Source: Phoronis australis
Taxonomy: Eukaryota; Animalia; Phoronida
Assembly (NCBI GenBank): GCA_002633005.1
Contig: NMRA01000023.1
Span: forward strand, 178,580-242,579
DNA: 64,000 bases
Direction of reading: 5' to 3'
Both the position numbers and the translations under genes were made by a program. Under the pieces are notes generated by a model. That model searched no databases. It worked only from the letters and a program-made list of their open reading frames with translations, and was not told where the DNA came from. Below are positions 1 to 64,000 of the stretch, piece after piece; within the stretch, counting starts at the first letter, position 1, and the number at the start of each line of letters is the position of its first letter.

Positions 1-3000
1 CAGGTGTCGTTATTAGATAATCACAGTGTCTTTAGAAGGAGTAGAACTCAACGGCGACTTCGAAACATTGTGTTGTCTTGGCGCCAGAAGCACACAAGCA
101 TTATAGACGGCTGCTTGCTCTCTTGAAAAACGTGCATTAGAACGATTTCATGGTTATCGGCAGATGCATTTGAAGTGTATACAAAATGGGCTGAATGTCA
201 ACAGGGAAACCGTCTTCTGGTGGAAATCTGAGTTCCCGGTGGGGTAAGATGCTGAACAACAATGAAGAGCCCGCAGTAACGCGTGTATCGAGTATGAGAT
301 CCAAAATGTTGTGGCATGCCGAGTCTTACGTTGAACTAAAGCATTTTTGAACATGTCTAGGCTCTCTAGACTTTTAAAGGCTAAAGTATCTGGAAAGGTT
401 TAGCCTTTTTCAAGAAATATTACTCATACTTGCTCTTTCCCAACTCCCCCAAATTGATAAAACACACCTTCCTTACAATGATATATAGCAATTGAAAGCT
501 GTTTTATTTGTGCGGCGATCGTCCATTTTTTAATCTTACTATGGCCAAAACTGATTTAATTAAACAACAAAGCACTGTCACATTGGGTAGGAGTTCCCCC
601 TATCCTTGAATTCTGGACGGGTGTATGCCGGCCACCAGCCTTAATGCAAAATTTTTTTAGTTATTATACAGCTTTGCGCCAGTGTGAATAAAAACTGACC
701 AGATATAATATGAGTGTCATTAAAACAACCCTGTTCCTTGAGTAAACTAAATTATTTACCGGGGTTTGAAAAATGGCGTTTTGGCGTTGCTATGTTGTTA
801 AAAATACTATTTCAGCTTCAGTTTGTTAAAAACTTCATGAAACAGATTTTATTCAAGCTTTTGTATTCGAAACCTAATCCCAAATAATATTTTTGGACAT
901 GAAACCGAACTGAATGCAGAAGTTTTAGATTCATTTTTATTATTTGTATGATGCACCAAGAAACGGTGGATGCCGGACGAAATGTCAATCGAAATTCGAG
1001 TGTCCAGCACAGGTCAAATATGAACTTGGAATTTCGCTTAATCTCATGATCGTGTTTCGACCTACATTACGTAAGCTTGGAGTACCCGGGAAACCATGGC
1101 GTCTTCAATCAAATAATCACGTTCTCGTTACTATAATTCGTTTACGGGTAGAACGGATGATCGTGGGACCAATGATTACAAACATTGTCTACACTGATCA
1201 AAAATTCCATCTGATTTCTTTTATGTGTATGTAATCCCATGCCCATGCATACGCGATCTTCAGCTTATGCAAAATTCAAAATCACGCATGCCAAGTAACT
1301 TATGGAAGGCGTTCGGCAGAAGATACATGTAGGTCGAACTTCCCTGTTAAAAAGACCTGCTGCGCCTTCGAATTGACTATTACCGCCGTAAAGTTTTAAA
1401 TGAAGATCAGTTTGAGCTGGAATTATCTGCTATCCTAGATGGCTGTAACAGATTCTCAGTTAGCAAAGACAGGTAAGTCATCAACGTCGGATGTCCGAGG
1501 CGTAACTTACGCCAACCTCAGTTTTCAAAATGTTATGGTAGATCTCGTTTTAATACTCATTACAAGGCTAACTGTATGGACTTGTTGTTGTATACATGCT
1601 GATTGTCTATACACCGTGTTAGTGCTAATTTAGATACACCTAAATTGGTGGATTGTATTAATGTTGTGTTGTGTTCTTCAGGGCAATTGGGTCTGTGTGT
1701 TGCACCACGAGACAGACAATTAAAACGCGGAGTAGTCGAATTAAATAACATCAAGGAAACCCCGATCCCGTAGCAAAGCCCAAACAAGTACAGTTCATGT
1801 AGAAGACGTGTGGAAGTGGTGGCGAAGTGATCAATAAGCTTCCGATCAAGCATTCACCCACACACGGAATTCCGTGTGTCGTTCATCATGCTTCCACCGC
1901 GCCACTTTTCAGTATATATGGCGCTGTTTCAGAGGGTACACTGCAAGCAGTTTCAGCCGCTTGCATAGCATCGAGTAACTAGAAGGTGCCGATTAAGACA
2001 AGTGAATTTACAAGGGTAGCCTCATCATGATGCGTAAAATAATTACCCGCCACTACTGAAAAAGGATTCTCAATACATAAACAACAGGTACCCATTGTGG
2101 TTTTGGATACTGCACATTACATTGTGTGATGTTAAGAGAAATAGAACGTGTATTGTTTTAATCATGTCAGTAGCCATTTGCCACCTAATGTGTAACGTGG
2201 GTTTTGATTTTATGTTATAGATTAACAGATGTGTTAAAAATGTTCAACCACTTGATTCTTATATACTGTGGCAAACGCTTTGCTACTCTTCCTGTGTACC
2301 GGCTTCCCAAAAATTTGCTAGCTCTCAAAGATCACAGCAGGCCAGTCCCAGAAATGAAGCTGAAAATGCAATTGTAAGTGAATATTAGTGGGAAGTTCTA
2401 GGACCAAACACAAAATTTAAATGAAAAAACTTGTGAAGGCCTTTTCATCAGTGAAGTCATGCCACGCCCCTTTATTTCCCGTTGCTAGGATAGTACTATT
2501 GACAAAAAGACCACCTGCAATTCATCCAAAAATTCAAATTTGACTGTTCCTTGTATGGGAGATCATAATAAGCAAAAACTGTGATATATGAATTAAATAT
2601 GCCTGCTTTGCGTCATGTTGCGTGTGCGTGTACGTGCGTGCGTAGCTGTTTGGGAATTTTCATCCACGCAATGTTTCCGTCTGCTTATCAACAACCGAAA
2701 TCTTTGTAACATAATTATGAACGCTAAAATGTTTTACTGTCCTCTGACACGCGTAAGCGCATTGGATTGATGATCGTCTGTCCATACTTATGTCCTATGA
2801 TATCTCAAGGAAGCTTTCAGTTTTGTTTGTATTTTTGGTGAGGATTATATGAGGAATCTCCAGGCTATTTTGGCGGCTTTGACTTTGAATTCAAGGTCAC
2901 ATATAAAAAAATCAAGGTTTTTTCCGGAAAATGTTTGCACATGTGATTTTGTGTGCATTTGCACAAAGGTGTAGATGGGCTATCTCAAGACATCAGTAAA

Positions 3001-5759
3001 ATTTTAAAGGTGATAGTAGCATTTCCATTTTTTGACATTAATAGACATGAAATCACATCTGCTATTTTCGTGTTCATACACGCATAAACAGGAAAACAAG
3101 GTTGAAAGATAACTTCATTGAAATTGCTTTCAAAATCACTCATCACCACTTAAAATTATGAATACAAGCCTTAAAAATTGTCATATCCCAAAGCACAGTA
3201 GGGACTCACCTGTGATTTTGGGTGGTCGTCCTCTTTAGGCGGCAGCCCTATGTGCAGCCCTTCGCATCATTTAGCAGACATCCAACACCTTACTTAGGTC
3301 TCCCAATTTACGTTTTGGACACACATATAAAGTGTACAAGTAAGATTTGATGGTGTTTTAGCTAAGGGTACCATCCCTGGAAGTTTTCTAGCCTGTCCGA
3401 ATAAGAAAGTTAGTTTAGAGACATGATGTAAGATGAGATAAACTTTAAAACTCACACATGAGTCCACGGTAACAAACCGCTTTATAAAAGCCATTTAACT
3501 TGGGATTATAGAAGTGGTCAAGAGCCATTGGACATACATGCCCTGATTAAACTCATTTCCAGCACCCTACCCTTTAAATCCTGGATTAAATCCTGCCTGG
3601 TAATACGTGGTTGGAAAAAATTGGACCACCTGTGACAATTACTTCGATGCTTATTGTTTCTCTTTTTATATGTGTGAAAGTTTAGTTACTTAATTGACTA
3701 TATGAACTATGCATTTTATATTGTAATTACAGCTAAAGCAATTTTTTGCAGTGTTTAAACCACTTTGATAATATAAACAGTTTCTAAAACACTAAAAGAG
3801 GTGCGAAATGTACTAATTGATTCTTATATATGTTTTTAATCTTCTTGTGAGTAAACGAACGCTGGATTCATGTTAATGCCCGGCTATGAAATTGAAAGAT
3901 TTGTTATTCTTTCTAAGGGAGCATGTCATCATAACAAGAAGAGCTGGAGATGGTTGTTCATTCCGGTGAAAGTTGCTAAGAGCTATGACTGTATCAACGA
4001 GCTGACGGAACTGATAGTGAAAACCTAGTTACAACACATGTCAGACATGCACCGCCCCTATGATCTTAAGCAAAGCAAAATGATTCCCCGTTTGCTGTCT
4101 TACAACATGGCTGTCTTCGAACAATGACCAACAGCAGAAGTCAGTGCGTTAGGGAATAGCCGCCCAAGATAGTTTGTCACCTGGATGCAATTCGATCATG
4201 TGCACTTAGTTTGAAGAAGAGTTTCATCTGGTTCTGCAGATTAGATTATAGCCACGCTTTATCCAGTTGCACAATAGGTAACGTGTTAAGTCAGTCCATG
4301 GGCAGTTTGTGTACAACCAATATGGCAAACTTAGCTTTCTGCTAACAATTTCTTTAAACAGTGTTTGGTTTACAATGAAGCATTCTACATATTGAGTATG
4401 ACGTATCAGGTGCGTGTTACCTGTTTCAACTTGGGCATTCTAGTGGATGGCATTCCAAGGATTTCCACCCGAATGTGTTGTCTATGGTTTGTCTACAGGT
4501 TGATCATTGAGAGGCAGATATTTGTAGACGTATTTTGTCAAGGGTCAATATTTTGTGCGTAACATATCACTATGTTTGCTTTTTTCAGTGGTGTTTTACT
4601 GCTTAGGAAATTCACATTCATTTCCACTCCATAACAGCAAGATCATTTCTTTTACCTGACATTTGACTGCAGACAGAGGAGTTGAAATTAAACAATGACG
4701 TCAGAGGCTCGAACTCAGTTGGTTCAGCAGTTCCCAACACGCTTACTTATCGGTTGAATTTTTCGTTTCACACCAATAAATCATCGAAATTCGGTGTAAA
4801 ACCCTTACAAACACATCGAGTTCTTGAACAAACGTGTTGCTTTATTTCTCTTTTACGGATGTATAGGTATTTGAACGTACCGTAGTCTAATAAGTTCAGA
4901 AGGCCAATTTACTAAGGTCGGTCGCGGGAGTTTGGGGTCTGTTCGGTGATAAATTCGAATTATTGTTCCGTGAAATAGAGACAGGCCGAAAATCATAGCT
5001 GCGTACTGTAATTTTAGATTTGCGATTCTTTCAATTCTAAACACACAGCACGCTTATTATCCCGGCCAGTGGCTTGGAACCCGATCAGGTTCGTCGGAAC
5101 TGGACTGAAGACATCACGAAAATAAACTAGCCAAAGTTGGAAACTAAACCTCCAGTCACGAAAACACTATACTAGTGAGCCAAAGAAGAATGTGCACGTG
5201 ATTTTTTTAGTGATTTAGCCGCGAAACTGCAAATCTAATTACTCGTCGGAGGGCGCGAAGTCCGGTTCCCCTTCCATAGAACATATTGTCATGACAAAAG
5301 TTGTACAGCAACCATGATTCGAATCATGTATTGTACATCAAGATAAAGATTCACTATGACATGTGACCATAGCATATAAAATCGATTTATCTTTATACAA
5401 AAGCTTTCTGTCAGCAAACACTGAATTAGCATGCGCTCACACGGCCTCGGTGTCCGGTCAATTAACTTAATTTATTGCATCGAAGGCCGGTAACACAGTG
5501 ATTTATTTATTGCTGGCTTCTCAAAACATTTGCACTCGCGAACACTCCAAAGGCATTACAAATTTTACCTAATGAGAAACATTTTGACTTTTCGTTTCAC
5601 TTTTATAGAAGCATTGGTTTGGGTGAGAACAATTCATTTTGAAATAGCTAGGTCGCACAATATTAAATATCAACATGGCAACATGCAATCCCGACTCAGA
5701 CGAGTGCTCATCAGTCTCTTTTCTGCCCTGGCATCAGCTGCTTGGTAAGCCGGCATTCA

Positions 5760-6085
5760 CTGTCACGAAATGCTGGCCACGGACACGAAGATGATTCATG
5801 GTCTCATACGGCGTAGTTTTCATTCTTAACTGCCGCGAGCCACTTCCAAAACATTTTGGGCTCTCGAGGAAACCGCAAAAACGATACACCCGCTTTCTTC
5901 GCAGCTTCAAAGTTCATACAAGCGTGAACGGTAAACCACACCATAGCGGAACTCACTTTGCAGAAGAACCGCTGATGTCGCTGTGTCGTTTACTCACCTT
6001 CATCACAGGTAAACGCGATACCTCTCGACGAGGTAAAATCGATTGCATACGAAGTTATGTGGATATAGACCGACTAAGACGGTAA
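5760..6085 (-). mobile_element. THAP relic, same family as 10060-10400
   Basis: Clear nucleotide similarity to 10060-10390. Translates to MVWFTVHACMN..FLRFPREP..KWLAAVKN..RVRGQHF with a stop and frameshift. Confidence 0.6.
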
Positions 6086-6669
6086 AAGAGACGTATTAGC
6101 TCGGTTGCCATTCTCCTCTCTGCGTTTTGCCATCTCAAATACCAGACCGATGGTGTTGAACATTGCTCTGTTGGCTAGAAGCTGTGCTTGTAAATAAGAT
6201 GAGTTATATCAGTAGCAGATTACCTGCTATAAGTCATTGCAAATTCTATGTATTAGCTTGATATCAGAAAATAAAAATTGTATAGCTTTTGATAATGGGC
6301 CGTGGAGAGTATGTCTTTTGTAAGTAAGGATTAGTGTTTTCGAAGTCTGTCACCAGTCCAGCTGTGAAACCTTGTTTTGAAAAGTTCAAGTCATGACTGG
6401 TTTTACTACATTAGGACGTATAGTTATCACGAGGATAACAAACGTAAGAAGACCCTAGGTGCTTGGCGCACGTCTGAAGCTGAATGAACTTGTTCCAATT
6501 ACTACGAAATATTAAAAAAGACGCTGACTGTGGTGATGATTGTACATTTGTCGACTTAGTTTTGTTAGAAATTGCATTTGTTGACATAGAATACACTGCT
6601 AAAACTTTAACCCTATATTCTCCTTTACCTACAGTACCTACTTCGTATTCCACAGTATCAAAATTGGTC

Positions 6670-7050
6670 ACTGCCAGACATTCAGTGGTGGGTAGTATCA
6701 GCCAGACGGTTATAACAAGGGTAAAAAGTTGAGCTAATTAAATCCAAGAGGTAACCGCATGAATCCAGTAGTACAATTTTCACCGCGAGCCCAAGTATCA
6801 CGAATAAAAAATGCCAGACAAATCTAGTGGTGGGTTAGCCCCGCAAGACACGCCCAAATTCCCGAGTTGAGCTGATCAACCCACCAGGTAACCGTTTGAA
6901 TCCAATTGCATGATGTTCAGCATCACTGCACATGGCACGGCATTAAAATGCCAATTCAGCAGTGGCGTGACCCTACCAAACTATAATAAAAAGGGCTAAA
7001 TTTTGAGCTAAATCAACCCAAGAGGTACCCGCATGTAACCAATGCGATTA
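6670..7050. repeat. Degenerate tandem repeat, ~138-bp period, 3 units
   Basis: Recurring GCCAGAC..AGTGG..TTGAGCT..CCAAGAGGTAACCGCATG at ~6672, 6812 and 6950. Confidence 0.6.
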
Positions 7051-9949
7051 ATAATCCTCTTCATCGGAGACGGAGTCTGTAATTCGTGGTTCATTTCCGG
7101 AATTAGACAATTCTCACCAGGTGAACTATCTTTAAGGATGGTTGGTTGCTTCACCTCCAAGATTATTTTTGTTGACTTCTGCATTTGAACTGAACAATAT
7201 TTCAGGGCGAATAGACCCCTCAAACCAAATTGGCAGTGGCGTGTTAGTTTGAGTTGCATGCCAACCAACCAAATAAGTTGATGTCAGTCCATCCACAGGA
7301 TATGCTGTCGCGGCACGGGTCCAAAGTGCTGTGACGTACTGCTTTCGGCGAATCTTCATCGGCAGGCTACGAAGACAAGGAGGAGCAGCGCGCAGCCAAT
7401 TCGTTTTAAATTTGAAAGTGGATTCTTTTGAAAGAAAATTATCATATATAAGTATACTTGACTTTGATAGTAGTTACATGAATACATTATCAGATCTAAT
7501 AGTTATATTATTTCTCACATGACCTGGAATATGCTACGACACAACTGGTTAATTACACCGGATACGTAATTTCTTAGTGTTACATAGGCGAATCAGAAAG
7601 TATTGCACGGTAGAAATCCATACGTCTTACAGTTTATCGTCTGCAAAACATTAAAACAATCAAATGCACGCCAACGAAACAATGCCGAAATTCCGAGAAA
7701 GTGACAAATTTATGATTGACAAACCTGGTGTCGCAACTGCACGCACTCGCAGTGGGAAGCAGATGCAAACAACTTCTTAAGCGGGCCCATCTTAGGTGGC
7801 GACTTCCATATCCAGTTTCTATCAAACGTAGACGAACCCCATTAGTGTAATGTGCCCGGCCTTGTGGCCTGAACACGCCTGATTTACCGCAAAAGCATCC
7901 GCCACCTGCACCCTTTTTACCCCAACTCAAGAAACGCGGTGAGATTGTAGCTGTGCTGTCTCAATCCAGTGTTCACGTGCGAGGAAGCTTTGATGACTGT
8001 TTATATCCACATTTTCAAGTTTTGAAGATACAACTTCAAAGGTTATTTATTAGATTCTAACTTGAATATTTGGTATGCAATCTGAATGCAATTTACGATT
8101 CCTAAGTTTGAACTAAACCTACATGTATTTACAAAAAGCCACTGAATTACCTTACATTGCGCAAGCGTGTTTTTACAAAAGTTGGATCATATGCTTGAAG
8201 TGTTTACACACGTCAAGTTTTTCGTCAAAAAGGATAGTTTTTAAGGTTCATGTGACAATTTCGTCAAAATCCCTCTGCAAGCCTTGAGAAATTTCCAAGA
8301 GGTTTTGCCCATACCATTGTCTATTTAAGGGTTATCACTACATAGCTTATCAAGTTTGCCATTCATGTCCATAAGTTTGACGAACCGTGCCTCGTTAACA
8401 GCTTTAAACTTGCTTTTTGACTAAATGCAACACACGAATTCAATGAATAAACCGACATCGATGCTGACAAGCACGTCTCCAAAAGTAGTGAACATATCGT
8501 TGAACTTCATGACATTCAGCAATGCACGAGCGCTGGACTTTGCCTTTCCTGAATAACAAGGAATGACGCGTAAGACTATTTCATTATAGAAACCTTTTAA
8601 TAGAAAAGCGTAATTCATAACACATTTTTCAGAATCCATTTACATGGCAGGTGTAATCACACCTTTTTGAATTGATTCAAATCTTGTCAATATTGCTATT
8701 ACCAAAATTCCGATAGCATACCTATAAAAGGCAGATGTTTAGTCCCATTGAGTGAAGCCATGTTGTCTAGTCTTGCTCTGTCAATTTTGTATTTGCGCTC
8801 TTCAAAAACGTTTGCAGATTGATCTCGTGCTATTTCCCATTCTGCAGTCCATGACAACGTTTGTCGTGGATCGCATTTCTCGCCGCTGTTGTCCAATCGT
8901 ACCAATCAAGATTACTAAAATACCTGTATCTGAAGCCCTCACTATCACTTGGCGGATTGAAATGTTTGCAACGTGGAACGCAATCAACGTGTCTGCTCCC
9001 TCGTGGTTGCCTTAGAGATGGGCATGTTTTGTCACCATGATGTACTTTTTTCAATTGTTGCGTTTATGTCTTGATTACAAGTACTCAATTGCAGAATGGT
9101 TACCGCAAATTCATATAATTCCTTCTAGTTTTTCTAATGAAGAAAGGTGTTCAGCAAATTACCTAATATCGTGTCATCAACACGTGGAGAATTTGTCGCT
9201 TACACTGGTCACCGCTCAGATTCCTTCAGCCCCAGACAATTTTATGATGCCTATTCAGCAAGCCTTTTCTATTGATGTAGATCTGTCCTAGTAAAGTGGA
9301 AAGGTAAAAGTTAGCACTACAGTCTAAACAATGGTTGTTGTTATTACTGCCAAACTGGTTCTGGCATTTGCACAGATTTACACCCTGTGGAGAATTTCTT
9401 AGATCTAACAAAATGACTAAAAAGTTAATTTGTGTTCATCTTGGGCCACTTCCAAAAGAAACGATGATTTTAAATATCTTTCATACTGGTTTTCCATTTT
9501 CAAGTTGTCACCTTGTCTTTTTTCTTACCGTGAAGGGTTGGATACCTTTTCATTCCATTTTTAAACTTGAAGTATCAGTGGTAGATTTTCATCGTCACTG
9601 AAACCTAATCATTGAAGTAAATCGTGAACCCATCCCTGAACTTTCCCGATCACAGTTACACTAAACACTTCACGGCAAACAAAACTACACGTGTCATTAC
9701 TTCAAGTTTAATCTTCATTAGAGCTCAAATCATGAAATATAAACAAAAGTCAGTTTTTGGCCATATTAAGATCAAAAAAACGCCGCACAAATAAAAAATG
9801 TCTTGTCCAGTCAACGTTTCGTCTATTCATTAGACATCATCAGGATAATTAAGACAGAAGCGTCGACATACCAGTCAGGTAACATCCATATAGTGAAATG
9901 TAATAACCTACGTACTTATTATTCCCTTTATCTCTTGCTGCTCTCATTT

Positions 9950-10429
9950 CACTACATGGGTGTTACATGACTGGTATGTCGACACTTGTACGATAATGGA
10001 AACAACAGACACTTGCGTTTGCTGCCACGAAATTCCGCAAGTGAAACATCTTCGTGTCGACGAAATGCCTGCCACAGACTCGGAACGATATTTCATGACC
10101 TCGTACTTGGTATTAACGGCGTACATTTCATTCTTCACTGCCGCGAGCCACTTTCAAAGCATTTTGGGGTCTCGAGGAAATCGGAAAAAACGGCATACAT
10201 GTAAATGCTTTCCTCGCAGCTTCATAGTTTGCACAAACGGGAAAGATGCACCGCACCATAGCGGCACTCATTCTGCAGAAGAAAAACTGACGTTGCTGCG
10301 TTGTTTTACTGACTTTCCTCACACATGAACGCGACACCTCTCGATGAGGTAAGATGGACCGTACACGAGGCGATGTGGATGGATATCAACCGAGTAACAC
10401 CAAAAAATGAAATCGGGTGGCATTCGCCT
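9950..10429. mobile_element. Second, more decayed Kolobok-type deletion derivative
   Basis: Plus strand DWYVDTCTIMETTDTCVCCHEI (KolX-like) abuts a minus-strand THAP relic (MVRCIFPVCAN..FFRFPRDP..KWL..FRVCGRHF). The right end GGTGGCATTCGCCT|TTAA resembles the 55708 terminus. Left end not defined. Confidence 0.65.
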
Positions 10430-10643
10430 TTAAAATCCCTTTAATATACACTAGACGTTTCATTACGATTGTTGCAATACATACATGTTCAACAACGTAC
10501 GTGTTTGTACCAGTATTTATTATATCGAAATTCGTGATATGCAAAAGTAATTGAACGAGGTCGAAGCCTTTTTTCTTTAACCCTAAAAATAGTTACGTTT
10601 TGTTAAATAAGGCCCATTATTTGTAATGTCTCTACTTTTTAAG

Positions 10644-11248
10644 GTACTGCATATACGGGACATCTATTGCTGAGACCAAAAAACGCTCAGAAGAGTTTCA
10701 TTGTCTCTTGTGACAGTGGGTGGACAGTTATTCAGCGCAGATTCGACGGAAGTCTGGATTTCAACAAAAAGTGGGTGGACTACAAAGTTGGTTTTGGGGA
10801 ACTTGACGGCGAACTGTGGCTCGGCAATGACAAAATTCATTACATCACTTATCAGGCTATATATAAGATACAGCTTATTATGACGCTTTGGAATGACGGG
10901 CAATTAACATGTGAGCACAATGGTTTTGCAATTGCCAACGAGACCGAAAAGTACAAGGTGACTGTGTCAGATGTGTCGAAGGTGAAGGGTGAAACAGAAT
11001 GCATTGAGTATCTCAACGGCGTACCGTTCTCTACCAAGGACTCGAAAAATTCTGGAAGAAATAAGCATTGCCCTAAATTGTATCGCGGTGGTTGGTGGTT
11101 CGTTAATTGTGGTCTTGTTAACCTCAATAGTCTCTACCCATTCCACGGTGATTGTTCTTTGAGAGATTTAAGCTATTGTATGAGGACAAAATATGGACAC
11201 ACATATATATTATTAAAACGTTCAGTCATAAAGATAAAGAGGGTTTGA
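10644..11248 (+). CDS. Terminal exon encoding a fibrinogen-related domain (FReD; ficolin/angiopoietin/FREP-like lectin domain)
   Basis: Motifs GWTVIQRRFDGSLDF, WVDYKVGFG, ELWLGND, NGVPFST and GGWWFxNC. Polypyrimidine acceptor tctactttttaag|GT at 10644 (phase 1). Open to TGA at 11248. Confidence 0.9.
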
Positions 11249-14200
11249 AGAGCTTTCAATCTTAGGACGAAAAATGAACGGACTCGAGAGGAATTGGGAT
11301 TAACCCCTCTTATGCTACTTCTAGATTCGAGAAATTAACGACATATTTATCCTGCTAAAAGGTTTTTCGTGGATCAATATTCTAAAAGCAAACATGAAAG
11401 CTGTTTGCATTTGTCTTTGGAGATAATTTTAATGTCTCAAAAGCTTATAATTACTACTGACTGAAATTGCTTAAAAATATCAGACACGCCGAACCTGTCT
11501 GCGAATAAAATATTTCAGAAACCATAGGACTCTGGGAGCTGGGTAGAGATCAGCAACGACCTCGCTAAAAAAACTTCGAGCGATTACGTAAGATATTGTC
11601 GTGTATTTTAAAGGAGAACAAGTGATTTGGGCCAGATTTTTAGTCGATAGCAACTGAACTCAATACTGGAATGCTTACTCCAGAACGTGACCAATGTACA
11701 TGTATGCTATTATTAGAGCTTGCGACCTCGAGACTAGCCGCTATAGTTTGTGTTGTGTTGGAACCGGGACCCGGCTCGGCATAACGAACTGCAAGTAGCA
11801 TTGACAACCTGAAATATTGAAATGCAAGCCGAGATTATGGTCTTCTTGAATTTAGTCGTAACATGCCACCTGGAATTTCCAACGTAAGCCAGTTGATTTG
11901 GCGGAAGTGGCAAACATAACGCAACTCGTGGTAACCGTAATATCTTTGACGCGGGAACATGCAACAGAGACCCTGTCTTTGACGCGTTTTATTGGCTAAA
12001 CTTTCGGCTACTTTTGTATTTTTTCAGATACCGTTACGCCGAAGGAAATTTTGAATATCGGCATCAACATGTGATGAAACGTCACAAAACAGCAATATTT
12101 CTATTCATTCTTAAACGATCAACTTACCAAACTGTGTGGTGAAAAAACACATGTATTTAACATTCAAGATGTCCAGATTATTTTATTACTACATTGTATA
12201 TAACCCACTATCACACTGCGGCTCTGGTCTGTCCCGCTTTTTGCGATCAATATCCCGGCAAAAATCGTGACTTGGAAATCCCGACAGGTATTATAACATT
12301 CTCTTTCAATGCGACTCGTTTTTTGGCAATGAACAGCGGCAGGATTCATCAGGCGCTTACATGTAAGTATGATTCACCTCTCACTCGCATATGTTGATGT
12401 CAATGTAATATTCCAAAGTGTGGGAACCATAGACGTCATAATACCATAGACCGGGCGCGCGCTCCTCAGATACATGTCATACGTTGTCAATATGACTCCA
12501 TATTGGAGAGTGCCACACAGGACAAAAATGACAGAAAATACTGACATTCCTATGGCACCAGTCAGAAAATCTGGGGGCTTGCAGTATTAATACTGCAGAC
12601 AAAAGGTCGAGTTTCTTGGTCCTGGTATTGAGTTATGGTTTTTTTGGTTCGGCAATGGATTTAGTGGTGCTGCAACTAATTTTTATCTGTCACCATGGTT
12701 TAAGCTGAGCGTCTTGATGATTGAGACCATAAAAGATCAATTTTAGTTATCTTTTTAAAAAGATAATTATTGACCAGCATATGCTGTTATCCAATGATGA
12801 TGCTGTTTGTTAATTATATTTAAGTAAATATTTGGTATTGGTATTAAAGACAATCATATGTGTTTTTACTTGTACTGAAAAACAACTTCCTCGAACACAC
12901 TCGCCATCCATCAAAATCAGTACATGCACTTGTAAGTGAAAATATATTCTCTGTCGAAGTGTATACTGCTTTAACTATGTATTCCAAAACCAGATACTTT
13001 CTGTCGTATAAAAACAAACAAATCCCTGCAAAATCTGTACTCATGTCGAAGTCAAAATAGGAAATTTTGCAGATGTGCACTGCTTTCTTGTGAGCTCTTT
13101 ATTTCTTGACTCAAAACTTGAACAAAAAGTGGATAGTAACCATAACATCACAGTGGTGCATCTAGGATACCATGGGAGGCAACATGTTGCCTCGTGGAAT
13201 TGGGCAAAGTGCAAGTGTATGTGCACAAGCGCCTGAATGTTGCGGGGGCCGGGGATGTGGAACTTTTGTTTGGAAAATCTGTCTGTGGACTAAAAAACGA
13301 AAAAAACGACTTAAAGGCATTTATTACTCATGAATTCGATTTTTTCTAAAATTTGTCAGAAACCGTTTTCCATCCTGTTTCTATAACACCTTGCTACTAT
13401 CGCTGCCTGTGACCCGGCATTGCTGTTCTGTCGGTGCTCATTTTAGGGACGGATCCAGGATTTTGAGTTAGGGTGTAGGGTGCCAGGGCAGACTAGTAGT
13501 CAGGGTTTTGCCCGTCAGACGTTCGCACCCCCCAACTGTCAATTGGTATATGGAAGAATTTTAGGGTGACCATGGNAATCCGCCACTGCATTGTTAGCGG
13601 TTCGCAATTGGTCTATTGTAATTTGCGTGTGTGTGCCGATTCGGTCTGCGGTAATTCGTGAACTACATGTATCTAGTACACAATATGGCAGACATGCGAA
13701 TATTTGTTTGTTAAGTTCTCAAACATATAAGTGAAAATTAAAAAAAATAAAAACCATTGGTAAAGATTACATTATCTACACCAACGTACTGTAAGCAGGC
13801 TTTGAAAAACAGAAAATGACAATTTGGCAATTATTTTGCGCAAAATAAGAGATGAACTACCAATTGTATTACTTTGCATGCGCCGGATTCTGTGTACTGG
13901 ATACGGCCTGTTCGTAGTTTGACACCAAAAATGTATTTATTGTGACAACTACGAAATTTGAATGTGCTAGTACTTTGTCAGAATACATTAAGTACTGTCC
14001 ATGTGCATCATTACAGTTTCACCGATGACTATCTGAAATAAAAAATGTTGTCTAGTAAACGGTGGCGTCATTTATTTTACATCCACTCTGGTGCTGACTG
14101 GTCACCACTCTCGATTTTGCGTAATGATTCGTAAGAAATAATAAGTTATCTACGAGGAAAAAAGGATATCATATGTTAGTGTTTGGCTACTTTGGCATGA

Positions 14201-14575
14201 AAGAAGCAACAAAAACGACGGACGTTGGTGTCAAACGTCATAAATACGGGATTGGCACACAAGTACGAATCGTCCATGAGTGACTATAGCAAGGCGAGAA
14301 GTGCGTTTCATGTTTAAGTGCCCATTCTATTTTGACTTCCAGTACAATCAGTACGCCTCCCGTTCAGTAACGCTAGGACCTCGCTAAAAAGCAAGACTTC
14401 GCGAGATTACGTGAGATATTGCCGTGTATTTTAAATGAGAACACGTGACTTTGACTAGGTTTTAGCTAGGTCCTAGCGTAGGTCCTAGCGTCTACGAAAC
14501 GCACGCCAGTAGACGGTCTGCCTCACTTGTGAGGATGGTGAGTGCAAGATGCAGCGACGTCAGTTGTTCTCCAGC

Positions 14576-14576
<1 letters not shown>

Positions 14577-14618
<42 letters not shown>

Positions 14619-14855
14619 ATGTGTTTGTGTGTGCGTGCGTGTGTGTGTGGGTGGCTGGGCGTGTGTGTGTGTGTGGGTGGGTAGGTGGGTGTGTGTGTGT
14701 AGGTGGCTGGGNNNNNNNNNNNNNNNNNNNNNNNNNNNNNNNNNNNNNNNNNNNNNNNNNNNNNNNNNNNNNNNNNNNNNNNNNNNNNNNNNNNNNNNNN
14801 NNNNNNNNNNNNNNNNNNNNNNNNNNNNNTGGGTGGGTGGGTGTGCGTGGGGGGG
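14577..14855. repeat. (GT)n microsatellite spanning an assembly gap (N 14712-14829)
   Basis: Direct reading. Confidence 0.95.
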
Positions 14856-15789
14856 AGGCTACGATACTACAACATCCTCTTTAACAAATACGTCTGTAAA
14901 GTAATGATTAATGATGATAACTTGATCCAGTAGCATTTGTATATAAATGTCTTATTAAGTTGGTGTCCTGAGAGGCAATATTTGATAGGACCTACAGAAT
15001 TTGGAGTATGAGTTGTGGGGTTTCCTAATTTTACTCTGTCATTTTGTTATGAGCCCCACTTCATTTATGAAAATCAATTGTATTTCATCTGAAGCTACTT
15101 GCATTGGCAGATTCCGCAGTCCCATGAAATTTACGGTTCCCCATGGGTTTGCAATGGAAGATTGGACTAGCCAAAAAGTGTCTTGCTAAAAAAAGAAATG
15201 TTTTTTGATATGGAACTCACGTTATATTGTAGAAAAAAGGTTATTGAAGTCATATCAACTTTCACCTGTTTTGGAGAACTTCTCAAGGCTCACGCGGAAC
15301 TGTACTTGGTGTAGTAAATTTGATGTTTTTCATAGATTTCCTATGTTTGGGTTAAAACGTATGTGCTCCCATTGTATGTTTGCGATATGATTCGTACGGA
15401 AGTTGGTAGAAAGGAGGCGAAAGGAGATGAGCATTTCTACCGTTCGATTGTCAGTTCCAAGGGCTTAAGTCATTATGAAAATGTAATATGATGGAAGTTA
15501 ATTTGTTTTAGCAAGCTTTTTTACCATTTTTCACAGGTTTTAATTTAATTAAAACCTTCCAACGCAGCTGTTTTAATGCTTGCGTGGGACCCGTCTGCCT
15601 GTCCAGTCGGTACCCTGTTCACATGTCATTAACAACTAGGATGGAAAGTAAGCTTGATCGATCGTTCCTAATTTGTAAAAAAAACATTTTTTTCTTAAAA
15701 AAATCCCCCTACACCTAAGACAAACCTCTTTTTAGACTAAATCTATTTATATTTTGATTTCCTTGTAACCCTGCTATCTCTAATTCCAA

Positions 15790-16460
15790 CCTTATGTCTC
15801 ACTCTCACCCTCACCCTCATCTTCAACCTCGCCCTTATCATCACCCTCACCCTCAAATTTACTCTCAGCCTCACCCTCACCCTAACCAACACCCAACCCT
15901 TAATCCTAAACGTAACCCTAACCCTCACCCTAAACTTCACCCTCATCCTCCCCCTCACCCTAACCCTAACCTTAACCCTACACCCAAAACCTTACCCTAA
16001 CGTAACCCTAACCCAACCATAAAACTAACCCTCAACCTAAGCCTAGCTCTAACCTAACCCTAACCCAAACCTTAAGCCTAACCTAATCATAACCCTAACC
16101 CTAACCCTAAATCTAATCCTAACCCTAACCCTAGCACTAACCCTAACCCTAACCCTAGCACTAACCCTAACCCTGTGCGTAACCATAATCCTAATCATAT
16201 CCCTAAATCTAATCCTAACCCTAAGTCTAACCCTAACATAACCTTAACCTTAAACCTAAACTTACCCTAACCCTAAACGTAAATCTAACTTTAACCTAAC
16301 CCTAACTCTAACTCTAACCCTAACTCTATAATTATCCCTAACCCTATATCTTATCCTCACCCTCAACTTCACCCTCACCCACATCCCCACAAATACCCTC
16401 AAACTCACCCTCACCCTAACACTCACGTTCACCCTCGCCCTAACTTAGGGGCCTAACCCT
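15790..16460. repeat. Degenerate interstitial telomere-like tract (CCCTAA/CCCTCA)n
   Basis: ~670 bp of hexamer repeats with pure TAACCC runs near 16090-16170. Confidence 0.9.
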
Positions 16461-17229
16461 CGAAGTGGTCTATTGACGGCATTCAAGAGACCACCCTGTT
16501 TTTGTTTTTATTGACAAATTCTTATGGGGTCACTCACGGAGAGAGGGCCCAATGTTGAAATCGACTGCCTCTATTTTCCTGTTTTCGTGAAGCCGTACAA
16601 CCGGCTTTCATGACGATGGAATGAACTGTCACTCTATTCCAAGCTTAATGATGTTTAGCCTTTTACCTTAAGGTGCCCCATTTCAGACGGAGCCCTCTGT
16701 CGGTAGGGTAGTTTTGGTGGAATTATCCCTCTGTCATGTAAAACAAACTGCTAAGTCTTTACGAGGGTAAGTTGAGATTCCAAATTCATCTCCTTAACCC
16801 TTTACAGGATCTTTATTAAATTCAGGAAGTGCATTTTTGTGAAGTTGACAACAAACAACGACTACATGTACTTTCTGACGGATCTGACAATCACTGTGCC
16901 CCTAGAGGCAATTGAATTTTCCGTTTTCCTATGTTTCTCTGAAGCTGCTTGACGGATTTTTATGAAATTTGATGAATACCTTTCTATTGAAATGATGACA
17001 TGTTCCAGTTTTCGGATGGATTTGTCATATTTTGCGCCATCTAGTGGCCACATTTACTGTTTCCTAATCTGTTTTTGGCATCTTCCCATCTGTTAACCAA
17101 ACCACTCTAAGTATGATTGTGAAAATTGTCATATATGTTCTTAGTGTGAAGAGTATGGTTGATGGCGATTTTCCGACAACGTCACCTACTGTTTCACCTC
17201 TTGTAGCAGTTATGCTTTGTTTTGCGAAC

Positions 17230-18430
17230 ATAGCCTCCAAGTATACATAGTCTTTTACAAAGGCGCATAGTTTGAAGCAGTCCACGATGAATGGTTCAAG
17301 TAAATTTGCGCCGTAACTCTTTTGAATGGACTCGACAACCTCAATGGGCTTAGTGCCAAGCTGCAAAACCATATGTTGACATTGTAGAGGCTTGCAAGCT
17401 CATTCACACAGCAGTTGACGAAGTGCAAGCTTTGGAAACAAATATCGAAAGTTTCTGAGTTGAATGGTTCTAAGACCCACAGATCATTGGATCCAATACA
17501 CAAACTCCTCGGCAGTCCAGACAACAAAAGCACAGGGGTAACTTTCTTGCAGAAACGCCCAGGTAATAAATTATAATTCTACATAGTTTGTTGGTTTTCT
17601 TACATATTTTTTTCTTTGATCCTTTTGCACAAGGTAAACAAAATAGAAATTATTTTCGGACATGCCAAAGTTACCTGGTAAAGCACAGGGTCTACGAGCC
17701 CACAGAAACTAATTATAGTTTGTATTTCCACTTGTTTTTTTATCTGCTTCTTGAGCAAAATCTAATTCACATACTACGTAGTTAAATGTGAAGTCAATAA
17801 TTGTTTCTTCCAGTAAGTACTACAGAAGAACAGTGGGAATACCCTTCCAGACAACCTCTCATATCAGCTGACCAACAGGTTTCGAAAGACACCTGGCATG
17901 TGGAAGCTGTCATTCCTTATGCCATTAGTGGTTAGCAGGGTGAGTAATGTAGACTTAGGCTCACTGGAGGATTAGCTGAACTTCTGGGACATAGACTTAC
18001 CATCATCAAATTCCCTGAAAATGACTGGCTCTCTTCTGACTTTCGGCATTTTTAATAACACGTTTTGTCTTCTGTTGAATTACCGATTGCCCTATGTAAT
18101 AGCATAAACATAAACATAAACATAAATGTATCAATAACATTCAAGCACGCAGACGGCGACATCTTCCCAAACGCCAGGGAGCTGTTATTGATAGGATGTC
18201 TGTCTGCTGTTGGATCCTGTGAGGCAGAGCGGTCACTTTATGTGCGGAGGCGTGTGAAGAAACATTTTAGGGATTCTATGTCTGAGGAAAGGCTTGCTGG
18301 GTTGACCACGCATTACGAGAAAACGAAAAAAATACACACGTCGCTGCTCGTCAAGCCCTTTACCAACACAAGGGTTGTGTTCCGCAAGTCCTTCTTGTTT
18401 GAGCAAAAGTGCGTCAAATTTTGTCAATGA
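17230..18430 (+). mobile_element. hAT transposase relic (PRKRIR/THAP12-like), intron-containing
   Basis: Motifs GLSAKLQ, PRQSRQQKHRGNFLAETP|gt..ag|KYYRRTVGIPF..DNL..QLTNRF, and hATC dimerisation region IFPNARELL..SCEAERS..RRVK..RDSMSEERLAGL. Confidence 0.75.
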
Positions 18431-19602
18431 GTAACGGCAAGATGTATAAAATATATGTATGAGCAACCATTGGGGATTACAGAGAGTCCAGAGAACAGTT
18501 TTCAATCAAGGCTTTTGCATAGAGTACTTTTGGTCCCTCGACGCACCAGGCCAGTTTACTTGTGTAGCTATTGATTTTCTAGGAGAACTGGTCTTGTAAA
18601 ATTTTTACCCCAATCAGAACTTTTGGTCATCTCAAGAAAATCCCACGAGACACATTAACTTCCACTAACTCGACAGGATGCATGGAAATTGCTACAAAAC
18701 AAAAACTGTCTTACACAGGATGGAGAAAAAAGAGAACCCCTTTCCCGACCTCCCACCGCTCGGTGCTACGCGCCTCGGATTCGTGAAAGGCGCGAATCCT
18801 AAGCGACCTCTTACTGAAAATGCAGATTTGCCACTGACACCCTTTTATACTGATACAATTAGTATAGAATTAAACAGTAACATAATGCTTCTAATTTAAA
18901 TCTTTAGTGTGCACTACTGTGATGTTTGGTAACTTTCCGATTTAATAGGATTATATAATGCATTATGATATAATATAAACCATATAGAATATATTTCTAC
19001 TCTATGCTGTGATAATTTTTGATGTGGAGCTAATTTTTTTTAATTTTATCTTTTTCTGGTTCCTTAATTTTTCTTGAAAAAAGTGAAAAAGAGCATACTC
19101 ACTTAGAGGTGCTTATTGAATGTGGATGTGACACATCACAAAATTGACGAAAAATGTTGATTAAATAGCATTCCAAAGTTTATAATCTTTCAAAGATTAG
19201 TTCAGTAGCATGATGTTCCCTGAGAGCGAGTGCTGCACACTCATTGTTGTCTACGGGATGCTTTCGTTACCAAATACTTGATTATGGAAATATTTGCCTT
19301 TCAGTGGAAACTTCCGTTGAAATAGTGTCACAATATGAACTAAGTTGAAGTTGAATTGAGAAACGAAAACTCTAAGAAAGAAACGCGTGAAGATACATTA
19401 ATAAAATGAATATTTACAGGCAGCTCTACACATGTACCTCCGAACAATTGTACAGGTACCGTAAAACTACATTGTACACAGTACATGTAGCTTTAAAAAG
19501 TACCGCCCACCCGGAATTTTGGGTACACGTCTGCAGACATCTTATCAATATGAGTGATCCCACGCATTTATAGTAATCATACGTGTATCTTTATTCTTGA
19601 AG

Positions 19603-20193
19603 GCACCACCTACACGGGAAATCTATTGGTGAGACCAAAAAACGCCCAGAAGGGTTTCATTGTCTCCTGTGACAGCGGTTGGACAGTAATTCAGCGAAGG
19701 TTCGACGGCAGTTTGTACTTCAACAAAGCGTGGGTGGACTACAAAGTTGGGTTTGGGGAACCAATTGGCGAAATGTGGCTCGGTAACGACAACATTCACT
19801 ACATCACCCAGCAGGCTCAGTATAAAATACACTTAATTATGACGCTATAGGATGGCACGCAATTTACACGCGATCACAGCGTGTTCGCAATTGCGCACGA
19901 GACCAGGAAGTACAGGATGACGGTGTCACCTGCGCTGCAGGAGAATGTGGAAACATCGAGCATTAACCAGCTCAACGGTGTACCATTCAATGATGGGCAC
20001 CGAAAAAATTGTGCCATTCAAAATAAGGAGGGGGTGGTGGTTCAAGAAATTTTGTAATATTTGCCTCAATAACCAATGCCCCCTCCACGGTACATGCCCT
20101 GTTAAAGACGTAAAAAGGTGTATGAAGATGAAGTCCGAGGGTGGAAACACATTCTTGTTAAAGCATTCCCTCATGAAAATAAAGAAGGTTTGA
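19603..20193 (+). pseudogene. Paralogous FReD terminal exon, disrupted
   Basis: Colinear with 10644-11248 with the same acceptor position (ttcttgaag|GC). In-frame TAG at 19848-19850 where the paralog has TGG, and a frameshift just before GWWF (~20020-20035). Ends KIKKV-TGA. Confidence 0.8.
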
Positions 20194-21739
20194 AGGTCCT
20201 TCCACATGGATGGAAGAAATATGCGGACACCAGATGAATTAAAGTGAAAGCTTCTTCAATGAAATTCTCGAAATAAGAGACTTCTTTACCATACTTGTAT
20301 GTTGAAGCACATGGTGCTTAAATAGTGAATGATCACGCGTGGCAGCTGCTTTCAAAAATTGGCATAGGAGGGTTCTCAACATGGTATATTTGTAACTGAT
20401 TGGAATTGATTATCATACACCAGACATGCAGTAACATCTCTGCACATCAGTATTAACAGAATCTTCTTGGAACACAGATATGTCTGCGTTTTGCATATCA
20501 AAACATCTGTATTAGTGGTGATTCCCTAATGAACCATAGTATAATACTACCGAACACAGTAAATAGTCTGATGAATAATAGAATTTAGATGCATACACGA
20601 AAATATTAAGAGATATTCCATGAGAAAACAAAAAAACAAAAAATCACTCTAGGGGTCATCTTTCAGATACAGCATAAACAATGTGAGTGTGATCGTGGTA
20701 TAGCTCTGATAAAAAGTCACCAATTTGACCCTTATTGTCCTCTTAAACTCTTACCTATAGGCTTCCAAATCTTCACGAAGAAAATGGCACTTTTTTCATT
20801 AGCAAAACAGCATATTTACAATAAAAAAGCGGTTAGACTGCGTGCAATGAGAGCAAACAAGTAACGGGATTAGGAAGTGGGACATGAGGACTACCAAACA
20901 GAATTGATAGTAATAGTTCCGATGCATTAATCACGTGAGAGAGGTAATAAATCCGGAAGCAACTTTTGGGTTGAAAGTGGGAGTCACTCAAGTGCTTCTA
21001 CAAGCCAGTTTGCAGGGTTGTGGCCATTGAAAGATATGTTTATTAGTAGTTCTAGGTTGCTTGAAGAAATTTAAGAGGTTTTTTGAATTGTCTTTTTCAC
21101 GTTTTGTTAGAAAAATGTCCCAATTTTGAGTATTTTTCACGTTTTAAACGACTGTTTTTTGTGAATTCATTACAATTCAAGTGAAAATGGTTTTAGGCAG
21201 AAAGAAATACTGATCATCAGAGACCATAACGCTGTGTGACAAATCCATTCGTCATTTCACAGACTTAGCCTTTATAACTGAGTGTGTCAGAGTTTACGCA
21301 GGCAAATGGGATGACTTACATGTACATGTACTACTTAAATGTGCCTCTATATACATTACTTTTATTTATGAATTGTCTACAACCCAGAAACTGTATATTG
21401 TTTCGCGATTTCTGGGTTTGTCATTATTTCTTTGTATGTTCTGTGTATTCTTCAATGAACATATATCACTTTAAAAAACATCTTTGCCTTGTGGCAATGC
21501 CCATCACGCTTGGCGAATTGAAATTGTTTGTTTTTTCAATTTGAAGACAAAGGCCTACATCACGGGAAACGTGTCATTATTTATGTGTTAGATTTTGACT
21601 AGTTGATCGAGTCGCCATCTTGGATGCCAGAGGAAGAACTTGTGAATTTAAAATTGCTTTTAAATTTAAAAGCAATTTAAAATTCCCTTACAAAATTAAG
21701 CTTTTCACTGAAAATTCTAAGTTTTCGGCCGAAAAAATA

Positions 21740-22986
21740 AGTTTTTGAAAGTTTGTTTACTACCGTCCCTGTTGTTGAAACTGTAGAAATAATAATATCT
21801 TCTATGTACAACTATGTATCAATGGCTCCTCCCAGTATTCCTAAACAGGTAATTCGAGATTTGTTATTACTTTGCGCTACAAAAGTACCTTTTAGGAACA
21901 TCGATGGCAAACTGTATTTACAAACCAATGGTGTATCCATGGGATCACCTCTCGGACCAACTTTTGCTGACTTTAGCATGTGCAACTTTGAAGCTAAGGT
22001 TATTGATAGTCTTCAGGAAAAGCCGAACATATCTTTATGATTGTCAACCATGATAAGCTGATGGAGATCAAACTCTCTTTAGAGCAAAATTCTGTATTAA
22101 AATTCACGCATGAATTACCAGTTAACAACAAGCTACCGTTCTTAGACGTGCTTAGTGATTATGATGAATCTGGCATTAAAACCTCAGTATACAGGAAACC
22201 TACATATGATGGGGTTTGTTTACATGAAACTATCCAATGTACTCTGAGATATAAACTCTCTGTTTTGACAAGCTTTTTGTAAAGAGCATATTCCGTTTTC
22301 TCAGACTGGAAAACCTTCAACACTGAGTGTAATCGCATTAAGCAAATTATGATAAATAACGGTTACAGCAATAAGTTTGTTGATGAGAATATGAAGCTTT
22401 TCATAAGCCAGTTGCAGAAGTCTATGTGTTTAAAACAATCAAGTGGTTGTACCAAGAAACTGTTCTACCGCAACCACATCCATTCACGTTATATTGAAGA
22501 TGAATTAGTTTTTAAACGGATCATCCATAATAATGTTAAGACCGTTAAGCCACAAGACAGCTTTAAGTTAATTATATATTACCAAAACCATAAAACTAAA
22601 GAGCTTGTTGTTAAAAACAATATGTGCTCAAAGTCTGTCCGAGTGTTAGCAAAAACTGACTTGATTTATCAGTTCAATTGTCCCCACAACGAATATATTC
22701 GTTCAAACACTGATTGCTCAAGGTATGTTGGTTATACAACTTGCACTTTATCTCTATCTCGCCGGTTATCTATGCATTTACAGAATGAATCAGTTAAAGA
22801 TCACTTCCAAACACTCACAAACAGAAAATTTCTCGTTCAGATATTGTTGAAAATACCATCGTCAGGTATTTCGAACGTGGCTCCTTTCGTTTGAAAATAC
22901 TCGAAGCTTTAATAATAAAAACGGAAACTCCTGACATAAATTCCCAAGATACTGGGTTCCATCGTACCTTGTCGTTATATAAATAA
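21740..22986 (+). mobile_element. Penelope-like retroelement relic (RT + GIY-YIG), 5'-truncated and decayed
   Basis: Motifs ESLFTTVPV, GVSMGSPLGPTFAD, LPFLDV, TSVYRKPT, NNGY, LIYQFNCP..YVGYTT and LKILEALIIK...IN. The YxDD segment is deleted. Several stops and frameshifts. Confidence 0.9.
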
Positions 22987-23402
22987 TGTCCATAAGTTGT
23001 AACACCTATGTATTTTATTAAATTTTATAACGTTTGATAGTACATTAGTTTCCATGACAACTCCTTCTGTAATTGCACTCTTATGTATGCAACCTTATAT
23101 TCGTGTTTAATGTCGTTGTTCTTGTTTCATGTATCTTATACGATAACGTTTACGATTTTTAAATTGATGTGCCTTTGATGACTGATGTATAGTCGAAGTA
23201 CCGCTACTGTTTTATTATGATATGTTTTGTAAAGAGTTTTATTATATATTTACTCATATATACATGTATGTGTTCGTGATGCCACTTACACTGGGCAATC
23301 TACTATATCAAATACCATCCCATGAAAGACACTTGTGTAGACACTACAAAAGTTTGTTGTACAAACTAATTAAAGCAAATAACAGCTTACTTTTCAATGC
23401 AA

Positions 23403-23452
23403 CATATATGTATATGTATATGTAAATGTACATGTACATGTACATGTACATG

Positions 23453-23502
<50 letters not shown>
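23403..23502. repeat. (TACATG)n + (TA)n microsatellite
   Basis: Direct reading. Confidence 0.95.
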
Positions 23503-23503
<1 letters not shown>

Positions 23504-23509
23504 CAACGT

Positions 23510-24345
23510 TCAATGAAAGGGAACGACTGCCTCGCACAGGTTAATCAAGCAGCAACACACAGTGACTATTTTATCAGCAGTTGGGGTTTCAATTTCTCCA
23601 CTGAAAAAGCCAATTAGCATGGTCGCCTGTAAAATCTTGTTCTAATAACCTTTTCTACATGAATACGAACATGAGCGATTTTTCTGGTACTTTCTATTTC
23701 TAGAGGCGAAAGTTGCGATTTGCCGTTAGTGAAAGCTGGAATAAGTGCCCTAGCACCCGTCATCCAAAGACTTTCTTGAATGTCGAACCCACGGTCCGCC
23801 AGAATACAGTGTAGCATCACCAGGCAAAATCTTATTCAAAAAGCCACAGTCACTGGCTATGAATTGATCACTACACCTGCTACCACAACGCTGAGACATA
23901 AAAGCTGTCACACCTTAGGGCGTAATTCCAATTAAAAATTTTTTAGTGTTGTGGTGTCTGTAGGTCTTGGCATTTGCCAATAAATTTGATGGCCTAACCG
24001 TAAAAATAATGACAGCTACTAGGACATAAAATATTTTGTCTAAATTCCATAGGCATTGTTTAACTTAATTCTTCTGTTTCTGGCCAGAAAATCAAAAACT
24101 TTAAACGATAACACATACATGTAACATTCATCACACTTTAAAAGGTTTCTGGTGCTGTTGATTTTGAGATTTGAAATCGTTATGCTAAGTCTTGTATGGA
24201 CAGGTTTAATCGTAGTCGCATCAATACAAGCAGCAGGTTCTGAAATTTGTCAAAACTGAGCACCCAGAATGTCCATGTAGTCAGCAACTAGGTTGAAAAC
24301 AGACATAAAAATTGAAAAACTAGGTAAGCCAAATTAGTACACCCC
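23510..24345 (-). mobile_element. PIF/Harbinger-related (ISL2EU-like) DDE_Tnp_4 transposase relic
   Basis: HTH FQNLLLVLMRLRLNLSIQDLA*RFQISKST; [11 protein letters not shown]; [33 protein letters not shown]; C-terminal DKIVTVCCCLINL. Multiple lesions. Confidence 0.85.
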
Positions 24346-24916
24346 AGCAATGATACAACACAGTACACTCAAATGCGCATACACGTTGGAGAAATCTCAG
24401 CTCGCGGCACCTCTATTCGTAATGGGGTGAGAACAGCCTGGCCCCTGAACTGATCAGTTACTCTACAGTGTAGTGCCATATCAGTCCGACGTACAAACCA
24501 AAGCGATCTTAGGGTCTTTTGGAAACGGAGACACTGAAATATTGTCTGTCCCATTGTTATTACTCAACCTCCGTACACCCACCATTTACTAATACTCTTC
24601 TCAAGCAATGCATTCTTTTGGAAACCACTCACTCGCGCTCACGGCTGGTGTAGAGCAGCGCAGTGACGGAGATAGAGCTTCAACTGATGACGTCACACAG
24701 AATTATAATATTTTACATTTCTTTCTTGATAGATATAAATCGGTAAATAAAACAACAAGAATGGATTAACTGAAATTTGAAATTTTCGGATGTAACAACT
24801 TCCTTTATCAACAAAAACAGAAATAAAGTAAAATCAAACACAAAATGACAATTGACATATAAGATATGGTGTAATGAAAATAATACATTTTTGCGTAAAA
24901 AATTCAATGACATATT

Positions 24917-25530
24917 TTAAGAAGTTTTTATGTTCAATCCATGAGGTTCTATTGTATTCAGTTTGTCTATCGAATATTGTTCTCTTTTAAGTCTGTGAGG
25001 GGTACTGGGGTGTTGGAGTATTTCTATTATTTGTACAGAAAGATCTTGAATATTATGGTTTTTGGAATTGAAATGATTACCTATAGTATCAGAAATGTTT
25101 TTATGTATTATGTTAAATCTATGATTACGAAACCGAGTTTGTAGATTATGTTGAGTTTGTCCTACGTATTGGATAGAACATTTTTTACAAGTTACATAAG
25201 GTAAATAATATTGGTGGTGGTGCAATCAGAATAATGTTTTATTTCAAAGTTTTCATTGGTTTGGGACGACTGGAAAAATGTGCTATCGTTGATGAAGTTA
25301 CACATTTTACACCTAGTTTTGTTACATTGTGTGTTGCCAATAGGTTTGTTAGTTTGGTGTATATTGTCGATATTAGCTTTAACTAAATAATTTTTTAGAT
25401 TTTTACATTTTCTCCAAGAAATTATAGGGGGATGAGGAAATAGGTTTTTCATTTGAGGGGAAATATGCAGCGTAGAAAGATGTTTTTGAAGACGTGGCTA
25501 ATTCCGTTTAAACATGGATTGAACATAGTT
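24917..25530 (-). mobile_element. Penelope-like element 3' part (Cys-rich linker + GIY-YIG endonuclease)
   Basis: Motifs PPIISWRKCKNLKNYLV, CNKTRCKMC, NIIYL/TCKKCSIQYVGQT..RFRNH, and RLKREQY..PHGLN. One frameshift. Confidence 0.9.
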
Positions 25531-26502
25531 ATGATAGAAGACAGATACTTAAAATATCGCATCAAATGTGTTGGGAACTGAACTCAAGCATTTATGAACA
25601 TGATATGAAGGGTTAAAGTCCGTTGGCAAGTAACACTGTGTTTGCTTTTTTAACTTTTACATGTATTTCTTAACACAAAGTACACAGATTGAAAAAAAAA
25701 AGATATTCAAATATTATATCAAAATTGTTGGTAACCGCATTCAAGCAAATATGGTTGTGGTACAACAGCCAGTAGAAGACACTGTTTCCAAAACTTTAAA
25801 ATGAGTCGTGTGTATCGATACCCGTCCGCCGTATACAACAATCCCAAGGCCTAACACAATCGGCCTTGTGGATTTAGTGCTAGCGTTGGGTAACACCGGT
25901 TCAACTCTGCTTGTCATTGACAGTGAGTGCTACACGTGTTTGCCTGATAATCAGTTTTATTCGCATTTTTTCGCGTGACAAATCGATAAATGTTCATAGT
26001 TCATAAGTCAATGTTCACTTTCCCCTTTTCAGTCTGAAAGATACAAGAAAAACAACATCATGCGACATTACCAAATGGCGATCACGAACGAAAATTGCGT
26101 TTGCGAAATAACCTGTAATTCAACCAGAGTTGTCGTTAAACTTAAAATACTGATCAATCTTATTAATATTTATAAGTATAAGACCGCCGAAGTTATTTTA
26201 TTTCAGATTTCACCAAAGCTGAAAAGCTATGACAAAGACTGACTTGAAAAACAGATCATGCGCAAGACTGCATACTTTGACGTTAGTTTTCACCTTTGCA
26301 CAATAACACATACAGTTCTGTGTTGGCTCATTTACGAGGGTACACATTTCCTTCCAGAAAAGGATCGTGTTGCTACGATTGATAGCATGGACATCACCAG
26401 ATGTATTACAGCATGAGCACTCGTGAGATCTGGGCCCGGGATATCATCACTGCACGAGAAATAGTTTTTGACATTTTCCGTTCTGCTGTATTCGAACTCA
26501 AG

Positions 26503-28065
26503 CAGTCCATTTCATAAAAGTGGTTTAACAAAGCCAAGTTTAAGACTTACACCTGGTCTTCATAAACCTGGTCTAATTTTAGACCTAATTTGGATTTCAC
26601 CAACGTGGTTTAAACGTCTGAAAGCCTGGTTTTGTTAGACCAGGGAGCGGGTTTAGTAAAACCAAGTTTAAAGTATCCAAGCCAGCCTAGTGTGTCGATC
26701 TGGATTAACGCAACAAAGAAACTATTGAAGTGCTTCAATGAAACCTTGATCATGTGAGTAAACAATGACACACAGTAGTAGAATCAGTGCAGACATTTGC
26801 GAAAACGGTCTAAAAGCTTTTCTCATGAGGAAAATGTTCGCTCCCAGAACTGATCAGAGAAAAAAACAAATGCTATAGAGAACAAGAAAACTTGTGCCAA
26901 ATCAAGTCAACGTAAGTAGCAGATTTGAAAAGATATTGGTCCTGACTGGCTGCACGTTTGCCACAAATGCAGCGACAAACAATTAAAGGGTATCACTAAA
27001 ATTGAAAACCAGAAAGAAAGTTTCATAAGTGAAAAAATTGCAAAGAAAAGCGGTGGAGGACCCAGTGGCATATAGATGATATCATGGGGGCATATTTTTC
27101 ATTTTGTGATGTCCAGTGGCGGATTTAGGGGGGGTCAAGAGGCCATGGCCCCTCTATAATTCTCTCAGATTCCATTTGGCAGTTCGGGGTTGCGAATGTA
27201 TGGCGAGCAAAATCCTGGCTAACAATCTGCCCTGCCCCCTCAACTCATAATCCTGGACTGAGTCAGTGCCCAAAACACGTACATACATTAAACCACATAA
27301 TCACGATTAGCCGCAACATAATAAATTTTTGCGGCCAAAAAGGGGGTGGTGTGGATCCGTGCCCGGCAACCTTAAATCGAGGACCAATAGAAGTGGAACT
27401 CAGAAGAATCAGAAAATGCCGTCTTCAGTCAAACCCGTAGTGCTTACAACGATGACGCTCTGCTCGACCAGTCGTATTCTAAGGAATCCGAAAGATACCC
27501 TGCAATACGTACTGGTCTACCCATAGACGAATATGAGGGGTCAAGGGGACTGGACCCACCTTTTTGTTTGATTTTTTGATATCAAATCTACAGTATTTAA
27601 ATTGTTGATTTGGAGCCCCCTTTAAATCCTTGATCCGACCCCCCATCTTTAAAAAAATCCTGGATCCACCCTGCTACATGTATGTTTGATCTTGTGTCGT
27701 TGTCAATCTGAAAATTGAAAATGGTCCATTCTCGCTCTAAAACTGCATCTTAAACGCACACCGCGCCATCATTCAGATGTACCTATATCGTGCAAGTCTG
27801 TCATATTTAACAGTATTACACCTAGATCTGACCAAGTCAAAGGTTAAACCTGGTTTAAGAACTTAATACAGGTCTAAGGAATATATAACTCGTTGGTGAA
27901 ATGAAAACTGACTTATACCGGGACTAAACTGAAGTTAAACCAGGTTTTACTAGACCACTGGTCTAAAAGTTAAACCAGCTTTATGAAATGCAGATTATCT
28001 TTAAACCTGGTCTAAGTCCGGTTTAAACCAGATTTAACTTTCATCCATCTTTATGAAATCGGTTG
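26503..28065 (+). mobile_element. Non-autonomous Harbinger derivative with Myb/SANT accessory-gene relic
   Basis: Imperfect TIRs (ATTTCATAAA..CTTTATGAAATCGG) with many AAACCTGGT/ACCAGGTTT subterminal motifs. 26800-27065 decodes, with lesions, to KRSKSFSHEE..ELIREK..IENKKT..RK*QI*KDI..KSGGGP, a Myb/SANT-like pattern. Confidence 0.65.
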
Positions 28066-31000
28066 AAGATGCTTGTCTACAGTATTGTGTTCCACCATGC
28101 TATAGATCATGCGGATGTCTGCTAATGGTGGCCCTAGCAATATGGTAGAAGTTCGATTTCGAAAATGAAATTTAGAGTTTGTTCTCGAAATATCGAGTTT
28201 TTACTTGAGTGTGTCCCTCGATTAAGGAATTCATCAAATGCGAATTTGGACTAGAAACTCATTTGAGTAAACTATATCGTACTCGAGCATACAACCACGG
28301 CTTTTCAGAAAGGCATTAACTGGAATTGTTATTCAATCATCAATTACGTAACAGCAGATGTGTCTGATTCTGTGCTAGTGACTGTGTTGCTCTGTACAGG
28401 GTTTAAACTTACGTATCCAATGTTTCTACTTATTGTACCTGATCTAGCTATCAAACATATCCTTTTTGTTTTGTTTTTATTCTTAGAAGTGCTCAAAATA
28501 GCATGCTTCTTGGTGGTCTTTGAAATCCAGGCATTAAACTTGAGACATTAGCGTTTTGTAAAGTGGCTATAATCATAGTCCACATTTGGATGGGTGTTCC
28601 ATGCAATGGAAGCTTTTTGAGCTTCATGAACAAGCAATTAAGTAAAAGCCTGTTCTGGTTGAATTTACTTGATTTATTTTCAGTAAAATAGCCAAGAATG
28701 GGGAATATTTTATTCCGAAGTCATACAAATGTATATCACGAATTCCTATGCGTTTCGCCTAACGTGATAGTAGACCAGATCATTTAAGGTGGTTACAGCA
28801 GGCCTGTCTAGTGAATGTATGTATGTAAATCTATTCCTATATCTATACATATGCACACACGCACATGCACACACACAAATCCACACACAAACACAGACTC
28901 GGGACCTGTTCCAAGTCCACCTTAATTTAATTTTGACTAAGTTAAATATTTGTTTCAATCTTCAAATTCTCACATTCGGCAAGTCAATCGACAAAACTTA
29001 AGTCAAAAACTTCAGTCAAACTTAAAATCGCTTTCTTGAATTGAATTAAAACAAACTTATGTGTCAACTTAAATTTATTAAGTTTAAGATTTGTCTCAAC
29101 ATAGTCAGTTTTCTTGGGACGGGCACCAGGTTTACGGTAGTGAGATAACTGTCGTGAATTCGTACTAAAGCAGGACGGAAAAAATTCGAACAAAACTTTG
29201 AGTACCATTTCGGCTAAAAATGTTAAGTGTGTTATGGGATAGTTTAATTTGAATCTCTACTTACGTTTCGTGCCTGTTCATTCTGCATATCTACTGTACT
29301 ATATCCTTTGGAAACAGCGCTTGACTGATAGTCGACATGGCTACCATTACAATACTGAACATGCTCACCAAACACGTTCTAGAAGACGATGATGTTTTTA
29401 AGTAACCTGAAAGAGAATTGGGGCGTTCCCTGTTGAAGCCATGAGTTTTCAACAAATGCTAGGTATCAGTATCATCGTCATCGCTCAAGGTTAAATCATC
29501 GCTCTCTGCATGGATTAAATGACGTTGGCCAATAATATGGTTTCAAAATTCCTTATCATGCAAGAGATCAATTTCCGTTACTAACATTGACCGATGGCAA
29601 CAATTAAAACGTTTGGAAGTTCTGGGGTTTGGTCACCCTTAAAATTATTCAAAATGGGCACATGTACGCATTACCAATGACTTGACTTGCTTGCTCATTC
29701 GACAACAATGATACGAGATCAATTTTTTGCAACGCACACTTTCGCACAATCACCCTATCGCACGCTTGCAGACTGCTATCCGTCCTTGTCCTTTATGTTT
29801 ATGGCACAAATGGCTTGTACGCACACTTAGTGTACTCCTGGAGATCAATTAACTTTTTTGTTCAAGACAACGCATTGCTTCAAGTGTTTCGCACTCAGGC
29901 GCGTGTCAAAATCTTTTACCAAGGTGTGTAGTACAATGGTAGCCCCCGCACTGCCATCTTGTCAAATCGCCGTAATGGTTATTGATCGAAAAATGAGCGC
30001 CTCCAGACGCAAATAAGCAACCAGGTAAACACAGATAAATTCATACTTTAATGGCGTACGACGTGCAATAGAATTACTATGTGATTAAAAATGCGTAAAA
30101 TACGTATAATATTATTTACATTCACTTAAAACCACTTACAACGAAAATGTGTATTGTAGACAATATAAAAATGTAACAGACAGTAAGATTTCGAGTTTCA
30201 TTCTCTTGAAGCTCCCTTCAAGAGCTACATGTATGGTTTTGGTTCGTGTTTGAGTTATTGATAAGGCAAATTACCTTTCCCAAGTGCATTTGATACCTCC
30301 ATGGACTCCATAATTTTAGTGATTGCTCCTGGCGATTCTGGGAGCATTTGACCCCAGGTGCCAGCGGAAAGCGGTACATGAGAGGAGTGTATAATCTTCA
30401 AAAAAACCAGGTGGGCGCTTTGTGGCTGTTGACCCCCTCCCATGGTGTTTTATTTATATGGAGTGCCAAACAAGTATAAGTAGGTGGGCACCAAATGGGA
30501 GATGACCGCCTCCCAGAGGATGCATGAGGGGAGTGCAAAACAGGTAACAACGAGATGGGCGCCGAATGGGTGATGACCCTCTCTGGGTGGGTGCATGGGA
30601 GGAGTACAAAACAGGTAAAAACCAAGGTGTGTGCAACATGGGTGTTGAGTCTCATCCATCGTCACAAAGTTCGGTTGCTATATCCCCCCGACCATTGGCA
30701 TTATGTGCTGAGGAGGTGGTAAGATTTGGCCCCCAAGGACTTTTTGTAATGACCGGTGGCCATGCCCTCTTGGTTATGTCAGTACCATCCTGGGTATTTT
30801 CTAACTCTTCATTCAGTACAAGGTGCTTCCTGCTCTACTGCTTGTTTCATCTCCATCCAACAATTTCGCATTTGTTCCCTATTGAATGCGACAGGCTACT
30901 AGCAGTGAAGACAATTGTTTTGTGCAGTATACATGTAGGCAAAAACCAACTGTACTTCATAACTACCACAACAATGTAATCCATTCTGATGCAATCCCAC

Positions 31001-31426
31001 ATCAATTGTTAGAACAACCCGTTATTACTTATTGACATGCCAGTACAACGGCGGCGAAATGAAATAAGAGGGGTTATATCCCCCAGACCCTTGTGGTGCG
31101 CCGTCCATGCAGTATATAATAAACTCTCCACTCTCCCACTACAAGCACCAAGTGTTATTCGACAACCGAGTGGCGCTAGTAGCAGCGATAACAGCGAACT
31201 CACCGGTGAATACTCCTATTATAGTAAGCTCCCCGGTTTTACTTTCGAGAGCAGACAGCTATGTGTCGTAGAGACTCATGTGTTAAGACCTTAAAATGTG
31301 GACTCAGTGTGGTTTACTAATTCTCAGTGTCTTTCGCGTGCTTCCTCATCCACGCAAACCCTCACGAGCTGTTGTCTTTACTCATGAGGTGTCCTAACAG
31401 GCAGAGCACCCTTACACACTGGATAC

Positions 31427-32387
31427 CATAGGCGGATTTGGAGGGCACAGGAGGCCCGCCGCCCCCCTGACTGCCGCAAAAAATAGAAAAGCAAGAGCGT
31501 AGGGAAATTACCATTATACGGCTGAAACTAGATTTAAATGTGTGCAGTTTTAGTGTATTTGGGGGGGACTCAGATCCAATTTCAAGTGTCAAATTAGGAA
31601 CACGGCGCAATCGTAACGGAACTATGGCTAAGTATAGGCTCTCCCGCGATATCCCAGACGACCGGCACTACGACTCCGTTTTCGTCGTCTGCCTCACTGT
31701 GCAATTAAGAAAATTACTTCATTTTTTAAAGAAAATTGAATCTGAGTGACGATTAAAAATTAGAAGCTGCTGGTGAGATGTGAATTTTAATCGAAGCCTT
31801 AGTGAATCACTCAGAAACTCAAAACTCTCTCTTTGTCAAACCTTAACTTAAGACGATTTCCAGAGCAATCGTGTCATTAATACCAACACAAAAAAACGGA
31901 TTTGGTCTTTTGGGCAATTGAAGACTACTTTAAATACAACAAATTTGTTACGAACTGATTGCACAAAATATAAAAAGTGTAATAAACATTACAAAAAGAA
32001 GTAGGTTTCGCGCCCAAACGATGTGGACCATAAACCAGTAGGTCTCTTAGAATGCAAATGCGAATGAAATCGTAATGGTGCAGTGGTAAAGCACGCGCAC
32101 TCTATCCGCCAGGTCTTGAGTTCGAGTCTGTGGTAATTGCGGGTTTTTCAAGTTTGACACGTTCTCCGTGTTTTTCTTTTTTTTTTCTTAGATAATATTT
32201 CAGGAATCAAGGAAAATGCTTGATTTTTAGAGGAAAAAACAGAAAAATTACCTGGGCGGGAGGGGAGCAAACCCTCTTCCCAACCTCCCCACACTCGGTG
32301 CTACTCGGTGCATCTACAATCGTGCTTTGCGCAAAAGTTTACAAACAAAATGTTGCCACCCCTTGTGACATCCTAGATCCGCCACTG
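31427..32387. mobile_element. MITE/non-autonomous hAT-like element with 5-bp TSD
   Basis: Termini CATAGGCGGAT...ATCCGCCACTG with GATAC duplicated on both sides. Confidence 0.7.
32073..32140 (+). mobile_element. tRNA-derived SINE head or tRNA pseudogene fragment
   Basis: A-box-like TGGTGCAGTGG and B-box-like GAGTTCGAGTC at tRNA-like spacing. No complete cloverleaf. Confidence 0.45.
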
Positions 32388-34928
32388 GATACGTACTCAT
32401 CTAATTTATAAATATTCATTTCAAAGAAAAACCCTTCCAAGATCCCCTCCGTTTGATCACGTTTATTTAAGTGCACCTTTTCCCAACTCACTGCCAATCT
32501 CAGAAATCCATTTATCTTGTGCCATCAGTTTTAAGTTCATATTGCGAATAAACATGTCGCATACTGATCTGCAGTCTTTCTTATGTTTTGTTATCTGCTT
32601 GAAAACTTCTGGACGTCGTGGTAGACGTCAGTGTAGTAAAACACAAAACTGCATTTCTGTCTTAGGTCCAGGTAGTCCATAAAAGTTGTTAGCGTACGTC
32701 TATATGAAAACATTTTACAAAATGTCCAATTATCTAAAAACGCTGATCGCTATGTTTTGCATCATATACACATCTTACTTAATTCGGCAAATTTTAAAGT
32801 GCGACGATGTCACATGGGTCAAAATGACAATTTCTTTCAAGATAGACAATATTTCCATCCAGAAGTTTTCTGGCCATTTTATCATTATTTACTCTAAATT
32901 AATTTAAAACGGGGTTTCTCTAGGTTCCTTATGTAAGCTTGGGAGGAAGACGGGAACGTGATAAACAAATGGGTACGTTTTGTCAATTGAATTGTTTTCC
33001 CAACTGTGAACCTCCCAAGCGCTACAAGATTTCACCTTGACCATCGATTCAATGTTTTATTTCATTCCGTTTTTCTCTGTAATTTAAATTTTGATTATTT
33101 TGCTAGCCTTTGCTATATGTAACTCCCAGTACGATGAATGTTTCTCTGCGCCATTTTAACTTTCTTTCCAAGCATAAAATGACCTCAAAATGTTTCCTGG
33201 AACCAACCCATACATATTGAATGTTTTCGATGTTTCGTTTAAGACTTGAAAACTTTGCATACTAGTGCAATAAGGTTAAGAGTGACTGCACAAGGCAGGT
33301 ATATCAGGCAAAAGTAAGAACATGACATACATACATCACAGATTTTTTGAAATACAGCTTATTTGAATACTTTTGATCAGTGATAACGCCAATTTTAACA
33401 AGTTTTAGACTAGTTCACGAAATAAATGGGCCAACAGAAGAAGGTTACTCAACTTTTCTAGCATGGTTCTGTCTAAGCTTGGTGAGTCACAATACAAAAA
33501 CTGAACATTAATCGAAATTTAATTGCAAATCCATCGTTTCAAAGAGGTTGTTGTCCTTGACGCTTCAGTTGATGGGTTATCGAGCTGAGAGTATAGGTCA
33601 CATTCAAGGGCACGTGTGCGAAGTGCGCAACATTCTGGTTTTAAGTTTGAAAATTCCTCTTGTGCCATTACTTGTTAAACAGAAAACAGCATCAATTGTC
33701 TTCACCAGAATTCGGATTGTGTAAATTTAACTCTGGATCCACGGAAAGGAAGGCAAGGTTGCAAGTTTCAAAGCTGTTGGTACATAACATATTTTGCTTT
33801 ATTGGATGATGTCCAGGATTTTGCTGAGGCAGTTCGTGCTTGTGCGGTAAATCATTGCAAGTAATAAACAAGAACTGAATGTAAGTATAATAAAAACATC
33901 TTGTGATTTACAATAACATTGGTCTATTGCGAATTACGATACCTCAATGCAGATAGTGTTGAATTTGTATTTCTTAATGTTAAATAGTTTTATTGAATCT
34001 GGAATTTGGTTAAGTTTCTGACAAAGAGTGTAGCCAAAGTAGTGATGAAATGCTTGTATTTTTATAGACAGACACTTGATGCGGCTAATTTTCATTTTAT
34101 TTTTAGTTCGGTCAACCTATTAGAGAGAATTAAAAGTTGTTCATATTCTCAGATTAAGACCCTTGTCTGATTCATACATGTACATGTAACCACGCTTAAA
34201 ATGCATCTAAGCGTGTACCAAGACTCCTCCGGAAACATGAGTGTTTATTGCAATATTTCATTATGGTGAATATTATTTATTGCCATACTTTTAATAGTAT
34301 TGTTCAACCTAGTCATCAAACTCATTATTTCTACAAAAAGTAGAAATAAATACAGAAACACGGGATATCCTTGTTTACAATCCTAGAGGTGTCGGACGAC
34401 TTGGAGGGCATTCCATTTTCTAATGCATGTACATGAATGCATGTACAGGCTTGCAAACCCCAATGGAGACTATGCATACACTCCTGCACACGTGCATGTG
34501 TAGTTCCCCGACACTAAACAATGCTAAAGTACATGTACATGTATTGTGCAATTTTTCACGACAAAGAATCGAATCATTTTTTTTCAAAATCGACCGTCAT
34601 AAGAAGCTCAGGAACGTTGTCTTCTTCTGTGTATTTGAATACAAATAAATGACAAACAATCAACTATTTTGTTTTCAAAATCGACCACCATAAGAGGCTC
34701 AGGAACATTGTTTTCTTCTCTGTATTGCACTATAAATAGACCTTGTATTTTCTCAATATGCGTTCCCGGTAGAAACTCCTTCGCGTTCTCATGAATCAAA
34801 TAGTCCAAGATAGATTTTTATCATTTCCTCTATTGAAGCTGACAACGGCTTACCTTTAATATTTAATAGGAAATATTTACCAGTTCTTAGTAACTTGCGA
34901 GTACTTGCACATCCACGTCAAACCCCAC

Positions 34929-35620
34929 TGTCAGAATATGGTCTGACAGTATTTTTAGTTGTATTGTTTTGTTTTGTTATTCTGTTTGATTGGCATGACC
35001 CCTGAGTTAAGTACAGTGATGATGTAATTTGTTTACTACAGTATAGTGTGGAACTTTCTAGAAGTCTGTAGCATGACAGTGATTGATGAAGTCTGGAATA
35101 TTCTAGAGACTAGTACATGTTTGTAGAAAGATTGGGTAGGTTCCAGAAAGTTCTGGTATGTGCTTGAATTGATGAAAAGTTCCAGAACAATGCGTTAGGT
35201 TATAAATACACAAGCACGGGTTTGTGTTAGTCAGTTAAGTCAGTTGAGTCCAAGAAGATCAAGTCGAGAGATCAAGTGAGTTCAAGTAAGTTAATCAGGA
35301 GAACTACAGTTGAGTTGCAGAATCAGCAGTTACAGCGATAGTCAATAGAGAGCCAGCTATAGAGACAGCAGGTTATTGAATTGAGTGTAACAGTTGCTGG
35401 AAGTATCTCAGAAGTTCAATACAAGTCAAGGCTTCGCAGCACTGGCTGGAGCATAAACAGACATTACGTCGGACGTTTTGTTTAAGTAGGCTTGTGAACG
35501 TACGGTCGGGATTAATAAAGGATTAACTCGAACCAGTCTTCAGTCAATCTTCACACCGAAAGCTATTAGCACCAGTCTGTAACAACCTGCGCCCACCCAC
35601 ACACGGGGAAAAACGTGACA
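34929..35620 (+). mobile_element. Solo LTR (692 bp)
   Basis: TGTCA...TGACA termini, perfect 5-bp TSD CCCAC (34924-28 and 35621-25), TATAAATA at ~35201, AATAAA at ~35514. Confidence 0.9.
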
Positions 35621-35685
35621 CCCACGACCAGTTCGAATTACTCATGACACGTTCAAACCCACAGAGCATCCCCACAGTCACTCAC

Positions 35686-35796
35686 CTAATTGATAAAGAG
35701 TAATCTCAAACGAAAGCTCCTCCATTGTCCTGTTCAAGCGATCGTAATAATACGTGTGTCTACAACGATACGTCCCAAAATCTGAGGTCCACATAC
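35686..35796 (-). CDS. Exon 11: Ig domain 2, F-G strands (RMWTSDFGTYRCRHTYYYDRLNRTMEELSFEITLYQL)
   Basis: DFGTYRC motif. Acceptor gttgtag|GT, donor G|gtgagt, 111 nt, phase 1-1. The donor shows the gene continues to lower coordinates, but those exons were not identified. Confidence 0.85.
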
Positions 35797-37479
35797 CTAC
35801 AACGTCACAAAAAAACTTTATTAGCATCAGAGCAGAAAATTGACATTTGCTTGAGGTGTAACTGGTAAATAAAGTAGAAGAAACATTCAACATATAAATC
35901 TTTTACGCGGTAAGAACGCAAACCACCCCTTAGTCAGCCGAACACAACTTGATAAGTATTCAGCATAAATTGTTGATGTTAAGGTCAGGTTAAAAACAAC
36001 CAACACATATCACGAGCTGTTCTTAACGTTTGAAGATCAGTCGAAAGATATCACGAAAATATATACATTTCGTAAAGTAGAGACCTGTATGTTTTTGCCA
36101 TTTAAGATTACTTTTTTATTTTTGTAAAGAGTGGGCTGGCTTTCCGCAGAAACTTTATTATTTACGCGACTAAGCATTGGAGTGATTGCCGATAATGAAC
36201 GCAAATCAGCTGATAGAGGAAATACATGTCGAATATAGACTATCAAACTGGAGGTAAAGTAAGTTTGGTGGATTATCACTTGTTTATCGCCAACAAAATA
36301 ACTGAGTTTGTTAAGTATAACTTTGGAAATCAAAATGTCAGTTTCTAACCCTTATAAGAAAACAAAGAAAACAAAAAACAGGATATTAAAATATCCCGTT
36401 TTTTCAAAAAACGGGATATTTTAATATCCTGTTTTTTGTTTTCTTTGTATCCCATTTGTTTCGTTCATTGTTCTAAAACCCCATCGACTCTCACACCCCA
36501 CGACCCCCTCGACCCACGACCCTCTCTACCCACAACCCCCACGACCAAGAACCCACAACCTCACGACCTTTGCCAATAGATGCATCATATTTCATAATCT
36601 CATTCAGTTGCTGAATGGCTTTCCAGTAAGACTTACCCACAAGATAATCTACTCTGCCTCAAGTCTGGTGGTCAAAAATTGAAAGTGGCTTAAAAACATA
36701 ATCTGAAATAGGGAATTGTGAGCGCCCTATCAAGCGTTGCCACGGAAATAGTTACATGAGCGGCTACCAGTGGTTCTGTTCTGCTAAACTTAGGGAGAGA
36801 GTACGTTAATGTAAAAGGACATATTTTTCATTTTTTTTATAATTTGCTCTCTGCTGTAGACTCGTTCACAATATACTTCATGTAAAGTTGATATACTTTT
36901 ATTTAAAAAAATGTTTTTTAACTGTAATTACACATTCGTCGGTTCCTCTCACTCTCTCAAAAACGCTTGAATCTGTCATTCACTAAAGAACAGACGAAAC
37001 GATTACACTTTGCCGGGAACGACATTTGTAACGTAGGTAGGTCCTTGATTTGATTTGGTCGCGATGATTTCCATCCGGTTTTTGGCTTTCAAACGTGCCG
37101 AATCGATTCTCTGAATTACAGAAAACAGGGAAAAGCTAGCCTAACTCACGGTCCAACTCGTTTGTCCTGCAACTCAGCGCTTGTTTTATGTTGAGATCGA
37201 GTCGAGCTTGCGTAGAATAGGTCGAGAGGGTTGTCGACCGGGGATCGAGGTGATCGTGGGTAAAGGGAGTCGTGGGTTGAGGGGGTCGTGGGGTGAGGGA
37301 TCGAGGGTTGTTTAGAACAATCCTCATTTTGCAACCACCATGCAAGACATTCTGGACAATTTCGGTCCTTTTAATTTTATGAGGTTCATTCTGCCAAATA
37401 AATTTGAAAAACGTACGTTCTAATTGGTGATCAAGTGGTGATCATGAGGCTATGTGGACGTAATTTCAGAAAACTTTCT

Positions 37480-38170
37480 GTGATGTTTTGGATAAACATG
37501 CACGTATTATCCACGTCAGAATCAAGGGTAAATCGCCTCCATGGTACAACGAGGAGCTAATTTCATTGTCTCGTATAGCCCAACGGTCGCGTAATATTTG
37601 TGATTTGAACAAATTCAAAACAACACGTTCATAATCTAACAAATAAAGCAGCAAAACAGGCCAAGGCAGAATATGATAATACATTAATTAATGACAACAA
37701 TTCAGAATGGAAATCCTTATGGAAATTCTGCTACTGGAATTGACGGCATGAATCTGAGTGTTTTGCAAATCTATTACCGCGACCTCAATTTCGTTTGTCA
37801 GCAAATTCATGGCCACGCTCTGCGACTGGGCGGCCTTGCTGACATATTAAATTATGGTATTACAGAACACTCTCTGTTCTATAAACGAGGATTTTCTCGC
37901 CCCAGGCAAGCACTTGCAGTGTATTGAGTTTGCGGATAATGTTCCTAGTGCATCATATTCAGCACGTGAAATTATCAAGTGGAGTACGATCTGACCACGG
38001 GGGTCCGGGCCCTGCTCGAACACGGCCAAATGACATGGAGAATAAAAAAATGTTCCGTCAATAAAAATGTTGATCCACTTCTCAAAAATGAAAGAAAATG
38101 AATTATGCAACTGTAGGCCTAATTGCCATTGACCTAGCGTGAATCAAAGCCTATTGGAAAATCATTGATT
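37480..38170 (+). mobile_element. CR1/L2-like LINE ORF2 relic
   Basis: VRIKGKSPPWYNEELI and a frameshifted NCRP..LT..LLE segment, typical of the tether and RT start. Heavily decayed. Confidence 0.5.
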
Positions 38171-38190
38171 ATACCCAGTCGAGTACGTAC

Positions 38191-38341
38191 GAGAGATGAC
38201 AATATCCACACTTTCGAAAGCTCCAGAGGCAACAGCTCCCGGCCCTGTCACAGTATTTAGTTGTCCTTTGTACCTCCCCATGGACTTGTAAGGTTCCAGG
38301 AGCGTTCCCTTGTCCCAAATATTTACGAAGTCATCAGATAT
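38191..38341 (-). CDS. Exon 10: Ig domain 2, middle (ISDDFVNIWDKGTLLEPYKSMGRYKGQLNTVTGPGAVASGAFESVDIVIS)
   Basis: Acceptor tatttcag|ATA, donor C|gtacgt, 151 nt, phase 0->1. Paralog of exon 5. Confidence 0.8.
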
Positions 38342-38751
38342 CTGAAATACGGTCAAATTCATTTCACGAACAATCCATGGCTGAAAAACAGTTAGGTGGC
38401 TCGTACCAATACCCTGTCACTTCTAAACCCGATAGCCAGGCCTCTTTACGTGCTCAAAAATCAAACTTTTGAATATGAGAGACTTGAGACTAATACTTAG
38501 ACCCCACTGAGGTTCTGGAATCATACAGATCATAGGCAACAAGACCTACTTAGCACGTTCACAGTTGTTGAGCGCAGCCTTCTACATAATTCTTTGGAGC
38601 GTTCCCTGTGTGTGTGTTTGCGATTCCTCAATAACCTGGACAGCGGCAAAATTCGACGCACAAACCGTTACTAAGTATTTCGTTTCCACTACAACCCGTT
38701 TCAATTCTTGCAAATCTCCGTTAATATTCGAAGCAACTGTAGCTTGATTAC

Positions 38752-38900
38752 CTTCCTTTGGACCTGCACTTCCAGACTCTGAAGAATCACGTTTGCAGAC
38801 CTCCACAGCTTGCAAGTTAACTTCAACCTTTGTCCTGGCCATTTGTACACATCTTCCCTAACATTTTCACCGTTTATCTGTAAGTCAGCAGTGCCGGGTC
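38752..38900 (-). CDS. Exon 9: Ig domain 2, strands A-C (PGTADLQINGENVREDVYKWPGQRLKLTCKLWRSANVILQSLEVQVQRK)
   Basis: Acceptor tttctag|GA, donor AAG|gtaatc, 149 nt, phase 1->0. GQRLKLTC B-strand. Aligns without gaps to exon 4. Confidence 0.8.
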
Positions 38901-41636
38901 CTAGAAATTCAAAACGTGTTGTGCGTAATCATTATCCTGTAAATATTCTACTGGTAAACTAACAACGCGAAGACCTATAGTTAAAAAACTGTTGAGTGAA
39001 CAAACTTCGTACGCGATATCATTACCAGCTTCAGGTTGCTCTAAATTTGACAAAGCTCATAGATTGTTTTATCGATGTGGTACATGTAGCATTTATTGCC
39101 CCTAACTTGGTTGAAACCGAAAGTAGAATCTTCTTAAATAGTGACAACGCTAAAACTCTGAATCACGGCGAAAAGAACGGCGGTAAATAAACTGGCAAAA
39201 GCAATGCATTTTGAGGACAGTCGCTACGCAGGTAACAATTCCGACGCCGGTCCCATTGCCATAAATTTGTAACATCCTTGATCCCCTTTTCCAACTTCCA
39301 AAATTTTCATGAGATCATCACGGATGGGAAATGGATACAACATCGTTTCGTACTGATTGTGAGCTAATCTCTCCTCAACAGAGAGCAAATTCTGTTGCAA
39401 GACAACCATGTGATCGGTAACACTTGTTATCACACCAACGTTTGCCCAATTTCTGAGCACAAGAGATGAGGAAAAAGTTTTGTTCAAAAATAGCATCAAA
39501 TTTTGATCAGCAAACATGTCGTCAGCTCGGCAATCGGCAAATCCGATGGCAAAATGAATTCCATCACGAACTTGACTTAAAAATGAAATGTGCGCTCAAG
39601 TATTGGCTTCCGGACGATCGTCAACACAGGCCTGAACGGGGTAGCCTTCAATCTTTAAGAGACGTGAAAAATGTTTCACCAGTAACGCTGATATTTGGCA
39701 ATAACAAGTCTTAACATATACTCTCGGCGACAGACTATCGACAAATTGTGTAGTTGTCTCCCCTCACTTTCACATTACTGATAATTAGTTCGATCCTGTT
39801 TGTTTCATGCTGCCAAGAATTAGAGCCTTCGCAGTACATGTATTACATATTACAAATTTCTGGCGATTGCTGAGTGAAGAAAATCCATTTTCCATCGAAG
39901 CACTAATACTGGTCCGATCGAGGAGCACGATTTAATTAGTAAGGGTGAAGGTGGGCACACAACGAATACATGTAAACAGTTAACCAGCAACAATCTGGTA
40001 CATACATACAATATCCTTTTCTTTCCGTACAACGTACTTGTTTTAATACATAAGTACAAAGCTAGTGCCATGAAGTTCCCGCGCAAACCATACGTTAGAA
40101 TAAACTGATCTGTTTATGCGATCTCCTCCTATCTCATTCCCTGTTAAATTCATTCAAAACACGTCTTAAGTCGAGGAGCTTGTACACTTCAAACTGATAT
40201 TTGCCCATTCTGCGATTGGCTGATATTCCACTGGTATGCTTGAATTGAAATAACACTTGATCACAAGATAACGTATGTATCAACTTGGAACTTTAAGGTC
40301 ACTCAGTCAATCATAAACTTAAGCAAATTAGAGGTTCATAAGGTTTCAAATGAAAGAGAGATCAGATCAAACCAGTCGTTCTTTTCTGAATACGAGTTTT
40401 AGGGGATCATTTTAATAATCCAAAAATGACATCATACTTAATCTTGAGATAGTTTGCACAATTTGTGTATATTCTCACGCATATCTCAATCAGCCAACAA
40501 ATCAGCGCAACAACCAACCATCCATAATAAGACACTTTTCTTAACATGTTCTCTGTACCGGAACGTGGTATTCTTGATTTGGCACAACCAATAGTGGGCT
40601 ACAATATATATATATCTATGAATATTTCGCACTACTGCGTATGTTTGACAACACGCGTAGGGATTCTTCTAAAACCCCATCGACACCCTCGACATCCACA
40701 CCCCACGAGGCCCTCAACCCACACTGGCAATCCCCTCGACCCACGACCCGTGGCAATAGATGCTTTTTACACATTACATAATCATACTACGTCGCTGACA
40801 AGCGAATTTGCCCTGACTCAAGACTGGTGGTTAAAAACAGAAAGTGGCGTGAGAACGTCATTAGAAATAGACGATTGTGAGCGTGCTATCGTTGTCACGG
40901 AAATAGTTCCACGAGCGGTTACCAATGATCCTGTTCCACTAAACTTAGGGAGATAGAACGTTAACGCGAATGTACAGTACATAATTCCACACTCTTTTAT
41001 ATTATTTGCTTCTTGTTGTGTACTTTTGTACAATATACTCCATATCACGCTGAGATACTTTTAGTTTAGTTTGTTTTTTCAAACTGCGTTTAGTGATGAA
41101 ATTACATATTTGTCGGTTCCTCGTTCAAATACTTTTGCATATCCCGAATCTCGATATAATAACCACTGGTACAAACAAGTACGTTGTATAACCTATGTTT
41201 AAATAACGTCTTGCGGAAATTGACGAACATTGTATAGAACGAGCTTCCAGCAAATTGACGGATTGATAGATTACACAATTTAAAGCATTTCCTTGGAGAG
41301 GTAGACAATTAGGCCCAGTATCATTGGAATGAAATCAAATGTTAAAATTCGAAAAAAGTTCCCTGATGTGTTTAGAGTCTGAAGTGCGGGAGATAATGAC
41401 ACTAGGGACTGGGTGAAGCAAAGGAGGCCGAACATCAGTGCAATTTTTCTGTAAAGCTTCAAAACGTACTCCAAAGACATTTTTGGTAATGCTCTGAGGA
41501 GGCCCAGGCCTTATGAGCTCCCTAAATTATAATGTAAGAGAGGTTTGTCACTTTTGATCAATCCTTGCGTAAACGCTTAGTTGTTTTGCGCAAAATAGTG
41601 TACATACACACGATGGCGCAGCCTAAATCTACTTAC

Positions 41637-41710
41637 TTATAATCACCACAGGGAACAGACCAAAGATTTCAGATTCTTCGCACCTGATTCCTTTATAGTC
41701 ATCTGTACAT
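41637..41710 (-). CDS. Exon 8: C-half of EGF domain 2 (CTDDYKGIRCEESEIFGLFPVVII)
   Basis: Acceptor tatttcag|A, donor A|gtaagt, 74 nt, phase 2->1. YxGIRCEE motif. Confidence 0.85.
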
Positions 41711-43616
41711 CTGAAATACATATACCTCACTTCAGCCATAATATCTAACAGCACGATTTTTCTCCAATGCCCTTAATCTATCCACGCGATTTGAGTACCG
41801 GCATATACTTTTGATAACGGCAAAGGTTTATGAATAGTCCATATATACAGAACATGACGTTCCGTGACTAAGTGACCCACACTCCTGACAATAGAACCCG
41901 TTCAACAGAAAGCAAATAACAATGTAAACTTATGTGCATTCACGTTAACGTACTCTCTCCCTAAATTTAGTAGAACAGGGCCATTGGAAGCCGCTCGTGG
42001 AACCATTTCCGTGACAACGATAGCACCCTCACCTATTTCGGATCATGTTCTTACGCCACTTCTTGTTTTTAACCACCCGGCTTGAGCCAGAGCAGATTCG
42101 TGTGTAGTAAGTCTTATAAGAAAGTCACTCAATGACGCAATATGATTAAGAAATGTGTAAATAGCGCAGATACACATCCATTGGCACATGTAGTGGGTCA
42201 AGGGGGTGTGGGGGTCGAGAGGTTTTAGCACAATCCCAGCAGAAGAAATCACTGTATTATTGACTGTGTCCATTTAACAAAGCCGAGACGAGTCGAGAAA
42301 GGTTTTATCGATTCATTGCAATGTTCCTCGTTCAGTATGTGGTATAAATAGATTATTACATGTTCCCAGGCGTAATCCTCCTTATCTAGAGCCCTCCTGG
42401 GCGATAATTCTCCAAATTCCACTCGGTCTCTAGAATACGGGGGATAACGACTTCGTCACGTAATAATCTATAGTTATTTCATTGTTTTCCACTTAAACAG
42501 CTGCAACGAATAAGGTGAGTGTCGGTTGACTAAAAGATTTTGCATGCTGAATATTAGATTGCAGCTGGCTGGCTGGCAAGAGTCCACACTGCCCAGTCAC
42601 GCCACCAGTGTAAATTGTTGATACAGACTGGGTCCACCGGCATTTTTTTTTCTGACGATGACGACGACTGGGTATCACTTTGTGTTGCCTCGGCCCAAAC
42701 AGGTATCCCTGGTGACCCGACATTTCACATTAAAATTTCTTGTTCCGACAGTTTGAAGAACACTACTCGACTGCACGCTGAAATAGGACACTGATTTTAC
42801 CCCACCAACTACGTCACGAGAAGCAGCGCTCCAAGCGGGTGATTTCTTACCTCCGTTAGAGAATATAAAATTTATTCAGAATAAAATACAGTTCCCTTTT
42901 AAGTTGTTCTCAATTCAGCCACAGTTGGGCTATATTATTCCCTTATCAAGGCATCTATACTTTCTTGTTCTCGCGCGGCTCGGGTATGCCTGCAAAGCGC
43001 ACACAACTGTTCTCTCGCGCACCCTGTTCTCCTTTGGTAGGCTCTTATTCCACCTCCCGGACAAATTTGGCGTCTTCTGGACTTATTTCTCTGCCACAGC
43101 TGTTCACTACTCTAAAATTAGTCTGTCTATATATTGCGTGACACCATGTTTTGACTCGAGCGGTAGGCAATCTTTCTAAGCTGAGACCTCTTTGTCCAGA
43201 ACATGGTTATGTTTTCTCCCATCGAGAATAATGATGATACTGACCCAAATGATTCACGATGTTGATTATTGGCCAAATTAGAAGCATAAAATTGAGAACG
43301 ATTATTGAAAACACATCGTAACTTTATACGAATAGCATACAGTGTGATGTTAACGACATTGGCTCTCAGTTACCTATCGTAAAGCTTGCCAAAGCTATCC
43401 TAGAGACCACATTTGTCAATTAAATTGCAGGTTGCGAAAAGAAAATCAGTAGAGCCTGTTCTCAAGTCAAAACGAACTGGCAATTCTTTCCAAGTACAGA
43501 TATCACACATACTTCTACTGTGGGACAATTTGGTGCAAATTTGATAACAGAAAGCGCTCTAAATCAAAAATGAGTTTTTGTGACGGAAGGTGAATTTAGA
43601 GCCGCTTTAAACATAC

Positions 43617-43701
43617 CTGCAATATTCTATTCCAAGTGAGTTAACAAAGCATGTCCCTCCATTGAAACAAAAAACTTGCCTCTGGCACCGGTCTGGTTGG
43701 T
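43617..43701 (-). CDS. Exon 7: N-half of EGF domain 2 (DQPDRCQRQVFCFNGGTCFVNSLGIEYCR)
   Basis: Acceptor tcttatag|AC, donor AG|gtatgt, 85 nt, phase 1->2. CFNGGTC motif. Confidence 0.85.
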
Positions 43702-44454
43702 CTATAAGATAAATACACATCACTGATTAAATGGAGTGCTATTTTTTGCTAGGTAATTACAAGTTGATTTAACTATTTAAGTGCAATGCAATAGCTCCCT
43801 AAGTGTTTTGACTAGGAAAATTTATTATGAAATCTTCCCCCTTCACACGCATGCGTACTTTCTGCGTTTTAAATGGCATATTTTTGTGCAATTTTCCAAT
43901 ACAGATGGTTAAATATGACAAAATTTTGAACTTCAACTTCGCCATATTCGTTACTATATTGTACATGCGCAAAACATTGCTTTTTGAACGCGGTTGCTAA
44001 TAGGTTGAGGAAGGAGAGGAAGGAGACGACTGCGAAGCTTGTTGTTTTGAGCAAAAATGTACAGTAAAATTCAAATGAAAATACCTAAATTTACTTACAT
44101 CAAATTGCCGGAAATTTCCGAAAAGGTCTCCAGGGTTTGATTGCGAAATTGTGTCCAGAATATTTAGGAAGACCCTTAGTTGAAAACTTGGGATTTTGCT
44201 GAGCTGAATTGAATATTGTTACCATGACATCTAGGTATTTTAACTACCACGATCAACAATTTTAGGCTCCATGGCCGTATTACTAGAAGCAGGCAACCAT
44301 GTTTAAGTAAGCAACGGTCGTCCTCCCTAAAAGGTGCAATTACAGCGGTATTTTATACTGCGCACACTGAATACAAACGGAACCTTGGAGAATTTACATT
44401 GCGTGTACGATTTATCAAAGGAATATCCCAAGCAGTAGCACAATCTAGATAAAC

Positions 44455-46610
44455 AAATAAGAGCAACGCGAAGCGTTGAAATGCGCCCAAAAGTGCAACG
44501 TAAAACGTTTGTTGATAGTGGTGTTTTAATATCATAGAAATGGTCATTCGATAGCGTAGAAAACGTTGAATCCGTTCGAACTTGGGAAGGCGTCGTCATC
44601 TCTATAATACCAAACTTTCAGCCAAAATTCTATGCAAATCAAGGAAATCCAAAGATAAAGAGGCAGACGTAAAAAGGGATAGGTTGCCATTAGGAGGCAA
44701 AGCGGTAGTCGAGTCCGAATATGTTGTCAGGTTAATAGTAATACACTTGCCAAATTGTGATCTTGCAAGGGGTCTGATAAATGCAGCCACAGGACAAAAA
44801 TGTCGCTAGGGGAAAGCACAGTACTTGGACGCGTCTGAAACCACCCCAGTCGTGCTCTTGTCAGTAGTAACACATCTGCTAATTTTGATAGTGATCATCT
44901 TGGCTGTTAAGTGATATAGAAGCAGACGGTAAAAAGTAGATTTAAAATGGCCACTAGGCGGCATCAATCCCAAAATAGAAAACTGCTGTCGTCTTCATAA
45001 TGGAAATTTGTTCAACAAATTTCACGAAAGGATATGAAGGATATCTGAAGACAAAGAAGTAAAGGTAAAAAAATAAAAAGGTGGAAGCTAAAAACGAACA
45101 TCAAATGATAAAAGTAAAATGACCACTAGGTGGCGCAGAATACGTCAAATGCGTGCGAAAACCAGCGTTATCCGCGGACTTTCATCGTAAACGCATCTGT
45201 CAATGTTCTAAATAATCTTTTAAGCGCAGATACAGAGGCGGTCGCCAAAAAAATGGGAATGTGCCGTTTTCTTCTTACTAGAAACCTATTTGCTAAATTT
45301 CATAAAAATCCATTGAGGAACTCCCAAGATACAGACGCAAACAAAAAACTAAAATTTCCACCAGGGGGAAGAACTGTAGTCATATCGGTTCGAAACTCGT
45401 CGTCGTCAGTCGGGAGGAGATACAAAAGCGGGCGCAGGGCGTCCTGCCGCCGCACAAAAAATGATATCAATATGCACCCACATATGGGGGCGCCTGAAAA
45501 CAGCCAGCTGAGAGGCGTACACTACGCTAAATCCATCTGAAACGTTATCTTCTCCTCATTAGTAGAAATCTACTTGCTAATTTTCACAAAATCCCATCAA
45601 GGAACTCTAAAGATACTGCGGAAAACGGGAAAATAAAATTATCACTAGGGGGTACAACGGTAATCGGATTCGTCCGAACATCGGCCTTATCTGTTGTCAC
45701 CTTCATAGAAATACACTTGCCAAAGTTAAAAAGATCTTGTGTAGGAGATACACCCTCAGACGCGGATAAAACAAAACTACCACTAGGAGGCGTGACAGTA
45801 GTCGGCGCGGTCCAAAAAATCAGCGTCAGCCGTCCACTTTCCTGTAGTAACGTGCATTCCAATTTGTATGATGAGCCTAAGAGTGGTTTGGCTGACAGAG
45901 AGGCGGACGCCAAAACGGACTAAAAATAATAAAGACGACCTGTATGTGGAGCGCACTACGGCAAATTCATCTGGAAACGGAAAGCGTTTCTCTCTTTTTA
46001 CAGAAATTTATTTGCCAAATTTCATAAAATTCCATATATGAACTCTAAAGATTAAAACTGACTAAGGAAAATTGCCAGAAACAGTTGGATCTGTTCGAAT
46101 ATCGTGGTTGCACTTTCACATAAATACATTTGCCAAATTTGACGAAGATCGTGCGGAGAGTTTAAGTGTACACAAAAACAAAACTGCCACTAGGCGGAGC
46201 CACTGTAGTTAGAGTTGTCCGAAAATCATCGTCAGCCGTTCTCTTCCCAGCAAGAACGCCGTGTTTCAATTTACATAGTCATCCTTACGGTGGTTTGGCC
46301 AATAGAGGGGCGAACCGCAATATACAGACTCGAAATGAGTAAACATTTCCACAAGGCGGGGGAAAATACATCAAATCCATCAACAAAACAAGACAGTGTC
46401 TGCATGTTCCTAATAGATACATTTTTGCCCAATTTCATGAAATCCGTTAAGGAAGGCACAGAGACAAACGCAAAGAAATTGTCACTAGAGGGCACACCGG
46501 TAGTCGGATCCGTTCGAAAATTCGCTCTTGCTGTCTCATCCACGGACGGACGCCGGTCTGCCGGACGGACAGACATAATGCGCCCACATATAATTGTGTG
46601 GACGCAAACC
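44455..46610 (+). mobile_element. Non-autonomous Helitron/Helentron-like (HINE-type) element with internal degenerate tandem array
   Basis: Recurrent CCAAATTTCAT-like and CCACTAGGnGGC-like units. GACGGACGGACAGAC microsatellite at ~46545-46575. ATGCGCCC subterminal motif at both ends and a 3' hairpin (CCACA-TATAAT-TGTGG). Inverted fragment of the family at 16870-17050. Confidence 0.55.
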
Positions 46611-47063
46611 AATGACCGTCAGAGCATTTCGTACTTAAATATGGAAATAGCCGCTTCCACCACATAAAAGCTGCATTGTCCAAATGTAATGGATTTGCAT
46701 CAATCTATTACTAAAAGCAGACTTATGGCTAGTATGTCAAAAGCTGTAGCATTACGCAGTTTGCAAAGCCCCTGCTATGGCAGCTAATGCAAATGAACCT
46801 GCCAATCACTTCTTTAAAACTGCATAAAACGCACACGACAAAATGCATTAAGGAAAGTTCACACTTATGGTTTTATGAAAGGGGTGCCACAATTAGCACA
46901 AGTACCAGTACTGTAATTGTTAAAATCCAATAAACGGTTGCCATGGCTGAGATTATCCATATATATGAGGAGCATATGGTTGTGTTACGTTATTTTGGAA
47001 CCTTAATGAAAAGTCTGGTATTTAGCCAAATATCTACAAAAACAGAGTTTGACTAAGTTATAG

Positions 47064-47217
47064 CAGTGGCGGATTTAGCACACATTTAAATCTTGTTTCA
47101 CCCGTATAATTTTAATTACCGGTTTTAATTAATAAACTCAACATTTCCCTACGCTCTTGCCGTTTTGTTTTGTTTTTTTTTTTNGGGGGCGCTCCCCCCC
47201 CCCTAAATCCGCCTATG
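47064..47217. mobile_element. MITE of the same family, 5-bp TSD
   Basis: Termini CAGTGGCGGATTTAG...CTAAATCCGCCTATG with TATAG duplicated. Confidence 0.75.
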
Positions 47218-48179
47218 TATAGAATATGCCACTGAAAGTAGAAAGTCTAAAGAGTTTGATCATTGGCTTTTCGCTAATCTGTCATTATTTGGGACACATG
47301 ATCATGAGTTTTCAATAAAATGTAGTCTAAACAAAATGGCAGATGCATTGATAGCAGAACAACGGTATCAGTAACACGATCCAAATGTATTTGATGTAAA
47401 TGTTCAAAATGAGATCACAAAAGCTTTGTAGGCTTTTCAGTACCAATTCGTTTTCCTAAAAATTATAAAAACCCTATTTTAATAGACAGAGGTATATATA
47501 AAACGTTTAAATAGATATACATATACATATACATATGCCCACACATCACACATATACAAACTTGATTGAAGACATGACCATACTTTTTGTTTGACAGCTT
47601 AATACATCATCTCTTGTAGTATCTAAACAATGTCCTCTCTTTAGGCGTGCAGCACCGACATCACAGACAAACCATGATGAGACACGTGGTCTCGAAATAT
47701 AGCTAGTGTGTTAGCTTGTGTGTCTGTTATGTCTCTCGGTGTTTTGGTAAATAGCCGCACGTCTGATGAAATGATATTGTTTAGAGACTACGAGAGAGTA
47801 TCTGTTAAGCTGTCAAACAAAAAGTACAGCCGTGTATCAAGTTTGTGTTGATGGAGGGATGCTACTGCTAAACATACACATATACATGCACACGCGCTCA
47901 CACGCGCGCATATATATATATATATATATATATAGAACGCATAGAAAATAGAACAAAAAAGGTAAGGAATGGAAAAATAAGACAGCAATTACTATTTGCA
48001 TTTGAATGAAATTGTGGTAAACGGAATATATGAACATGAAGATGCATTGGTTGTGGCCACAATATATACATGCATCCCGCATAACACATTATGCAACTCA
48101 CACTGGTGCAAGCAAGGTTCCATGGATCAGTCACTTACAGAAACATAGACTTGGGTAGGCCTACAGTAGAGACACTCAC

Positions 48180-48284
48180 CTAATTCACGAATTGCAATTA
48201 CTTGTGAAACGTCCGTAAACATCCCTTGTTTGGCATTGTAAGTGTGTATGCACCGATACGTGCCAAAGTCCGAGCTTCTGAGAC
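48180..48284 (-). CDS. Exon 6: Ig domain 1, F-G strands (GLRSSDFGTYRCIHTYNAKQGMFTDVSQVIAIREL)
   Basis: DxGxYxC Ig motif. Acceptor atgacag|GT, donor G|gtgagt, 105 nt, phase 1-1. Confidence 0.85.
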
Positions 48285-49051
48285 CTGTCATTAAAACATG
48301 CTGTGAGCTTGAGTAGAACATTGAGTATTGTTTGGAGAAGCAATTGTTCAATGTTGACTTATGTAGGAGAGAGTACAAGCAGTTCGATTTTCATCGACCA
48401 CTTCAAAAAAATTCAGTGATAATTTCGGGTAAAGTACATGTTTTTAAAATAAATACGTGATCATAACGATACGTGTGAAGGGTGTTTTCCATCAGCCTTT
48501 CACTATCTCTAGGGCCATTTTTCAGAGACAGATCTACAGGGGTGAGGCGTCTTCAATTAATATTTCCGTGGAAAATGACACTCCTTTCTATCGTAAATGC
48601 GTGACGAGGCTTCGAAACTTTGCCCGACCGCAATTTCCGATGAGCAGCTGTGCCGCTAAGCGAACTGTTTTTGCTCATACCAAAACGGTACTCAGACAGG
48701 TAGGTACACATCAGTCCTGGCAACTTCTTTGCACGAAAATTATACTAAAGGGCGTGGGTTCGTAAGACTAAAGAAAGATTTCCACTGAACAGATGTCAAC
48801 TGTATATCAGACACCTGAAATGTTCTGTCTCATACATTGTTACTAGTATTATGACGCACTCGTCTCTCCATGTCCATTGTTCCTGCATGTACATAAAGAG
48901 ATGCACTAGTATTAAGCTCAGATGTCTGTCACGGTGAACCATTTAAGTCCGCCAGAACAATTAATGTACAGAATGTAAAACTACTCCCAGAAACTCCTTT
49001 CAATCCGTACCATCGGTAAGCTAATGACTGCCACCACAGACAAATACATAC

Positions 49052-49202
49052 CAAAGATCTTCACGTCAACACTACCATAACCACCAGACCCGCCAACACC
49101 CGGTGCCGTCGTGGGATTCCCTTGCACTTTGTACCTGCCTTTCAAATCGAAAGGTTCCAGGAGCGTTACGTTGAAAATGATATCAACAAAACTGCAGTTT
49201 GT
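49052..49202 (-). CDS. Exon 5: Ig domain 1, middle (TNCSFVDIIFNVTLLEPFDLKGRYKVQGNPTTAPGVGGSGGYGSVDVKIF)
   Basis: Acceptor tttttcag|ACA, donor G|gtatgt, 151 nt, phase 0->1. Shares TLLEP..GRYK with paralog 38191-38341, which is also 151 nt. Confidence 0.8.
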
Positions 49203-51243
49203 CTGAAAAACGTTGTAGAGTTTACAAACAAGTTGGCTTTCTCTGAAACTCGCGTTACGGCATGGAACCCAGATACGAAGGCTACTCTTGTTCCCAACGC
49301 AGGATACAATAGCATTCGAAGAAGAAAAGTACAGCTAGTAGTTTTACCGCATTCATTTCCCTATTTGGAATCTTGCTGAGAAACTTTATGATGTTTACTT
49401 TCGCACTTTGAACAAGAGCAAAAGCAAAGTATTGACATGCGCCCACGGCATACCGCTAATTGAGCTCGTTGGATATATTTTCCGTAGTTGCGAACACGAT
49501 AACGTCACACGCGTGTGACGTTATCGTATTCGTAACTACACATAGTAATATTAGCTTGAACAACCAATTTCGCGAGTAACCCATACTTAGGAATAAAATG
49601 AGCATTTGGACTACATGTATGACATCAAACTCTGAAGTTATTTAGATAGTCTCTCAGGCATTTTGACAATCGTTTCCATCTCATATCTCATGACTGTAAC
49701 CAAAATATGTCTTAAATCGTCGAGGATGCTCCAAATTTACACACGACCAACCAAATAAGGTAATCTCAGAACCTCGCCAAGAATATCTTACACTGTGCAC
49801 CTATATACAAAATTTTTGCACTTAAATAAGTTTAAATGCAAGACCTTATTGACACGTCTGCGTGTTTAGCCAAATATCTACAAAAGCACAGATTTAAAAC
49901 TAGTAAAATATAATTTCAGAACGAAAAACATTTGTTGATTTTTTTACTTTTTACCAAACTGCCATTAGTTGGAACACGTAATTGTATCTTTTTAGTAAAA
50001 TTTAAAAAGTACAGAGGCAACAAAATCATGACATCAATAACACGATCAAATTTTACTTGATAAAAATTGACTAGTTTCATAGCAACGGCGTTCAGGGCAA
50101 AATTTTTCTTCCCGTTGTTTTCTCGAAAGAAATCTTATTTTTCATAACCACACGCACGAGCATCTCAACAAAAAGAAAATCGGCTCTCAACATTATTATC
50201 AGTGTTTTTCTGTTGCCCTGCCGTAATTTGTGTCATGTATGCACATGTATTCCAACTATCGGCGACTTACTCAACATATCTTTGGCTACGTGTATTGAAT
50301 TCGCCCAGATCCTGCTGTTATTAATTGGTTTCAAATTTCTTTGATTTTGAAATTGCTTTTCCTTCATGAAAAACTCACGGACAATTCTGTTTCGTGAACA
50401 TCTAGCAGGTATCTGCTGAAAAAGGTTGATGTGACGCTGTCTTTCGTGAATACCGGCAGCGGCACCAAGACTGAAACGCGGAGACGGCAGCTATCGCGAC
50501 TTGCGTAACATTCACCGGCCTGTTCCACACATGCGCGCACCAAGCCTAAAACATGGGGGCTCGAATTTTTGAGAATGTTGACCTTTTCTTAAGACTCGTG
50601 AGATACGTTCAGAGCTATGAAAAGTGTTTTCGCCGAATTTTGACAGTTCCTGCCTTTTTAGTTGAAATTTGTCTCGTTTTCTACCTTTTCTTGGTGTTTT
50701 CTGTTCATCTGAGGAGGAACTGATTGCCAACTTCACCAAATTTCGGGGGATTGTTGGAGCCCCCGAGCCCCCACCCCCCACCCCGGGTGCGTACATGCTA
50801 CCTACATGCCTTTTCTATTGTTACCTAATCAAATCGACAATTATTGGCGGTTCCACAGCATGAAAATAAAAGTTAGCCCCATACCAACTGTAAATGTGGA
50901 AATCAACTCCCAACAACCTAAAGCACAGTACAATCTAAATTGTGCAGCATGGTCTCCTCGCAGGGACATAGGTCGTGTACAGTTGGCCAAGCACAACTAC
51001 GTCCAACTCGCTGCTATTTACTGCTAATTTTTGGCTAAAGAGTTGTTACCGCAACAAATCGGGTACGTGTCCTACTTGGCTAACGATATGCATGGTCGTG
51101 TGGCCCGGTTTAGTCCTCATAATCATTAAAGTAGCATTACAGGTTTTTACTTTTAGAAAACGTCTTATAATTTTGCTGACCTAATTTCTACCCCACAACC
51201 CTCACTGTTTAACTTTCCTCGTAAACCTAGTGTACCTACTTAC

Positions 51244-51392
51244 CTTCTTTTGAATTTGTATGTCCACACTGGGAAAATCGTAATAGGGTGACTTCCAAAG
51301 CAAGCAACTTATGGTCGCGTCATCTCCGTACCGTTTGAACACGTCGTCCCATACATCTTTACCGTCTATATGTAATTGGGCTCGGCCGTGTC
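51244..51392 (-). CDS. Exon 4: Ig domain 1, strands A-C (HGRAQLHIDGKDVWDDVFKRYGDDATISCLLWKSPYYDFPSVDIQIQKK)
   Basis: Acceptor ttatcag|GA, donor AAG|gtaagt, 149 nt, phase 1->0. G-x-x-A-T-I-S-C B-strand motif. Same length and phases as paralog 38752-38900. Confidence 0.8.
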
Positions 51393-51706
51393 CTGATAAT
51401 TAAAAACAGCATGGTATTTTTGTAGTCATATAGCCCTTTTACTGGTAAAATAAAGCCTATGTTCCACGTCAATGCCTCCCTGTGGCTTTTGGAACGTCCC
51501 GGCATGATTTGGGAGGTTGACGATAAGGCAAAGCAGACGTTTGATGAGCGCTTACGTGTCATATCTTTAAGTAGCTGATCAGACCACCGATCTTGTCACA
51601 GCATCAGTTGGGTAATATGTGACAGCTCTAAAGTTATGAAGCTTCATTAAGAACGACGAAAAGGATGATGGCGACGACGCCAAAAGCTGTAAGAGATGTA
51701 ACTCAC

Positions 51707-51838
51707 TGCATTCAAAGGCTGATTCGTCGGATGAGTCGGGACAGTCGTTTTGCGTATCACAACGCTGAGTGAATTGGATGCATGTTTTGCCGTCGTGGCA
51801 CATCCATTGGCCAGAGAGGCACTTGATGGAGGGTACAG
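51707..51838 (-). CDS. Exon 3: LDL-receptor class A (LDLa) domain (VPSIKCLSGQWMCHDGKTCIQFTQRCDTQNDCPDSSDESAFEC)
   Basis: Six cysteines with the canonical CD...DCxDxSDE acidic motif. Acceptor gtaccag|CT, donor A|gtgagt, 132 nt, symmetric phase 1-1. Confidence 0.9.
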
Positions 51839-52353
51839 CTGGTACATAAAACAAATAATGGGCTGTAAAACTTCTTCAAACGGTAACAGAGACGGTAAGA
51901 TCTAAACAAATTCTACACACGCCAATAAATTAGATAGACCTTGGTACCAATATCATGGAATAAAATCTAGCCTACCGAGCATGAAATACAGGAGACCAGA
52001 CACTGGCGGAGCAAGGGTACAACTACATCTCTAGAGATAAATATGCCCTGAATGCAGACGTGTGGAAAATATGTACACTGACAACTGGATGTAGCAAGTA
52101 ATGCTCAACTACAGCTTGACGTGAAAAGTCAATGTTCTCAAAAACTTCAAAATGTTATGCCGGAGTCAGGTTGGCCATGCTCTGACAATGCCAGGCCTTG
52201 TGAACCCCTAAATCATACTTATTCTATTTTACACTGATCAGTCCTTTTTACAAAGTTGCATTGCTCTCATTTATTTTCTCTGTGAACATTCAGATGTAGG
52301 GTCTACTGCACAAATAATGTAAATGGTGACGTAATCTAAACAAACCTACTTAC

Positions 52354-52421
52354 TTACAACCGGGATTACAAAGTCAATTACAGGTTCTTCACACCTAATT
52401 CCTTCGTATTCATCAGTACAT
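52354..52421 (-). CDS. Exon 2: C-half of EGF domain 1 (CTDEYEGIRCEEPVIDFVIPVV)
   Basis: Acceptor tattccag|A, donor A|gtaagt, 68 nt, phase 2->1. Cys5-x8-Cys6 with YxGxRC. Paralogous to 41637-41710. Confidence 0.85.
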
Positions 52422-54359
52422 CTGGAATACAGATATCTCACTATGTTAACATTCTACCTGCAAGCTCGTGCATTTAATCAGTCTGTGCCTAATTTTTGTA
52501 CTGTCACATACTTTGTATACATGTAGTGAGCTCCTGCATCCAGAAATGCGTTCCTATCTACGTCTGTCTAAGAAATTATAGTATCTGTCTGCACATCCAA
52601 ACAAAAGAGTCGAAGCATTTGTCCCTTGCTATCTTACATGACCTTAGATGGTAGTTTCACAAAACATCAACCTTAATTAGAGTGCTTGAACCACAGGTTT
52701 TAATTTAGACACGGTGGATTAAACAGCACCTTCCAGCTTTGCAGCTGTAATAGATAGTCTTTCTTGCAGACAACATTCTGTTTCAGATGTCAGACTATAC
52801 ACTACTTAGACTACCATCACGCTGTAAGAGAAATACGTGTATTGTTGGCTTAACTATTTCCATACTGTCATGAGCTTCGGAAGGTTGTGGAACAACTTGA
52901 CAATTGACGCGAAATGGGTTTTTCACAAATAGAGAGAGAATGCCCATTAAAGGCCTTTCGGAACAGTACGCCAAAAAAGCTAGATTCCACCAAAGATAAC
53001 GCCATACAGTAAGAGTAGAGCTGCTGCCACAAATAACGTGCCATTACGCGGAATTCCGTAGAACGGTTTTAAAATGCATATTAGTATTCTGAGTACACTT
53101 GAAGTACATTAATTTAGCTACAGTGCTCGGCAATGCTATTTCAGATTGAGATTGGCAACCTGGGAAAAAGCAATTAGCCACCACGTCGCCACAGCAAGTA
53201 GAGAAGGTTGACAATGATTCAGCCGAAATTTGCTTCAAAATCTATAAAGTCCAAACAATTAATGACATATTTCCTAAATTTAATACCTTTGGTTCACAAT
53301 TGTTGTGCTAATGTCGTGAAATCACCCTCAACAGTCAGCACATATCAAACGTGCTTAAAACACGACAGTAAGTAAGCAGGCAGAAATAGAAATTGTTCGG
53401 CACAAATCGGACAAGTACGCCTTCGGTGTTTCCGATCGTTTGCACTCTGCGCAGGTAAAAGGCGTTCATTTAGATTTTGCAAACAAAAATACGACTCGCA
53501 AATATATTTGAATAAATTGTGGATTGCGGGAAATATGTTACGTGATCGGACAGTCTAATATCAGTAACCCCTCTTAAAGTCAGGGACAAGAAGCAACCGC
53601 AGGTATTCTGGCGCGACGATGTGTTGCCAAAGCGTAGTGTGCTCCACATTGCACAGTGAATGGTGTTTGAGGGAGAATTATAACAGGTTGTGTAATTTAG
53701 AATGAATAACAGTGACAGCAGCACGGCGTTTTTTTATGTTTTTCTATTTTTTATCATTTTGGTCGGCGACCTTCGACCTCATGTTTGGTGTCCGCACCTC
53801 ACTTTTCGCTTGGCGACCTGAGATTTTTGCTTCAGTAGGTCACATTTGGTGAGCCAAGCGTCGAGCACAAAATTGCGAACCATAAATTTCCAAATCACTA
53901 ACACGTCTCTCTAAGAGATCCCTCAATTCCTAGCCCACGTTTGTTTTCACGTGGTGCACCTTGGTGGACTTTCCAAAACTGAAATGTAGGCTTTTGCCAA
54001 CTCCTTCACGCCATCGTTAAAGGCTAAGGCAACCTTTTTTCATGTCATTTTAAGCTAAAATAAGGTTGGTTGGTTATCCTAGACATATTTTCCACTTAAT
54101 TACAGCTCTTCGTAATTTTATTAATTACTCGTCCTCTACTCCGGAAGTGACGTTTTAGGAGGCAAGTGTTTCCCGCCACTTGGTTTTGCGTTGAGTTTAC
54201 CGTGCGAATCTGTTTTATTCTACTTTTGTTTTGTGCTGTTTTTCAACAATTGTCCCCACCACTTTCCATCGGCGAGTATTCTGCGGCAAGATAGGTTAGT
54301 AGAGAACTCAACTACGTTGGATTTAGGGATTGTTTAGTGTGTTGTAAGCTGAAAACGGC

Positions 54360-54655
54360 TGGAGTCGGTGACCCGTATCACAGTGACAGTAGTGTCAGTG
54401 ACGGAGACCTTGTTCACAGCAGTGGTGACGAGGAATTTTTTCACGGACATTCGGTGGGTACATGTTTGAGCCCGAGTATAACGAGGCAGAGTACGCACAG
54501 GCACAAGCAGCTGTTGAGAGAAACGAGGCAGCTACTGACAGACGTGGTGACACATCTTGGTGCAAATGCACTGTGTGCGTTGTTATGCCTACCTCAATGG
54601 AATGCTTGCGCTGTTCAGAGTTCGAAGAGGCCAAGCCACTACTGGACACGGTTAA
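54360..54655 (+). pseudogene. KolX-like / P2X7 C-terminal (ballast)-like Cys-cluster protein, truncated
   Basis: Acidic leader, then YMFEPEY...RRGDTSWCKCTVCVVMPTSMECLRCSE (WCxCxxC..M.T..ECxxCxE pattern). Confidence 0.65.
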
Positions 54656-55443
54656 GTGGACCTCCGGCATACCACGGACAGAGGAACAACTGTCCCACTT
54701 GCCAGAGTATCCCGCGACACACTCCCACTGGATGGTGACCTGAACACCCAAACTGCTTACATCGTGTCGTGTGACTCCCTCGCCACACACCTGGCACCTT
54801 CGAAATAGCTCCAACACTTTAGACAAGTCCACAATAAACTTATCAAAGTTTGGCTCACCGATCTGTTCACTGGACGACGAACTGTTCTCTTCACTGGGTG
54901 TCGAACTGGGCCTGTAATCATTCCCACTACTCAATATCGCTGCAGGGCTGCTTAGAGGCTCTAGGCTGGAGAAAACAGCACAGGGCGAATCACTACAGGT
55001 TCCAGGAATGGCACGCTCTGGGGTACGCTCGTAGGCACGGGTGACAGTGGATGAAGTGCCTCCACTGGCTCCAGTCACTGTACTGGCCACAGCTTGCGAG
55101 GCTTCTCTCTTCAAAATCGCACTTCTCGGGGGTGGCGATGGGGCACTGCCGGGAATCAACACAAACAGAATGGCATCCTTCTTCAGGCATTTTTTCGCAG
55201 GGACCTTCATCAGTTCAGCGTACAAATCCCTTTCGTAATCGGACGGCAGAAAGTGCTTGCCACACACACACGGTAATCCTCGACTGCTTTGTACGTTGCG
55301 TGGACGGGTAACGCTGCGTTCTTCAAACGAACTAGCCAAGTACGGCGAAGTGTGTCATCCATCGGAAAGCGATGCTAAGGTACTCCCAAAGCGTGCGTTA
55401 GACGATAATTAGTACATCCCGGTACGCAGCAATAGTGTGGCAT
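54650..55443 (-). pseudogene. THAP-domain transposase N-terminus (Kolobok-like)
   Basis: ATG at 55443: MPHYCCVPGCTN..P*HRFP..RRTWL..RVC/GKHF..LKKDAI (C2CH THAP), with one stop and one frameshift in a GT run. Downstream KFIVDLSKVLELFRRCQVC..WEC..W segment. DDE core deleted. Confidence 0.75.
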
Positions 55444-56132
55444 GTTGACTGACTAGTAAATGAAAGCAAGCGACGACGTAACTTATCACAACCGAGGTAG
55501 AACAATGACTTACTCGGCAGCTCTCACAGTCAGACTATATGAAAAAAAATTGGCGCGAAATGCTTGCCTCCTAAAACGTCACTTCCGGAGTAGCGGACGA
55601 GTAATTAACAAAATTACGAAAAGCTGCAATTAAGTGGAAAATATGTCTAGGATAACCAACAAACCTTATTTTAGCTCAAAATGACATGAAAAAAGGTTGC
55701 CTTCGCCTTTAACTACAATCATGTATTCAACTGACTAGTAGGATGCATAACTTAAACATCCGATGTCGGATAGCGCATGTGCGAGACTATATGGATTACC
55801 AAAGTATCAAGGCACGGCACAAACGAGAGTAAGTGCATTCTGAAACACATCTAAGCACGTAGTGTGTATTGCCTGCTTGATGCTTGTTTGATGTAAGCCG
55901 TTTAAAGAGCATAGGAATCGGTTCAGGTTGTAAATGAGGGCATGGTTGTCTGCGCAGGCCTTGGCTGGTATGCATCAAAGTGAATAGTCAGCTGTGGCTT
56001 TTAGAAAACTGCATGAGGGACTGCCATATTTTGTGAATGTCACTCCTAACACTTGAAAGGTGACTGATACAGCAATAAATTTCTGTCCTTGGATCGTGAC
56101 AACTTACATGAAGTTGACAACACTACACATAC

Positions 56133-56220
56133 CTACAAAATTCAGGTCCGTAATCTGTCAGACGCATGCACGTTCCTCCGTTGAAACAGAATATCTGAAG
56201 CGGGCACCGGGTTGGCCATC
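56133..56220 (-). CDS. Exon 1 of the visible EGF-LDLa-Ig-EGF-Ig gene: N-half of EGF domain 1 (xWPTRCPLQIFCFNGGTCMRLTDYGPEFCR)
   Basis: Acceptor tgtgttatag|GA, donor AG|gtatgt, 88 nt, phase 1->2. Carries EGF Cys1-4 with the CFNGGTC motif. Paralogous to 43617-43701. Confidence 0.85.
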
Positions 56221-58779
56221 CTATAACACAAAGAACCGCATGTTGAGAATGTCATGAGAACAACATTCCTGCACATGTACTCGCACTGAATTACACTGAG
56301 CCTAAACCAAACAAAATTGAAACCTTTTTGCATTACATTGTAGGCTGCGTTGCACTGATGAAATGAACTGGGGAATTTGGAGTCTTGGTATTGCTACGAA
56401 ATCTAGCCAAGTCATAGACATCTCAGCAGCGGACGCGGCATGAAGATCCCTTTGCCCTTTACCCTCTAATGTGGGAAGTTGTGATTCACAACGAACCACG
56501 TTTGTTTTTGGTCTTGTATAAGACTTTCTGGGCTATAAATAGAATATTATTGACGAGTCTGTGCATATGGTCAAAGTATATTTATTTATACTACTTTGTA
56601 CCAGCCGAGGACTAGTGATGCGCATGCGGTGGTGAGAATACCTCACTTTCTGAAGTGCACAAGGCCTTATTTTGCGAAATGGAAATTCCTCAGAGAATAA
56701 GTTGGACAGTACTCAAATCGTAATTGGTTTCTCATCAAGGTGGGAGCATAAGCATGGTGGCAAGCTCTCAAAACTTATGGAGAAGGCCAAATGACATCTT
56801 AGATGCTCTCGTTGGAAAGCAAGATTGCTGAGTTTCCAGTTAGACTGCTTCTCAATTGCGCCAGTATACAAGATTTTGGACAGTGCGCACCCTGTTGGCC
56901 AGCCACATCTTACAGGATGCTGCTCAGGCAGTTAGGAGACCTATCTGCTTTGTGATCACTACCCATTTTCAGATATATGTTTCATGGCAAACGCCGTAAA
57001 TAATTACGTCGTAAAGTAATTATTTGTAACGTAAAGTAATTATTTGCGGCAAAAAAGTTTTTATTTGCGTGGTAAAGTAATTTTTAGGGCAAATAATTAC
57101 TTTAGGCCGCAAATAAATAGTTTAAGCTTTAAACGATAACTTTACACCGCGAATAAATACTTAACGCCACAAATAATTCATTTACTCCTCTAACGAGATT
57201 TAATTTATACACGTAATTTAACGATTTAATGTTCACCCATTTGACCAGTTATAGCAAAGTGCCGTTTTTTGTTTTAGTCTAACGGAAAAGTGTCACGTCG
57301 GAAATATCATAATACGCGATTGTCGCAGTTAAAAAGTATCATAACGCAGCACATTTGTGATTCTGTTGTGGAATGGTGGGGTACATGTGCAATTCAAAAC
57401 GTGGGATAGGAATTCATAAAACTACATGTACTTCAAAAGTGTCTCATTCAGCTTCCCAACTCTCTTACGAACGTGTTATTCTTGGACTTCAACATTTTGG
57501 TTTTATTAGCCAAACAGTACATTTACAAGGAGAGATGTCACAAAAATATGTCTAATTTTTACAAGTATATTACAAATACTTATGAGTACTGTAATACTGA
57601 AAATTAATTGCATATAAAAATATTTTGTATATGACAGCTTCTCTGCGAAATGGGAAAATTATATTGTTCACGTTAACTCTATGTACATGTAGCAGTTGTT
57701 TACTTTATAAGAGATACGAGAATTGTCTCTTCTGAGGTGTGCATGCGTGAATGAATGAATGTATTTATTTGCTTGTTCGTTTTTGTACTTATTTATCAAT
57801 GATAATAGATACTGAAAAAACTGAGATAGTCCGCCATGAGCGGGACAATTGGCGAGGATAATGTACGCAGTTAGCAACACACAGCATTGGCTTGGATTTT
57901 TACCAGGCAACACTTTAATTTTCTAAATTTCATAACATTCATTACTCAGAAATTGAATTAACAAGACACTACGGTATCTGGGCAACGCGTCAACATTGCT
58001 ACGCAAATACGAGTAGCTTTTCGAAAATCACGTAAACACACCTGCTAGTAGGGGCTAAACTCTTCATTTATAATTGCTGAACAGTCAGAAAGCAAATGTC
58101 ACTTTGTCATGTGATTTCATCACCCAAAAATGTCTTGTTGAAAAACTCTTTGCTTGTAGTTTTATAGCTTGTCGAATGTGATTTTGAGACTGGAGATGAA
58201 AAGATATAAGAGATCAGACTATTCCCGGTATCCAGCAAGGGCCACAGATCGATACGTATGTTAAAGAATGATCAATGCAATTGTCGTGTTAGTTGACTAT
58301 TTTGCCGCTAAATCGCTGGTTTTCTAGAACCGTAGCTCAAGAGTCTTCTTTCGTGAACAAAAATGTCTAAATGAAAGTGAAGCTAAGCAATTCGCCTGGA
58401 TTTGATGTCTACAGCACTCGCTCAAAACTCAGTCGAGCAGACCGATGAGCTATCATAAATTTCACCAAGTAATAATCTGAAAATTGGTGTCCTCAGAGTT
58501 AAAACACCGCGCAAGTCCTCAGATTTACAACCAATTACAAGCCAAACTCATTAATAATTTAATAAAATTTACATTTACTTCAATTTAATGAGTAACTTTA
58601 AATTTTCGTTAATTCAATGTGAGTATCAAGTAAAAATTTTAAAAATTTATAACGTAAAGTAATTAACGACTCCAACCAATAAAATTATAGGTCTTTTGCA
58701 ATTCATGTTGGGCTGTGATCTCCTACATAGAATATTATGTGTCTCCGTATGCGTAGATGTACTTGAATACTGCACTGTA

Positions 58780-60114
58780 AATCAGGTTCCCAAAAAGTGA
58801 ACCGCTCTTTGACAAAAAAATTTCTCATCAACTGACCAACTAAAGTCGTACGAAATTTTCACGAGGTATTTTCAGGGTGTCATCAAGAAGTATGGACGTA
58901 CTGTGAAATTCAAAACCGCGGGATGAAAATGCAATATCACTGGGATTTCTATCGTGTTCCTACTATTCTGGCATCTGCAAGTCAAAAAATGCCTGCCTGG
59001 GTCTCAAGTCTAGTGTTTTTCTATTGTCAGATCTGTATCCAAATCAGTTATGCCAATATTCCGGATTGTCATGTTGCCTTTGAGTTAAAGTGATCAATTT
59101 AAAATTGAAAACTGTTTTAAGGAGAATGGATGAAGCGGAAGAAGAATCGTAAGGGAGTTCTCAGGAAAAGGGTGGAGTTGTGCCACTGTAAATAGACGTA
59201 TAGCTAAAATATGCAACACATGGTCACTGCGTAGAAGTGGCAGTGGGAGACCTAAAACTGCACGTTCGAAAGAAAACGAGGTTCGTGTTGAGGAACTGAT
59301 TCATTCTCAGGAGGACAACAAATTTGTGAGAGAACCCGCAAGGGATTTACAACTGAACACGTCTTCTGTGCAAGTATGGCGAAAAAAACAGGAGTTATAA
59401 CCCTTCAAAAGATCAAAATATTAGAGGGGAAAGAAAAACTCGATGCCGCTACTTGCATGACCGCTATTCAGTCACTGATGTGAAAAGATTCATTTTCACT
59501 GATGAAAAAGACTTTACGCTAGAAATCGCTAAAAATTGCCAAAACGATCGTCTTAATAGGAAACAAAAGCGAGAAATTCAGCCTTCTTGACTCTATCATC
59601 AGACTTCCGGATTTTCCAAAAAGTACTGGTGTCCTCTGTAGTATCTTGTGAAGGAAAAACAAATGTTCGTTTTATTGGCACTGATAGAGCCAAAGTTAAC
59701 GGTCAACAATTCATGTAGTTATTGGATGAAAATCTTTTCCCGGATTGCAGCCGACATTGCCCTTGAAACAATTATTGTTTCAGTAAGATGAACTCCTTCA
59801 CACACAAGCAAGATAGCCTAGACTCTCATGCAGGTGGCCACACCAAAATTCATCAAAAAGAATAAGTGGATGATTATGTCATGGGAGGAAATATCGATGG
59901 AAGAAATACGTGTACGGACAAGCATTTCTGGTTGGAAGAAATGGCCCCGTTTAGTCGTGGAGTACTCGCATAAGTGGACACATATCTCTTTAACATTTTG
60001 TACACTTGTTGGTGATATCCTTAGGGTCATCTGTAAGAAATTTCAAAAACATAGTTTATTCATCGCTGAGACATCACATGTCATAACGTGACTCACTTTT
60101 TGGGACACCTGATA
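58780..60114 (+). mobile_element. Tc1/mariner-superfamily element, decayed
   Basis: TIR ATCAGG(TG)TCCCAAAAAGTGA with flanking TA. Transposase relics SGRPKTAR, FIFTDEKDF, NCQNDR, AKVN and PSHTSK. Confidence 0.8.
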
Positions 60115-61824
60115 TATGTTGTTTATGTAGAGTTACATGTATCGGTAAGGCCCTTGACGCAGCTTAACTAGTGGGAGGGAAATCTGTATACACAACGACG
60201 ACTCTCAGCTCTATGATCCCAAGATCAGACGGAGTTCGTAATACCAGAAATGCGGATCATGGCCCTGACGGTTGCTCACGAAAAACGGGACCCAAATTCG
60301 CATGTAATGTGGTCCAGAAAGAGAACGTTCCCGCGTTACCCCCTGCCAAACTTTCAAACCGGGCGTGCTTAAATGAGTGATAACACTCGGACGGAAATAT
60401 CTAATCGGAGAATAATAGACTTGAATATTTTAGTCTGGTTGTATTTTGCGTGTTACTTAACTTGCTTACATCGCTGGAAATGGGAAGAGCCCACAATCCT
60501 AAAGTTTCACTACGAGGTTCACTATTCCGAAGGTTCAGTAACTCCGAAGAGATATAAAATTGTGGACTTGGGTGTATCAGATATACTTTTACCTGCAAAA
60601 ATAAACTACACTTCGGTTATTAGATGCACTAAGTGGTGTACTATGATCAAACAACGCCCAGATTTCATGCGTATGCGAAATTTCCCGCATGTCCTTCGAA
60701 TACGGAAACGGAGTACGTTCCCAAAATTTTAAACGGACATAGTAGGAATATTGCTGTATTATCAACCCCAGTTTATTCATCACCGAGATTATGTGCAACT
60801 AGTGGCCACGTGTTGCAAGCGGAAAATGCAATGTCTCATTGAATTTCACTTTTGAATAACCATTATTGTTGTTATGTGTCTTCCTTTTAGTTCGTTACAG
60901 GAAGTGTTTTCCATATCCATGTAGTGATGAATGCTGTACTCATAGCATTCTAAATTCCAATTTTAACTGACAACCTGTATGCCACAATTTCTTTTCACTT
61001 GGCTGTCAGTGAATTACGTAATTCATAGTGTGTCGTTATGTTTGAAATGTTTCACTATGTCGACATTTAGGATCTGGACATGTCGAAAGTAATCCGGTCA
61101 AACTGACAAAACTAAGTCAAGTACCCACAGTGTTTTTTCGGACTGGACGTACTGTACTTAAGGTCGTTTTACATAGTACACGTCATGGTCAAATGAAGTA
61201 TCTCAGCAAAAATCAAAAGATCACTCAGAGGCAGTCCGGCACACTTTTGTACTGGCTGGGCTCTGCGAAGTTCTGCCAAAAGTGTATAATTCTCTGACAG
61301 TGTTACAAACTACCTATCATTTTTCAGGAAGTAGAACAACAAAGCAGACTCTGCAAGAACTGCACAGGCAAAGAAGAAGAATACGCAGTTTAGGGAGGAA
61401 GACTGGCTGACATCACACCAGAATAAATGTTACTTTTCACGCTTGGCAGCCTTGAACGGAACTGGGAAATGGTCAAATTAGAGAAATAGTGATGCTGACA
61501 GTCAGTGATGTCCAGGAATACTCCTGATTTTATCTTCAGCCGAATATTGTGCAATCTGTCGGATTGCCTGAGTGATTGAACCAGTTGTTGTTGATGTGAT
61601 ATTATAGAAACTGAAGCAAATGCAAAATGCAATGCAGCAACACTTAGTCAGTCAGATTTAGTCAGTAAAATTAGAATATTCAGTCGGTATCCAATTATAT
61701 TTTAATACTTTGGTATTTCACGTTTCACCTTTCAAATTTATATTACACTCAACCTCACTTAACTAAAAACCGAGGTTTTATCTGAGTGTTGACTTATGTA
61801 GGTGGTGACTTAGGCAGTCTGGTG

Positions 61825-62360
61825 AGTTACATGTACTATACGTGATGACAAGTTGAGGGAGAGTCCCAGTATTTTGAAAGATCAGCTTTGGGAATGTCAT
61901 ACTTGAACCAGTTCACTGGCATTTTGATCAAAGGACACGTTCAGATATCTCGTTTTTTTTCTTCATGCTACTTTGTGCCACTTAACTGGGTGACCAATGT
62001 TAAACCTGATGGCAGTCACATTAAATATCATTTTTGTCTTTAAAGTGGTCCATCATTATTTTTGCAGAATGACTAGTTACGTGTACGGTATGTGATGATG
62101 AGTTAAGGGAGATGCAGCGGTCACCTGTATTTTGAATGGTTAACTTCAGGATCCTAATGCTTGAGCCACTTCATTGGCATTTAGATCAGTTTTAACTGTA
62201 TGAAAGTATTAAAATACTTTTATATATCTCGTTTTTTCCATGATACTTTGTATAAATTAACTGGGTGATGAGTGCTTTAACAGATTCTAGTTGCATTAAA
62301 TATCACCTTTTACTTTAAAGTGGTCCAACATTGTATACAGACTGATGAGTTACGTGTGCA
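61825..62360. repeat. Diverged tandem duplication (~250-bp unit)
   Basis: Two colinear copies sharing GTATTTTGAA, ATATCTCGTTTTTT, TTAACTGGGTGA and CTTTAAAGTGGTCCA. Confidence 0.75.
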
Positions 62361-64000
62361 CCATAATCAATTGTCAAAGTCACGAGGTTTTGACCAAAAT
62401 GTGTCGAAGCAAAGTGAATGCAGTTAATGGACGCGAAGCGAATCCAACGGAGTCTGCACATTACAAGTAGTGATATGATGTCTCTTGTGGGGATCTCGTG
62501 ATGTCATCAACGTCGTTATACCGTGCCGGTCGTCATCCGGAGGAACGGGCACTTAGACAAGACCTGGTCTGAGAGAGTGCTGCTGCTGGTGGTTTATAAG
62601 ACGCGCGATGAGGTTCCCTGGGAGCAGAGTGGTACACCACCACCTAAAATGGCCGTTGTTTCGAGTGACAGCTGATTTCTGCATCATGGGTACTTAATCA
62701 AATGCCACTATATGCAATGAGGTTTCTGAGAGAACACCGCCCACTTTAAAGGCCATGGTGCCAAAATGACTATTTTTATATCTAAAATATGTATTTTGAT
62801 GAAAACACCAACATACGGTGTCATAGCATACCCCAGTTATTAATTAAGTAGGCCTTGACAATATAGTAGGCTCGTGACGAACCCCGTTTACCGCAAAAAA
62901 CTTGAAATGGCGCTTGCACCAATCGAAGTCTACAACATCATCGTTACAACGATTCTGGCTTTCACCGTGTCACCATAGTATTGGAATAAGCGATGACTGG
63001 CAGTTTAATTTAGTGCAAAATACGTGGAAAATCGGGGAAACACATTAATTCTTCATTTGATGTCAATTAATATTAAAATTGATCAAAATCATTACTTTTA
63101 GTATTTTTTATCCAATTATTTAGCATATTCTTATACGGGCCCGTATGGGAATCCCCGGGAGGGTGACTGGGGTCGCCGAAACAGTCTGAAAAAACGCTTC
63201 TTCTGAATCGTTATCAGGCACTTTTTACACTGCTTATTATGAAGTGTAGTTTGCTTGATCCAAAAAATTTCATGTTAGGAACCTTGCATCCATGTCTTCT
63301 TGAAGCCGAAGGTATGAACGCTGCGCGATTCCAGTCCGGGCCGCTGTCGAGTGTTTTTCTTGTACTGGGATCGGTGACAATAGGCTGTTTAATATGGTGC
63401 AAAATACGTGGCAACGTTAAAACATATAATTAGCTTGATATTTTCTTACAAAGCAGTTATGTTCGAATTCACTGAAAATTTTATATGAGAAACTTAATTT
63501 TCAAAATAATTCGCCTTAAAATCCTGTAACCTGTAGCCGCCGCCGTTTTGACTTGGTCAACCTCAAAACATTGAAAATTAAATAGCAACACAACGTTGGG
63601 AATATCAGTAATAAATTGAAACTATGAAATAAAGTCAGGATTGCATAAAAACATACCGCATTATAATGATTTGTAATCAATTGAACGTTCTAAATTCAAT
63701 CAAAAATAAATTCCGATATGGCCGCCAGTATCAGAATTCCGTTAGGCCTATGGGAAGGACCCAAATCAGAATATTCCGATTTGGGCCGGACTTCCTATAC
63801 GTCGGACCGGAACCCTCAGTAACAGGAACCGCTGAACTGTGCACTGTAGATCTTAATTGTAGGTTGCAAGCTAGCTGTTTGAAGACTATTGCCAAAATAC
63901 AACTACAACGGGGCTATGCGGAAAATTCTCCTCGCGGTGTCGCTGCTGTACTAGTGGTGATTGAATTACGCATGCGTGGCTGTCTGCATGTAAACAACAG

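Follow-up and report, generated by a model that had tools for sequence, protein, structure and literature searches.

A spliced and expressed Phoronis australis gene with two ligand-type EGF modules: a candidate two-headed EGFR-binding protein

In Phoronis australis, a real, spliced and expressed gene was found to carry two EGF modules of the ErbB-ligand type on one spliced path. Its product is given an even chance of being a two-headed extracellular protein that binds the EGF receptor (EGFR), the binding being predicted from sequence. The gene lies on the minus strand of the window (the whole stretch of 64,000 nucleotides that was analysed). Its repeated unit runs EGF-then-immunoglobulin (Ig), and an LDLa exon is present in the first unit only.

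Exon chain and transcript evidence

The earlier note had read this gene as 11 minus-strand GT-AG exons that join in matching phases (1-2-1-1-0-1-1-2-1-0-1-1) into 1263 nt free of stops, and recomputation over the span from 56220 to 35686 returned the same values, with AG/GT ends at all 11 exons. The joined length corresponds to 420 whole codons and two split codons. The exon chain is not a product of chance and has the following parts:

E1, 56133..56220, minus strand: EGF1 from Cys1 to Cys4, phase 1 to 2; reads at the E1>E2 joint and at an upstream loose end
E2, 52354..52421, minus strand: EGF1 Cys5-Cys6, YxGIRC and a hydrophobic tail, phase 2 to 1; read joints on both sides
E3, 51707..51838, minus strand: LDLa module, symmetric phase 1-1, first unit only; Pfam PF00057 and read joints on both sides
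E4, 51244..51392, minus strand: first part of Ig1 with the first Ig cysteine; reads
E5, 49052..49202, minus strand: middle part of Ig1 with one extra unpaired cysteine; reads on both sides
E6, 48180..48284, minus strand: last part of Ig1 with the DxGxYxC motif; reads
E7, 43617..43701, minus strand: EGF2 from Cys1 to Cys4; reads joining it to E6 and a loose end that continues into E8
E8, 41637..41710, minus strand: EGF2 Cys5-Cys6, YxGIRC and a hydrophobic tail; 5' side by loose-end reads
E9, 38752..38900, minus strand: first part of Ig2, predicted exon; paralogue of E4
E10, 38191..38341, minus strand: middle part of Ig2, predicted exon; paralogue of E5
E11, 35686..35796, minus strand: last part of Ig2, predicted exon; paralogue of E6, ending in a phase-1 donor

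Three RNA runs (X1, X2 and X3; read length 151 nt) were chosen by species label and then shown to cover the gene. The junction reads were stranded, with the first mate on the plus strand, which in the usual stranded library marks minus-strand RNA. Seven of the 10 junctions (E1 through E8) were read back. In X1, X2 and X3, respectively, joint reads numbered 83, 99 and 0 for E1>E2, 103, 106 and 0 for E2>E3, 122, 141 and 0 for E3>E4, 11, 11 and 0 for E4>E5, and 161, 122 and 4 for E5>E6. The low E4>E5 count accompanies a fall in depth at the 3' end of E4, and our guess is local polymorphism. The E6>E7 joint (48180->43701), one of two on which the claim of a single gene depended, was crossed by 206, 124 and 6 reads and joins the two halves. 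At 43617 a loose end was found in 183 (X1) and 155 (X2) reads; its sequence is that of the initial 30 nt of E8 and is unlike the start of the paralogous E2. Both EGF modules are therefore on one spliced path, and because the reads are only 151 nt long, the presence of both EGFs in a single molecule is deduced from joints that overlap. Junctions E8>E9, E9>E10 and E10>E11 were predicted from matching phases and from paralogous exons that have the same or nearly the same length.

Per million records, junction reads amounted to 16.2, 11.0 and 0.5 in X1, X2 and X3, a 20- to 30-fold spread which fits restricted expression, and a contig set (X4) gave no coverage of these exons. X1 and X2 were found to differ from the window at no fewer than 11 exon sites, in 10 codons (6 silent, 4 replacing). 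Reads from a paralogue were considered as the source; X3 has the window's base at two of these sites (5 of 7 and 5 of 6 reads), which fits allelic variation.

A further loose end at 56222 (218 reads in X1 and 164 in X2) points to another exon upstream of E1, for which no match with up to 3 mismatches was found inside the window. Since E11 ends with a strong phase-1 donor (score 11.9, tied for the highest among the 11 exons), at least one more exon 3' of it is likely. Both gene ends are thus missing from the current model, the upstream one lying beyond the window and the downstream one probably beyond E11. The earlier note had found no transmembrane (TM) exon, and in splice-site and hydropathy scans of the window no downstream TM exon and no terminal exon was convincing either; the highest 19-residue hydropathy along the chain is 1.59.

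The duplicated unit and its domains

Alignment of the two units showed 83 of 210 residues to be identical (E=2e-48), which bears out the proposal of an internal EGF+Ig duplication plus an LDLa domain. Paralogous exons measure 149 and 149 nt (E4/E9, 18 of 49 residues identical), 151 and 151 nt (E5/E10, 23 of 50), and 105 and 111 nt (E6/E11, 14 of 34). Because the repeated unit runs EGF-then-Ig, the adjacency of Ig1 and EGF2 is a by-product of the duplication. No third EGF or Ig unit was found in the window by tblastn. Cysteine motifs near 23.9 and 24.5 kb were considered as further EGFs and set aside, both being without splice context and the former sitting within a DDE transposase-like remnant.

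The cysteine spacings, C-x5-C-x5-C-x10-C-x-C-x8-C in EGF1 and C-x5-C-x5-C-x9-C-x-C-x8-C in EGF2, and the terminal YxGIRC of both modules were recomputed as previously described. They depart from the vertebrate ErbB-ligand spacing CX7CX4-5CX10CXCX8C (PMC8657471) in the first gap (x5 in both) and, in EGF2, in the third (x9). Among 13 invertebrate neuregulin (NRG)-type candidates the Cys1-Cys2 gap ranges from x4 to x7 and is x5 in three. A phase-2 splice site between Cys4 and Cys5, with read support for each, is present in both EGFs. ErbB ligands have been defined by this splice site together with an EGF near the TM segment (Stein and Staros, PMC1618406). As a ligand hallmark the intron held only in part: it is present in both modules, but mucins, meprins and IMPG2 have it as well (PMC1618406), and here some 380 residues follow EGF1 and a predicted Ig of about 150 residues follows EGF2.

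Receptor-contact positions were compared with EGF (numbering up to Cys42 taken from the alignment; contact roles from PMC1618406 and PMC4282322). Both modules have Phe for Tyr13, Phe for Leu15, Tyr for Tyr37, Gly for Gly39, Arg for Arg41, Glu for Gln43 and Ile for Leu47, so that the aromatic residue at Tyr13, the hydrophobic residues at Leu15 and Leu47 and Arg41 are all represented; the Ile23 equivalent in EGF2 is Asn. Searched against the PDB, the E1/E7 profile returned ErbB-ligand chains as the top 7 of 12 matches. NRG1 scored E=9e-4 over the whole chain and 0.013-0.015 over the main stretch against 0.11 for Notch1, a modest margin that comes from about 15 residues, with the whole-chain score owed partly to a spurious second stretch. 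E7 alone also ranked NRG1 first (E=0.026), the three matches of E1 alone were all ErbB ligands at non-significant scores, and the C-terminal EGF halves gave no EGF match in the PDB. With the intron, the contact residues and NRG1 as the best PDB match, the ligand-type character claimed for both EGFs stands.

Between the two units, EGF1 and EGF2 share 29 of 49 residues (pS 0.69, pN 0.26) and Ig1 and Ig2 share 55 of 133 (pS 0.51, pN 0.36), with silent sites close to saturation. By this comparison the EGFs are under more constraint than the Ig parts, and therefore neither EGF has decayed.

The LDLa module in E3 was recognized by Pfam PF00057 (34.3 bits against a gathering cut-off of 24.1, E=2.8e-08) and by 43 PDB matches at E<=0.01. 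Together with Ig1 it places 196 residues between the EGFs. An Ig domain there is likely, as judged from the B- and F-strand cysteines and the DxGxYxC motif found in both Ig units. The two cysteines are separated by 81 residues, the C-strand Trp of I-set and neuregulin Ig domains is missing, and the domain looks V-type. Weak PDB matches (best E 0.016) contained Ig chains in 17 of 19 cases for the E4/E9 profile, 0 of 9 for E5/E10 and 32 of 32 for E6/E11, and single exons matched no Pfam Ig family.

The architecture had not been recognised in the earlier note from any characterised family, and neither the literature nor the homologue searches produced one. The E5/E10 profile gave 447 candidates, none at E<=1; the E4 and E3 queries gave no candidate with three words in common; two metagenome scans gave 201 and 190 pattern matches, none of them confirmed; and in the ESM Atlas nothing reached 0.8, E1 matching just generic EGF clusters. 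Against 1.84 billion representatives the E4/E9 profile had one match (E=2.5e-4), a 69-residue repetitive peptide judged to be chance. Each query covered just one exon (43-50 residues), which makes these failed searches weak evidence.

Proposed function and competing explanations

In the proposed mechanism, the spliced mosaic arising from the EGF-plus-Ig duplication would be a secreted or tethered two-headed ligand, both EGF modules of which are predicted to bind this animal's EGF receptor (ErbB). EGF1 would lie at the mature N-terminus if the missing upstream exon encodes a signal peptide, and the LDLa and Ig1 spacer may also serve as a handle that binds matrix or a partner. With the chain left uncut, two receptor-binding heads would be on display, which could raise avidity or cluster receptors and keep the signal local. 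A stronger and rather unlikely form makes the protein a single-chain bivalent EGFR agonist with both heads active and one uncut molecule on two receptors. In the most remote version, the lone LDLa might also engage an ALK-type receptor as in Jeb. No description of a bivalent single-chain EGFR ligand was found in searches.

The main rival is co-option of the mucin kind. This would be a lineage-specific adhesion, barrier or recognition protein with a borrowed ligand-type EGF exon pair, as in MUC3/MUC17, meprins and IMPG2, whose EGFs serve folding or partner binding and do not directly activate EGFR. The lack of a nearby TM segment, the Cys4/Cys5 intron common to those families, fairly deep RNA coverage in two of the three runs and a rapidly evolving V-type Ig for which the searches gave no homologue are all consistent with it, as is MUC17, in which two EGFs surround a spacer and which reportedly lacks direct EGFR activation (PMC13643018). 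This explanation is possible but held to be unlikely, since the Tyr13, Leu15, Arg41 and Leu47 equivalents are kept in both EGFs despite near-saturated silent sites and NRG1 and EGF stand above other EGF proteins in the PDB ranking. The same contacts bear on an improbable variant of the receptor-binding reading, in which the chain, being bulky, works as a decoy or antagonist, or in which activity is confined to a single EGF, probably the N-terminal one (EGF1). Pro-EGF, with one active module in nine (PMC8657471), offers a precedent, and EGF2 sits immediately between Ig domains, has one loop shortened by a residue and carries Asn as its Ile23 equivalent; against this, the domain-III contact residues are kept equally in both modules.

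Two further explanations concern the extent of the chain. The polyprotein suggested by the earlier note, cut into two separate EGF ligands, is very improbable. Two complete ligand-type modules and one minimal RxxR (residues 96-99, at the LDLa/Ig1 border) speak for it, but no other candidate cut site lies between the modules: the remaining paired basic residues lie within predicted Ig strands or across a cysteine, EGF2 has no flanking cut site, and the Ig1-EGF2 linker is only about five residues long. There is barely any likelihood that the transcript terminates or takes another path beyond EGF2, leaving Ig2 (E9-E11) outside the protein or in some isoforms only. The E9 and E10 donors (5.7 and 5.8) are the weakest of the 11, the last three junctions are predicted from sequence, and E8 reaches a stop inside three codons if its own donor is unused. 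That donor is strong (11.0), however, and E9-E11 match E4-E6 in length and phase, contain no stop and have pS above pN.

Candidates with more than one EGF were left out on purpose from the main survey of EGFR ligands across phyla (PMC4914847). Proteins of the present type therefore could not enter it, and the invertebrate ligand repertoire may be undercounted. If both heads work, the gene would allow the effects of valency and spacing on EGFR signalling to be tested in a natural setting, and it would clearly exemplify the reuse of ligand exons by exon shuffling, with symmetric phase-1 units and an inserted LDLa exon. ALK engagement, if true, would make one protein the ligand for two receptor kinases. 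If the heads are inactive, the gene would add to the lineage-specific mosaics among extracellular proteins and would warn against identifying a ligand from GxRC and the Cys4/Cys5 intron alone.

Comparison with known systems

A close comparison is with NRG-type ligands (neuregulin-1/2, Drosophila Vein and the spiralian candidates of Barberan et al. 2016, PMC4914847), with which a ligand-type EGF is shared, as is an Ig immediately before EGF2. A short Cys1-Cys2 gap is also common to both (by eye, x4 in Vein and x5 in the Lineus, Helobdella and Macrostomum NRG). Nevertheless the gene is not a neuregulin, and the label of a neuregulin-like precursor was not upheld. NRG-type ligands have a single EGF with an I-set Ig directly ahead of it, whereas here two EGFs share one spliced path, EGF comes first, an LDLa is added, and Ig precedes EGF only for EGF2, no Ig being known before EGF1. 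By eye, the Ig cysteines of oyster NRG are 52 residues apart, against 81 here, and the C-strand Trp missing here is present in 12 of 13 invertebrate NRG-type sequences, the thirteenth having no visible Ig. The Thr-rich Ig-EGF linker is likewise absent, and no TM segment was found after the EGFs within the window, although some NRG-types have also lost theirs (PMC4914847, Supplementary Figure 3 legend).

Capitella teleta EGF-2 and EGF-3 (PMC4914847 supplement), known from sequence alone, share the C-x5-C start. By eye, the EGF-3 gene model has the apparent tail of a second ligand-type EGF just before the complete one, and this may be a spiralian precedent for ligand-like EGFs in tandem. Unlike the Phoronis protein, both have TM-like segments, and no LDLa or Ig was seen in them.

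Single LDLa modules are very common, and Jeb and HEN-1, the secreted ALK ligands, also have just one. Jeb needs its LDLa to bind dALK, but both proteins are described as a signal peptide plus LDLa only (PMC2708929). The transmembrane mucins MUC3/MUC17 and MUC4 resemble this gene in having two EGFs around a globular spacer and a Cys4/Cys5 intron, and MUC17 is reported to interact with ERBB2 (PMC13643018). The mucin spacer is a SEA domain, in contrast to LDLa-Ig here, which has no visible mucin repeat. Vertebrate pro-EGF, like this protein, contains several EGF modules per precursor. In pro-EGF it is the membrane-proximal module alone that binds EGFR (PMC8657471), whereas here both modules have ligand features and derive from one unit.

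Transcription and exon structure

The gene is real and expressed. It lies on the minus strand as 11 exons (E1-E11), and its predicted product reads EGF1-LDLa-Ig1-EGF2-Ig2. Both EGF exon pairs and the LDLa exon were located by a six-frame scan, while the six Ig exons were recognised from open segments and read directly. Each exon is bounded by AG and GT; chained by coordinates, the 11 give 1263 nt with 0 stops and reproduce the phases claimed in the earlier note. The product contains 23 cysteines (6 per EGF, 6 in the LDLa, 2 per Ig, and 1 extra in Ig1). Three RNA runs labelled with the same species (X1, X2, and X3) were mapped as raw reads to 43550-63549, with ~18-19% of each run read.

Exons (all minus strand) and reads across the joint to the next exon (X1/X2/X3). 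All counted joints match the model exactly.
E1, 56220-56133, EGF1; 83/99/0
E2, 52421-52354, EGF1; 103/106/0
E3, 51838-51707, LDLa; 122/141/0
E4, 51392-51244, Ig1; 11/11/0
E5, 49202-49052, Ig1; 161/122/4
E6, 48284-48180, Ig1; 206/124/6
E7, 43701-43617, EGF2; loose read end
E8, 41710-41637, EGF2; predicted
E9, 38900-38752, predicted Ig2; predicted
E10, 38341-38191, predicted Ig2; predicted
E11, 35796-35686, predicted Ig2

Read support was found for 7 of the 10 junctions, including the loose end at 43617 (183 reads in X1 and 155 in X2), which corresponds to the start of E8 and not to that of its paralogue E2. Every joint read shares a single orientation, and among the joints listed from the mapped 43550-63549 interval no competing joint was found for E1-E8. 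The Ig1-to-EGF2 junction (E6>E7, 48180->43701), whose absence would mean two genes, is crossed by 206/124/6 reads, or 16.2/11.0/0.5 per million records. Since the read data cover 43550-63549 only, the joints E8>E9>E10>E11 are predicted, as is the 3' end. In E3 (51707-51838), 6 of 132 bases differ from X1 and X2, 4 of them silent and the other 2 in a single altered codon; such polymorphism is high for coding sequence.

Both ends of the gene are missing. A loose read end at 56222 (218 reads in X1 and 164 in X2) shows a further upstream exon beyond the window. Translated by hand in frame, its last ten residues carry no charge and include a hydrophobic stretch ahead of Pro, Thr, Ser, and a junction Gly. 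This tail is consistent with a signal peptide's end and could alternatively be the final strand of another domain. A strong phase-1 donor closes E11, so the protein likely continues past it. Across the downstream 35 kb, scans modelled on the splice sites of this gene gave no convincing exon for a TM or an additional EGF, and of the short terminal-exon candidates at 34330 and 33196 neither stands out.

Duplication and domain identity

Alignment of unit 1 (EGF1-LDLa-Ig1) with unit 2 (EGF2-Ig2) gave 40% identity (E=2e-48), with the LDLa as a clean insertion. The paired exons have equal phases and lengths of 88/85, 68/74, 149/149, 151/151, and 105/111 nt. Therefore the duplicated unit is EGF-then-Ig, and the internal duplication proposed earlier holds. 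Either unit 1 gained the phase 1-1 LDLa exon or unit 2 lost it. The duplication is old, since the paired exons are 59-66% identical in DNA and the introns share only two short matches. In the comparison between units, both the EGFs (pS 0.69, pN 0.26; 49 codons) and the Igs (pS 0.51, pN 0.36; 133 codons) are constrained, the EGFs more strongly, in samples that are small and near saturation.

The LDLa score exceeds the Pfam cut-off. The evidence for Ig is motifs plus PDB matches that are weak but consistent, being to Ig in 32 of 32 cases for the last exon pair (E6/E11), 17 of 19 for the first (E4/E9), and 0 of 9 for the middle (E5/E10). With 81 residues between its cysteines, the Ig looks V-like by motif and length, not by profile. 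The odd Ig1 cysteine could form an interchain link or have its partner in a missing exon.

Other elements in the window

8841-8722 and 8548-8436 (-): two neighbouring candidate exons whose phases (1-1, 1-0) are compatible; Pfam gave nothing significant
10643-11248 (+): fibrinogen C-terminal domain (PF00147, E=2.2e-40) in one unbroken frame
15798-16441: degenerate 6-base telomere-type repeat array, ~80 core copies, contig-internal
19588-19988: second fibrinogen C-terminal copy, 78% identical to the first over 401 bp
22283-22894 (+): GIY-YIG-like frame (E=0.0017, below cut-off)
23756-23914 (-): DDE_Tnp_4-like remnant (E=0.099, below cut-off)
54170-55400: transposon-like insert in the E1-E2 intron

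The two candidate exons may come from a different gene; it is less likely that they belong to the distal 3' end of the double-EGF gene. The GIY-YIG-like frame and the DDE_Tnp_4-like remnant are likely mobile-element debris. The intron insert is bounded by a 172-bp inverted repeat (54016-54187 and 55542-55713, 92% identical) and contains an open frame of 319 codons that hits nothing in Pfam, and a THAP match at 55216-55374 that is weak and below cut-off (E=0.032). Reads map to it on both strands and differ from it at many sites, so they likely come from other copies.

A candidate two-headed ligand and its comparison with known systems

Searches of all the collections gave no homologue, with short queries of limited power. 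Among the open-licence papers listed, judged by title and abstract opening, none was on a protein with the EGF-LDLa-Ig-EGF-Ig architecture, in line with the earlier note, which matched it to no characterised family; those listed on multivalent ligands were engineered or unrelated work. The relevant match was Barberan et al. 2016, a survey which left out multi-EGF candidates (PMC4914847, partial text).

The favoured reading, at about even odds, is a two-headed EGFR-binding protein, and a ligand function is plausible. The chain would be secreted with its two receptor-binding heads 196 residues apart, and the LDLa and Ig may serve as spacer and anchor. No cut between the modules is predicted, the sole candidate site being one minimal RxxR; the polyprotein suggested earlier is improbable. 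The main rival, itself unlikely, is a MUC17-like co-option; in MUC17 the two EGFs reportedly do not activate EGFR directly (PMC13643018, partial text). It is less probable still that the protein is a decoy or has one active head only, and very improbable that Ig2 is not joined to the transcript. Jeb demonstrates that one LDLa on its own can serve to bind a receptor kinase (PMC2708929, partial text); the present analysis gave no link of this gene's LDLa to ALK.

Stein and Staros defined ErbB ligands by two features, a splice site between Cys4 and Cys5 and a TM nearby, and listed both for mucins 3, 4, 12, and 17, meprins, and IMPG2 as well (PMC1618406, partial text). EGF1 and EGF2 both have the splice site, and neither is near a TM in the predicted chain. 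The neuregulin-like identity proposed earlier was not sustained, as membership calls for one EGF and an I-set Ig placed first. Both EGFs retain equivalents of Tyr13, Leu15, Tyr37, Gly39, Arg41, and Leu47, and the main affinity residues of EGF are Arg41 and Leu47 (PMC4282322, partial text). Against PDB, the N-terminal-half profile (E1/E7) placed five NRG1 and two EGF chains above Notch1, by an E-value margin of 10- to 100-fold across ~15 residues; the C-terminal halves matched no EGF in PDB. The x5 gap between Cys1 and Cys2 departs from the vertebrate ligand pattern (PMC8657471, partial text). Among 13 invertebrate NRG-type sequences compared by eye (PMC4914847, supplement part 14), this gap is x4 in 3, x5 in 3, x6 in 2, and x7 in 5. 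Overall, EGF1 and EGF2 are credible as ligand-type EGFs, and they share their x5 first gap with Capitella EGF-2 and EGF-3 (PMC4914847 supplement).
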